From the NCBI GenBank assembly GCA_963722305.1, contig CAVRKE010000001.1:567549-608320 (forward strand): a DNA stretch of 40,772 nt, given 5' to 3'. This document shows, one piece after another, positions 1 to 40,772 of this stretch. A model generated the notes under the pieces. That model searched no databases. It saw only the letters and a program-made list of their open reading frames with translations, and was not told the origin of the DNA. This DNA comes from Candidatus Levyibacteriota bacterium. Its GTDB lineage: Bacteria; Patescibacteriota; Microgenomatia; Levybacterales; UBA12049. Positions within the stretch are counted from its first letter, which is position 1, and each line of letters begins with the position of its first letter. The position numbers and the translations under genes are program-made.

Positions 1-15
1 CCGGTTCATTCTAGC

Positions 16-1095
16 ATGAAGTATGGAAAAAAGTTTCTCTTACTGCCACTTTTATTTGTAGGCATAGTTCTACTATTTTTAGCCTTTGGCTATGCGTCTT
101 TTGCCCAAACCCCTCCTACGGCTTATGATGTGACAGTTTCTCCGGTCTTCTTTGATTTAACGCTTAAGCCGGGAGATACCATTAGCAACAAAGTAAGGAT
201 TAGAAATAACACCAACTCTCCCCTGCCGATTAAACTGAGTGTGCAGAAGATGACCGGAGATGCCAATGGAAACTTAACCTTAAGAGATGATCCCAGTGAT
301 CCTGCCTTATCTTGGATTAAATTCACCAACCAAAGCTTTGTGGCTGCTCCTTTGGAATGGAGCGATGTTCCCTTTACCATCACTGTTCCCTCCGATGCGG
401 CTTATGGTTATTACTTTGCCATTAACTTTACCCAGGATAATAACTCACCCCTCAAAAGAAGCGGTGCTGCCATTACCGGAGCGGCAGCAGTCCCTGTGCT
501 GTTGGATGTAACAAAAGCAGGGGCAAAATTGGATGGCAAACTGCTCAGTCTTACTACCGATAACAGCTTTTATGAATACCCTCCGGTTAAATTCTTCACT
601 GTTTTTGAAAACAGCGGCAATGTCCATATTAGACCGACCGGCAATATCTTTATTAAAGATGTCTTCGGAAATCAGGTAGCAGTCCTGACCGTCAATGACA
701 CTCAGTCAGCAATCATTCCGGGCCTTAAAAAGACCTTTACTTCCGTTTGGGATGATGGCTTCATCACTGTTGAACCAAAACTGCAAGTTGACGGAACACC
801 CATCCTGGATAAAAACGGCAAAGCGGAGACCCAGCTTAATTTCAAATTTGACAAAATTCTTGATTTGAGGATCGGCCGCTACACCGCTTCCGAATTAATG
901 GTTATCAGTACTGCCGACCGAGATATTCCTTTTACCGCCGAAACCAGCTTTTTTGTATTTCCGTGGAAAGTTGTCGGCGGAGTAATTCTGTTTATTATCT
1001 TTGCCGGAATTGGTTTCTATAGCACAATTAAAAATGCCCTAAAAAGAATCCTCAAAATATTTGGGTTCGGAGAGAAAAAAGAAAGTGAAACTTAA
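16..1095 (+). CDS. Secreted, C-terminally membrane-anchored beta-rich surface protein (DUF916/DUF3324-like), paralog 1
   Basis: Complete ORF from ATG 16. It has an N-terminal signal peptide (LLLPLLFVGIVLLFLAFGYASFAQ), the motif NSGNVHIRPTGNIFI, and a C-terminal TM helix plus basic tail (VVGGVILFIIFAGIGFY..KRILK). The architecture resembles the DUF916/DUF3324 proteins of Firmicute WxL/Csc loci. The family call is inference; no HMM was run. Confidence 0.75.
   Translation: MKYGKKFLLLPLLFVGIVLLFLAFGYASFAQTPPTAYDVTVSPVFFDLTLKPGDTISNKVRIRNNTNSPLPIKLSVQKMTGDANGNLTLRDDPSDPALSWIKFTNQSFVAAPLEWSDVPFTITVPSDAAYGYYFAINFTQDNNSPLKRSGAAITGAAAVPVLLDVTKAGAKLDGKLLSLTTDNSFYEYPPVKFFTVFENSGNVHIRPTGNIFIKDVFGNQVAVLTVNDTQSAIIPGLKKTFTSVWDDGFITVEPKLQVDGTPILDKNGKAETQLNFKFDKILDLRIGRYTASELMVISTADRDIPFTAETSFFVFPWKVVGGVILFIIFAGIGFYSTIKNALKRILKIFGFGEKKESET
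100..511. repeat. 412-bp direct repeat, copy 1 (identical to 1160-1571)
   Basis: Base-by-base comparison at an offset of 1060 nt. Identity starts at 100/1160 and ends at 511/1571. The shadow ORFs 123-383/1183-1443 and 287-511/1347-1571 in the track translate identically. Confidence 0.95.
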
Positions 1096-2128
1096 ACTAT
1101 CTACGACGCTATGTCTAAGCCTGCTTTTATTTTCTGGGGTTTTGACTTTAAGTAAAGCCTTTGCCCAAACCCCTCCTACGGCTTATGATGTGACAGTTTC
1201 TCCGGTCTTCTTTGATTTAACGCTTAAGCCGGGAGATACCATTAGCAACAAAGTAAGGATTAGAAATAACACCAACTCTCCCCTGCCGATTAAACTGAGT
1301 GTGCAGAAGATGACCGGAGATGCCAATGGAAACTTAACCTTAAGAGATGATCCCAGTGATCCTGCCTTATCTTGGATTAAATTCACCAACCAAAGCTTTG
1401 TGGCTGCTCCTTTGGAATGGAGCGATGTTCCCTTTACCATCACTGTTCCCTCCGATGCGGCTTATGGTTATTACTTTGCCATTAACTTTACCCAGGATAA
1501 TAACTCACCCCTCAAAAGAAGCGGTGCTGCCATTACCGGAGCGGCAGCAGTCCCTGTGCTGTTGGATGTAAGAAGAGAGGGAGCAAAAGCCGAGGCTAAA
1601 ATTCTTAATTTCAACGTTAACAATTATATCAACGAATATTTACCGGTAGACTTTTCGGTTAAAGTCCAGAGCCAGGGCAATATCCACGTTGCTCCATACG
1701 GAAACATTTTCATCGGTGCAGATAATCATCAATTGGCTTCATTAGAGGTTAACCCCGGGCAAGGTAATATCATCCCGGGAACCAATAAAACCTTTACCGC
1801 CAGTTGGGACGACGGATTTTTGGTCAAAGAAGGAGTTTTGGAAAACGGTCAGCCAAAATTGGATAAAAACGGCAAACCGGTCGAGAAAGTTACGATTAAT
1901 TGGAATGCAGTCACCAGTTTCCGCATCGGCAAATACACCGCTAACCTCTTACTTGTTTACGATAATGGCACCCGGGATATTCCCATGGAAGCAAAAATTG
2001 ACTTTTGGGTAATCCCGTATAAGCTCATCGGCTTTACTTTAGGAGCTTTAGTGGTAATTATCCTATTAGTGAGATTTTTGCTGAAATTCTACATTAACCG
2101 CGAAGTCCGAAAAAGGCTGCAGAAATAA
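1085..2128 (+). CDS. Secreted, C-terminally anchored surface protein (DUF916/DUF3324-like), paralog 2
   Basis: The track ORF 1061-2128 begins at TTG. An in-frame GTG at 1085 gives a normal signal peptide (VKLKLSTTLCLSLLLFSGVLTLSKAFAQ), so the start is uncertain between 1061 and 1085. The N-terminal domain is identical to paralog 1. The C-terminal half is diverged but homologous (SQGNIHVAPYGNIFI, TFTASWDDGF, RIGKYTA), followed by a TM helix plus basic tail. Confidence 0.75.
   Translation: MKLKLSTTLCLSLLLFSGVLTLSKAFAQTPPTAYDVTVSPVFFDLTLKPGDTISNKVRIRNNTNSPLPIKLSVQKMTGDANGNLTLRDDPSDPALSWIKFTNQSFVAAPLEWSDVPFTITVPSDAAYGYYFAINFTQDNNSPLKRSGAAITGAAAVPVLLDVRREGAKAEAKILNFNVNNYINEYLPVDFSVKVQSQGNIHVAPYGNIFIGADNHQLASLEVNPGQGNIIPGTNKTFTASWDDGFLVKEGVLENGQPKLDKNGKPVEKVTINWNAVTSFRIGKYTANLLLVYDNGTRDIPMEAKIDFWVIPYKLIGFTLGALVVIILLVRFLLKFYINREVRKRLQK
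1160..1571. repeat. 412-bp direct repeat, copy 2 (identical to 100-511)
   Basis: See copy 1. Confidence 0.95.
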
Positions 2129-2728
2129 CTACTCTTTAAACTGCAGTGTGGAGATTATATTGTCAAACAAATTTGCCACTTCTTTAGAATCATTGCCGGT
2201 CACTGCAATGGTGTAAGTCTTGCCGTTAACGATAAAAAAGCCGGTTTTCTCAGCCGATTGAACGTCAATCCTGACAAAAGCTAACCCCTTTTGCCCATCG
2301 GCCAGTATGTCCGATTGCTCATATCCGCGCGTTTTATCTTCTCTTAGTCTGACTGAGGGTATATCCTCCAAGGTCAGCAGGTTGGGCGGATTTTGAACGA
2401 CACTATAATTAAAAATCAGGCGCGGAGCGGCTATGTCAAAAGAGAAACTTTCAACTTCAGCTTTATTCGCAAGCTCAGCAGGATCTTTATAGGTATAGAT
2501 TTTGGCCATCGCCGGATACAGAAAGCTGGTATATTTACCCTGGTACAAAACATTGCCTGTCGGAGGATTTTTGACGTCCAAATTGGGCTTGCGCCCCAGA
2601 ATTTGCGCTAAAGCCGCCTGTTCCTCTGCCTTCGACAGTGGTTTTGAAGTCCTGTTTAAGATTAAAAACGCCGAAAGCAAAGCAAGCAATACAACTAGCG
2701 CAACTAAGAGATAAATAACTTTTCGCAT
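2129..2728 (-). CDS. Hypothetical N-terminally membrane-anchored protein
   Basis: 199-aa ORF with one N-terminal TM helix (VIYLLVALVVLLALLSAFLIL). I recognise no motif. It fills the gap between flanking genes exactly. Confidence 0.55.
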   Translation of the reverse strand: MRKVIYLLVALVVLLALLSAFLILNRTSKPLSKAEEQAALAQILGRKPNLDVKNPPTGNVLYQGKYTSFLYPAMAKIYTYKDPAELANKAEVESFSFDIAAPRLIFNYSVVQNPPNLLTLEDIPSVRLREDKTRGYEQSDILADGQKGLAFVRIDVQSAEKTGFFIVNGKTYTIAVTGNDSKEVANLFDNIISTLQFKE

Positions 2729-2835
2729 AACTTTATGATAGCAGATTTACCCTGTTAAATCCGCAAAGCGGTGTGCAGCCCAGTCTGACTCGGCGCAGCA
2801 ATTTAACAGGGTTAACAACTAACGAATCATCTGGT

Positions 2836-3804
2836 ATGATTAACATGGAATTTAAAATACTACAAATGTCAAATACTACAAATAACAAAATATGGAAATA
2901 TTGGTACCTATTGGTAGTATTGGTAATATTGGTAGTATTTCCGGCGCGCGCCCATGCCCAAACCCAACCCGGCATCACCGTTATTCCTTCAATTATGCAT
3001 CTTGATCTTGCCACCGACCCAGCGGAATACACGCTCACCTACATTAACAACACCAGCGCCGATATTAATCTGTCGCTAAGCGTTCAGGATTTTACCGAAC
3101 TCGAAGACAGCTATAAAATCTCTTTTTTGAGCGGGCAAGACGCCGCCAACTATAAATATTCTCTATCTTCATGGATTTCGTTTGAAACTAAAAGCCTCGA
3201 GCTTAATCCGGGCGAAAAAAAGGGCATCAAAGTATTTATTGACAAAAACCGCATCACCAAAGGCGGGCATTACGCCAGCATCTTAGCTGAAATCGAACAA
3301 CCGACAGTTAAAGGCCAAGTCGCTGTTAAGGCTATCCTTTCGAGCCTGTTGTTTGTCAGGGCGTCTACCGGACAAGAGATTGAAGATGGTAAAATTGACA
3401 GTTTTGGGCCTTTAAGAGACGGCATCGATTACCCGGATACATATTTAGCCAGATTTGAAAATGACGGCAACGTCTTCGTTGCTCCGCACGGGCAAATTCG
3501 GGTTTTTGATCCGTTGGGAAATTTGGTCGCCAGAGGTGCTTTTAATGTCGACTCGCTTGATGCTCTTCCCGAAAGCATCAGGAACTATCAAACTACAGTG
3601 GTCACTTACCAAAAGATTCTCCTGCCGGGCATTTATACCGCTAAAATTGACTTAACTTTTGGCAAGACTCAGCAGAAGGCAACAGTTACCGTGAAGTTTT
3701 TCTCCCAAGGAATGTTTAATTTCGGCAAAATCGCAATTACTCTGGTTATAATTCTACTTGTTGGGCTCTATTTGCGCAAAAGACTGAAAACAAAAGCCTC
3801 CTAG
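2836..3804 (+). CDS. Secreted, C-terminally anchored surface protein (DUF916/DUF3324-like), paralog 3
   Basis: The track ORF 2773-3804 begins at GTG. In-frame ATGs lie at 2836, 2845 and 2866 before the hydrophobic signal (WYLLVVLVILVVFPARAHAQ), so the start is uncertain. Motifs KGGHYASILAE and NDGNVFVAPHGQIRVF are present, with a C-terminal TM helix plus RKRLKTK tail. Confidence 0.7.
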   Translation: MINMEFKILQMSNTTNNKIWKYWYLLVVLVILVVFPARAHAQTQPGITVIPSIMHLDLATDPAEYTLTYINNTSADINLSLSVQDFTELEDSYKISFLSGQDAANYKYSLSSWISFETKSLELNPGEKKGIKVFIDKNRITKGGHYASILAEIEQPTVKGQVAVKAILSSLLFVRASTGQEIEDGKIDSFGPLRDGIDYPDTYLARFENDGNVFVAPHGQIRVFDPLGNLVARGAFNVDSLDALPESIRNYQTTVVTYQKILLPGIYTAKIDLTFGKTQQKATVTVKFFSQGMFNFGKIAITLVIILLVGLYLRKRLKTKAS

Positions 3805-3966
3805 CGCGCGAAAAGCTGTCGACTGACAAAATTCAAGATTTATCATCAGAAAGCATCTAACTATATCAGCTGTTTGTTAGTTTTGCGGGTTCTTGCCCTT
3901 CAGAAAAATTTTCTTTATCACTCGCTGGGAATGACTGATAAATATCAGTGCTTGAAAGCGGAATTT

Positions 3967-4842
3967 CTATACAGATTTTCCGTAAGCTGCCCGGTGGACG
4001 GTGCGGATTTTCTCCTCATCCGGACTGTCGAAGTGTTCTTTGATAAAAGCGATTGTTTCTTTGGGGTCTTGGGTATTGACCGAAATCCCCGTTCCGATTT
4101 CAAACCCGCCCAAATTTTTAACCCTCGGCACAATTCTTAAATACCAGTTCTTGAAGGGTGAAATATAAAAGTTAAATGGAAACTCATGACCGTGGCGAAG
4201 GTCGAAAATTTGGATTAAACGGTATAAAGCTTTTGCCAAATCCTTTATCTCTTCATCGCTAATTTCGGAATATAACAAACCATCTCTTTTTGGCACAATC
4301 CATACTTCATCCGGCCATTCACTGGTTAACGGAGAAAAAATTAATAAGCTGGCCGTTTCCTTAAATTCTTCCTTTTTCTTTGAGAAATCAAGCGGCACAA
4401 TGCCTAATTTGACAAACTCGGGCACAACCGCCAGTTGGCTATGCGGGTGCGGCAGACTTTCTCCCCCCGCTTCCCCGTGGTTTTGGAAAATAAAAACTTG
4501 ACCTTTATCCTGATGGGTTTGGAAGCGCTGTCGGTAGGCCTGAAGGATTAATTCCGACTGGGAAAGCGGCAGCTCGTCAAAATTCTTGTGGTGGTCCGGC
4601 GAGTGGACAATCACCTCGTGAATTGGCGCAAACGGAAACTTGTTATTAATTACCCTCACCAGCCAATTCTGGTCATTGGCTTTTCCGCCAATCCGGTAAA
4701 CCTCTTTTTCTTTTAATTCATTGCCAACACAAAAAGGACAGGTCGGCTCTTGGCCCTTGGCAATGTCTGGACGCTTTGCGCGCCTTGGAGCAGAAATAAC
4801 CCATTTTTTAGAAAGCAAGTTTTGGACAAATTTAAAATCCAT
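3967..4842 (-). CDS. galT: Galactose-1-phosphate uridylyltransferase-like (HIT superfamily, GalT type)
   Basis: It carries the zinc motif CPFC and the active-site HPHSQ (GalT H-x-H-x-Q). The track ORF runs to 4986, but the region upstream of Met49 (ATG 4842, MDFKFVQNLL) looks non-protein-like, so I chose the internal start. Confidence 0.7.
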   Translation of the reverse strand: MDFKFVQNLLSKKWVISAPRRAKRPDIAKGQEPTCPFCVGNELKEKEVYRIGGKANDQNWLVRVINNKFPFAPIHEVIVHSPDHHKNFDELPLSQSELILQAYRQRFQTHQDKGQVFIFQNHGEAGGESLPHPHSQLAVVPEFVKLGIVPLDFSKKKEEFKETASLLIFSPLTSEWPDEVWIVPKRDGLLYSEISDEEIKDLAKALYRLIQIFDLRHGHEFPFNFYISPFKNWYLRIVPRVKNLGGFEIGTGISVNTQDPKETIAFIKEHFDSPDEEKIRTVHRAAYGKSV

Positions 4843-5404
4843 AAGCCTATTTATATTTAACAACAATTGTGGCATCGGATGCAAGTGCGTACGGATCATG
4901 GCTATAGTAAAAATTAAATTTTCACTATAGCCGCCGAAGAAACTGAGGTGGTCATAACAAATGTTTTTTGTTATGACCATTACCATGATTAAGGAAAATG
5001 AAAACCCGTGCTTGTGAAAAATTGATTAAATTGATTATCGAAAATAAGTAGAATATTCAGCTTTAGCCTTAAACGCGAGCTGAAAGACTAAATAGTGATT
5101 TTTATAGGATTTTAGCATGGCTAATTTAGCAATTAAATTAATTAAGTGCTATCTTCCAAAAAATGAAGTTTAGATTGCTTTGGAAGGCCTTTGTAAATTG
5201 AGGAACCGACCGATACAAATTTTGAATGATATTTCGAACCTATTCCTATCGGACCTTATTTACCTCATCTTTCTGCCTGAAAAAATAAAAAACTGTCCGT
5301 ATTTTTGTTTCGGTAATTACTCGGTAATAATTAAATTTAGCCTCGAATTTCTACTATCTAGAATATTACTCGAACCTCTAACCTGCCAGACAGGCGTAAT
5401 TACT

Positions 5405-6547
5405 TTAGGTCTTTTTTGAGTTTTCCAAGACTTGTTTATACACATTTTCATACCCTCCAACCATTTTTTCAACAGTGAAATTTTCTTCAACATGTCTTCG
5501 GCAATTTTTTCGAATTTGCAAATATTCTGCCGGCGGCATGGCATAAATTTTTTCAACCGCTTCGCATAATCCCTCTATACCGGTTTTTTTAATAATCCAC
5601 TCCCCTCTTTTGTCTTCATCACTTGAATTCACTATGAATCCCGTTATTCCATCCCTAATAATTTCCGGCACCGCTCCTCGGGCAAAAGCGATTACCGGCG
5701 TCCCACAAGCCATCGCTTCAATCAGAACCAACCCAAACGGCTCCTCCCATTGAATCGGGAAGAGAAAAGCTTTCGCATTCTGGCAGTAATTAATTACCTC
5801 ATCCATACTCAGATGGCCGTGATATTTAATGAGTGAGTTGTCAATCTGGGGTTTAATTCTTTCTTTCCAAAACTCGCTAGCTTCATCGGCGCTTCCAAGT
5901 AGATCAATTCCCAGATTAAGCTTTTGAGCAACGGCAATGCTTTCCTCAATCCCTTTCTCAGGTACAATTCTTCCGATAAATAAGATGTCATTGTTCTTTG
6001 GATTTTCGCTTAAGCTAATAGTTGAAGTATCTATACCATGGTAAATTGTCTGAACATATTGCAAGTCGGGAAGAGGCTTTCTCTGCGCATCGCTAATAGA
6101 AACAAAATATTGTGAATGCTTAAAATGGGAGAGTATATCTGTTCTAATTTGATTCAATGGACTATGCAATGTCGATACCATAGGAGTAGATACTAATGGT
6201 GCATAATATGCACTTCTTGTATCAAAAATCGAATGGATAATATCAAAACGATTTTCTTTTGCCATTGCAAAACATTTAGAAATTAACAAATGTTCGTATT
6301 CGATATGTTTGCCTTTCTCAATATTGGGGTTCAGTCCGGTGGCGTGCTCGGTCACCGCAACAAGGGAAGCGGTGGTTTGTGAATCGCCCGAGGCAAACAA
6401 GGTAACCTCATGCCCTCTTCTGACCATTTCTTCGGTTATAACAGACATTATCTTTTCCGGAGCGCCTGAATCACCCTGTGGAACATCCTCGGGAAGAGGC
6501 GGAAGCTTAATATAGTTAGATGCAAGAATTGCGATGCGTAATTTCAT
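5405..6547 (-). CDS. Glycosyltransferase family 4 (GT-B fold)
   Basis: Typical GT4 C-terminal core (EEPFGLVLIEAMACGTPVIA, GITGFIV). It is a tandem paralog of the next gene; the C-terminal ~60 aa are nearly colinear. Confidence 0.8.
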   Translation of the reverse strand: MKLRIAILASNYIKLPPLPEDVPQGDSGAPEKIMSVITEEMVRRGHEVTLFASGDSQTTASLVAVTEHATGLNPNIEKGKHIEYEHLLISKCFAMAKENRFDIIHSIFDTRSAYYAPLVSTPMVSTLHSPLNQIRTDILSHFKHSQYFVSISDAQRKPLPDLQYVQTIYHGIDTSTISLSENPKNNDILFIGRIVPEKGIEESIAVAQKLNLGIDLLGSADEASEFWKERIKPQIDNSLIKYHGHLSMDEVINYCQNAKAFLFPIQWEEPFGLVLIEAMACGTPVIAFARGAVPEIIRDGITGFIVNSSDEDKRGEWIIKKTGIEGLCEAVEKIYAMPPAEYLQIRKNCRRHVEENFTVEKMVGGYENVYKQVLENSKKT

Positions 6548-7665
6548 TTTGTTAGTATTTTTTCATAAACCTTTTCATATTCTTCTACCATTTTTACGCT
6601 GGTAAAGTGTTTTTCTACATGTTCGCGGCAGTTCTTGCGCATTTCCCTATACTGTTCTTCTGGCATAGCATAAATCCGTTCCACAGCCTCACATAAGCCT
6701 TCGACTCCGGTCTTTTTGATAAGCCAGTCACCGCGAATATATTCATCAGATTGGTTTACCAAAAATCCGGTTTCACCATCTTTAATGATTTCCGGTGACG
6801 ACCCCCGGGAAAATGTAATAACAGGCGCGCCGCAGGCCATCGCTTCAACAAACATTAATCCGAATGGTTCTTCCCACATAACCGGCACTAATAACGCCCG
6901 TGCGTGTTGGTATTGCTTGTCTTTTTCGGCTTGCGTAACTTCACCTATAAAAGTAATTAATTTGTCATCTATATATGGCTTGGCCTGATTGAAATAATTT
7001 TGATCAACCAGATCAACTTTGGCTGCGATTCTTAACGGTTTCCGGGTCTTATTCGCAACCTGAATTGCCTCTAGGCCGCCTTTTTCATGGCTGAATCGGG
7101 CGAAAAAGAGCAAATAATCATCTTCTGTAGTTACATCACCGTAAAATGGAAAACGGCTCATGTCAATACCGTTGTAAATGGTTGTAATAAAGTTTAATTC
7201 GGGCAAGTCGTTACGTTGATTATTTGAAATAGAAACATAAGGGTAATTCTTATATTGCTTAAAAATAAATGCCTGGGAAGGAATAGACAACGGCATATGC
7301 TGCGTTGTCAGAATTGGGTCTGTAAGCAGTGGCGAGGCTGTTAAAAACCGCCAACCGCAGTGATTGTGAATAATGTCATATTTCTTGCTGTGTAATTGCT
7401 GGGCGGTTTTCCCTAAGTAGTAAAGCTTCGCGGCCTCCCTCATGTTGTTTTCAGAGCCTAAAACAAGATCTTTCCGTAAACTCTCAGGAGCGGTGGGAAG
7501 AAGATTATACTCTGTTTGCTGTAAAGAATCCCCCGTAGCATAAAGGTCAACACTATGTCCTTTTTTCCCTAATCCATGAGCCAATTCGTAGATAATCCAT
7601 TCAATTCCGCCATACAGAATTGGCGGTATTGATTCTTCAAATGGAGCCACGAGGGCAATCTTCAT
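6544..7665 (-). CDS. Glycosyltransferase family 4 (GT-B fold)
   Basis: Contains EEPFGLMFVEAMACGAPVIT and GETGFLV. There is a 4-nt stop/start overlap with both neighbours, consistent with an operon. Confidence 0.8.
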   Translation of the reverse strand: MKIALVAPFEESIPPILYGGIEWIIYELAHGLGKKGHSVDLYATGDSLQQTEYNLLPTAPESLRKDLVLGSENNMREAAKLYYLGKTAQQLHSKKYDIIHNHCGWRFLTASPLLTDPILTTQHMPLSIPSQAFIFKQYKNYPYVSISNNQRNDLPELNFITTIYNGIDMSRFPFYGDVTTEDDYLLFFARFSHEKGGLEAIQVANKTRKPLRIAAKVDLVDQNYFNQAKPYIDDKLITFIGEVTQAEKDKQYQHARALLVPVMWEEPFGLMFVEAMACGAPVITFSRGSSPEIIKDGETGFLVNQSDEYIRGDWLIKKTGVEGLCEAVERIYAMPEEQYREMRKNCREHVEKHFTSVKMVEEYEKVYEKILTK

Positions 7666-8954
7666 ACAAGACCAGTATAGAGCTTTATGAACTTTTCTAC
7701 AATCTTATCCCAACTGTAGTGCTCTTTAATCGTAAAGGCGGCGTTTTCCGACACTTTCTTCCTTAACTTTTGATCTTTTAAAAGTTGCAATATTTTTTGC
7801 CCCAATAGCTTTCGGTCGTGAGTATCTATAACAAACCCATTCAAACCATCAATTATTACCTCTCTACTTCCGGCAATTGACGAAACAATCGGCACTGTCC
7901 CGCAGGCCATTGCTTCCAGCGTCGTTAAGCCAAACGGTTCGTACCGGCCGGCCAGCACAAAAATATCCGATTGCCTGTAATAGGCCGACAAAACTGTTTC
8001 GTGTGGGACATAACCTATCGTCGTGACCATTCTCTCCATTCTGTGTTTTTTAATCAGCTCTTTAATCTGAATTTCTGTCTCTATTTCCTCTTTAGAGCGT
8101 GTTTCCGGCGATTCAACCGTTTCTCCGGCAATGTAGAGGTGAAAATCTACGCTGTTTTTAATCGTAGCCAGGGCGTCGATAATTCTGTCCAGGCCCTTGG
8201 CCGGAACCATCCGTGAAACAGTCAAAATAACGTTCTTCCCCAAATTCAGCTTTGCATCTTCCTCTGTTTCTTTGGTATTAAAGATTTCTGTTTCGGTCCC
8301 CGGATAAATTACCACTAATTTCTCAAAGTCAACCAGGTAATGCTGCAAAATCTGGATTCTGGTGGTTTCGCAAATGCCGACAATCGCATCCGCACTGTTC
8401 ATGATTTTTTGCTCAATCGCAATTCGGACATGATAACGGTAAACGGGTTTTAACTGTTTGAGAGGCATTTCTTCAATCTGCTCCTGCATTTCAATTTTCT
8501 TGAGTTTTCCCAACGAATGAGGCGTATAAACATGCGGAATATCGAGCATTTTTGCGAGCAAATGGCCGGCATATCCTCCATCCCAGTAATGGGAATGGAT
8601 AACGTCATATTCTTTCTTGCTTTTCCCAATATAGTGCATGATGTTTTCCACAAACTCAGGCATGACTTCATACATTTTTTCCTTTTGCAAAAACCCGTCC
8701 GGCCCACAGGGAATTCTAATGATTTTTACGTTCGGGAAGATTTGCTCTTCAGATGGCAGATCGTTGAATTTACGGGTAAAAATGTCTACCTTGATGTTTT
8801 TCTTGCCTAGTGCTTTAGCCAACTGTAAAACGTAAATTGTTTGGCCTCCGGTATCGGTTTTTCCAAGCGGAGCCGGATACTCAAAGTAGCCTTGCGGATT
8901 AACCATGCAGACCCTTCTGATTTTCTTGTTCGTCTGTTTATTATTTAAAGCCAT
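7662..8954 (-). CDS. Glycosyltransferase family 4, sucrose-phosphate-synthase-like
   Basis: It has the N-terminal TDTGGQTIYVLQLAKALG motif (the DTGGQ box of SPS-like GT4 enzymes) and the C-terminal YEPFGLTTLEAMACGTVPI. The substrate cannot be inferred. Confidence 0.75.
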   Translation of the reverse strand: MALNNKQTNKKIRRVCMVNPQGYFEYPAPLGKTDTGGQTIYVLQLAKALGKKNIKVDIFTRKFNDLPSEEQIFPNVKIIRIPCGPDGFLQKEKMYEVMPEFVENIMHYIGKSKKEYDVIHSHYWDGGYAGHLLAKMLDIPHVYTPHSLGKLKKIEMQEQIEEMPLKQLKPVYRYHVRIAIEQKIMNSADAIVGICETTRIQILQHYLVDFEKLVVIYPGTETEIFNTKETEEDAKLNLGKNVILTVSRMVPAKGLDRIIDALATIKNSVDFHLYIAGETVESPETRSKEEIETEIQIKELIKKHRMERMVTTIGYVPHETVLSAYYRQSDIFVLAGRYEPFGLTTLEAMACGTVPIVSSIAGSREVIIDGLNGFVIDTHDRKLLGQKILQLLKDQKLRKKVSENAAFTIKEHYSWDKIVEKFIKLYTGLV

Positions 8955-8992
8955 AAAGCATATTCTACATCTTTAATAAAGGTTTGTAAAAC

Positions 8993-9718
8993 CTAAGACG
9001 TAGATTTTCGAAGTCCGGTTTTTTCCATAATAACCAAGTAGATAAATTGAAGGAGTCTTAGTTGCCTTTTTATTCTCCACGGTTGGACGATCAGTCGGAA
9101 CAACCATTCGAGTCCTAATTGACGAACAATGACTGGCGCGCGGCGCACTTTTCCGGAAATAAAATCAAATGCTCCGCCAACGCCGATAACTACTTTTGCA
9201 GGTAAATTATTGAGGTTTTCCGCAATCCAAATCTCCTGTTTTGGCGAGCCAAAAGCGACAAAAAGGATGTCCACTTTTTTCTTGCCCAAATCCTTTGCCC
9301 ATTCCTCTGCAATCAGTCCAACTTTTAGCCCGGGATACTTTTTTTGTAAGCACTCAGCGGTTTTGACTGCTACGTTAGGTCCGGCACCAAGAAAGCCCGC
9401 CGTTATAGGCCGTTTTGCTATATCCTTACACAGCTTTTCTACTAAGTCCACGCCCTGTATTCTCTCCTTTAGGGGTTTTGAGAGTAGTTTACTCGCTAAC
9501 ACTACTCCGATGCCATCCGGCAAGGCCAATTTGGCTCCATTGAGAACATCTTTATATTTTTTATCATGGTGGGCAATCACTAAAAGTTCGGGGTTAGGGG
9601 TAACAATGTAGTATTTTTTCGGTAAAGTTTGTAGTCCTGTAACTATAAACTCTAGGATTTCTTTATTATTAGCATTACTAAACCCAACACCTAGTAAAAA
9701 TATTTTTTCAAAAGTCAT
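8993..9718 (-). CDS. WecB/TagA/CpsF-family glycosyltransferase (GT26)
   Basis: Contains FGSPKQEIWI and GVGGAFDFISGKVRRAP...LGLEWLFRL, which are signatures of the family. Confidence 0.75.
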   Translation of the reverse strand: MTFEKIFLLGVGFSNANNKEILEFIVTGLQTLPKKYYIVTPNPELLVIAHHDKKYKDVLNGAKLALPDGIGVVLASKLLSKPLKERIQGVDLVEKLCKDIAKRPITAGFLGAGPNVAVKTAECLQKKYPGLKVGLIAEEWAKDLGKKKVDILFVAFGSPKQEIWIAENLNNLPAKVVIGVGGAFDFISGKVRRAPVIVRQLGLEWLFRLIVQPWRIKRQLRLLQFIYLVIMEKTGLRKSTS

Positions 9719-10027
9719 AATTTTACTATAAGGTAAGTCTTGAAAAATTGTATTTGGCTAAAAAGTGCTTTTTTGAACATTTTTATTATTCAACAATCTT
9801 ACTCTTCTATTATGCTTCGTCGTTTACAAATATTTTAATTTGTAGCCTATTGCCAATCTAACTACTATAAACTTAATTCCTGTGAAAAATCTTACAAATA
9901 TTGTGTAAATTTTCTCACACGTTTTTGCTCTTTGTTAATTATAGGATAAAACACTATTTATCATTTATTAATTGCCAATAATTTATTTGATTTCTAAACA
10001 GTCACTAATAAATTGTAAATAGCGTAT

Positions 10028-11047
10028 TTATTTTCTGGCAATACTTCTTTTGTAAAGTTCGATATTTTCCAGTGCAACCCCCGTCCCCCTGACAACACAC
10101 AACAGGGCGTCTTCCACTAAATGACATGGCACTCCGGTAACCTTTGTCATTAACTTATCAAAGTTTGTCAGCAAAGACGTACCTCCCGACATGACAACTC
10201 CTTTATCAATAATGTCACTGGCCAACTCCGGCGGGGTTTGTTCCATTACTCCCTTAACCGCCGAAATAATATCCAGAAGGACCGGATAAATCGCTTCGTT
10301 AACTTGGGCTTCGTTTAACTCTATCGTCCGCGGTAGTCCGGTTATCGAATCCCGTCCTCTGATTTCGGTTTTTTTCTGGTCCGACACTTTTTTTTCGTCT
10401 AAAAAGGCGTTGCCCATTCCGATTTTGATTTCTTCGGCTGTCCTTTCGCCAATTAATAAATTAAACTTCCTTTTGATATAATTGGCGATCGCTTCGTCAA
10501 TCTTGTTGCCGCCGACCCGGACCGAGTTATGCACTACTACTCCGCCTAAAGAAATAACCGCCGCTTCGGTGGAGCCTCCGCCGATATCCACTACCATGTG
10601 CCCGGCCGGCTGGGCAATCGGTACTTTGGCACCAATAGCCGCTGCCAACGGCTCTTCGATAAGATAAGCTACTTTGGCGCCGGCAGCCATGGTGGCGTCT
10701 AAAACCGCCCGCCTTTCCACTTGGGTGACGCCGGACGGAATACAAACCATTACTTCGGGCTTAAAAAAACGCGATTTTCCCGCCGCTTTATCAATAAAGT
10801 AGGAAAGCATGGCTTCGGTAATGGTGTAATCGGCAATGACGCCATCTCTGAGCGGCCGCATGGCCACAATATTACCCGGGGTGCGGCCCAACATGTCTTT
10901 AGCTTCTTTACCAACCGCCACCACCCGATTATCCTCGGCGGTAACAGCCACTACTGTCGGCTCGTTAAGTACAATCCCTTCTCCGGCAACATAAACCAGG
11001 GTATTTGCAGTGCCTAAATCAATGCCAATTCTTTTTGAAAACGCCAT
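10028..11047 (-). CDS. mreB: Rod-shape-determining actin homolog MreB
   Basis: Contains IGIDLGTANTLVY, VVDIGGGSTE and VMSGGTSLL, with full-length colinearity to MreB. Confidence 0.93.
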   Translation of the reverse strand: MAFSKRIGIDLGTANTLVYVAGEGIVLNEPTVVAVTAEDNRVVAVGKEAKDMLGRTPGNIVAMRPLRDGVIADYTITEAMLSYFIDKAAGKSRFFKPEVMVCIPSGVTQVERRAVLDATMAAGAKVAYLIEEPLAAAIGAKVPIAQPAGHMVVDIGGGSTEAAVISLGGVVVHNSVRVGGNKIDEAIANYIKRKFNLLIGERTAEEIKIGMGNAFLDEKKVSDQKKTEIRGRDSITGLPRTIELNEAQVNEAIYPVLLDIISAVKGVMEQTPPELASDIIDKGVVMSGGTSLLTNFDKLMTKVTGVPCHLVEDALLCVVRGTGVALENIELYKRSIARK

Positions 11048-11050
11048 AAA

Positions 11051-11158
11051 ATTAATTTCTAATTCTTAATTACTAATTTCTAATCAAATCTCAATGCCTA
11101 AGTTTTAAAATTAAACATTGAATCATTCATTGAAAATTGAGAATTAATAATTGAAAAT
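11051..11158. repeat. AT-rich intergenic element, copy a (heptad arrays flanking a conserved core)
   Basis: The left arm reads AATTTCT AATTCTT AATTACT AATTTCT. The core is TTTTAAAATTAAACATTGAAT (11103-11123). The right arm TTGAAAA TTGAGAA TTAATAA TTGAAAA is the inverted orientation of the same heptad type. It is homologous to 16039-16132 and 30315-30399. Confidence 0.7.
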
Positions 11159-11300
11159 TTTAGTCTGACTATATCAAAAGATATACTAAAGATATCAATT
11201 TTGCTAATAGCTTCGACTTTTTTGATTATAGAACTTATTTAGTCTATCTTGCAAGAGCTATTGTTAGCTTGTATAATGCGGGTATATTCAATATACCCGG

Positions 11301-12509
11301 ATGAAAAAGCAATTAATTATTCCTGCCTTAATTATTTTATTCTTATTACTCGGAACCATGTTAGTCGTTTTGTTGGGCAGAGGCTATCAGCTGAACCTAA
11401 ACGGCAACGGCCCGATGATTTCCGGAACCGGCCTGTTGGTTGCCACCAGTTCGCCCGACGGCGCCCAAGTCTTAATTAATGGCCATTTAACCACCGCTAC
11501 CGACAACACTATTAACCTCGCTCCCGGCGACTATGACATCAAAATTTTTAAAGAGGGCTATTTTCCCTGGGAGAAAAAAATTACTATCAAAAAAGAGGTG
11601 GTCAGCAAAGCCGATGCGCTACTCTTCCCAACTGCCCCCCAGCTGGCCAGCATTACCAACGTTGGAATCCAAAATCCGGTTTTAGACCCAACCGAAACCA
11701 AAATTGCTTACACCATTGCCTCCCAATCGGCCACCGAAAATGGTATTTATGTTTTGGACATGAGTTTAAGGCCGATTTTAACCCTGCAAGACAGCTCTAC
11801 CCAATTAATTGATGACACTCTTACCAGCTTTTCGGAAGCGAATTTACAATGGTCACCTGACAGCACTCAGCTCCTTGCAACCATTCCCAATCTTTCTTCC
11901 ACCACTACTTACCTTCTGCAAACCAGCGGTATGAACCAAGCTCCCCAGGACGTCACCGAAACACTGGCTTCAGTTGATGCTTCCTGGCAAACAATACAAA
12001 CCGAAAAAGATACGGCCCAGATGAATGTTTTACCCAAGAATTTAAGAACTATTGTGGTGGCTAACTTCAACATTTTGCAGTGGTCGGCTGACGATACCAA
12101 AATTCTTTATACGGCCTCGCAGTCTGCCAGCTTACCGCTGATCATTAATCCGCCGCTAATTGGCACCGACTCGACTCCGCAGGTCCGCGATATCCGAAAA
12201 GGTGAAGTATATGTTTATGACATTAAGGAAGACCGCAATTATCTGATTTTAAGCGCTCTGCCGGCTGGGAAGCCCGCTGAGCAACAACTGCCGATTATGT
12301 GGTATCCGGATTCAAAACATTTAGTTTATGTCCATGACGGCAAGATTGACATGATGGAATACGACGCCCAAAACCAAACCACTGTTTATGCCGGGCCGTT
12401 TGTCGATGATTTTGTTTTCCCCTGGCCGGACGCGACCAAACTGGTAATTTTGACCAACCTCGGAAATCCTTCGATTGCCCCGAATTTATATACGCTTGGG
12501 TTGAAGTAA
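11301..12509 (+). CDS. PEGA-domain membrane-anchored protein with beta-propeller-like C-terminal region
   Basis: It has an N-terminal TM helix and a PEGA-type segment (VLINGHLTT...GDYDIKIFKEGYFPWEKKITIKK). The C-terminal repeats resemble TolB/WD40-like blades, but that similarity is weak. Confidence 0.7.
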   Translation: MKKQLIIPALIILFLLLGTMLVVLLGRGYQLNLNGNGPMISGTGLLVATSSPDGAQVLINGHLTTATDNTINLAPGDYDIKIFKEGYFPWEKKITIKKEVVSKADALLFPTAPQLASITNVGIQNPVLDPTETKIAYTIASQSATENGIYVLDMSLRPILTLQDSSTQLIDDTLTSFSEANLQWSPDSTQLLATIPNLSSTTTYLLQTSGMNQAPQDVTETLASVDASWQTIQTEKDTAQMNVLPKNLRTIVVANFNILQWSADDTKILYTASQSASLPLIINPPLIGTDSTPQVRDIRKGEVYVYDIKEDRNYLILSALPAGKPAEQQLPIMWYPDSKHLVYVHDGKIDMMEYDAQNQTTVYAGPFVDDFVFPWPDATKLVILTNLGNPSIAPNLYTLGLK

Positions 12510-12531
12510 ATCCAAAGGAATGAAGGACAAT

Positions 12532-12891
12532 TTACTTGGAGCCTTTAACAGGACCTTGCGTAAGTTCACTAACTATTTTGCGAATCGCTCTAACGGGCCA
12601 CAATAAAACAGGTTTGGTTAAATTATTAAATGCTTCCTTTGCGCCATCAAACATAAACCTCGGAATATCTCTAAATCCAACTGCTCCCCCATTCTTATAT
12701 GTTAAAGGCTCTAATCCTAATCTGTTTCTAAGTTCGGCTGCTCGTTGGTCATCGCTACGACTAACCCCCGGAATAATCCCTGACAATTCGTCTCTCATCT
12801 TAGCAATCGCCTCTTCTGGTAAGGCTGCTGGGCCTGCTGGACTTTGGCTTCCCTGTTGTTCTGATGCTTGAGCGCCACCGGCTTGCGCCAA
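12532..12891 (-). CDS. Hypothetical protein (TTG start)
   Basis: 119-aa ORF with a low-complexity N-terminus. A similar-length ORF exists on the opposite strand (12536-12871). I chose the minus strand only because its sequence looks more protein-like. Confidence 0.35.
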   Translation of the reverse strand: MAQAGGAQASEQQGSQSPAGPAALPEEAIAKMRDELSGIIPGVSRSDDQRAAELRNRLGLEPLTYKNGGAVGFRDIPRFMFDGAKEAFNNLTKPVLLWPVRAIRKIVSELTQGPVKGSK

Positions 12892-13161
12892 TCTCGCCGG
12901 AGCTTCTGGAGAACCACTATTTGTTGATATTGGAACTTCACCTTCTCCACTTATACTTTCAGTAAATCATAATCATTTAGAGTTTGCAAACACTAATAAA
13001 CGTTGGGCAAATCAACATAATTTTAGTTATCACAATAGAGAAATCAGTATCGGAAGGTATCAATTCCTGGATTTTCGGGCCAGCCAAAAAAATTACCGAT
13101 TGTTCGAAGGAGAAAACGAACCGCGTCCTTTTTTGGCATTTGAAATTTGAAATTTCGCATG

Positions 13162-13233
13162 TATCCCCGGCGGGAATCGAACCTGCATCAATCGCTTAGG
13201 ACGCGACTACTCTATCCATTGAGCTACGGGGAC
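13162..13233 (-). tRNA. tRNA-Arg (anticodon CCT)
   Basis: Hand-folded 72-nt cloverleaf. The acceptor is GTCCCCG/CGGGGAT, the D arm GCTC..GAGT with GG in the loop, the anticodon stem GTCGC/GCGAT with loop GTCCTAA, and the T loop TTCGATT. There is one A:C mismatch in the T stem and no encoded CCA. Confidence 0.85.
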
Positions 13234-13246
13234 ACTATTCGTAAGT

Positions 13247-13891
13247 TTACTTTAAATTAGCTTTACTTTCAACCAGACTTGAAAAAACTGCATTTATCGC
13301 CTTCAATTGTTTTAATAGATCTCCTCCTTTAGACACCCTAACCCGACACATTCCAAATTCAAGTTTTCCTTTTTTCTTTCCTGTTAGAACACTAATCCGC
13401 TGAAATTGTTCTTTTGGCAGATTAACCACCTTAGACCAAAAATCTAAACATTTGTCCTTATTCATATCTTCATAAATTCTAATACTTACCTTTAATCTTT
13501 CGTCTCTAATATTAAAAATCTCTCTTAATCCGCTGACAAACACCTTTATTAGATTTGAATCCGTGTTGGTTAGCATAAAGTCTTTTTTATTGCCTTCTGC
13601 CCAATAAAGCGCTGAGATAAAAAGGATTTTTTCTTTTGTCGAAATATCTTTTAAGAGTATTTCAGCTTCCCTAAGGGCTTTCTCCTCTTTTAAATTCTTT
13701 ATTCTTTTGCTTCCTCCTCTTTTAACACGCCAACTATCCATAAACTCCGGTAAGATTGTAACTTTCCTAGCGTAATAAAACACCGTTGTTTTAGCTATTT
13801 TAAGTTTTGAGCAAATTTCCGGAATTGTGTAACCCCTTTCTCTTAAATAGGAAATCTCTTTTATCTTTGCCTTACTTAATCTTTGACCCAT
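13247..13891 (-). CDS. HTH DNA-binding protein with a LAGLIDADG-like C-terminal domain (putative homing-endonuclease-like)
   Basis: The N-terminus is a resolvase-type HTH (ISYLRERGYTIPEICSKLKIAKTTVFYY). A later segment, ALYWAEGNKKDFMLTNTDSNLIKVFVSGL, resembles the LAGLIDADG_3 layout. The domain call is from memory and is not verified. Confidence 0.5.
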   Translation of the reverse strand: MGQRLSKAKIKEISYLRERGYTIPEICSKLKIAKTTVFYYARKVTILPEFMDSWRVKRGGSKRIKNLKEEKALREAEILLKDISTKEKILFISALYWAEGNKKDFMLTNTDSNLIKVFVSGLREIFNIRDERLKVSIRIYEDMNKDKCLDFWSKVVNLPKEQFQRISVLTGKKKGKLEFGMCRVRVSKGGDLLKQLKAINAVFSSLVESKANLK

Positions 13892-14038
13892 AAACTAATC
13901 GTAATTAATTCGAATTCCGTTGTCAATCAAGATTAATTTTGCTTTATCTAATTAGACAGGTTGTATTTTAGCATAAAAAACCTTAAAATGAATTCCGTAG
14001 TCCTTAATTTTGAATTCTAAATTTTGAATTTCGTTTTA

Positions 14039-14110
14039 CGGAGTGTAGTGAATCGGCATCACGCTGCGTTCGGGACGCAGAAATAGAGGGTTCAATTCCC
14101 TCCACTCCGA
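14039..14110 (+). tRNA. tRNA-Pro (anticodon CGG)
   Basis: Hand-folded 72-nt cloverleaf. The acceptor is CGGAGTG/CACTCCG, with the C1:G72 pair typical of bacterial tRNA-Pro. The D stem is GTGA/TCAC, the anticodon stem CTGCG/CGCAG with loop TTCGGGA, and the T arm GAGGG-TTCAATT-CCCTC. Confidence 0.88.
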
Positions 14111-14125
14111 CAAAAAAATTAAGAA

Positions 14126-14434
14126 TTAACCTTGCGGTCTTACTGAAGGATTAACTACTACGACATCTGCCTCGTCTGAAAATTGACTTGAGTGAATTCT
14201 TAATGCCTTTACGCTTCCTCTAATAGCTTCCTGAAATCTTCTATCCAACTCTGCCACATCTTCTGCCGCTATCGTTGAGCCAGAAGGCTCTGCAGCAAAT
14301 CCGTGCAAAGGATCTCTAACGGCGGCATCAGGACCTTTGGTCGACAGCGACGGCCGTAATCCATGATTATCCAAAGAAACACTTCCGCCCGGAACTAAGT
14401 CTACGTGAGAGGGTCCTAATTGATCAGCACTCAT
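14126..14434 (-). CDS. Hypothetical protein
   Basis: 102-aa ATG-initiated ORF in a GC-elevated segment. It has no recognisable motif. Confidence 0.35.
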   Translation of the reverse strand: MSADQLGPSHVDLVPGGSVSLDNHGLRPSLSTKGPDAAVRDPLHGFAAEPSGSTIAAEDVAELDRRFQEAIRGSVKALRIHSSQFSDEADVVVVNPSVRPQG

Positions 14435-14846
14435 AATTCAGCTATTATACTTTTGCTTTTTGTTTTCGTCAATTAGTAAAAATTTGCAAAAAACCCTCTA
14501 ATATGCTTTAATATGTGACCAGAAATTATGGTTGAAGCAAATAAAAAGGGTGCTGACCCACGTGACGTCGCTGAGAGAATTTGGCGAGGCTCGGAGTCAT
14601 TTGCAAATGTCAGTGGTAGACGAGAACCGTGGTGGCGAAGATCAAGGAGAACTAAGCAACCATCGCTTGTCCCAACAGAACCAACGGTACCACCGCTATT
14701 TTGGGACTCGGACGCCGACGAAGAAGCTCGCAAACATGTTAAGAAAACAGAGGCCGGCAACGCGCGGTTAACATATCTGAGACGCTAAAAAACTCTCGCT
14801 CACTATCGCTCGGCACTGCCTCGCGACTTGCATTCTGAAATAAGTT

Positions 14847-15605
14847 ATGTCATCATATTTTTCTATGGATGAGGGCCATAAGTTGACCAAAGACGAGAAA
14901 AAAGCTTTAAGAAAACTGGAGTGGCAACAAGAAGCCAAGACCGAAGCCCGCAATGCCAAGCTTAAGAAATTGACAATTTGGGGAGGAGTAATTCTGGTAG
15001 TCCTGGTGGTTGTTTTTGTTCTTTTCCAATCCGTAACTTCAACTTCCTCTCCTACTCTAACCCAGACTCTTAAAATCGCCCCGGTTTCCGGGAGAGATAT
15101 CAAGGAAGGCAACCCCAAAGCCAAAGTGACTTTAATTGAATACGCCGATTTCCAATGCTCTGCCTGCGCCGAATACCACCCGATAGTGAACCAAATCTTA
15201 AGCAATTATAAAAATAAAATCGATTACGTTTTTCGCATGTTCCCGCTGGAAAACACCCACCAAAACGCTTTGGCGTCTGCCGAAGCCGCTTATGCTGCCT
15301 ACCAACAGGGCGCTTTTTTCCAATATGGCGATCTGCTGTTTAATAAGCAGGACGAATGGGCTAATTTGCAGGACCCGACCACCGCCTTTGCCGACTACGC
15401 AACGCTATTAAAACTTGACGTTACTAAATTTAAAGCAGATATGAACTCGACCGTCACCAAAAAGTACGTTCAGGACTCGGAAAACGAGGCTTTAAATGAA
15501 GGGCTTGATTCCACCCCAAGCTTTTTTATTAACGGTAACTTAATCCAAAATCCGAATGACTATGCCGGTTTCAAGCAATTAATTGATGACGCTCTTTCGA
15601 AATAA
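14847..15605 (+). CDS. DsbA-family thiol:disulfide oxidoreductase, membrane-anchored
   Basis: It has an N-terminal TM helix and a thioredoxin-fold CxxC (FQCSACAEYHP). The context IEYADF...TPSFFING is typical of DsbA-like proteins. Confidence 0.8.
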   Translation: MSSYFSMDEGHKLTKDEKKALRKLEWQQEAKTEARNAKLKKLTIWGGVILVVLVVVFVLFQSVTSTSSPTLTQTLKIAPVSGRDIKEGNPKAKVTLIEYADFQCSACAEYHPIVNQILSNYKNKIDYVFRMFPLENTHQNALASAEAAYAAYQQGAFFQYGDLLFNKQDEWANLQDPTTAFADYATLLKLDVTKFKADMNSTVTKKYVQDSENEALNEGLDSTPSFFINGNLIQNPNDYAGFKQLIDDALSK

Positions 15606-16026
15606 TAAACTCATATTATACTCTCTGATTTTGGCCTTTTTTGGTTTTTTAGATTCTGCGTATTTGACACTTGAACACTATAAAAATGCCATCCCTCCCT
15701 GCACCTTGCATGGCTGCGAAACGGTTTTGACCAGCAGCTTTTCGATGCTTGGCCCAATCCCCCTCGCTCTCTTGGGCGCACTTTTTTATCTGGCAGTGAT
15801 GGTTTTGTGCCTTTTGATTTTGATTGAAGGCCTGGATAAGCTGTTGAAGTTTTTTCATTTGACTGTGACGATTGGCTTTGCCTTTTCGGTCTACCTCTTT
15901 TTGCTGCAACTTTTGATTATCAAATCCTTCTGTCAGTATTGCCTCTTGTCGGAAGTAATTTCCACCGGCCTATTAGCCTTATCGCTTCTGAAAATCAGAG
16001 AAGATAAGCAACAGGCAAAATCCTAA
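15586..16026 (+). CDS. Vitamin K epoxide reductase (VKOR) family membrane protein
   Basis: It has four predicted TM helices, loop cysteines (PPCTLHGCE) and an in-membrane CxxC (FCQYC). It overlaps the DsbA-like gene. The track start is TTG 15583; I used the adjacent ATG 15586. Confidence 0.75.
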   Translation: MTLFRNNKLILYSLILAFFGFLDSAYLTLEHYKNAIPPCTLHGCETVLTSSFSMLGPIPLALLGALFYLAVMVLCLLILIEGLDKLLKFFHLTVTIGFAFSVYLFLLQLLIIKSFCQYCLLSEVISTGLLALSLLKIREDKQQAKS

Positions 16027-16038
16027 TTGACCTAAATA

Positions 16039-16132
16039 TCTAATTTCCAATCAAATCCCAAATCCCAAGTACCAATTTTAAAATTTAAACATTCGAATTT
16101 GTCTAGAAATTAGGAATTAAAAATTAGAAATT
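16039..16132. repeat. AT-rich intergenic element, copy b
   Basis: TAATTTCCAATCAAATCCCAA (16041-16061) matches 11074-11094 at 19 of 21 positions. The core is TTTTAAAATTTAAACATTCGAAT (16076-16098). The right arm GAATTTGTCTAGAAATTAGGAATTAAAAATTAGAAATTC closely matches 30358-30399. Confidence 0.7.
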
Positions 16133-16134
16133 CT

Positions 16135-16707
16135 TTAGATAAACTCTTCCATCCTTTTGTAATTTTGGATTTCTTCCGGGGTGAACCAGAGGGCTTTTTC
16201 AATGTTGGCTTCTTCGAGCGAAGCTGAAATATGCACAACGTTCATTACTCCCCGCTTTTCGGCATTCGCGTAAGCGGCCGAGTCGGTTGAATAATCACCG
16301 CGGATGGTTCCGGCGGGCGCATTCACCGGCATGGTTGGCCCGGCCAGGTTAACCACGTTTTCGACCGCATGCTTGCCTTCCAAAATCATTGCCACCATCG
16401 GGCCGGATTTAACGTAGTCGAACAGCCAACCACGCACCATTTTACCAAGCTCCAGCGGATCGTCGGTTCCTAAGTCTTTTTTGGCATCTTTGCCGTACTG
16501 GGTGTAAGTCTTAAGAGTCTTTTCGCCCCATCTTTGCAGAGTTTTGGGGTCGTTGGCGTTGTAGTGTTTGACCAGGATTTCGTCTTTGGCGGAAATCATC
16601 CTGAGGGCGACAATTTTGAGGCCCATTCTTTCAAAGCGGCGGATTATTTCGCCTACCAGGCCTCGTTTGACTCCATCGGGTTTAACCATTACAAATGTCT
16701 GTTCCAT
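16135..16707 (-). CDS. ndk: Nucleoside-diphosphate kinase (long form with internal insertion)
   Basis: Contains TFVMVKPDGVKRGLVGEIIRRFERMGLKIVALRM, TIRGDY and NVVHIS. At 190 aa it is longer than the usual ~140-150 aa. Confidence 0.85.
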   Translation of the reverse strand: MEQTFVMVKPDGVKRGLVGEIIRRFERMGLKIVALRMISAKDEILVKHYNANDPKTLQRWGEKTLKTYTQYGKDAKKDLGTDDPLELGKMVRGWLFDYVKSGPMVAMILEGKHAVENVVNLAGPTMPVNAPAGTIRGDYSTDSAAYANAEKRGVMNVVHISASLEEANIEKALWFTPEEIQNYKRMEEFI

Positions 16708-16766
16708 TGTTTATATTTTAATTGGTAAAAGCCATATTGTAAATAGATGAAATGAGAAAAACCTAT

Positions 16767-17582
16767 TTAAACCCTTTTAGGTAAGACTTTAAATCTGGGA
16801 GCTTTTGGAGCCTGAAATAACGTAAAATCTGTAATTAGTGAATCCGGATTAGAAGACAAAACACTATCTCCCGGTGGTATTTGTTCATATCCAAACTGTC
16901 TTAGAGAATCAACTCCCGCAAGTAAGTTTGGAACATACTTATAACCACCAGGCAATGGCATTCTGCCTAACGCCAATGTTCCTATTTCCGGATCAAGCAC
17001 AGTCCCAATAGTTCTTAACAATGCGTCATTTAAAGGAGCCGTAAATCCGGTCATTCTGGCCATAATAATTAATTGTGCTTTTTCATCGCCTAAATAATCT
17101 TTTAACTCCACCGCATCAAACGCGTGAAAATCAACTAATTTTTTTCTGACAGCGTATTCAAGATATTCTCCATTTTTAATGCTTAAGGACGGAGGGTCAC
17201 CAAAACTTCCATAAAACTGATCGGCGCTTGGCACAGAATTTAAATTTGTGGCAATAAGCTTTGCCTTACGCTCGCTTATTAAGCGATACATGACTCCGGC
17301 AACGCTTAATTTACAAAGTGTCACGGCGGCACAGGCGCCAAAATCAACAATAGTTACTTTTTCTCTACCCTGATCAAGCACGAATCTTGCATAACGCTCT
17401 ATCATATCGCCAAAACTAATTTGCGTATGTTCCTCTCCCCATAAAACAGGCATCCGATATTCTCCTACAACTCCAAGCGAGCTATTAACTGTGTCTCTGA
17501 AATCGGCAGACCCATAATTAAGCTCCATATCTCTTTTTAAAGCAGTATCTTGCTGAATTCTTGTTCTATCATTTTCTAACAT
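16767..17582 (-). CDS. Hypothetical protein (weak Rossmann/methyltransferase-like motif)
   Basis: 271-aa ORF. The only hint is VTIVDFGACAAV, which resembles SAM-binding motif I. That is not sufficient for a functional call. Confidence 0.5.
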   Translation of the reverse strand: MLENDRTRIQQDTALKRDMELNYGSADFRDTVNSSLGVVGEYRMPVLWGEEHTQISFGDMIERYARFVLDQGREKVTIVDFGACAAVTLCKLSVAGVMYRLISERKAKLIATNLNSVPSADQFYGSFGDPPSLSIKNGEYLEYAVRKKLVDFHAFDAVELKDYLGDEKAQLIIMARMTGFTAPLNDALLRTIGTVLDPEIGTLALGRMPLPGGYKYVPNLLAGVDSLRQFGYEQIPPGDSVLSSNPDSLITDFTLFQAPKAPRFKVLPKRV

Positions 17583-17627
17583 AGCGGTTAATGATAATGT
17601 AAAAAGGAGGTAAAGTCAAACTATAAG

Positions 17628-18902
17628 TCAAAATTTGAGAAGTTTCTCGAACTTTTGTCTATTGTCAAAATTGCCAATCACTGCTAAATTGAGACCGTTT
17701 TCTTTGAAATATTTTTGGGCGACGTTTTGCACATCTTCAACCGTGATTTTATCAACCTTGGCAATAATTTCCTCCGGAGTTTCGATTTTCTTCTCCAAAA
17801 TCTCCGCTTGGGCAAAATAGCCGGCGACCGAACGGCTGTCTTCCAACTCCAGCACGAAATGTCCTTTTAAATATTCCTTGGCCTTGTTAAGTTCGGCAGT
17901 AGTGATGCCGGACTTTGCACCGGCAATTTTGGCATATTCGCTAACGATAACCGCAATCCCCTCTTCTGCCCTTTTTGGGTCCAAACCGGCGGTGGAAACT
18001 AAGTTCCCCACGTCTTGATAGTGTTCCGAGCTGGTTCTGACGTAATAAGCCAGTCCCCGCTTCTCCCTAACCTCCGAAAATAAACGCGAACTCATGCCGC
18101 CGCCCAAAATCGCCGAAAGTACCGAAAGAGCGTGTTTTTCCTCGTTGTTGATTGGAACCGTCCTGAATCCAATGGCAATATGCACTTGTTCTGTTTTTTT
18201 CTGTTGTATAAAAAGAGCCGGTTTGAGCTGGTTTTCTGGTTGTTTCTCATAATTTAACGTATCGAAACGCTTCATTTGGCCGAAATAATTTTCGACTTTC
18301 TGTTCTATTTCGGCTGAGTCTATACCACCGGCGACAACGACGGTTAAATTGCTGGCGCTGTAAAGGCTTTGCAAGTAATCGACAAAATTTTGTCGGTTGA
18401 CGCTCTCGATGACCTCTTTGCTGCCGATAATTTCCCAACCAAGCGGTGTATCACCGTACAACAGAATTTCGTAAATGTCACCGATATGCCTACTCGGTGT
18501 ATCTTCATAAAGGTTTTTTTCTTCCAAAATGACGCCTTTTTCTTTGTCGATTTCGGATGAATCAAGTTTTGAGTTTTGCAGCATATCGGAAAGGACATCC
18601 AGGCACAAATCCACGTTGTTAGCAGCGGCTTTGACGTAAAATCCGGTCACTTCTTTGCTGGTAAAGGCATTGCACTCTCCACCAACGCCGTCGATTAAAG
18701 AAGCGATTTCCATGGCCGTCGGGCGCTTGTTGGTCCCCTTAAACGCCATGTGTTCCAAAAAATGGGAAATACCGTTATTCTTACGGGTTTCATATCTTGA
18801 GCCGGCACCAACCATCACCATGGCTGTGGCGCTTTCAAACGACGGCATCGGAACAGTAATTACTCTTAAACCGTTAGCGAGAACTTTTCTTTGATAATTC
18901 AT
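17628..18902 (-). CDS. M16-family zinc metallopeptidase (pitrilysin-like)
   Basis: It has the inverted zinc motif HFLEHMAFKGT (HxxEH) and a two-domain length of 424 aa. Confidence 0.88.
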   Translation of the reverse strand: MNYQRKVLANGLRVITVPMPSFESATAMVMVGAGSRYETRKNNGISHFLEHMAFKGTNKRPTAMEIASLIDGVGGECNAFTSKEVTGFYVKAAANNVDLCLDVLSDMLQNSKLDSSEIDKEKGVILEEKNLYEDTPSRHIGDIYEILLYGDTPLGWEIIGSKEVIESVNRQNFVDYLQSLYSASNLTVVVAGGIDSAEIEQKVENYFGQMKRFDTLNYEKQPENQLKPALFIQQKKTEQVHIAIGFRTVPINNEEKHALSVLSAILGGGMSSRLFSEVREKRGLAYYVRTSSEHYQDVGNLVSTAGLDPKRAEEGIAVIVSEYAKIAGAKSGITTAELNKAKEYLKGHFVLELEDSRSVAGYFAQAEILEKKIETPEEIIAKVDKITVEDVQNVAQKYFKENGLNLAVIGNFDNRQKFEKLLKF

Positions 18903-18943
18903 TGAGAACTATTATAACAAGTTGCAGAGGCTTTTGAAATAGA

Positions 18944-20647
18944 TCACATGTGCTCAGGCGCACTAACTCCTAAGAGACTGAGGGTGTTTTTGAGCGTGAT
19001 TTGGGTGGCTTTAAGAAGCGCAAGTCTTGATTGAGTCAATTTTTCGTCTTTATTGATAACCTGACGCACTTCGTAGAATTTATGGAACAAAGTCGCAATT
19101 TCTAAGGCGTAGGTGGTGAGTGGATTGACTTCCAAAGTCTTCACCGCTTCTTCGACCAAATACGGCAATTTAAGCAAATGCCTGATTAATTCGATTTCTT
19201 CTTGAGCGGTAAGTAGCGACAAATCAGCCTTATTCTTAATTCTTAATTCTTCATTCTTAATTCTCGCGAATATGGAGCATATTCGCGAGTGCGCATACTG
19301 GACATAAAATACCGGGTTATCCGCCGCTCTCTTTTTCGCCAGTTCCAGATCAAAATCCATGTGCGTTTGACTGCGTGGCGTGAGTAAGAAAAACCTGAAG
19401 GCGTCCTTGCCGACTTCGTCCAAGACTTCCCGCGCGGTGACAAAATCTCCGGCGCGTTTACTCATTTTTACTACTTCTTCTCCTCTTTTTAAGCGTACCC
19501 ACTGATACAAAACAACTCGCAACATATCAGGATTATAGCCCAACGCTTTGACCACCGCTTTCATTCGCGGCACGTGCCCGGAGTGATTTGCGCCCCAAAT
19601 ATTTATAACCAAACCATCTTGACCAACCCGCTCAAATTTTTCGTCGTGGAGGGCAATATCGGTTGAGAAATAGGTAAATTCTCCGTCTGATTTTCTGACA
19701 ACTGTTTCGCGGTCTTTTAAGAATTCGTCGGCAGGAGCAAACCACTCTGCCCCATCCTTGCTTTTGATAAATTTTTGAATTTTTGAAAGCACTCCAGGAA
19801 CTTTTTTCCGAAAATCCGATTCTTTGCTGATAATGTCGTATTTGATACCCATTGTCTCGCAGTCTTTGAGGATTTCCGCAAGCATGATTTCGACCGCCAC
19901 CTTGCCCGCTTCTTCCATAAATTTTTCAGGCGATAAGTCCTGGTCTTTGTCCTGCAGCGTTTCTTCGACATCCTGAGCTAGTTCTCTAATATATTCACCA
20001 AGATATTGCATTTCGTAGCCTTCCTGCTTCTGGTCCGGGTGCAAAGTAAAGTAAATTGCCTCACCCAAGCGCTCCACCTGACCACCGACATCGTTATGCC
20101 AATATTCGCGGATTACTTCATAACCGGCTTTTTTGAAGATGTTGGCTAAGCTGTCGCCAAGCGGGCCACCGCGGGCATTGCCGATGTGCAATGGGCCGGT
20201 CGGGTTAGCGGAAACAAACTCGACACTGACTTTTTTGCCTTTTCCGATTGCCAGCGAGCCATAATCGTCGCCTTGCTCGATAATGTTTTGAACTTGACTC
20301 TGCAGATATTTTTTAGAAAAGTAGAAATTGATAAAGCCCGGTTTTGCTGGTTCAATTTTTTCAAAAATATCCAAGTTTTCACGTCTAAGTACCTCAACAG
20401 CGTACCCTGCAAACTCAAAAGGATTTTTACCCCAAATTCTATCTTTATCTTTTACTACATTGAATTCCCCTACATGCGCGTCTGTTGTTGCTGCCACTAA
20501 ACGGTAATAGACCATTGCGAAGTTTGACGAAAAATCCCCATTAATTGAATCCTTCGGTTTTTCAATCTTGAAATCAAGGACTGAAACTTCAAGATCATCA
20601 GCGATTTTCTGTAAGGCTTTTTGAATTTTTTCTTTCGCTTCTTCCAT
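18944..20647 (-). CDS. argS: Arginine--tRNA ligase
   Basis: Contains SANPTGPLHIGNARGG (the HIGH region), MSKRAG (KMSKS-like) and the DALR-type C-terminal YAHSRICSI. Confidence 0.93.
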   Translation of the reverse strand: MEEAKEKIQKALQKIADDLEVSVLDFKIEKPKDSINGDFSSNFAMVYYRLVAATTDAHVGEFNVVKDKDRIWGKNPFEFAGYAVEVLRRENLDIFEKIEPAKPGFINFYFSKKYLQSQVQNIIEQGDDYGSLAIGKGKKVSVEFVSANPTGPLHIGNARGGPLGDSLANIFKKAGYEVIREYWHNDVGGQVERLGEAIYFTLHPDQKQEGYEMQYLGEYIRELAQDVEETLQDKDQDLSPEKFMEEAGKVAVEIMLAEILKDCETMGIKYDIISKESDFRKKVPGVLSKIQKFIKSKDGAEWFAPADEFLKDRETVVRKSDGEFTYFSTDIALHDEKFERVGQDGLVINIWGANHSGHVPRMKAVVKALGYNPDMLRVVLYQWVRLKRGEEVVKMSKRAGDFVTAREVLDEVGKDAFRFFLLTPRSQTHMDFDLELAKKRAADNPVFYVQYAHSRICSIFARIKNEELRIKNKADLSLLTAQEEIELIRHLLKLPYLVEEAVKTLEVNPLTTYALEIATLFHKFYEVRQVINKDEKLTQSRLALLKATQITLKNTLSLLGVSAPEHM

Positions 20648-20770
20648 TTCATTCTCATTTTAGCATATTCGATTGAACATATTCCCTGCACTTGCAAAAA
20701 AGCTCCCAATATTCTAAGATACAACCTAACTAAATTTGCTATAATCATAGCTTAACCTGAATTAATCACT

Positions 20771-21499
20771 ATGCTATCCGTTCTTGCGTACAATATTCAC
20801 TTTGGCAAAAAATTGAAGCTGATTGAAAAATGGCTGTTAAAGCGGCCGACTAAGTTTGACATCATTTGCCTGCAAGAATTTCCTTTTAGTAAAGACTCTT
20901 CTTTTTTGCAGACTTTTCAAAAACAGGGTTACGGCTTTAAATTTGCCCCTTCGTCTTTTTTAACCAAACCGTTTTTGGGCAACAGCGACTTGTATGGCGA
21001 ACTAACCCTCTACAACAGCAAAAAAGTAAAATTAATAAACCACAAGGTGGCTAAGCTGGGCGCAAATTTTTTGGAGAAAAGATTTCGGGTGCAGGGCGAA
21101 AAAACTTCCCTGATGACACTTTTTAAGTACAAAAACAAAAAGATTGTCATGGCCAACTCCCAACTGGTTTGTTATACCCTTAACTCAAGGCGCATCAACC
21201 AAATTTCCAAAATAATCAAAAACGTCAAGGCGATGGGTAACCACCATTCCGGCTCCTCAACCGTAATTCTAGGCGATTTTAACTATACTTCCAGAATCAG
21301 GCAGAAAAAATTGATTGAATTTATGACTAAAAACGACCTATTAAATGCTTATACCACTAACACCCACAAATTTTTCTTTGTCACGCAGCAGCTGGATTAC
21401 GTTTTCTATAACGGTTGCGTAGTTAAAAATGCCACCGTCGGAAAAGTCAAATATTCCGACCATTTCCCCGTCTGGTTTGATATCGATTTTACGAAATAA
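20771..21499 (+). CDS. Endonuclease/exonuclease/phosphatase (EEP) family protein
   Basis: Contains IICLQEFPF, ILGDFNY and YSDHFPVWFDI, which are canonical EEP motifs. Confidence 0.8.
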   Translation: MLSVLAYNIHFGKKLKLIEKWLLKRPTKFDIICLQEFPFSKDSSFLQTFQKQGYGFKFAPSSFLTKPFLGNSDLYGELTLYNSKKVKLINHKVAKLGANFLEKRFRVQGEKTSLMTLFKYKNKKIVMANSQLVCYTLNSRRINQISKIIKNVKAMGNHHSGSSTVILGDFNYTSRIRQKKLIEFMTKNDLLNAYTTNTHKFFFVTQQLDYVFYNGCVVKNATVGKVKYSDHFPVWFDIDFTK

Positions 21500-21543
21500 G
21501 CCCTTGCAATTTATGATTATTGCTGCTAGGGTTAATAGTAGGT

Positions 21544-21912
21544 ATGAAAGTACTTTTTATTGACGACGACGAGGATTTAATAGAAATTTTCTCTACCGCT
21601 TTAGTGAAGGAGGGTTTTGAAGTTGACTCCACCCTTACCGGACAGGACGGATTAAACAAAGCCAAAAGCGATAAGCCGGACATTGTTATTTTAGATCAGG
21701 TCATGCCTGACATGGCCGGGAATGATGTCTTACGCTTACTAAAAGAGGACGAAACAACCAAAAATATCCCCGTTATTCTTCTCTCCAATTTCAGCCAGGA
21801 GGAGTTGGTCAGAGGAGCGATTGAGCACGGCGCAGTTGATTATCTGTTTAAATACCAGGTTGAGCCCAAGGACGTAGTTTTAAAAGTAAAAGAGGCTCTA
21901 AAAATTCAATAA
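21544..21912 (+). CDS. Stand-alone response-regulator receiver domain (CheY-like)
   Basis: Contains MKVLFIDDDEDL, DIVILDQVMPDMAG and a conserved Lys region, with no output domain. The track start is TTG 21520; I preferred ATG 21544. Confidence 0.85.
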   Translation: MKVLFIDDDEDLIEIFSTALVKEGFEVDSTLTGQDGLNKAKSDKPDIVILDQVMPDMAGNDVLRLLKEDETTKNIPVILLSNFSQEELVRGAIEHGAVDYLFKYQVEPKDVVLKVKEALKIQ

Positions 21913-21914
21913 CC

Positions 21915-22280
21915 ATGCAACCGGCTGCCAACACAGATTATAAAAAACTCTTGACCGAGGTTATCCAAAAACAAATGGTTATCTTGGGCCCAAGTATTAC
22001 TCTCGCCAAAGCCAGAAATGTCAAAGGCTTGACGGTTGCCGATGACGGAACAGTGGTCAATATTGAAGGGCAACCACAGGCCTTAATCCAGGGGCTAATC
22101 GACCAGTTCGTGCAACTGTCCGGCTTAATTGTCAAAAAAACCATGGAACCGCTGTTGTCAATGTATCCAACCGGAGTAGCAGAAACAATTGTCAACCCAA
22201 CCACCCAAACTCCGGCAGCCACTGAAGCTCCCGCCCAAGCGCCAACCGCAGATAGCGTCAGCGAAAGGACAGCGCCATGA
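21915..22280 (+). CDS. Hypothetical protein in the two-component operon
   Basis: 121-aa ORF starting 3 nt after the regulator's stop. It has a Pro/Thr/Ala-rich tail and no motif I recognise. Confidence 0.55.
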   Translation: MQPAANTDYKKLLTEVIQKQMVILGPSITLAKARNVKGLTVADDGTVVNIEGQPQALIQGLIDQFVQLSGLIVKKTMEPLLSMYPTGVAETIVNPTTQTPAATEAPAQAPTADSVSERTAP

Positions 22281-22621
22281 TTGACCTACAAAAATTATTA
22301 ACGATTGTGATTGAAGCAGCCTCATTTATTGCCGCGCTGGCTTCGGTGGCGGCCGGAGTGATTATGGCCAGCGTCACCAAAAAGTTCGGAACGGGAATTT
22401 TGGCCAACGGCTTCAAAGTCATTTCCATCGGGGTGCTGTTTATAGCTGCAGCCATTGTAATCGATGCCATTGAGTCGTATATTTTGGTTTCTTCCTCAAC
22501 CCTCACCTCAATCATTCTAATTTTGCTTTTGATTAAAGCTCCTTTTTTCCTTATCGGCACATATTTGATAGTTATCGGCAGCAAAAAAACCGGCGACAAA
22601 TTGGAATCCCTCACGAAATAG
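22277..22621 (+). CDS. Small integral membrane protein (3 predicted TM helices)
   Basis: 114-aa hydrophobic ORF with a 4-nt overlap with the preceding gene. Confidence 0.6.
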   Translation: MIDLQKLLTIVIEAASFIAALASVAAGVIMASVTKKFGTGILANGFKVISIGVLFIAAAIVIDAIESYILVSSSTLTSIILILLLIKAPFFLIGTYLIVIGSKKTGDKLESLTK

Positions 22622-22662
22622 CTTCGCTAAAATTTACAATTCCCATTTACCAATTTTCATTG

Positions 22663-22680
22663 AATAACCAATTGGTTATT
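22663..22680. promoter_or_regulatory. Perfect 18-bp palindrome AATAACCAATTGGTTATT upstream of the histidine kinase gene
   Basis: Read directly from the sequence. It sits in the 143-nt gap before the kinase ATG, within an AT-rich array of 7-nt periodicity (TAAATTG AAAATTG TTGCTTG AAAATTG). A function as an operator is speculation. Confidence 0.3.
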
Positions 22681-22764
22681 GAAAATTCATTGTAAATTGA
22701 AAATTGTTGCTTGAAAATTGATTCCACATTTGACATTTGCGGTTTGACATCTAATACTTAAAGT

Positions 22765-24504
22765 ATGACCATAGCCCTCTTTAACTACGCCGGAATTGGG
22801 GTAACCGCAATTTTAGCAATTACTTTAATTGTTTTGTCGGTTAAACAAAGACAGGCGCGAACAGAGCTTGTGCAAAAAGAGGCCGTTGAAAAGCAAAGGC
22901 TTTACCAAATTTTGATTTTAAAGGAAATTCAGGACCGCATTGGTTATTCTTTGGATGCGGAGAAAATCATTGACGTTATCACCAGTAGCCTTAAATACCT
23001 TTTCCCCTACTCTTCGGCTTCAAGCATTATCCTCAAAAGCGAAAAGCTGGTTTTTAAAATTTATATGGAAGAAAATATCAATTCAAATTTCGTTATCCAG
23101 GTCAAAAAAACCATGCTGGCCTCGCTTACGGCATTAGTTGGAAACCTCCCCCAGCAGCTGGAAGAAACCATGTTTGGTATCCCTCTGGATGAAACAAAAC
23201 AAAAAACCGTCGCCTCTTTTTTTAACATTCCGGTGATTGTTGGCAACCGGGTTGTCGGCTTAATCAATGTTTCCTCGACCAAAAAAAATGCCTACAAAGA
23301 GGAAATTACCATTATTTATCAAATCGTCGCCCAGGCAACCAATGCCTTATCAAAGCTGGAATATGTGCTTGAAACGGAGAAAGGTAAGCTGACAGCGATG
23401 ATTTCCAGCTTAGTTGACGGGGTTTTCATGGTCGATACCAACAAAAATCTGTTGATTATCAACGACGCGGCCAAAACTTTTCTAAACCTGACTTCTGCCG
23501 CTCCCGGTTTTGCCGATATCCTTACGGCCGTTGGCCAACAGTACAAGCTCTTGGACAAAATCAACCAGTCTTTAACCACCAACTCGGCGCTTGAGGATAA
23601 AGAAATTACCATCGGCGAGAAAATTTTTGACATCTTCATTACGCCTGTACCGAATGCGTTGGACGAAAAAAATGCTCAACCGATTGGCGCCTCAATCCTT
23701 TTCCACGATATTACGATTGAAAAATCGATTGCCACCATTAAGGAGGACTTTACGCACATGATTGTTCACGAACTGAGAGCGCCGTTGACTGCTATTAAAG
23801 ATTCCGCCGAGCTGATGATTGAGACTTTTGAAGACAAAGGCGCTTTGGAAAAAGAGCAACAGAAAAGACTACTGCAAATTATGGATATGCAATCGAAAGC
23901 GCTGTTGGAGCAAATCAATCAAGTGCTCGATGCCGCCAAAATAGAGGCCGGCAAATTTAGTATTAATAAGATATCTTCTGATATAGGAAGTATTATTCAG
24001 AATGCGATTGAGCCCTTTATGCCTCAGGCTAACAGAAAACAAATTTTAATTTCCACCGATATTTATTATCCCTTACCAAAAGTGGCAGTTGATCCGGTCC
24101 GCATCACCCAGGTGTTAAATAATCTTGTCTCCAATAGCCTCAAATTTACCCCTGCCGGAGGCAAAATACTTGTTTCAGCCAAACCCGGCGACGGGTTTAT
24201 CACTATCGGTGTGTCTGATAACGGTATCGGCATTCCGAAAAGCGACCAAAAAGATTTGTTTTCCAAATACTACCAGATTCGGACTACCCCCCACCAATTG
24301 GCCAAAAAAGGCACCGGTTTGGGATTGTATATTATTAAAGGGATAGTTGAAGCACACAATGGCACCGTTGGCTTGATTTCGGAAGGAACTAACAAGGGAA
24401 CCACCATTTATTTTAATTTGCCGATTGAAGGCGGCGGACCAAGAATTATCCAAAGACACGTCGTGAACAGTCCGGGACAAACCCCGTCGCAACTAATTAA
24501 TTAA
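22765..24504 (+). CDS. Sensor histidine kinase (TM, GAF-like, PAS-like, HisKA, HATPase_c)
   Basis: It has the H-box HELRAPLTAIKD, the N-box LNNLVSNSLKFTP, G1 DNGIGIP and G2 GTGLGLYI, plus an N-terminal TM helix. Confidence 0.9.
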   Translation: MTIALFNYAGIGVTAILAITLIVLSVKQRQARTELVQKEAVEKQRLYQILILKEIQDRIGYSLDAEKIIDVITSSLKYLFPYSSASSIILKSEKLVFKIYMEENINSNFVIQVKKTMLASLTALVGNLPQQLEETMFGIPLDETKQKTVASFFNIPVIVGNRVVGLINVSSTKKNAYKEEITIIYQIVAQATNALSKLEYVLETEKGKLTAMISSLVDGVFMVDTNKNLLIINDAAKTFLNLTSAAPGFADILTAVGQQYKLLDKINQSLTTNSALEDKEITIGEKIFDIFITPVPNALDEKNAQPIGASILFHDITIEKSIATIKEDFTHMIVHELRAPLTAIKDSAELMIETFEDKGALEKEQQKRLLQIMDMQSKALLEQINQVLDAAKIEAGKFSINKISSDIGSIIQNAIEPFMPQANRKQILISTDIYYPLPKVAVDPVRITQVLNNLVSNSLKFTPAGGKILVSAKPGDGFITIGVSDNGIGIPKSDQKDLFSKYYQIRTTPHQLAKKGTGLGLYIIKGIVEAHNGTVGLISEGTNKGTTIYFNLPIEGGGPRIIQRHVVNSPGQTPSQLIN

Positions 24505-24538
24505 TAACGCTAAAAGTCTTCCCGTCGGTCACCACTTC

Positions 24539-24571
24539 TCCCGCCCACTGCGGGATCCCGCTGCGGCGGGA
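24539..24571. terminator. GC-rich compound hairpin between convergent genes (candidate bidirectional terminator or REP-like element)
   Basis: The structure is TCCCGCC-cact-GCGGGATCCCGC-tgc-GGCGGGA. The outer stem is 7 bp and encloses a perfect 12-bp palindrome. Neither side has a U-tract, so it is not a canonical intrinsic terminator. Confidence 0.3.
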
Positions 24572-24583
24572 CACTTCCCTAAT

Positions 24584-25471
24584 CTATTCATGTCTGACAA
24601 TAAAACTGTTGCCATCAGAAATTATTTCAATATTTCCATCTTCATCTGTACGCAAAGTTTTGATGTTATGAGAGTTAAGAAGATCCAACGCGGATTTTGC
24701 CGGATGTCCGTAACGGTTGTTGGCACCGACGGAAATTATTGCCAATGCGGGACTAATTTCCGACAAGAAATAATCACTCATTCCGGTTGCGGAACCATGG
24801 TGTGGAACTTTTAAAACATCCACTTTTCCGACCACTTGAGCGACCTTATCTTCGGCAACAGACCCGGCATCGCCGGTCAAAAGGGCCCGAAAATTGCCGT
24901 AAGAAAGTAGTTGAATTAGACAATAACCATTAACATCCAGGCTAGATCCTTCTTGAGCCAAATTTTTGATATCTTGTAGTTTTAAGTTTTCCATCCATTC
25001 ATTGGTTGGCCAAACTGTGAAAAGTTGCGTTTTATCCGCAAAATCAATCCGGTCTCCGGAAAAAATATATTTGGCAGTCAGGTGTTGGACTGCTAAAGCG
25101 GCTTGTAGTCTTTTAAAAGCGGCTGTTTCATTTTTTACGTTTTCTGTAACATAATGCATCACTTTATATCGACTTAACACCGAAATCAACCCGGTTAAGT
25201 GATCCGCATGGGGGTGGGTTAAGACCATTAACTCAATGTCGTGGTCCCAAAACGGCATGTGATTTGACAAACAGTTAAGGATTGAATCATCCGGTCCACC
25301 GTCAACTAAAATGTCTGCACCGCCCGCGGTCCTTATGAAAATTCCATCCCCCTGCCCGACATTACAAACCACCAGATGTAATTTGCCGTCATTGAATTTG
25401 GCGTTTTGATAAAAGAAAAAACCGCTCAAAAAAAGTAGGCTTATCAAGGTTAAATAAAGATATTTAGTCAT
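24584..25471 (-). CDS. Metallo-beta-lactamase-fold protein corresponding to the ComEC C-terminal domain
   Basis: It has an N-terminal TM helix and the motifs LTHPHADH and VPHHGS. It overlaps the comEC channel ORF by 8 nt. Confidence 0.8.
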   Translation of the reverse strand: MTKYLYLTLISLLFLSGFFFYQNAKFNDGKLHLVVCNVGQGDGIFIRTAGGADILVDGGPDDSILNCLSNHMPFWDHDIELMVLTHPHADHLTGLISVLSRYKVMHYVTENVKNETAAFKRLQAALAVQHLTAKYIFSGDRIDFADKTQLFTVWPTNEWMENLKLQDIKNLAQEGSSLDVNGYCLIQLLSYGNFRALLTGDAGSVAEDKVAQVVGKVDVLKVPHHGSATGMSDYFLSEISPALAIISVGANNRYGHPAKSALDLLNSHNIKTLRTDEDGNIEIISDGNSFIVRHE

Positions 25472-26687
25472 CTTGCTTTTTGAAAAGAGCTGCCAACAGC
25501 GAAATTAACAGTAAATAATAGCCGGCCGACAGTTGCCAAGGGACATTTTGGAAAATAAACGAACCTTTAAGATTGGCAAAAAAGTTGGTCATAAGCTCAA
25601 AATAGATTAAAAACGGCAGGCAAAGATATAAGAAAAGTTTGGCCAAAGGCGTGAAAACAAATGCGGCCATCGCGGCAAAGCCACCGAGAATCATCAGAAT
25701 CGGCACCGTCCACAGCACCAGGGCGTTAACCACTATTGACCAGAGTGAATAGTTGCCGAAAGTGGAAACTAGAATCGGCAGGCTGGCGGCTTGGGCCGAA
25801 AGCGTGGTGATTAAATCCGCCGACCAGCCGTTTTCGAAGCGCTTGAGAAGTCTTGGAATAATCAGAATTCCTAAAGTTGAGGCAAAAGACAGCTGAAAAC
25901 CAACGTCAGTCAAGAAATTTGGCTGCCAAAACAACATTATAAATCCGGTTAAGAAGAGAATGTAAATTGCATCTTTTTGCCTACCCAGTATTTGGGCGGA
26001 AAAAGCCAAAATTCCCATAATCGAAGCTCTGATAATCGATGACTGAAAGCCGGCCAAAAAATCGTAGAAAATCAATCCGAAAATGCTAAAGAAAATCGCC
26101 ATCTGCCGTTTAAATAACAGCCCAAACAGGTAAAAAAGAAACCCTGCTACCATGGTGACGTTCATTCCCGACGCGGCAATGACGTGCATTACGCCAACTG
26201 TTTTGAAATTTGCCAAAAACTGTTTTGAGAAGTCCTGCTTAATGCCAAAAACAATGCCTAAGAGAAGGGCTGACGAATCTTTAGGCAGGCTGTTCTGAAA
26301 AGAACCGATTATTTTTTGGCGGATTGCATAAATAACTGCTAACCCACCACCGCTTGGATTTTCAAGATTAATTTTTGGGAAACTGATTGAAATGATTGAC
26401 GATTTATTATTTAGCAGTTTAAATTTTAAAGTGCCAGTAATCGCCAACTTGTCGCCGTAAGCGTACTCCGGATAGCCGGCTGTTTGGACAAAGGCTAACT
26501 CCCCGTTTGGTAAATTCAGCGAAAAATTCTGGTAGTTACCGGAAAACTTCGGATCGGAAGAAACAGTTGTTTCAAAGCTAATACTTTGCCCGTCTTTGTA
26601 TTCGCTTTTCTGAGAATAGAACAAACACAGCCTTAACAAAAGAACAATAATCAATAAAACAGTAAACAAGGATAATCGTTTGGTCAT
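25464..26687 (-). CDS. comEC: ComEC/Rec2 competence channel protein (OB-fold N-domain plus polytopic competence domain, no MBL domain)
   Basis: The core is polytopic (VMHVIAASGMNV, SFASTLGI). The N-terminal soluble segment is like DUF4131. ATG 26687 lies 3 codons inside the track TTG start at 26696. Confidence 0.8.
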   Translation of the reverse strand: MTKRLSLFTVLLIIVLLLRLCLFYSQKSEYKDGQSISFETTVSSDPKFSGNYQNFSLNLPNGELAFVQTAGYPEYAYGDKLAITGTLKFKLLNNKSSIISISFPKINLENPSGGGLAVIYAIRQKIIGSFQNSLPKDSSALLLGIVFGIKQDFSKQFLANFKTVGVMHVIAASGMNVTMVAGFLFYLFGLLFKRQMAIFFSIFGLIFYDFLAGFQSSIIRASIMGILAFSAQILGRQKDAIYILFLTGFIMLFWQPNFLTDVGFQLSFASTLGILIIPRLLKRFENGWSADLITTLSAQAASLPILVSTFGNYSLWSIVVNALVLWTVPILMILGGFAAMAAFVFTPLAKLFLYLCLPFLIYFELMTNFFANLKGSFIFQNVPWQLSAGYYLLLISLLAALFKKQDD

Positions 26688-26739
26688 AAAAACCAACTGG
26701 CCACTAGTGTTTAGTTAACTAGTTGCTAATGTCTAGTAG

Positions 26740-27369
26740 CTAATAAACTGAAATTTTATCTTTAATTTCGGAAAAGACTTTGCTGGAAACCACCTTTTTG
26801 TCCAGTAACTGATTGATGTCTGAGTATGGCCGGCCGTTGACTATTTTGGTAATCGTAGCCGGACCAACTCCCGGCAAGGAATCCAAATCTTGGGAACTTG
26901 CCGTGTTAATGTTAATTAATGCTGAAGCTTCGTCATTGTTGTTTAGGATTTGCGTATTTGAATTTGTAGTTTCGTCTACTCTGGGGATATACACTTTTGC
27001 TCCGTCGGACAGTTTCGCCGCCAGGTTTATATTTTTGGCTACCCAGTCCCGGTCGGCGTCTGAGGATAGCCCTTGGGCGGAAACTAAAGCGTCTTGAATA
27101 ATAGAATTAGCAGTCAGTTTATAAACACCCGGCACCACCACCGCACCTTCAACATCCACCAGAATTAAATTCGAATTGTCCGCTTTTGACTCGGAAACCG
27201 AAGTTGAATCCGCCTTTTGGAAAGTAATATCCTGGCTTTTTGAAGCTGAACCGAAGAACGCTATCAAACCATATATAAAGAACATCAACCCGAGGCAAAA
27301 CAAGGCTAGTGGCAGCCAATATTTTCGAAAAAACGGCGAGAATTGGGCAATTAAACTCTCTAAGTCCAT
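26740..27369 (-). CDS. comEA: ComEA-family DNA-binding competence protein
   Basis: It has an N-terminal TM helix, an SLBB-like middle region and a C-terminal helix-hairpin-helix (NINTASSQDLDSLPGVGPATITKIVNGRPY). Confidence 0.85.
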   Translation of the reverse strand: MDLESLIAQFSPFFRKYWLPLALFCLGLMFFIYGLIAFFGSASKSQDITFQKADSTSVSESKADNSNLILVDVEGAVVVPGVYKLTANSIIQDALVSAQGLSSDADRDWVAKNINLAAKLSDGAKVYIPRVDETTNSNTQILNNNDEASALININTASSQDLDSLPGVGPATITKIVNGRPYSDINQLLDKKVVSSKVFSEIKDKISVY

Positions 27370-27378
27370 AGGGCAATA

Positions 27379-30357
27379 TTAGACGACGAAATTTATTAAC
27401 TTTCCCTCTATATAAATCACTTTCTTAATTTCTTTTTCCGCCAGATATTTTGCAACTTTTTCACTACTTTTCACCTGCTCTTCTACCTTATTCTGAATTT
27501 TTAATTCTGAACTTTGAATTGTTACCGTGTCTCTTAACTTCCCGTTAATCTGAACAACGATTTGGATTTCGTCTTCAACTAAATATTTTGGGTCATATTT
27601 TGGCCATTCTTCCAAATGAACTGACTTAAAAGGGGTGGCACGGGAGGAAGGGCTCACCACAGCACGTATCTCTGAGCTTTGCGAATGAGGAGTACTGGCA
27701 AGCGGACTGAAGGGAGCTCGCTTGCTTGACAAGGGTGAAGGAAAACCCGGGACAGGACCCCGCATTGAAACATTGTTAGCATTCGGATTAAGTAACTGCC
27801 AGAGTTCCTCGGTGATAAACGGGGCAAATGGCGCCAGTAGTTTTAGGAAGGTTGCGTACTCTTCCCTGGCGATTTTCTCTTTGGCAGAGAGATAGTTAAG
27901 CCAAGTCATGAGGCTTGCCACCGCGGTATTGAACTGAAAAGTGTTGAGGTCATCCCCCACTTTTTTGATGGTTTTATGCATTTGCAGTAAATCTTCCTGA
28001 CTTAACTTACTTGGGATTTGGGATTTGGGATTTGGGATTTTATCTTGCAGCTCCCAAACTCTTTTTAGGAACCGGTAAATGCCGGAAATCGCACCGCTTG
28101 ACCAGGGAGCGGTGGCTTCATACGGCATCATAAAGCACAGATACAGCCTGACCGTGTCCGCGCCGAATTCCTTGACCACGTCATCGGGGTTAACCACGTT
28201 ACCTTTAGACTTACTCATGCGGTTGCCGTCGGGACCCAAAATTACACCGTGCTGCACCCTTTTTTTGGCAAATTCACTAAACTCAACCAAACCGATGTCC
28301 TTAAAGAACTTGGTAAAAAACCTGGCGTATAAAGTGTGGCCGAGTGTATGTTCGGAACCGCCGAAATAGACGTCAATCGGCATCAGTGTTTTGACTTTTT
28401 GGCTGTCAAACGGCCCATCCGAGTAGTCGGGTGACACATAGCGGTAGTAATACCAGGCGCTGTCAAAGAAAGTATCCAGGGTTTCGGCGTCTCTTTTGGC
28501 TTTGCCACCACATTTGGGACAGGTAGTGTTAAGCCACTCTTCATCTGTTGCCAACGGTGGCTTGCCTTTGGGCGTGTAATCAACGTTATAGGGAAGTTCC
28601 ACCGGCAAGTCTTCGTAGGGAACTTGAATCATGGCGTATTCCTCATCATCGATTATTAAGATCTTGTGAGGGGTGGTAGAAGAGGAAGGGCTCCCGACAG
28701 CGCGCATCTCTGAGCTTTGCGAATGAGGAGCACTGGCAAGCGGACCGAAGGGAGCTCGCTTGCTTGACAAGGGTGAAGGGAAACTTCTGACAGGACCCCG
28801 AGCGCAGTGCTTGCAGTAAATGATGGGAATTGGTGTTCCCCAGTAGCGCTGACGGGAAACCGACCAGTCGCGCAGATGGTAATTAACCATCTTCTTGCCC
28901 ACCGGCTTGGCTTTGAAGGTAGTTTCGACAATCGGTAGCTTGAATTTTTCGGCAAATTCCCTGTCCCGTTCGTCGGCAAAAGGTACCGCCATGATGGCAC
29001 CGGTGCCATAGCCCGCCAAAACATAATCCGCCACCCATACCGGAATTTCCTTACCGGTGACCGGGTTTTTCACAAACTTTCCCGTGAAAACTCCGGATTT
29101 GCTTCTGTCCTCTTTTCTCTCCATTTCGGTTTTCTTTTGAGCCGCCTTGATGTAGTCTTGAACTTCTTTTGTTTTGATGTTTTGCGCAAACGGATGCTCG
29201 GGGGCAACCACCATAAACGTTGCTCCGTCGGTGGTATCCGGCCGGGTAGTAAAAACCTCAATAAAGTCGGGGGTGGCGAGCGCGGGGGACCCCCGGCGAG
29301 TGCCCGCAGGGAGTTTATCGACCGAGGACATCGGACGGGGGTAAAATGAGACAGGACCCCCGACAATTGGAAATTGAAGCAGCATTCCCTCCGACCTGCC
29401 AATCCAGTTATTCTGACCTTCTTTAACCATTTTCGGCCAGTCCGCATCGCTTTGCGAAGCATTGCTGGCGGGCCAGTCAACGTCTGAAGGGGTGACGCCT
29501 GAGGAAGGGCTCCCGGCAGCGCGCATCTCTGAGCTTTGCGAATGAGAAGCACTGGCGGGAAGGAAACCGGCGGCAGGACCCCGTGAGTCTTCAGGCCAAA
29601 TAAGCTCGTCTGCATATTGTGTGATTTTAAGGAACCACTGCTCAACTTCTTTCTGGACAACTTCCGCACCGCAGCGCCAACATTTTCCGCCTTCGATGTG
29701 CTCGTTAGCCAAAACAGTTTGGTCAACCGGACACCAGTTGGACAAAGCCTTTCCGCGATAAGCAATCCCCTTTTCGAACATTTTGAGAAAAATCCACTGG
29801 TTCCAACGGTAATATTCCGGTAAACAAGTGATCACTTCGTGCGACCAGTCAATCATTGTTCCCATTGTGCCAAACTGCTTCTGCATGGTGGCGATATTTT
29901 TCATCGTCCAATCTTGTGGGTGGACTCCTCTTTTAATCGCGGCGTTTTCCGCCGGCAGACCAAAGGCATCAAAACCGTTCGGGAAGAAAACGTTAAAACC
30001 GTTCATTCTTTTATACCGGGCGTGGGTATCCGGTGGCGTGAAGGCAAACCAGTGCCCCAAATGCAGGTCGCCGGAAGGATACGGCAATTCAACCAGGTTG
30101 TAATACTTGGGAGATTTTGCAGCCTCGTCGAATTTGTAAAGCCCGTTCTCTTGCCAAACTTTCCGCCAATACGGTTCTATCTCCTGGGGAAAATATCTCT
30201 CCCGCTTGCCCCGTGAGAGCGCCCCTTGCGAGCGCGAGGCTGGAAGCCTTCGGCGCAAGGCAAGCTTCTTATGGGGCCATTTCGCCTCAATTTCACTCGG
30301 AAAATACCGTGGGCCAATTTTTAATTTAGAATTTTTAATTTTTAATGATTTAGGCAT
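27379..30357 (-). CDS. leuS: Leucine--tRNA ligase carrying multiple in-frame insertions
   Basis: Contains LPYPSGDLHLGH (HIGH), FTTRPDT (CP1 editing domain), KMSKSKGN and WIGRSEG. It is 992 aa against a usual ~800-860 aa; the excess is explained by the inserts listed separately. Confidence 0.93.
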   Translation of the reverse strand: MPKSLKIKNSKLKIGPRYFPSEIEAKWPHKKLALRRRLPASRSQGALSRGKRERYFPQEIEPYWRKVWQENGLYKFDEAAKSPKYYNLVELPYPSGDLHLGHWFAFTPPDTHARYKRMNGFNVFFPNGFDAFGLPAENAAIKRGVHPQDWTMKNIATMQKQFGTMGTMIDWSHEVITCLPEYYRWNQWIFLKMFEKGIAYRGKALSNWCPVDQTVLANEHIEGGKCWRCGAEVVQKEVEQWFLKITQYADELIWPEDSRGPAAGFLPASASHSQSSEMRAAGSPSSGVTPSDVDWPASNASQSDADWPKMVKEGQNNWIGRSEGMLLQFPIVGGPVSFYPRPMSSVDKLPAGTRRGSPALATPDFIEVFTTRPDTTDGATFMVVAPEHPFAQNIKTKEVQDYIKAAQKKTEMERKEDRSKSGVFTGKFVKNPVTGKEIPVWVADYVLAGYGTGAIMAVPFADERDREFAEKFKLPIVETTFKAKPVGKKMVNYHLRDWSVSRQRYWGTPIPIIYCKHCARGPVRSFPSPLSSKRAPFGPLASAPHSQSSEMRAVGSPSSSTTPHKILIIDDEEYAMIQVPYEDLPVELPYNVDYTPKGKPPLATDEEWLNTTCPKCGGKAKRDAETLDTFFDSAWYYYRYVSPDYSDGPFDSQKVKTLMPIDVYFGGSEHTLGHTLYARFFTKFFKDIGLVEFSEFAKKRVQHGVILGPDGNRMSKSKGNVVNPDDVVKEFGADTVRLYLCFMMPYEATAPWSSGAISGIYRFLKRVWELQDKIPNPKSQIPSKLSQEDLLQMHKTIKKVGDDLNTFQFNTAVASLMTWLNYLSAKEKIAREEYATFLKLLAPFAPFITEELWQLLNPNANNVSMRGPVPGFPSPLSSKRAPFSPLASTPHSQSSEIRAVVSPSSRATPFKSVHLEEWPKYDPKYLVEDEIQIVVQINGKLRDTVTIQSSELKIQNKVEEQVKSSEKVAKYLAEKEIKKVIYIEGKLINFVV
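27631..27762. repeat. GC-rich in-frame repeat element in leuS, copy A (132 nt)
   Basis: Manual alignment to copy B shows roughly nine of ten positions identical. It encodes RGPVPGFPSPLSSKRAPFSPLASTPHSQSSEIRAVVSPSSRATP. Confidence 0.85.
28013..28040. repeat. (GGGATTT)x4 heptanucleotide array inside leuS
   Basis: Read directly from the sequence. On the coding strand it is (AAATCCC)4 and encodes KIPNPKSQIP. It shares the exact 19-mer AAATCCCAAATCCCAAGTA with intergenic element b (16053-16071). Confidence 0.9.
28669..28800. repeat. GC-rich in-frame repeat element in leuS, copy B (132 nt)
   Basis: It encodes RGPVRSFPSPLSSKRAPFGPLASAPHSQSSEMRAVGSPSSSTTP and aligns with copies A and C. Confidence 0.85.
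29266..29364. repeat. GC-rich in-frame insert in leuS, copy D (99 nt, related termini, 9-bp TIR)
   Basis: It has perfect terminal inverted repeats GTCGGGGGT (29266-29274) and ACCCCCGAC (29356-29364). The coding-strand ends (GGGGTCCTGTC...GCCACCCC) match A-C, but the interior differs. It encodes VGGPVSFYPRPMSSVDKLPAGTRRGSPALATPD. Confidence 0.7.
29488..29583. repeat. GC-rich in-frame repeat element in leuS, copy C (96 nt, internally deleted)
   Basis: It is the same element as A and B but lacks the central ~36 nt. It encodes RGPAAGFLPASASHSQSSEMRAAGSPSSGVTP. Confidence 0.8.
30199..30276. repeat. GC-rich palindromic in-frame insert near the leuS N-terminus, element E (78 nt)
   Basis: It encodes PHKKLALRRRLPASRSQGALSRGKRE. 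Nested complementary segments are GCTTGCC/GGCAAGC, TTGCG/CGCAA and AGGCT-gga-AGCCT. It is flanked by two diverged copies of the RYFPxEIExxW coding segment. Confidence 0.7.
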
Positions 30358-30399
30358 TTGAATTTGTTTAGAAATTAGAAATTAAGAATTAGAAATTTC
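30315..30399. repeat. AT-rich element, copy c, spanning the leuS start codon
   Basis: GCATTTGAATTTGTTTAGAAATTAGAAATTAAGAATTAGAAATTTC aligns with 16088-16132. The left part (AATTTTT AATTTAG AATTTTT AATTTTT AATGATT) lies inside the leuS N-terminal codons (MPKSLKIKNSKLKI). Confidence 0.65.
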
Positions 30400-30488
30400 T
30401 GTTCGCCAAAAGTATATCAAGTTTCAGGATTCTATACAAATTAAGTAATCGACTTGAATTTATCCCTCAGATTGCCTACCATAGAAGT

Positions 30489-31133
30489 ATGAAGTCTTTA
30501 CTGCAAGTCTCTCTTCTTGTTTTATCTTTTGTTTTAGTTTTCTTCTGGCGTTTTCTGCAGTTGAGTGACCTGACAGTCCCGGTGATTGGCGTTTTGGTTG
30601 CAGCATATTTGGTTTTGTCGTTAAGAAAACGGGGTAAAGGTTTTCTGACCATGGGCGGCGAAGGCCCGTGGGGCATTTTTATTTTGAATACTCTGATATT
30701 CCTGCTAATTTTTTCCACCGGCGGTTTTAATTCCCTACTTTACTTCCTGCTGTACTTTTTGGCCTTCGGCATCGCCTTTGTCTTTGCCCCTAGTATGGTT
30801 TTTGTCTTTGTTCTGGGCACGATTGTAATTTTTCTGCCCGATGCCCTGAAAACTGATCTTCTAAACAGCGGTTTAAAGCTTGGCTCACTACTGCTTTTAT
30901 CTCCCTTAGCTTACTTTTTTGGCGCGCAGTACCGCAAAACCGACCAGGAAGAGGAAAAAGTCGAAGCTTTGGAAGAAAGAACCAAGGAAGCCGCCGACAC
31001 TATTGCCGAGGATATTGAGGAAGTTGTCAAAGACGAGAAAGCCAACTTGAAAGGCCCAGATTTGGAAAAACTCAACGAGATTTTGGAAGAAACCGAAGAC
31101 CTCCGCGCCGAGAGCGCCAATAAAGATTTATGA
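30489..31133 (+). CDS. Polytopic membrane protein with acidic coiled-coil-like C-terminal tail
   Basis: 214-aa ORF with about 5 hydrophobic helices followed by an E/K/D-rich tail. There is no recognisable motif. Its stop codon lies inside the heptad array that also carries the next gene's start. Confidence 0.6.
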   Translation: MKSLLQVSLLVLSFVLVFFWRFLQLSDLTVPVIGVLVAAYLVLSLRKRGKGFLTMGGEGPWGIFILNTLIFLLIFSTGGFNSLLYFLLYFLAFGIAFVFAPSMVFVFVLGTIVIFLPDALKTDLLNSGLKLGSLLLLSPLAYFFGAQYRKTDQEEEKVEALEERTKEAADTIAEDIEEVVKDEKANLKGPDLEKLNEILEETEDLRAESANKDL

Positions 31134-31159
31134 TTTATGATTTATGATTTAAGATTTAA
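31125..31159. repeat. (GATTTAT)x3(GATTTAA)x2 heptanucleotide array across a stop/start junction
   Basis: Read directly from the sequence. It contains TGA at 31131, 31138 and 31145 and ATG at 31130, 31137 and 31144, so a stop and a start occur in every frame. Confidence 0.9.
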
Positions 31160-31913
31160 GAAAAAAGAGTTACTCACCCTCACAAAAACGAGAATTACCT
31201 ATTTCTTACTTCTTCTTTCTTACTTCTTCTTTGTTACTTCCGCGCCAACGGCGCTTGCCCAAACCATGAGTAATTCGCAGTACATTATCCAAATGGGTAA
31301 TTTGAACTCAATTGCCGGACACCCAACCGGCCCCAGCTACCAACTGTTGTATACCGTCGGCCAGACCAGCCCGGGGCTCTATTCCGGCCCCAATTATAAA
31401 GTTAAAGCCGGCTTTGAATACGTCCTTTCTAACATTCCTTTCCGATTTACGATTAGCAATATCTTTATTGATTTTGGCATTATCAGCCCAACCATTCCGG
31501 TATTAAGAACCAATACCCTAACTATTTCCAATGGCTCTGCTTATGGTTACCAGGTGACTGTTTCCGAAAACCGGAATTTGACCTCCGACGCTTACGGAAC
31601 ACAAATTCCGGCCACTACTTGTGACAGCGGAGATTGCACTCCGACAACCGCCGCGCTGTGGACCAGTTCCCTCACTTACGGCTTTGGTTACAGATGCGAC
31701 AACATATCGGCAACTGATTGTGACAGTCAATTTTCAACCGCTAATTATTACAAACCGTTTATTGCTTCACCGTCGGCCATAGTAATTATGAGCAGTCTGC
31801 AGGTTGGCCGAAATAAAGTCGGACAGGTCACTTACAAGGTTAACGTCTCGGGACTGCAACGCGCCGGCCTATATACCAATTTAATTAATTACATAGCAAC
31901 ACCGACTTTTTAA
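31137..31913 (+). CDS. Secreted beta-rich protein ending in YIATPTF (WxL-like C-terminus), module 1
   Basis: It has a signal peptide (ITYFLLLLSYFFFVTSAPTALAQ) and repeated SxYxL-type N-terminal motifs. The C-terminal AGLYTNLINYIATPTF parallels AGTYSTVFTYVATPTF of 34267-35712. The resemblance to Firmicute WxL domains is inference. Confidence 0.7.
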   Translation: MIYDLRFKKKELLTLTKTRITYFLLLLSYFFFVTSAPTALAQTMSNSQYIIQMGNLNSIAGHPTGPSYQLLYTVGQTSPGLYSGPNYKVKAGFEYVLSNIPFRFTISNIFIDFGIISPTIPVLRTNTLTISNGSAYGYQVTVSENRNLTSDAYGTQIPATTCDSGDCTPTTAALWTSSLTYGFGYRCDNISATDCDSQFSTANYYKPFIASPSAIVIMSSLQVGRNKVGQVTYKVNVSGLQRAGLYTNLINYIATPTF

Positions 31914-31916
31914 CTT

Positions 31917-32930
31917 ATGAAAACAATCATCAAAATTTTATTAATTTTCACAGTATGCAATTTATATCAATTGTTAGTTAACGTAAACATCGCTCAGGCC
32001 CAAACTGTGGATTTAGGTATTTATCCGCCGGTTTTCCAAATTCAGGCCACTCCGCCTGCCATCATTAAGGCGCCTTTTTTTATCCAAAATTATTCTGACT
32101 CGAGTATCAATTTGCTTATTTCCCTGATGCCATTTACCGCCGCAGGCACGGAAAACGGCACTGTTTCATTTTCCACCGACTTTAGCTCTTTTCCCGACCC
32201 GTCGCTGTTGCAGAAAATTTCCGTCGCAGATAACAACAATGCTCAAATCCAAACTCTCACTTTGGCTCCAAAACAAAAAAAGAACCTCAACTTAGACATT
32301 CAAATTCCCAATAACCAAAGCAAGGGCGATTATTACGTTTCACTTATTTTTACTTCAAGTAACCAAAATACCGTTAATAATAGTAACTTTTCCGCAGCCA
32401 CCGCCAGCATTGCCAGCAATATTCTTTTATCGGTCGGCCCGGTTGGGCAAACCAAAGGCTATATTGAGAATTTCTCCGCTCCGCCGCTTATGACTAGTGG
32501 CCCTGTTCCCTTTACGGTGAGCATTAAAAATACCAGCGACCATTATATTACCCCCCAGGGAGACATTGTGATTACCAATATGTTTGGCCAAAACATCGGC
32601 AAAGTCAACCTTCTTCCCGTAAATATCCTTTCCAATACGGTAAGAAGAATGCCCGACTCTATCCAGTCGGATCTCAATTCTAAAGATTACCAAACAGTGA
32701 AGGCTGTAGCGGACAGCAACCGGTATCCGGTGGCGGTCTGGCCGGAAAAACTGTTAGTCGGCCCTTATACGGCCACCCTAACCCTGGCTTTATCGACAAG
32801 TGGACCGCTTTTTCGGAAAACCGTCTTTTTCTTTGCCTTCCCGAGTGAATATTTACTCGGGATTTTGGCAATAATTATTATCATTACTTTTATAATTTTA
32901 AGGATCAAAAAGAAGTTTAGGCAATTTTGA
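31917..32930 (+). CDS. Secreted, C-terminally anchored surface protein (DUF916/DUF3324-like), paralog 4, module 1
   Basis: It has a signal peptide ending AQAQ and the motifs KGDYYVSLIF and NTSDHYITPQGDIVI, with a C-terminal TM helix plus RIKKKFRQF tail. It starts 3 nt after the preceding stop. Confidence 0.72.
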   Translation: MKTIIKILLIFTVCNLYQLLVNVNIAQAQTVDLGIYPPVFQIQATPPAIIKAPFFIQNYSDSSINLLISLMPFTAAGTENGTVSFSTDFSSFPDPSLLQKISVADNNNAQIQTLTLAPKQKKNLNLDIQIPNNQSKGDYYVSLIFTSSNQNTVNNSNFSAATASIASNILLSVGPVGQTKGYIENFSAPPLMTSGPVPFTVSIKNTSDHYITPQGDIVITNMFGQNIGKVNLLPVNILSNTVRRMPDSIQSDLNSKDYQTVKAVADSNRYPVAVWPEKLLVGPYTATLTLALSTSGPLFRKTVFFFAFPSEYLLGILAIIIIITFIILRIKKKFRQF

Positions 32931-32950
32931 GGCCAAAATCCAAATTGTTC

Positions 32951-34214
32951 GATAGCGTACCAAATTTCGTCTGCTTTTCAGTTACAAATTTAGGTAATCA
33001 ATTCCCCTAATGTTTACTCCCGCTAATTCCAGTGGCGCTTTCCCATTCTTTAATCTGTTCATATCACCTCTGCAATCGGTAAACTTGGTAAATCTTCTAG
33101 CCAATGCCCAGGTTTTTAAGTAATGCTCTGCATTTTCTTTGTTTCTGAACATATTCCAGCTTTTTAACCTCAAGCTTAGTTGCTTAAACAGGTTCTCAGC
33201 GTCATTGTTGTAGCTGGGAACAAAGTATTGATCGTGAAAGCGAAAATGGGTGGTCAGTAAAAACAGATGTTGATTTAAGCTTTGCATGATTAGTCTTTGG
33301 CAGCGGGTCTTCGCTAGTGTCTGAAGTACCTTTAATTGCTCTAAACACTCTTCCTCTTTTCTCATTGCCAGCGCTAACCAGACGTAACCAACCAGGTTTT
33401 CGGTTATCTTCCTCTCCTCCCGCTTTTCTTCCCTGGCGATTGTTTTAAGTGTTTCAATGAAATGCCTGACACAGAGCTGAACACCGATACTTGGACCGTA
33501 GATTCTCTGTGCTCCTGTCATTGTCTCCGGATTTCCGTCACAGACTAACACTTTTAAATCATAGCCAATATCATTTTTCAATGTTTTGAAGTACTCATAC
33601 AGATCGATTTTGGTTTCTCCCTCAGCCATTTGGTAATGGGGTAAATCTTTGGTCATCACATCCACACCCGCTAACCAGGTCTTTTTCAGAAGATATGATT
33701 TCTCATGACCGCTTCCTTGAAACCGCTCGGCTATTGGATCAAAGACACGAATGATTTTCCCATCCACCGAGAGTACATGTCCCCACTTAGGCTGAAAATG
33801 TTTGGCTATCCAGATACTGCCTTTTGTTTGTTTGGCAACCTCCAGAACGGCTAATGAAACTGTGGTTTTGGAGAGCCTCTTTCGTCTGGCAATGGTGCGA
33901 ATGCTGCTTCTGCCTTCCAAACTGTCACGGAAGACCTTCTTCTGAAGTGCTTGACCGATTATTCCTTTCCTGTGTTTAAAACTGAAGTATTTGTGGCAAT
34001 TAAGACAAACGAAACGCTGCTTCTGATACCGTTTTTCTTTTCCTACCCATCTGTTTCCAGCCCGTCTTGTTGAAAGTGATTGACAGATCGGACATCGTAT
34101 TTTTTTTCCTTATATTTCACCTCCTAGCTTCTGTTACCAGAGGATACTCAATCGATTATCTCAATATGATAATCCGAATACAACGATTTACCCCACTAAT
34201 ATTGGTACGCTATC
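32951..34214 (-). mobile_element. Insertion sequence (IS1-family-like), 1264 bp, with 13-bp perfect terminal inverted repeats and an 8-bp target duplication
   Basis: IRL is GATAGCGTACCAA (32951-32963) and IRR is TTGGTACGCTATC (34202-34214). The direct repeat AATTGTTC lies immediately outside both ends (32943-32950 and 34215-34222). The element encloses a single transposase frame. Confidence 0.85.
32982..33920 (-). CDS. DDE transposase (Zn-ribbon, HTH and DDE; IS1 InsA/InsB-like layout)
   Basis: The track ORF starts at TTG 33920. The same frame stays open to 34109 and there encodes CPICQS...(x17)...CLNCHKYF (Zn ribbon) and the HTH IRTIARRKRLSKTTV. Catalytic-like residues are VDGK, LVCDGNPE and NNDAENLFKQLSLRLK. 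No ATG, GTG or TTG occurs in that upstream extension. Confidence 0.75.
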   Translation of the reverse strand: MEGRSSIRTIARRKRLSKTTVSLAVLEVAKQTKGSIWIAKHFQPKWGHVLSVDGKIIRVFDPIAERFQGSGHEKSYLLKKTWLAGVDVMTKDLPHYQMAEGETKIDLYEYFKTLKNDIGYDLKVLVCDGNPETMTGAQRIYGPSIGVQLCVRHFIETLKTIAREEKREERKITENLVGYVWLALAMRKEEECLEQLKVLQTLAKTRCQRLIMQSLNQHLFLLTTHFRFHDQYFVPSYNNDAENLFKQLSLRLKSWNMFRNKENAEHYLKTWALARRFTKFTDCRGDMNRLKNGKAPLELAGVNIRGIDYLNL

Positions 34215-34226
34215 AATTGTTCCCTA

Positions 34227-34257
34227 TTGACAATGTGTGAAAAGTTATTCATATAAT
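34227..34257 (+). promoter_or_regulatory. Candidate sigma70-type promoter (TTGACA ... TATAAT) for 34267-35712
   Basis: TTGACA lies at 34227-34232 and TATAAT at 34252-34257, a 19-nt spacer that is longer than optimal. The ATG follows 9 nt after the -10 box, which would imply a leaderless or near-leaderless mRNA. No Shine-Dalgarno sequence is visible. Confidence 0.3.
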
Positions 34258-34266
34258 AGTATATAG

Positions 34267-35712
34267 ATGGAAGTTAACAAAAGAATTATCCTGTCCATGA
34301 TTGTCCTTCTATGGGGAGGATTATTTTTTGTCAAAGCCGCCCAGGCGGCTACCCTTACGGCAGTATCCGATTCTGTCTCCACTTCTCGACCTTCTGCCTC
34401 CGCTCCGCTGGCCGCAGACCAAGCAGCAGGAGCAGCTGGAACTTCGGTAGCAATTGTCGATAACGGCTCAACTTTCCTGGCTTCAGATTCGGCTGTGGTC
34501 ATGCCGGATCCAAACGGAGCTGAAACAATAGGCAATACTGTCTTAATTGCTTCAATGTCAGCCAGCGGAATTCCGTCGGCCGGCCAAAAAACTGTTTATT
34601 TCGGCGGACCTTGTGGAGGAAGCGGTTGTTTGTCACTTGCTCACCATAAGGGAGATGCCATAGTCACCCCTATTACTGCCGTACACATTATTAAATTTAC
34701 CACACTAACCCCAATTCCAACTAACGGATATATCACAATTACTTTTCCGGGTGCGGGAAACAATTCTGCTTCGCCATCCGCTACAACCTTTGCTTTTAAT
34801 AATTTGGCAGCAGCCGGAGTAACCTTTAGCGCCAGCACCCAGTGTCCAACCGGTCAAATCACAATCAATGCGCCAGTCATCCAGTGTAAAGTCACTTCTG
34901 GTCCACTAGCCGCTGGCACAATCACGGTGACAGTTGGTACTGTTCCGACAGTGATTAACCCGACTAAAACTTTAGCCGCCGGCAGCAGTGACCAATGGAA
35001 AATCGCCATCCAGACTACAGATGCCGGTGGCGCTCCGCTTGATTCCGGTGCTACGGCCATTGCTACGAACGAATCTGTCCAGGTCCAGGGCACGGTCCAA
35101 CCGTACATTACTTTTACCATCGCCGGCGTGCCAAACGGAACACTTGCCTGCACTTACGATACCACCAATCCGGGGGCAGGTAACGATTCAACCGCCACTT
35201 TTGTCAATCTCGGATATTTATCAAACACACAATATAACGTTTCTGCCCAAAACTTATTTGTTAGCACCAATGCCGGGTCTTACGTCATTACTGCCACCTC
35301 TTCCGGGAAGTTCTGGAATCCTAGCTCAGGCTATGTTATCCCCGATAATATTGTTAATGCCGGCCAAAATGGTTTGCAAGGCAACGACAGTCCGGTTCCT
35401 GCGCGTTTTAACGCTTATGGAGCGAATTACTCATACTTTGGCATTCATCCGTGTGCAGCCGGTACCTCATATCAACCAACAGTTGCTACCGGAACTTGGG
35501 GCACCGGTGGAGTGATTGGGTCGGCAAATGCCCTTTACTCAAATCCCTGGAACGCAGGCACGAATAGCTATTATGCAACCATTTCTAATTATTCTTTAGG
35601 TTCATCTTCATTGAGTCAAACAACCATTGAATATGCTGCTACAGCAGGAGCAATTGTACCGGCAGGAACCTATTCAACAGTTTTTACTTACGTCGCAACA
35701 CCGACATTTTAA
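34267..35712 (+). CDS. Secreted beta-rich surface protein ending in YVATPTF (WxL-like C-terminus), module 2
   Basis: It has a signal peptide (IILSMIVLLWGGLFFVKAAQAA) and a Thr/Ala/Gly/Ser-rich body, noticeably more GC-rich than its neighbours. The C-terminus is AGTYSTVFTYVATPTF. Confidence 0.75.
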   Translation: MEVNKRIILSMIVLLWGGLFFVKAAQAATLTAVSDSVSTSRPSASAPLAADQAAGAAGTSVAIVDNGSTFLASDSAVVMPDPNGAETIGNTVLIASMSASGIPSAGQKTVYFGGPCGGSGCLSLAHHKGDAIVTPITAVHIIKFTTLTPIPTNGYITITFPGAGNNSASPSATTFAFNNLAAAGVTFSASTQCPTGQITINAPVIQCKVTSGPLAAGTITVTVGTVPTVINPTKTLAAGSSDQWKIAIQTTDAGGAPLDSGATAIATNESVQVQGTVQPYITFTIAGVPNGTLACTYDTTNPGAGNDSTATFVNLGYLSNTQYNVSAQNLFVSTNAGSYVITATSSGKFWNPSSGYVIPDNIVNAGQNGLQGNDSPVPARFNAYGANYSYFGIHPCAAGTSYQPTVATGTWGTGGVIGSANALYSNPWNAGTNSYYATISNYSLGSSSLSQTTIEYAATAGAIVPAGTYSTVFTYVATPTF

Positions 35713-35715
35713 AAT

Positions 35716-36744
35716 ATGCATAAGCAACTGCCCAACCAAATAAATAAATACTACAAATGGCAAATTCTACAAATATCTAAATATCGAGTTATTGGTTTAT
35801 TGATAGTATTGGTATGTATTGGTAGTATTCTGGCCCAAGGGGCCAGAGCCCAAGAGCTACAAAGGTCATACACTGTCATTAATCCGCAAATTGAGGTTAA
35901 ATTAAACCCCGGAGCAAGATCCGAGGGAACAACCGAACTAATCAACGACACCGACGTGCCTTTAACCTTTAATTTGACTGTCAGGGATTATATTGTTACT
36001 GACACTATTGGAACACCCAGCTTTCTCCCTGCAGGCACCTTAAACAATAAATATTCTGCTGCTGCCTGGATAGCCATTTACCCCGACACCTTTACTTTAA
36101 ACCCGCATCAGGTACAAAAAGTCAATTATTACGTCCAGGTTCCGGCCAACGCCAGTCCCGGCGGCCATTATGCCGGAATTGTCTATGCTCCGGTCACTAC
36201 TCCCCAGAAAAAAACCGGTGGCGTAGTCAATACTCAAGTCGGCTCTTTGTTTTACATCACGGTTAACGGTCCGGTTACCGAGAACAGCCTTGTCTCCAAG
36301 TTTTTTGCCTCTCCATTCCAAGAGTACGGCCCGGTGAAAATCTTAACTGAAATTAAAAACCTGGGCGACCTCCATATTAATCCTAAAGCCACTATCACTG
36401 TTTCCGGATTTTTCTTCAATCAAAACCAAAATTTAGCCAGATATAATATTTTCCCCGAAACCGCCAGGGATTTTGAGAACAGTTTTGGCCAAACACTGAT
36501 GATTGGCAGATATCGAGCAGTTTTGATGGGCACCTACGGCCTCAACAACAACTTGCCTTTAGTTGCCACCGTTTATTTCTGGGTCTTCCCTTGGAAGATA
36601 GCCTTAGTAATTATACTCGTCATCGTCGCCCTGATATTGACTGCTCTCTACCTCAGGAAGAGAAAGAAAGCTAAGGCTGCTAAAGAGCCTCAGAAACCAG
36701 AAGCTACACCAACTGCTCCACTGATTAAAGAAGAAACAAAATAG
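35716..36744 (+). CDS. Secreted, C-terminally anchored surface protein (DUF916/DUF3324-like), paralog 5, module 2
   Basis: It has a signal/anchor (VIGLLIVLVCIGSILAQGARAQ) and the motifs SPGGHYAGIVYAP and NLGDLHINPKATITV, with a TM helix plus RKRKKAKAAKE tail. It starts 3 nt after the preceding stop. Confidence 0.75.
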   Translation: MHKQLPNQINKYYKWQILQISKYRVIGLLIVLVCIGSILAQGARAQELQRSYTVINPQIEVKLNPGARSEGTTELINDTDVPLTFNLTVRDYIVTDTIGTPSFLPAGTLNNKYSAAAWIAIYPDTFTLNPHQVQKVNYYVQVPANASPGGHYAGIVYAPVTTPQKKTGGVVNTQVGSLFYITVNGPVTENSLVSKFFASPFQEYGPVKILTEIKNLGDLHINPKATITVSGFFFNQNQNLARYNIFPETARDFENSFGQTLMIGRYRAVLMGTYGLNNNLPLVATVYFWVFPWKIALVIILVIVALILTALYLRKRKKAKAAKEPQKPEATPTAPLIKEETK

Positions 36745-36866
36745 CTTCCATTTCTCGCAACGATATCGTTTTTCCTAAAGTCAAATCTCTGTGACTATTG
36801 ACTTGGTCTTGGTTGAGTGGGGACTTTCCGTCTTTGCATTCTATCTTTACTTTAATGAACGCTACG

Positions 36867-36950
36867 GAGAATTGAGAATTGAGAATTGAGAATTGAGAAT
36901 TGAGAATTGAGAATTGAGAATTGAGAATTGAGAATTGAGAATTGAGAATT
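36867..36950. repeat. Perfect (GAGAATT)x12 heptanucleotide microsatellite
   Basis: Counted directly: 84 nt. It lies between convergent genes and ends 3 nt from the stop codon of 36954-37793. Confidence 0.97.
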
Positions 36951-36953
36951 CTT

Positions 36954-37793
36954 TTAGTATCCCATCCACCATTTGTGATGCAAGGGGCGTTTTTTCTCGA
37001 ACGGATGGAAACCAATCAGCTTTATTAACAGTATAATAATGAGGATAATCAGCGGTATTAAAAGCCAAAGCGGCCCGAGCGCCAAATTGGTTAGGAATTT
37101 GAGTAATTTGTCCCAGAGGTTTTTAAGAAAAGCCAGAAACTGATCCCACCAGGAAAGTGACTTCAGCTTAAGCTTCTTTGTTGGCTCCAGCGATTGCTTA
37201 TGATTAAGCTCTGCTCTGGTATATAAGCTGTAATTGCCTGCTTTCAAATCTTTAATCGTAAACTCATAGTAACCAGTGGGGTCTGCCGTGGTTGTAAGCA
37301 CAGTTCCGTTACTTAAGTAAAGGCTAACCAGTGCCCCAGGCATGGAATAACCAAACGCTTTGGCGCTTGAGCCCTCGTTGATTTCGGTTCGTGAAAGGCC
37401 CAGCGTTGGCGGAAGAAAGATATCCTTCATGGTTACCGAAGCCTGGGCCGGCGGAATGTTAAAACAGGTATAGGACTCCCCCAGTCTTTCAAAATCAATG
37501 GCATCCAGACAAAAACTGGAAAAGCCTCTTTTAATTAAGACGTCTGTAATATAAAAGTCTCCATTTCCGTCGGCAACCGTCGCCCGGGCAAAAATTCCAT
37601 CAATGGTTAAAACAATTGAGGCATTAGGAGCAATGTATCCGGAAAGATTAAGGTAAAACTCCCCAACCGAGGCCTCAACCTGAGTAGGCAGAGCAGCCGT
37701 TGGCAAACGGGTAATTTGCGAAAAAACAGGACCAGATAAACTAAAAACCAGTATGAGTGTTGATAATAAAAATATGGGCAGTATCTTCTTCAT
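36954..37793 (-). CDS. Secreted protein with two Ig-like/carboxypeptidase-regulatory-like domains and a C-terminal TM anchor
   Basis: It has a signal peptide (ILPIFLLSTLILVFSLSGPVFSQ). The motifs ADGNGDFYITDV and TADPTGYYEFTIKDLKAGNYSLY are typical of such beta-sandwich domains. A hydrophobic helix lies near the C-terminus. Confidence 0.7.
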   Translation of the reverse strand: MKKILPIFLLSTLILVFSLSGPVFSQITRLPTAALPTQVEASVGEFYLNLSGYIAPNASIVLTIDGIFARATVADGNGDFYITDVLIKRGFSSFCLDAIDFERLGESYTCFNIPPAQASVTMKDIFLPPTLGLSRTEINEGSSAKAFGYSMPGALVSLYLSNGTVLTTTADPTGYYEFTIKDLKAGNYSLYTRAELNHKQSLEPTKKLKLKSLSWWDQFLAFLKNLWDKLLKFLTNLALGPLWLLIPLIILIIILLIKLIGFHPFEKKRPLHHKWWMGY

Positions 37794-38401
37794 TGGTTAA
37801 ATAATAGCACTTCTATTGTATATTGTGAGGAAAAATACGGCAATAATCAAGCTGTATTCTAGCAAAAGCAGTGTTTTGAGGACAGCTGATGATTTTTAGC
37901 AATTTTTCAGAAAACTAATGAACGATTTTACCGATATAACAGTCTAAACTCCATTATTAAAGACGCTATCACTTTGATAATCGAACTGCTAAATTATGAT
38001 CTGGATAGGCAAAACCCTCCTTGTAAAAACAGACGTGAAAAACAAACACGCCTATGTGAAAGATTGTCGTTACAAAACCGAAGCTAAAAATAAAAACGGC
38101 AAGTTGATATAAATCGATATATTATGAATGAGATAAATTTGCACGTCAAAAAAACCTTACTATGCGTAAAAACAAGAATAATTGGTTAAATTTTCACGGT
38201 TTTACCTGGTGATTAGCATATATAACAATGTGCTACAAAATGTATCATCAACATTTACTCTGGGCTCTTGACATTGTTTTCATAGACTCCTTATTCTAAT
38301 AGTGTGGTTAATTTTTTTTTATTAATCGAATATAAACCGTATAATCCGTATAATCTCGAAGCTAGATGGTCTTTTTTTGAGAACTTCTCTCGGCAATAAG
38401 C

Positions 38402-40772
38402 ATGAATTTATTAAGCCAATTTAAAGATTATTTATTTTCACAGGATAATAAGGCAGCAAATGTCACTGTGAAAAATTATTTATCTGATATTAACCACTTC
38501 ATCCGCTGGTTTGAGACAACTTACCATAAAACTTTTCCTTCCAGGGAGATAACCGCACAAACAATTAATGCCTATAAGTCTAATTTATCCGAGACTTTCT
38601 CTGCCAGTTCTTTAAATAGGCACCTTTCTTCATTACGCAAGTTCTTTGGTTTTTTGAAACTTGAAGGCATAATTGCACACTCGCCTTTTGAACAACTGAC
38701 TGCAAATAACCAAAAAACTGAAGCTGACCCATGGCATCTTCGAGATTTTAAAAACCACCTTTACGTTTACAACGCCTCGCACTTAACCATTAAGAATTAT
38801 TTAATTGATATTAGGCAGTTTCTCTCTTGGGCCGAAGAAGTAACCGGAGCAAAAAACGCTTTCGCCACTCAAAATGCAAATGTATTAAACAACATTAACT
38901 CACAGCTAATTGAAGAGTACAAACGAAGACTCTTAACCCAAAGTAATTTTTCTCCGGCAACTATTAACCGAAAACTGTCATCGCTTCGCAGGTATCTTGC
39001 CTGGGCGCTCGCAGAGAGCCTGATCCCTAGCTTTAGTCTTACCACCAACAACGTCGAAGAACAAAAAGCCGCGCTGAATATCCCCCAGTCTGTGAAAACA
39101 CCATCCATTGAGGCTAAGCAAACAGCGTATGTGTATTCACACTTTCCGCCGATTCGACTATTTCAAAAGGTATCAAACTCTACTCTGTTTATGCTTGACC
39201 AGGCCTTAGTTAACCCACTGGCCAGTCTACTTCAAAAAACCGACTATGCGTTTTGGAAAATTAAAGGCCAACCTGTTTTTAAAAAAGTAAAAGCGCTTAG
39301 GATCCCAAGAGCGATTAGTGCGGAAGATATTTTAGGGATTAAAAACCTTCCGAAAGAACTTTACGCTCCACTGGAAGTTTCAACCAAATACTTTCCCTGG
39401 TACAAAAAAGCCTGGTTTACTCTTCGCTATAATCGACCAAAATGGTACAAAACATATCATTCATATCCAATCACCCATTACTTTCATTTTGCTATCCTTA
39501 TTATCTTCTTAACGGCGCTCAGTTTTGGCTTCTATAATGCCTTTTTCGAAAAAGGCAATCAGGCTCCAACTCTAGCGGCTGGTGGAACTCCCACCGCTCC
39601 GCCCAGAATATTATCTTTTCAGGGAAGACTAACCGACAATAACGATAACCCAATCACTACACCCACGGCTTTACGTTTTAGCATTTACGACGCTCAGGCG
39701 CCAGCGTCAAGCTCTGCAGATCTTCTCTGGCAGGAAGAGGACCTGGTCAGTCCGGATCAAGACGGAATCTTCTCAATTTTATTGGGTAATACCTTAACTC
39801 CCTGCGCAAACGCCCTAGTTCCGGCAACCGGGGCTTGTCAAATTCCCCAGGCTTTATTTGCCACCGAGTCTGCCCTGTTTCTAGGCGTTAGCGTCGGCAA
39901 CACCGCCGAGTTAACCCCAAGGCAACAGGTAGCCACCGTGGCTTACGCCACCAATTCGGAGCTATTGCAGGGAATGGCACCGACCACCCAAGCCGGACTA
40001 ACCGCTTATACCAATACTGTTTTGGCGCTTGATTCAACCGCCAGCTCACCCACTTTGACCATCGGCGGCAGCGTGGGTACGACTTTTCAGGCCACCGGCG
40101 GACAATTTCAACTGTTAGGAAAAAGCATGTTGATTGGTACAACCACCGGTTCAGGCGGAAACGTTGTTCTTGCTCCTGACGGTTTAGGCCAGATCGACTT
40201 GCAAAAACCATTAATAAATAGCACAAACAATAACAATATCTCGACAGCCGTGGGCGCCGTTGAAGTTGATGACTTACTGGCTGTCCTTGCTACCTCAAGT
40301 GGACAATCAGCCTTAACTATCAATCAAAACAGCACAGGTCCGCTCATTAGCGCTTCCACCAGTGGAATTGCTAAATTTACGGTTGACAGTGCCGGAAACT
40401 TAACCGCTGCCGGAACCGGTTTATTCTCCGGAAATTTAACAACCGGTGGCAATCTTATCCTCTCCAATAGCGCCAGCACAATTACTTTGGGCGGAATAGC
40501 CTACGCATGGCCAGTCAGCGGACAATCAAGCGGATACGTATTATCAACCAATGGTTCGGGAACTTTAAATTGGGTAGCGCAAACCGGCGGCGGATTTAAC
40601 TTCTGGACAGAACAAACCGGAGCACTCTCACCTATTCATACAAGTGACGACCTGTTGCTTGGTACAGACTCAACCTACTCTACCGCTTCCGCCGCATTTG
40701 CCTTTACCGGTCTAATGAACAATATTGCCTCGGGAAACCATCAGACCCAGGCCTCCTTTAGTGGACAATTTG
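38402..40772 (+). CDS. Giant surface protein, 5' partial (runs off the window): two integrase SAM-like core-binding repeats, a TM helix, and extracellular tail-fibre-like repeats
   Basis: It is absent from the ORF track because there is no stop in the window. I translated it by hand from ATG 38402 to 40772 (790 codons) and found no stop. N-terminal repeats are VTVKNYLSDINHFIRWF...LNRHLSSLRKFFGFL and LTIKNYLIDIRQFLSWA...INRKLSSLRRYLAWA. The TM helix is ITHYFHFAILIIFLTALSFGFY. Downstream come ILSFQGRLTD...LWQEE...DGIFSILLG and LGGIAYAWPVSGQSSGYVLSTNGSGTLNW. Confidence 0.8.
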   Translation, partial: MNLLSQFKDYLFSQDNKAANVTVKNYLSDINHFIRWFETTYHKTFPSREITAQTINAYKSNLSETFSASSLNRHLSSLRKFFGFLKLEGIIAHSPFEQLTANNQKTEADPWHLRDFKNHLYVYNASHLTIKNYLIDIRQFLSWAEEVTGAKNAFATQNANVLNNINSQLIEEYKRRLLTQSNFSPATINRKLSSLRRYLAWALAESLIPSFSLTTNNVEEQKAALNIPQSVKTPSIEAKQTAYVYSHFPPIRLFQKVSNSTLFMLDQALVNPLASLLQKTDYAFWKIKGQPVFKKVKALRIPRAISAEDILGIKNLPKELYAPLEVSTKYFPWYKKAWFTLRYNRPKWYKTYHSYPITHYFHFAILIIFLTALSFGFYNAFFEKGNQAPTLAAGGTPTAPPRILSFQGRLTDNNDNPITTPTALRFSIYDAQAPASSSADLLWQEEDLVSPDQDGIFSILLGNTLTPCANALVPATGACQIPQALFATESALFLGVSVGNTAELTPRQQVATVAYATNSELLQGMAPTTQAGLTAYTNTVLALDSTASSPTLTIGGSVGTTFQATGGQFQLLGKSMLIGTTTGSGGNVVLAPDGLGQIDLQKPLINSTNNNNISTAVGAVEVDDLLAVLATSSGQSALTINQNSTGPLISASTSGIAKFTVDSAGNLTAAGTGLFSGNLTTGGNLILSNSASTITLGGIAYAWPVSGQSSGYVLSTNGSGTLNWVAQTGGGFNFWTEQTGALSPIHTSDDLLLGTDSTYSTASAAFAFTGLMNNIASGNHQTQASFSGQF

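Follow-up and report, generated by a model that had tools for sequence, protein, structure and literature searches.

Within the window, that is the whole stretch of DNA analysed here (40.8 kb), the essential leuS gene (27379–30357, minus strand) encodes a LeuRS of 992 aa, which shares 68% identity with its nearest orthologue and hosts six inserts. Orthologues of the clade are typically about 750 aa long, a baseline lower than the ~800–860 aa assumed in the first-pass annotation, and LeuRS length inside this one clade ranges from 749 to 1109 aa. The alignment of LeuS to the LeuRS of T. thermophilus (1H3N) fell into seven blocks with breaks exactly at the inserts, and the GC content of the elements was 60–70% against 42.7% for the window. 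In the AlphaFold model of LeuS every insert was a coil with pLDDT <50 flanked by folded LeuRS segments (coil of this kind at residues 1–51, 258–305, 335–360, 524–563 and 863–908), and the inserts are accordingly predicted to be floppy, disordered surface loops of the translated protein. The earlier description of the inserts as GC-rich, placed in surface loops and interrupting an otherwise contiguous LeuS was thus borne out. All six inserts of the window lie within leuS and none is intergenic; comparison with syntenic loci and nhmmer searches detected no elements in the other genes of the window. Such a concentration in a single gene is not predicted by simple random insertion followed by filtering.

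Three of the inserts are copies of family 1. Copy A (27631–27762, minus strand; long form, 132 nt) carries the variable box (V-box) CCGGGT/(C)CCCG and the apical module alpha, and is located in the linker that precedes the C-terminal domain (between T. thermophilus residues 797 and 803). Copy B (28669–28800, minus strand), likewise of the long form and 132 nt in length, combines the V-box AGAAG/CTTCT with the module alpha and sits directly behind the first CxxC of the second zinc knuckle; its positional orthologue in the locus L008 is 95% identical, yet belongs to the short form. Copy C (29488–29583, minus strand; short form, 96 nt) has the V-box GCCGG/CAGGC, again with the module alpha, and is flanked by the ZN1 region on one side and the strand towards the editing domain on the other; its positional orthologue in L009 agrees with it in the V-box and differs in the apical module. 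A and B are 89% identical, and C lacks an internal block of ~36 nt, which in A and B constitutes a nested sub-hairpin (27700–27738 and 28738–28776, respectively, both on the minus strand and with approximate boundaries); the same block occurs in both copies of L005, there with another apical module. A, B and C share an identical 21-nt core, TCATTCGCAAAGCTCAGAGAT, which is unique to them in the window, with 0 chance matches expected.

The D-type element (29266–29364, minus strand; 99 nt), located just before the TTRPDT editing motif, has the termini of family 1 and a different interior: in common with A–C it has GGGGTCCTGTC...GCCACCCC, and its ends form the 9-bp inverted repeats GTCGGGGGT/ACCCCCGAC. 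The same leuS junction carries family-1 copies in L010 and L011. Judging from their sequences, A, B and C represent one element family and D a second one with the same termini. The E-type mini-palindrome (~29435–29478, minus strand) adds 12 codons and has a core of 28 nt, cgccagcaatgcttcgcaaagcgatgcg, bordered on both sides by the 8-bp direct repeat GACTGGCC. L009 lacks it at the corresponding leuS site, and a relative of it (PARIAMQSIAGG) was found in leuS of L011 at the site of copy A. An opposite orientation of this L011 copy was considered and dropped, since the element, being a near-perfect palindrome, can be aligned in either direction with equal quality. Finally, the N-type hairpin (~30203–30277, minus strand; …HKKLALRRRLPASRSQGALSRGK…) is situated near the N-terminus, with the duplicated motifs RYFPSEIEAKW and RYFPQEIEPYW on either side. 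The first-pass annotation had already placed A, B and C correctly as copies of one sequence, with the ~36-nt deficit of C, and had recognized the shared ends, perfect 9-bp termini and distinct interior of D, all of which stands; E and N had been overlooked, bringing the total to six.

Searches for further copies differed greatly in their yield. Only 3 small ORFs came out of a word-indexed profile search that used the family-1 peptide alignment, and an exhaustive search of representative proteins proved far more productive; a concatenated six-frame peptide query matched five proteins and gave the first hosts other than leuS. The exact 20-mer CATTCGCAAAGCTCAGAGAT found 2 and 1 chance matches, without flanking similarity, in the genome and metagenome contig collections, being a poor probe because the element tip is genome-specific. 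The resulting census comprises 21 family-1 DNA copies at 9 loci, hosted by leuS, gnd (the product of which is 6-phosphogluconate dehydrogenase), obg, comEC and 4 intergenic sites; family 1 is also present in a distant leuS, and its frame-0 peptide in ~25–28 further representative protein clusters, including those assigned by Pfam to Obg, RNase HII, Mur ligase, ABC ATPase, DHH, MerR and ComEC. Copies of the D type reside in argS (ArgRS) of L004 and in L007, and those of the N type inside comEC of L011 and L010, where the reading frame differs from that in leuS. The elements are repeats of DNA and do not represent protein domains. The contig of L007 is a DprA::D::glycosyltransferase chimera, possibly the result of wrong joining at a repeat.

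All genic copies (17 of 17 for family 1 and 3 of 3 for D) have a length divisible by three, phase 0 and sense orientation, and the multiple-of-three lengths without stops noted previously for the leuS frame hold for every copy. Two of the four intergenic family-1 copies (92 and 101 nt) are not divisible by three and still keep intact arms. Co-orientation with transcription was observed for 25 of 25 copies, the 4 intergenic ones included, which are the only unbiased test of orientation, as discovery by protein search favours sense in-frame copies. The 20 genic copies stay open even through hypervariable tips of 16 to ~60 nt; in B and C three frames are open in the coding orientation, and the antisense strand has stops. 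The encoded peptides are 30–50 aa long, of low complexity and, according to AlphaFold, disordered.

The elements, spanning 90–150 nt, have 90.7% of their cells paired, as compared with 37–52% when the partners are slid, and a covariation score of 0.292 versus 0.124, which was reached by 0 of 500 shuffles. Both sides were changed at 5 of 8 pairs of the variable box, and its covariation was also seen at the protein level in 27 further copies (5.59 of 6 positions complementary against 4.84±0.13 after shuffling, 0 of 5000 shuffles being as high). The pair of columns 33–46 is U·G in all 21 copies. Fold z-scores of A–C ranged from -1.3 to -2.6 for the sense strand and from -0.45 to -1.4 for the antisense one, and the conserved G·U pairs imply that only the sense strand folds. 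Each element is closed by a terminal GGGGU/ACCCC helix, which juxtaposes the flanking codons, and tetraloop motifs of the C(UUCG)G type are present in the sub-hairpin as well as in some of the tips. The architecture is modular, with constant termini and arms, a copy-specific covarying 6-bp box and a swappable apical module; Rfam gave no matches either at the gathering thresholds or at E<=1. Folding of the individual copies, as proposed at first pass, yielded a nested hairpin. The modularity of the covarying box, the sense-only fold, the hot spots shared by unrelated families and the evidence of module exchange go beyond that annotation.

Divergence of the elements does not follow that of their hosts. 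At the same site, Q_B and L008 are 95% identical in the element, with third-position identity of 0.97 against 0.46–0.52 for third codon positions of the host, and the constant arms have a mean identity of 0.90 across genomes whose LeuS proteins are just 74–82% identical. Hitch-hiking on a recent recombination tract was rejected, since the third-position identity of the host flanks is at the background level. At orthologous sites the same V-box can be accompanied by different apical modules, different tips are combined with both the long and the short form, and the apical module tends to be uniform among the copies of one genome.

The ends of family 1 are the inverted repeats GGGGT…ACCCC, and no target-site duplication was found flanking the 21 family-1 or 3 D copies; only the E-type mini-element has a flanking repeat (the 8-bp one mentioned above). 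No target motif was detected for family 1 and D, and their 5' flanks have no motif in common. An origin of the variable box by copying of the adjacent target was considered and discarded, there being no match between box and flank. No gene of a transposase, HUH, TnpA or RAYT was found in the window, nor a transposase or autonomous IS among the genes called in 11 related loci (~200 kb), and no presence/absence polymorphism of the elements within a population was found. A sub-threshold HTH_7 match is located at 13247–13891 of the window.

Considering these data, we regard it as likely that the inserts are non-autonomous in-frame palindromic elements, similar to Rickettsia palindromic elements (RPEs) and spreading at the nucleic-acid level in Levybacteria/Microgenomates, although their mobility is something we infer. 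The earlier suggestion of an RPE-analogous selfish or tolerated in-frame element is supported by the unrelated host genes, the divergence unlike that of the host and the loop placement. Presumably, copies land both between genes and inside genes, and an intragenic copy would survive only in the sense orientation (stop codons being abundant on the antisense strand), with a length that is a multiple of three and in one frame, the permitted …GGT CCT GTC… (GPV), which would code for a Pro/Ser/Ala/Gly-rich disordered peptide. It would also have to sit at a permissive loop or domain junction; LeuRS may offer about five such sites, so that several unrelated element families would accumulate at the same junctions. 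The elements would be transcribed and translated through and never removed. The sense strand would fold upon itself as a nested, rod-like hairpin, in which the conserved termini and arms are presumably the surface recognized by a putative trans-acting factor, while the 6-bp box would need pairing alone and the tip would be free to vary. Interior modules are probably exchanged among the copies of one genome by gene conversion or replacement via the shared arms, as a result of which old orthologous insertions would keep looking young.

Conservation of the arms exceeds that usual for a decaying selfish element and could mean a function at the host level. The elements might then be functional sense-strand RNA or ssDNA modules under host-level selection, their spread being secondary, and might act as a binding site for a dedicated protein, a determinant of mRNA stability or processing, or a translation-pausing hairpin at domain boundaries. 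The ~90% conservation of the arms, extending to third codon positions where synonymous sites are near saturation and the flanks are unconserved, agrees with this explanation, as do the strong covariation with the invariant G·U in a fold restricted to the sense strand, the uniform co-orientation with transcription, the tetraloop motifs and the location of the insert sites at domain junctions. We nevertheless hold it to be clearly unlikely, as L004, a close syntenic relative, is evidently viable with a leuS free of any insert, occupancy of each site is patchy among orthologues, unrelated families replace one another at the same sites, the tips are hypervariable and Rfam has no counterpart; moreover, turnover and gene conversion from active copies can also yield conservation. 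A related and rather doubtful proposition is that the elements form an undescribed class of sense-strand structured modules in CPR bacteria, in which a putative dedicated protein reads the invariant arms, the covarying helix is a copy-specific 'barcode', and tips and sub-hairpins are exchanged. Two forms of it are conceivable, namely a new ssDNA- or RNA-mediated mobility aimed at permissive junctions of housekeeping genes, and structural signals within the mRNA co-opted by the host at domain boundaries of aminoacyl-tRNA synthetases.

Ordinary LeuRS insertion domains specific to the lineage, or linkers of low complexity, evolving at the protein level and repeated by internal duplication of leuS, would fit the in-frame position of the inserts in loops and the several orthologues that share some insert positions. 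The first-pass annotation had named confinement to leuS and LeuS-like divergence as signs of such a domain; the same DNA was instead found in gnd, obg, comEC, argS and between genes, including the two frame-shifted intergenic copies with intact arms, and the third positions display no synonymous drift. Together with the N-type copies read in another frame in comEC, covariation in nucleic-acid pairing rather than in residues and the predicted disorder, these findings already contradict the insertion-domain reading, which we consider very improbable. Equally hard to maintain is removal of the inserts before or during decoding, as mini-introns, RNase-processed intervening sequences or segments bypassed like those of T4 gene 60 and the mitochondrial byps: the terminal helix does join the flanking codons, and GC-rich hairpins in an AT-rich gene are characteristic of byps too, but elements of this kind would lack the constraint seen in the 20 of 20 genic copies that keep frame, phase and ORF (intergenic copies need not). 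Additionally, no intron or ribozyme family of Rfam was matched even at E<=1, the junctions show no evident pair of take-off and landing codons, and the peptides are disordered chains of 30–50 aa, which does not correspond to an intein. As the window comes from a metagenome-type assembly and the L007 chimera may itself be mis-joined at a repeat, a chimera or repeat collapse into leuS was also considered. It is hardly credible, because A, B, C, D and E occupy the same places in the independent ENA assembly L014 (4.5 kb, 99.07% identical), which has a different error profile (23 gap openings), orthologous copies are found at the same leuS codons in several independent metagenomes, and the reading frame is intact throughout.

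The closest known counterparts of the palindromic elements proposed here are RPE-1 to RPE-10 of Rickettsia (Ogata et al., 2000, as reviewed in PMC10969869). Like the present elements, RPEs are palindromic repeats of ~100–150 bp in many copies, found in non-coding DNA and, inserted in frame, in unrelated housekeeping genes, with one frame coding for a conserved peptide, a surface position judged compatible with the fold and no transposase known (PMC10969869). The elements studied here, with their 90–150 nt, extensive pairing and conserved peptide in LeuRS, ArgRS, 6PGDH, Obg, ComEC and RNase HII, match this description; however, they are at most an analogue of RPEs and not members of the group, since they reside in Levybacteria of the CPR and RPEs in an alphaproteobacterial endosymbiont, with no sequence relationship known between the two. 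They also differ from RPEs in the modular structure with a copy-specific covarying 6-bp box, nested sub-hairpins and exchangeable tips, in conservation far above the synonymous sites of the host, and in the sharing of hot spots and even termini by several families, with up to six copies per gene. MITEs (Correia/NEMIS, ERIC, BOX, Nezha, QMITE) are similarly short, non-coding, hairpin-forming and bounded by terminal inverted repeats, and sometimes intragenic with in-frame fusions (PMC10969869); the present elements, in contrast, are strictly sense and fold as one closed rod instead of inverted repeats around a loose core, and neither a target-site duplication (family 1 and D) nor a parent IS was found for them. 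Absence of such duplication and a presumed structure-based recognition are common with REP/BIME-RAYT and IS200/IS605-derived palindromes, and the strand-specific behaviour would fit a single-strand hairpin mechanism. However, REPs are extragenic, 20–40 bp long and have a GTAG/CGTC head (PMC3733652), while the elements here start with (N)GGGGTCCTG and are mostly intragenic. As for IS200/IS605, a conserved 5' target tetranucleotide is absent and no Y1/HUH gene was seen in the available sequence.

GC-rich mobile hairpins are also found in fungal mitochondria, where GC clusters and double-hairpin elements, including the optional in-frame clusters of yeast var1 and the byps of Magnusiomyces, spread in a manner resembling gene conversion and can be nested. 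They too are GC-rich hairpins invading AT-rich genomes, coding regions included, but belong to organelles and are far smaller. Unlike byps, which disrupt the reading frame and are bypassed, the elements described here always preserve it, which indicates that they are translated. The small dispersed repeats of cyanobacteria, tiny hairpins which, as Elhai and colleagues reportedly described in 2008, nest and enter protein-coding genes, have units of 21–27 bp without large conserved arms or a peptide frame.

What is new is an independent and unusually well-conserved counterpart of RPEs, residing in housekeeping genes and intergenic regions of related genomes. Colonization of essential genes by in-frame palindromic repeats has so far been a curiosity of Rickettsia, and the independent, richer CPR version would show that it recurs in small, AT-rich, reduced genomes. 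The elements explain a large part of the puzzling variation in length among CPR housekeeping proteins such as LeuRS, which bears on annotation, alignment of phylogenetic markers and structure prediction. Invariant arms, a helix constrained by pairing only, a free tip and a sense-strand fold provide a handle on the putative recognition or mobility machinery in uncultured organisms, and the insertion hot spots show where LeuRS and ArgRS tolerate insertions.

The leuS gene of the window (27379-30357, minus strand; an ORF of 992 aa) carries, on the same strand, six inserts belonging to four element families, a load that is unusual for the known kind of element. Copies A (27631-27762) and B (28669-28800) of family 1 form a 132-nt pair with 89% identity, as determined with a repeat finder, while copy C (29488-29583) matches at 87-88% over its 3' 69 nt and matches at its 5' end as well, in agreement with the first-pass annotation, where A and B were described as alike at about nine in ten positions and C as the same element with a central deletion. 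A 21-nt core, exact in A, B and C, has no other occurrence in the 40.8-kb window (0 expected from shuffled sequence). The D element (29266-29364) has in common with family 1 only the termini GGGGTCCTGTC…GCCACCCC, and its 9-bp inverted ends are present as reported. All four inserts listed by that annotation are thus present, but the list was incomplete: reading of the gene revealed the E element (~29435-29478), in which a 28-nt palindromic core lies between copies of the 8-bp direct repeat GACTGGCC, and the N element (~30203-30277), a hairpin between two copies of an RYFP.EIE..W motif. The elements, noted earlier as GC-rich, have a GC content of 60-70% vs 42.7% in the window. An ENA contig (L014) aligned with window positions 25602-30096 at 99.07% identity with 23 gap openings, which points to a different assembly route; since A, B, C, D and E are all present in this independently assembled contig, the inserts represent real sequence. 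The N-terminal motif duplicated around the N hairpin (RYFPSEIEAKW … RYFPQEIEPYW, window 30190-30300) has copies that are ~58% identical in DNA, as read by eye, and the same arrangement occurs in the database proteins P0006 and P0063; the duplication looks old and associated with the N-type insertion.

On the sense strand, a family-1 element consists of (N)GGGGTCCTG[T/C]C, a 6-nt variable box, TT-CCCTCCCGCCAGTGCTC, an apical module, or tip, of 16 to ~60 nt, then GCGCGCTGTCGGGAGCCCTTCC, the reverse complement of the box, and [G/A][C/T]CACCCC(T). The long form (A and B of the window and both copies of the related locus L005) additionally contains a nested sub-hairpin of ~36 nt, at the position of which the L013 copy has another sub-insert; such nested, exchangeable modules are unusual among elements of the known kind. 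Base pairing was counted in an arms-only alignment of 21 copies, with a GAAA linker in place of the tip and sub-insert: 90.7% of cells were paired vs 37-52% with the partners slid, and the covariation score was 0.292 vs 0.124±0.013 for shuffled alignments, none of the 500 shuffles reaching the observed value. In the box helix, both sides change at five of the eight pairs, and up to four kinds of pair are seen at a single position; a helix that needs only to pair, set between invariant arms, is likewise unusual. For 27 further copies available as protein only, it was asked whether the residues after GP[VA] and those before [AVT]T[P…] can come from reverse-complementary codons, and this held for 5.59 of 6 positions vs 4.84±0.13 after shuffling (0/5000 shuffles as high). 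The pair formed by columns 33-46 is U·G in 21/21 copies and that of columns 11-70 is mostly U·G, while fold z-scores of A-C were from -1.3 to -2.6 for the sense and from -0.45 to -1.4 for the antisense strand. Together, these indicate that the folding strand is the sense one, either as RNA or as single-stranded DNA.

Copies of the elements exist outside leuS as well. Scans of genome and metagenome collections with the exact core returned chance matches only, because the tip, from which the probe was taken, is genome-specific. With a concatenated multi-frame query, family 1 was found at one and the same codon of two 6-phosphogluconate dehydrogenases, as the long form in P0123 and as the short form in P0125; an ArgRS (P0124) and a DprA/glycosyltransferase read-through (P0122) each contained a D-type element. 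The nhmmer census, covering both strands of the DNA of protein-search hosts and of element-bearing LeuS orthologues, yielded 21 family-1 copies, hosted by leuS (six genomes), gnd (x2), obg (x3) and comEC (x1), plus four intergenic ones (L005 2028-2156; L009 9443-9532 and 12866-12954; L011 21358-21458). When 1.84 billion representative proteins were searched exhaustively with a profile, 32 matches were obtained, ~28 of them genuine; hosts with Pfam matches include Obg, DHH, MerR, ABC ATPase, ComEC, Mur ligase and RNase HII, and a second, distant LeuRS carries three family-1 copies. The N-type is present in the comEC genes of L010 and L011 too, where it is read in another frame. L004, a locus in synteny with the window, has a leuS of 761 aa without inserts and a D element in argS, the opposite of what is seen in the window. 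ArgRS has a hot spot at about residue 60 (L004 10184-10282, L008 ~18117-18250, L011 18436-18535), occupied by three families in three genomes (D-type, 'LRSHSELDE…' and 'SKISRSLSESRLS…') and empty in the window ArgRS (18944-20647). In the P0122 read-through (L007 4-927), a single ORF, a D-type element lies between the first 100 aa of DprA and the C-terminal half of a GT4 glycosyltransferase, which reflects either a repeat-mediated rearrangement or a metagenome mis-join at the repeat. P0157, a cluster-mate of the element-bearing MerR-type protein P0136, carries the NCBI label 'Nanoarchaeota archaeon', hinting at either a mis-binned CPR contig or a wider host range.

The first-pass claim that every insert has a length divisible by three and no stop extends to all genic copies (17/17 of family 1 and 3/3 of D), which are moreover all in sense orientation and in one phase (GGT CCT GTC = GPV). 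Two of the four intergenic family-1 copies are 92 and 101 nt long and hence frame-shifted, with intact arms. The frame, kept in genic and lost in these intergenic copies, is therefore maintained by selection on translated copies and is not intrinsic to the element, which is a strong argument against splicing or bypass. The coding orientation of B and C is open in all three frames; the antisense strand contains stops. The sense bias is strict, the four intergenic copies included, which is unusual for the known kind, although protein-based discovery favours sense, in-frame copies, so that orientation is free of bias only in these four.

The closest matches of the window LeuS are Levybacteria/Patescibacteria proteins (best 68% identical); most orthologues are 749-770 aa long, and many reach 800-1109 aa. 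When the window LeuS was aligned with 120 orthologues in MAFFT, the extra length proved to consist of low-complexity peptides at a few positions, namely the N-terminus and core columns ~208-212, 239, 271, 398 and 675-680, the insertion points of C/E, D, B and A being among them. Several peptide families, distinct from one another, are found repeatedly at these hot spots, some having DNA blocks in common with frame-shifting indels between them. In a phmmer search against PDB, the window LeuS aligned to Thermus thermophilus LeuRS (1H3N) in seven blocks with breaks exactly at the inserts: C/E at residues 204-210, D at 241-243, just ahead of TTRPDT, B after the first CxxC (~442-447), and A at 797-803, ahead of the C-terminal domain. 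In the AlphaFold2 model (61 sequences), residues 1-51, 258-305, 335-360, 524-563 and 863-908 have pLDDT <50 and no secondary structure, each stretch being bordered by confidently folded segments. Both results bear out the earlier placement of the inserts in loops between canonical LeuS segments. The leucine-specific insertion domain of T. thermophilus and E. coli LeuRS is missing in Levybacteria LeuRS (window residues ~708-714 vs 1H3N 579-638), which explains the clade baseline of ~750 aa. At site 239, the junction holding D in the window, the LeuS orthologues P0053, P0069, P0079 and P0098 have a folded alpha/beta-hydrolase domain of ~170 aa (PF00561/PF06821), so the junction that receives hairpins in other genomes takes whole domains too.

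The elements do not diverge as their host does. Between the compared genomes, the LeuS core shows 72-83% protein identity and only 0.46-0.52 identity at third-codon positions, whereas window copy B and its L008 counterpart, inserted at the same codon, have an identity of 0.95, rising to 0.97 at third positions, and the constant arms have a mean identity of 0.90 over all copies. Such conservation, well above that of host silent sites, is unusual for the known kind of element. Host flanks beside the elements are at background divergence, which rules out a recombination tract dragging them along. The variable box is often common to orthologous sites (AGAAG in the window and L008 at B; GCCGG in the window and L009 at C; CCGGG in L010 and L011 at site 239). 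Within a genome, by contrast, the apical module is mostly uniform, with one tip in all three window copies, another in both L010 copies and a third in both L005 copies; L009 and L011 have two different tips each, and both the long and short forms occur with different tips. The D-type of the window and the family-1 copies of L010 and L011 at site 239 occupy precisely one and the same junction. In the simplest reading, the insertions would be old, and their interiors would have been overwritten again and again from other copies via common termini and arms; alternatively, elements may have re-inserted at these junctions. Whether by overwriting or re-insertion, the arms are under a sequence-specific, translation-independent constraint.

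Taken as a whole, the data fit several families of non-autonomous palindromic repeats spreading at the nucleic acid level, for which we infer mobility, a conversion mechanism and a trans-acting factor. Essential genes would tolerate them only where they form disordered loops at permissive junctions and are in frame and on the sense strand. This matches the Rickettsia palindromic element (RPE) paradigm, in which palindromic repeats sit in frame inside housekeeping genes (PMC10969869), here in a CPR lineage. The RPE-like character proposed at first pass is supported by in-frame, palindromic copies present also outside leuS; as the lineage differs and the likeness is one of described features, the elements are treated as an analogue of RPE, not as a member. 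Classical MITEs are not supported, since no target-site duplication was found at family-1 and D copies and no parent IS or transposase in the window or among the called genes of 11 related loci; REP/RAYT elements differ in size and in their 5' head, and the copies found here are mostly intragenic. The frame constraint in every genic copy and the lack of any match in an Rfam search of the elements led us to reject introns, inteins and bypass elements. A host-level RNA function of the elements is a less likely but serious alternative.

Further repeats accompany these families. A second, larger family (L008 12256-12412, L010 6789-6945, L011 18436-18535), coding for peptides SRFSDDAR…RSLSESLSS and QPHAARDAR…PSLSESRLQ, has DNA blocks GACGCTCGCCAGG and CCGCTCGCTAAGCGAAAGCC common to its members, with indels shifting the frame, and is found more often than any other insert at LeuS site 239 (~20 orthologues). 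A mini-repeat coding for '(V)YPERSRR' lies inside the tip of a family-1 copy (L012 12574-12689) and directly follows family-1 copies in P0142 and P0144; different repeat families thus cluster and nest. GCGCTGAGGTCGC lies directly 5' of family-1 copies in two contexts (L009 ~12844-12866, L010 ~5767-5791) and occurs in the L008 argS insert, and may be part of a further element co-localising with family 1. Intergenic AT-rich heptamer arrays, e.g., (GAGAATT)n, and AAATT-type motifs (36853-36964; 11054-11173, 16074-16132, 30341-30397, 31116-31171), some pairing as long-range inverted repeats at 83-84%, look like a separate repeat family or a promoter/terminator-associated motif. Within leuS, (CCCAAAT)x3 at 28018-28043 encodes PNPKSQIPS in frame and has a near-complement at 16050-16075; orthologues have K/N/S-rich heptamer-like peptides at this spot (e.g., KSSKLKVQS in L004), so AT-rich heptamer repeats also enter leuS in frame. 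Finally, a 300-nt direct repeat with 100% identity (100-399 and 1160-1459) lies within tandem paralogues (16-1095 and 1061-2128), both with WxLIP_PGBD domains, and could stem from recent gene conversion, duplication or an assembly issue.

Follow-up and report, generated by a model that had tools for sequence, protein, structure and literature searches.

A probable Pam-type pilus operon with DUF916 partner proteins in an ultrasmall Levyibacteriota bacterium

Gene organization of the locus

We analysed a stretch of 40,772 nucleotides (the window) from an ultrasmall Levyibacteriota bacterium (Microgenomates, CPR), in which two genes for secreted subunits are each followed, 3 nt after the stop codon, by the start of a gene for a membrane-anchored partner: a small subunit of 258 aa (31137-31913, plus strand) precedes partner 1 (337 aa; 31917-32930, plus strand), and a large subunit of 481 aa (34267-35712, plus strand) precedes partner 2 (342 aa; 35716-36744, plus strand). 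The N-terminal hydrophobic segment of all four proteins is followed by an AxA-type site (ALA↓QT, AQA↓QT, AQA↓AT and ARA↓QE). The small subunit ends in NYIATPTF and the large one in TYVATPTF, a terminal motif that is limited to these two ORFs within the window. The original prediction, drawn from the letters of the DNA, had described a two-gene unit occurring twice. Its four ORFs, with their coordinates, 3-nt spacings, signal peptides and motifs, were all reproduced and the pairs are real, but they are halves of one operon rather than independent duplicates; it starts with a gene for a membrane protein and continues with those for the small subunit, partner 1, the large subunit and partner 2. 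An IS element splits this operon between partner 1 and the large-subunit gene. This IS-like element of ~1.26 kb (32951-34214, minus strand) has 20-nt terminal inverted repeats (32951-32970 and 34195-34214) and a transposase-like ORF (32982-33920, minus strand) with weak matches to IS256/IS66 transposases; a public contig starts exactly at its edge, at 32951. The gap between the two modules is 8-140 nt in most related loci.

The first cassette gene (30489-31133, plus strand) encodes a polytopic membrane protein of 214 aa whose C-terminus forms an acidic helical tail; it belongs to no Pfam or NCBIfam family and is found at the same position in 31/31 related loci. A heptamer tandem repeat (AAGATTT/ATGATTT, ~5.6 copies; 31123-31161, plus strand) covers the stop codon of this gene and the ATG of the small-subunit gene, with ATGs in all three frames; we infer here a candidate phase switch. 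Each of the 31 related loci examined in Levyibacteriota/Patescibacteria keeps the cassette next to LeuRS, with a strictly conserved gene order, and here it lies beside LeuRS and ComEC. The pairing of the genes is conserved in related genomes, but it is not strictly one-to-one: extra tandem large-subunit copies without a partner of their own occur in four loci (L014, L025, L027, L031), and the subunit-to-partner ratio is variable, as a partner may go with as many as three large-subunit genes or, in one locus, with none.

The two surface proteins predicted beyond the operon were also confirmed. The Ig-like anchored protein (279 aa; 36954-37793, minus strand), which is convergently transcribed, has a signal peptide, a CarboxypepD_reg/Big-like domain (CarboxypepD_reg, E 2.9e-8), a C-terminal TM helix and a conserved ...HH.W..GY tail, and lies at the same position in 23/23 related loci with a long enough contig. 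The 5' part of the gene for a giant surface protein (38402-40772, plus strand; PF02899, E 3.4e-20) runs off the window; it encodes two Phage_int_SAM domains, a TM helix and then a Gly/Thr/Ser-rich fibre-like region. Homologues of the giant protein reach 2,837 and 3,672 aa (in L003 and L002, respectively) and are syntenic in most loci. A DsbA-like/VKOR pair is also present in the window; together with four invariant cysteines in the small subunit, it fits the paired cysteines reported for Pam pilins.

The anchored partners are DUF916 homologues

Partner 1 matches PF06030 (DUF916, now WxLIP_PGBD) with 31.3 bits (E 2.4e-7), and its AF2 model (pLDDT 90.7) consists of two Ig-like beta-sandwiches and a TM helix, namely the DUF916/WxLIP_PGBD domain (33-173), a second beta-sandwich (181-307) and the helix (310-336). 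The first domain includes a long hairpin, with strands 137-147 and 164-173 joined by a low-confidence loop (148-163). Partner 2 is a paralogue with 28 % identity (PF06030, 19.5 bits, E 0.001, below the gathering score, GA), and both proteins end in a hydrophobic helix followed by a Lys/Arg tail. Three further anchored paralogues had been predicted at 16-3804 and were confirmed with a partner profile (A5) built without the window paralogues, which recovers the other four partners at E 1e-12 to 1e-20 (1.7e-15 for partner 2), a likeness far beyond chance. Paralogue 1 (359 aa; 16-1095, plus strand; 27.6 bits against a GA of 27.3; profile E 1.3e-19) has a signal peptide, a DUF916 domain, a second beta domain and a C-terminal TM helix. 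Paralogue 2 (1061-2128, plus strand; 27.7 bits; profile E 1.7e-20) has 355 aa if read from a TTG, its start being uncertain, and its first-domain DNA is 100 % identical to that of paralogue 1 over 412 nt (1160-1571 = 100-511). Paralogue 3 (343 aa from a GTG; 2773-3804, plus strand; profile E 3.4e-12) has no Pfam match by itself; its gene call is 322 aa in a public contig (L032), so that the start is probably near 2836. The five-way alignment carries the motifs GDYY/GGHY and N.[GS][DN].[HF][IV].P.G.I. To the original prediction we add that these left-edge paralogues, too, are preceded by a subunit-like gene; it ends in ...GSF and is cut by the window edge (G-S-F-TAG; 3-14, plus strand; 1 nt before paralogue 1). 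In L033 the homologous upstream ORF, with the ending ...DYTDTLTVTAAGSF, stops 3 nt short of the homologue of paralogue 1; the upstream ORF fragment has no NCBIfam match.

These partners are genuine DUF916 homologues outside the Firmicutes, as had been predicted. PF06030 is above its gathering score in 3/5 window partners, is matched by 56/57 family members and is the sole consistent Pfam match of the family; the partner profile matches the crystal structure of E. faecium EfmWxLIP1 (E 2e-5), and Foldseek matches partner 1 to WxLIP (9i1y/9i25) with E 4e-11. DUF3324 was not detected in the family by the Pfam search. Nor was a PapD_N or PapD_C match found in Pfam except in one member (E 0.048), and the anchored partners match none of the Pam-named NCBIfam models. 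At the level of structure, partner 1 also matches the chaperone-usher (CU) chaperones CsuC, CfaA, Caf1M, FimC, SafB and DraB (E 1e-8 to 1e-6, target-normalised TM scores 0.43-0.55), and superposes on CU chaperones and WxLIP with TM scores of 0.33-0.37/0.45-0.55 and an rmsd of 7.5-9.5 Å. Its top Foldseek E-value is for RbmA (3.6e-11), on which it superposes poorly (TM 0.25/0.35, rmsd ~15 Å).

Secreted subunits and a model for their assembly

The small subunit comprises a signal peptide, a conserved N-terminal segment (aa 41-97) and a pilin-like C-terminal Ig domain (aa ~100-258), with four invariant Cys. It is PamT-like: it matches NF058579 (PamT, E 1.3e-9) and NF058581 (Pam_pilin_C, E 3.3e-7), although far below the NCBI curated cut-offs (the Pam model scores are 30.5 against 55 bits and 37.8 against 240 bits), and among its homologues 57/57 match Pam_pilin_C and 56/57 PamT. 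In the large subunit, a candidate major pilin, the signal peptide is followed by an N-terminal region (~28-265) and a C-terminal pilin domain (308-481); its conservation peaks include the inter-domain segment, and the conserved stretch VQVQGTVQPYITFTIAG (~270-287) is a candidate donor or linker strand. Pam_pilin_C is matched by 47/53 members of the large-subunit family (best E 1.7e-10), though not by the window's own large subunit alone. Both secreted families share a C-terminal domain of ~150 aa (HHalign over 148 columns, probability 96.6 %, E 4.8e-10; hmmsearch E 4e-9), so that their likeness extends beyond the terminal motif to the whole domain. The NCBIfam matches of both are family-wide and to Pam models only. 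A WxL identity of these proteins is not supported: WxL Pfam matches number 0/57 and 0/53 in the small- and large-subunit families even at E<=10, the dual Trp-x-Leu motif is absent from both, and no WxL chain occurs among the 50 matches listed in the small-subunit fold search. The best Foldseek matches of the small-subunit AF2 model are instead the chaperone-usher pilins CfaB, CsuE, PapE and FimG and the PapG pilin domain, all weak (E 2e-3 to 8e-2, TM 0.2-0.5). The C-terminal motif of the subunits (Gly-x-Tyr, alternating hydrophobics, terminal aromatic) resembles the C-terminal F-strand motif of CU pilins. In the AF2 model the ATPTF strand is an intrinsic edge strand of the small subunit's own sandwich, and is thus more likely to receive a donated strand than to be one. 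The earlier proposal of strand complementation agrees with the binding mode described for WxLIP-WxL (PMC10599100) and for Pam chaperone-pilin pairs (10.64898/2026.03.03.709456), with the role of ATPTF probably reversed.

Our preferred reading, to which we give a probability of roughly 0.7, is that the operon encodes a distant Pam-type pilus, that is, a putative usher-less, Sec-dependent filament of the cell surface, built by donor-strand exchange. It replaces the WxL/Csc-type complex of the original prediction, which overall is partly supported. After Sec export, the cognate anchored partner would bind each subunit at the membrane. The long hairpin in the first domain of the partner (137-147 and 164-173, with the GDYY motif) may complete the incomplete Ig fold of the subunit, sitting alongside the Y-[IV]-A-T-P-T-F strand at the C-terminus of the latter. 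Fibre growth would begin at the tip with the PamT-like small subunit; the large-subunit linker strand (about aa 270-287) would then displace the chaperone strand, leading to polymerisation; and the fibre could be tethered to the cytoplasmic membrane by an anchored partner or by the neighbouring Ig-like anchored protein.

We regard as improbable the reading closest to the original one, a WxL/WxLIP-like display without polymerisation, in which each DUF916 partner permanently holds one subunit as a heterodimeric adhesin. The WxLIP layout of these bona fide DUF916 homologues, their low-confidence loop, equivalent to the WxLIP disordered hairpin, and the tight 3-nt spacing would all suit such a pair. 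The missing WxL and DUF3324 domains speak against it, as do the Pam pilin domain of the subunits, the resemblance of the small-subunit model to polymerising CU pilins and the two-part large subunit with its conserved inter-domain segment, as expected of a self-polymerising pilin. The variable gene ratio also argues against it, and the partnerless tandem copies fit pilin paralogues rather than fixed heterodimers.

Within the pilus model itself, at least one of the partners may be an anchor, since RbmA gives both the partner's top E-value and the preprint's fold for PamR, an RbmA-like two-domain terminator with a C-terminal TM helix (10.64898/2026.03.03.709456). That some or all partners are such tethers, chaperoning being absent or left to one paralogue, would account for five window paralogues where two chaperones would suffice; we nevertheless find this variant unlikely, as RbmA superposes worse than CU chaperones and WxLIP, and as the presence of one partner directly after each subunit class fits cognate chaperones. 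Very unlikely, finally, are unrelated Ig-fold envelope proteins (e.g. S-layer or wall-associated) alike through the ubiquity of beta-sandwiches: such sandwiches do draw nonspecific Foldseek matches (partner 1 also lists ciliary, CEP192 and protein 4.2 matches), the subunit fold matches are weak and every Pam score is sub-threshold, but the sequence matches are family-wide and specific, gene order is strictly conserved, and the top structural matches of partner and small subunit concentrate in both partner classes of donor-strand systems.

Comparison with known systems

RbmA, the biofilm scaffold of Vibrio cholerae (4kkp), shares tandem FnIII/Ig-like domains with the anchored partners, but it is secreted without a TM anchor and has no sequence-level match to them. 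The CU pili of Gram-negative bacteria, above all the archaic (Csu) and alternate (CFA/I) classes, resemble the present system through the matches of partner and small-subunit C-terminal domain reported above. Nonetheless, the present organism lacks an outer membrane, and no gene for an usher was found here; the putative chaperone is TM-tethered, whereas CU chaperones are periplasmic and soluble; and the proposed donor is an inter-domain linker, as in Pam, instead of an N-terminal extension. With WxL/Csc systems the cassette shares a partner homologous to the first domain of WxLIP (PF06030), with the same succession of signal peptide, two Ig-like domains and TM helix, encoded next to a secreted client; the long, poorly ordered hairpin of the partner recalls that of WxLIP, a hairpin disordered apart from one strand that, by prediction, completes the sandwich of the WxL protein (PMC10599100). 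The clients differ, looking here like polymerising pilins, the second domain of the partner does not match DUF3324, the cassette has neither a small-WxL/large-WxL pair nor an LPXTG CscD-like protein, and those systems belong to Firmicutes, not to CPR.

The Pam pilus was described in the CPR bacterium Ca. Mycosynbacter amalyticus, with pilins PamA/B/E/T, anchored chaperones PamC/D and PamR, and distant homologues were reported in Microgenomates (10.64898/2026.03.03.709456). Similarity to it is remote, all scores being below NCBIfam cut-offs, and the gene order here, with a membrane protein first, two subunit-partner pairs after it and a convergent Ig-like anchor last, is different; the M. amalyticus locus adjoins ATP synthase and CorB, neither of which was seen among the ORFs examined here. 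The helpers of the present operon are demonstrably DUF916 members, a link to a Pam-type operon that is absent from the main text of the preprint and is, modestly, new. In several other respects the two systems are alike: both belong to CPR lineages, and the subunits of both carry a Sec signal and, at the C-terminus, a truncated-Ig pilin domain matching Pam_pilin_C. The present set of one small, PamT-like subunit and one larger subunit with an extra N-terminal region parallels the single-domain tip pilin PamT and the two-domain pilins PamA/B, whose conservation is highest in the linker strand and the groove (10.64898/2026.03.03.709456). The two-Ig helpers, whose genes lie in the operon itself, have a CU-chaperone-like fold and end in a TM helix; by description they correspond to PamC and PamD, chaperones of the PapD/FimC type that likewise have a TM helix at the C-terminus. 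The conserved cysteines, the lack of an usher and the giant fibre-like neighbour match the paired cysteines of Pam pilins, an usher-less system and the tail-fibre-like neighbour noted at the pam locus (10.64898/2026.03.03.709456).

Organisation and conservation of the operon

Based on the domain homology, predicted folds, architecture and synteny presented here, the most economical reading of the locus is a remote version of the operon for Pam pili, the pili of the CPR parasite Ca. Mycosynbacter amalyticus. The small subunit (258 aa, ending in NYIATPTF; 31137-31913) is followed by partner 1 (337 aa; 31917-32930), and the large subunit (481 aa, ending in TYVATPTF; 34267-35712) by partner 2 (342 aa; 35716-36744), each partner gene starting 3 nt after its subunit gene; ORFs, ATPTF ends and spacing are exactly as originally described. 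Inspection of the translations identified a hydrophobic segment with an AxA-type site at the N-terminus of all four proteins. With the helices that AF2 models at the N-termini, this indicates that every component carries a Sec signal peptide. At the C-terminus of partners 1 and 2, a basic tail follows the hydrophobic helix.

The homologue clusters of the three protein types number 351, 648 and 374. All named homologues are 'Candidatus Levybacteria' or 'Patescibacteria group' MAGs, a source lineage placed in the Microgenomates group by NCBI taxonomy, and together with 28 GTDB loci they fall within Levybacteria/Levyibacteriota/Patescibacteria, that is, within the CPR. Twelve GTDB records with the cassette (TPA assemblies; L011, L012, L014-L017, L019, L021, L025-L028) are titled 'uncultured Gammaproteobacteria bacterium'; judged by gene content and similarity, which point to Levyibacteriota/Patescibacteria, these titles look like mislabels. 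In 31 related loci, in part from a genome scan run with a closer 31-sequence partner alignment, the gene order is LeuRS (minus strand), a membrane protein of ~211 aa, small subunit, partner, large subunit, partner, an Ig-like anchored protein (minus strand) and a giant protein headed by Phage_int_SAM domains. The small subunit-partner pair is present in 31/31 loci, and a partner directly follows the large subunit in 21 of the 24 loci whose contig extends that far; the gene pairing, whose conservation had been proposed as a check, is thus kept in related genomes. The terminal motifs are kept in the form Y[IV]A.P[TS][FY] in the small and YVAT[AP].F in the large subunit, the last residue always being aromatic.

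The two pairs had been described as tandem modules. Both are present, but not as separate units: the modules lie 8-140 nt apart in most related loci, against 1,336 nt in the window, and the gap in the window holds a transposase-like ORF and inverted repeats, so that they constitute one operon interrupted by an insertion. This IS-like element (32951-34214), located between partner 1 and the large subunit gene, is bounded by 20-nt inverted repeats (32951-32970 and 34195-34214), and its ORF (32982-33920, minus strand) has weak IS256/IS66 matches; it is probably polar on the distal half of the operon. A 2.1-kb gap is found at the same junction in locus L013, and a 1.1-kb gap between small subunit and partner 1 in L024. 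The relation of subunits to partners is not strictly 1:1 among the relatives: the large-subunit gene is present twice in L014, L027 and L031 and three times in L025, in each case with only one partner, the second partner is missing in L023, and the second module in L026 and L028. In L015 (6912-9083), the partner-1 ORF continues to 723 aa with a pilin-type end (...AITYLAIPTF), which represents a natural fusion of partner and subunit, or else the product of a frameshift or assembly error.

A third module also exists, truncated by the window boundary, since the window begins with the end of a reading frame, ...G-S-F-stop, one base ahead of the paralogue 1 ATG (16-1095), and a metagenome relative (L033) has a subunit-like ORF ending ...DYTDTLTVTAAGSF 3 nt before its paralogue-1 homologue. 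This upstream subunit fragment in L033 has no NCBIfam match.

A heptamer tandem repeat (AAGATTT/ATGATTT, ~5.6 copies, 31123-31161) overlaps both the stop of the gene for a 214-aa membrane protein and the small subunit start. Its ATGs at 31130, 31137 and 31144 represent three frames, of which only that at 31137 opens the small subunit ORF; because one unit more or less would abolish translation, the repeat is a candidate slipped-strand phase switch. The AT-rich repeat also inflates the promoter-like matches in the promoter scan, and terminator-like sites in the window are at chance level in the terminator scan. A perfect (GAGAATT)x12 repeat (36867-36950) lies between the convergent genes for partner 2 and the Ig-like anchored protein, and further heptamer arrays are found inside ArgRS (19232-19264) and LeuRS (28011-28040); heptamer microsatellites seem unusually frequent in the source genome.

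The LeuRS gene (27379-30357, minus strand) also carries three in-frame copies of another repeat (27631-27762, 28669-28800 and 29488-29556), 69-132 nt long and 87-89 % identical, which add peptides of the type ...PLSSKRAPF.PLAS.PHSQSSE[MI]RA..SPSS...; the window holds no other copy. Relatives have LeuRS proteins of 751 to 1,109 aa. The repeat is possibly a mobile element that inserts in frame, or an expansion segment. At the other end of the locus, the giant surface protein (38402-40772 in the window) has two cytoplasmic Phage_int_SAM domains (E 3.4e-20), a TM helix and then a fibre-like region. In the related locus L002 (15898-21020), a bAvd-like gene, coding for a diversity-generating retroelement (DGR) accessory protein, directly precedes a 3,672-aa homologue of the giant protein, a hint that the latter may be a DGR target in some relatives.

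Anchored partners and the DUF916/WxLIP family

The two partners (31917-32930, 35716-36744) and three further anchored proteins, paralogues 1, 2 and 3 (16-1095, 1061-2128, 2773-3804), align over their full length with 22-28 % identity. The alignment reveals the GDYY/GGHY and N.[GS][DN].[HF][IV].P.G.I motifs in the five proteins and a C-terminal hydrophobic segment with basic tail in 5/5, and a profile that contains only partner 1 homologues from outside the window retrieves the other four (E 1e-12 to 1e-20). Paralogues 1 and 2 derive their first domains from a 412-nt block that is 100 % identical (100-511 = 1160-1571), with flanks unrelated at the ungapped offset; this points either to gene conversion of recent date between the tandem copies or to misassembly. 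Between paralogues 2 and 3 lies a minus-strand gene (2129-2728) whose 199-aa product matches no family and has a membrane anchor at its N-terminus; the same arrangement is found in locus L035.

In Pfam, PF06030 (DUF916, now WxLIP_PGBD) matches three of the five anchored proteins of the window at 31.3, 27.6 and 27.7 bits (gathering score 27.3), partner 2 at 19.5 bits, below the gathering score, and paralogue 3 not at all; across the partner family it matches 56 of 57 members (best E 8.6e-11). The family profile also retrieves the crystal structure of E. faecium WxLIP1 (9i25_C, 9i1y_A) over the whole first domain (E 2e-5), as does the profile of the five paralogues at E 6e-4. WxLIPs consist of two perpendicular Ig-like domains and a TM helix (PMC10599100). 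The AF2 model of partner 1 (pLDDT 90.7, pTM 0.80) comprises beta-sandwich domains at residues 33-173 and 181-307 and a C-terminal helix at 310-336; its sole weak spot is the loop 148-163, between the long strands 137-147 (with GDYY) and 164-173. The partners thus have the first domain and the C-terminal TM helix of a WxLIP, but no match to its DUF3324 (HBD) domain: a beta-sandwich occupies the DUF3324 position in the partner 1 model, and DUF3324 is not among the 16 Pfam families reported for the 57 family members at E<=0.1.

In Foldseek searches of the PDB, the top match of partner 1 by E-value is RbmA (E 3.6e-11), but with TM-scores of 0.25/0.35. WxLIP structures 9i1y/9i25 follow (E 4-6e-11, TM ~0.35/0.45), then the chaperone-usher chaperones CsuC, CfaA, Caf1M, YadV, FimC, DraB and SafB (E 1e-8 to 1e-6, target-normalised TM 0.43-0.55). 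PapD_N matches only 1/57 family members (E 0.048). The DUF916 call originally made for the anchored partners therefore stands, on the PF06030 matches, the EfmWxLIP1 profile match and the fold comparison.

Secreted subunits and the Pam pilin domain

By BLASTP, the likeness of small and large subunit is confined to the last 43 residues, whereas profiles reveal a common C-terminal domain (CTD) of ~150 aa (hmmsearch E 4e-9; HHalign probability 96.6 %, E 4.8e-10, 148 columns). Alignment, hmmsearch and HHalign thus confirm the original observation both for the secreted pair and for the anchored proteins. In the large subunit the CTD spans aa 308-481 and a conserved segment (aa ~268-287, VQVQGTVQPYITFTIAG) lies just upstream. 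A Pam-type major pilin would have its truncated C-terminal Ig domain and its donated linker strand here, behind an N-terminal beta-sandwich.

Of the WxL/Csc-type complex originally suggested as possible, the WxL identity of the secreted subunits is rejected. [quoted passage not shown]

The sequence similarities found for the subunits are to Pam proteins. Two filaments of Ca. Mycosynbacter amalyticus have been solved (10.64898/2026.03.03.709456, 2026 preprint); the operon, which is without an usher and has distant homologues in Microgenomatia, encodes the single-domain tip subunit PamT, PamE, the PapD/FimC-like chaperones PamC and PamD, each with a C-terminal TM helix, and PamR, an RbmA-like TM-anchored terminator (10.64898/2026.03.03.709456). 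Neither subunit has a Pfam match. In NCBIfam, the small subunit matches 'CPR-type pilus protein PamT' (NF058579) at aa 23-146 (E 1.3e-9, below the curated cut-off) and 'Pam pilus system pilin subunit' (NF058581) at aa 110-258 against positions 5-148 of the 148-position model (E 3.3e-7; 30.5 bits, below the curated cut-off of 55 bits). The large subunit of the window has no NF058581 match on its own. Similarity to the Pam pilin CTD is nevertheless significant family-wide: scored by E-value only, not against the bit cut-off, NF058581 (Pam_pilin_C) matches 57/57 small-subunit homologues (best E 7.8e-10; PamT NF058579 in 56/57) and 47/53 large-subunit homologues (best E 1.7e-10). Against PDB sequences, single subunits and subunit profiles retrieved only noise and no Pam or WxL chain.

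The AF2 model of the small subunit (pLDDT 77) has a confident CTD (aa ~100-258), of which the YIATPTF strand is an intrinsic strand. In the PDB, the folds closest to this model are those of chaperone-usher pilins, namely CfaB, CfaE, CS20, CsuE, PapE, the PapG pilin domain and FimG, all of them weak matches (E 2e-3 to 5e-2). Residues 41-97 combine some of the highest conservation in the family with a modelled pLDDT below 50, as is typical for segments that become ordered only within a complex. The family also has four invariant cysteines.

Proposed assembly and relation to known systems

In a Pam-type pilus, the small protein would be PamT-like and act at the tip, and the large protein would be the candidate major pilin, polymerising through its conserved segment at aa ~268-287. 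The DUF916 proteins would serve as tethered chaperones that donate a strand by the partner hairpin, and the anchor could be one of them or the convergent Ig-like protein. Such strand donation by the partner is in line with the strand docking originally suggested. A fixed heterodimer of subunit and partner is the less favoured arrangement, because the number of large-subunit genes per partner varies. An extracellular fibre would also fit the four invariant cysteines of the small subunit and a gene pair at 14847-16026, coding for a DsbA-like thioredoxin (PF13462, E 4e-31) and an adjacent VKOR (E 4e-23); this putative extracytoplasmic disulfide-forming pair may be relevant to cysteine-containing pilus subunits and points the same way. 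Counting against a Pam-type pilus are the Pam scores, all sub-threshold, and RbmA as the top match of the partner by E-value.

A life attached to host cells is assumed for CPR bacteria. Pam pili have so far been structurally characterised in one cultured Saccharimonadia-related parasite; the present locus is a distant version with another gene organisation. Its synteny is fixed in all Levyibacteriota-type genomes that were examined, and it provides concrete gene sets for attachment tests in Microgenomates. DUF916/WxLIP proteins have been studied so far in enterococci, listeriae and lactobacilli, where their role (peptidoglycan and host binding) is debated. In AlphaFold complexes, the WxL sandwich has a gap that a disordered hairpin of DUF916 closes by forming a strand (PMC10599100). 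This amounts to donor-strand complementation, if not by that name. We tentatively propose, as an idea with the odds somewhat against it, that the Firmicutes DUF916/WxLIP proteins and the CPR Pam-type anchored chaperone-like proteins form one family, whose members are tethered to the membrane and donate strands as chaperones or anchors. WxL/Csc clusters would then be one branch, and Pam-type pili the other, of an ancient usher-less chaperone-subunit system that belongs to bacteria lacking an outer membrane and has a distant fold relationship to the chaperone-usher machinery. If so, WxL loci would be recast as chaperone-client, possibly fibre-forming, systems, and PamC and PamD of M. amalyticus are predicted to belong to PF06030. 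Should the link extend to PamC/D, strand-donating tethered chaperones would offer a mechanistic frame for WxL virulence/adhesion loci, and donor-strand systems would appear to predate or span the monoderm/diderm divide.

The main text of the Pam preprint mentions neither DUF916, DUF3324, WxL nor Pfam (10.64898/2026.03.03.709456). Searched against NCBIfam, the 57 partners matched no Pam-named chaperone/anchor model, an outcome that an absent model and unrelatedness would give alike. The window operon shares with the Pam system a membrane-anchored PapD/FimC-like chaperone of two beta-sandwiches and a C-terminal TM helix, a likeness by fold (AF2, Foldseek). Classical chaperone-usher systems have an usher gene, whereas none is present among the cassette ORFs or the scanned neighbours; CPR cells are without an outer membrane. 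Their chaperones are soluble periplasmic members of the PapD family, whereas the partners here are TM-anchored and similar at the fold level only. The cassette is best grouped with the Pam pili lately described from CPR bacteria, and not with Csc complexes. Pam pili themselves have already, if very recently, been described, and what is new is a differently organised Pam-type variant; the modestly novel element is the bridge that links, at the level of sequence, the anchored helper proteins of a Pam-type operon with the DUF916/WxLIP family of Firmicutes.
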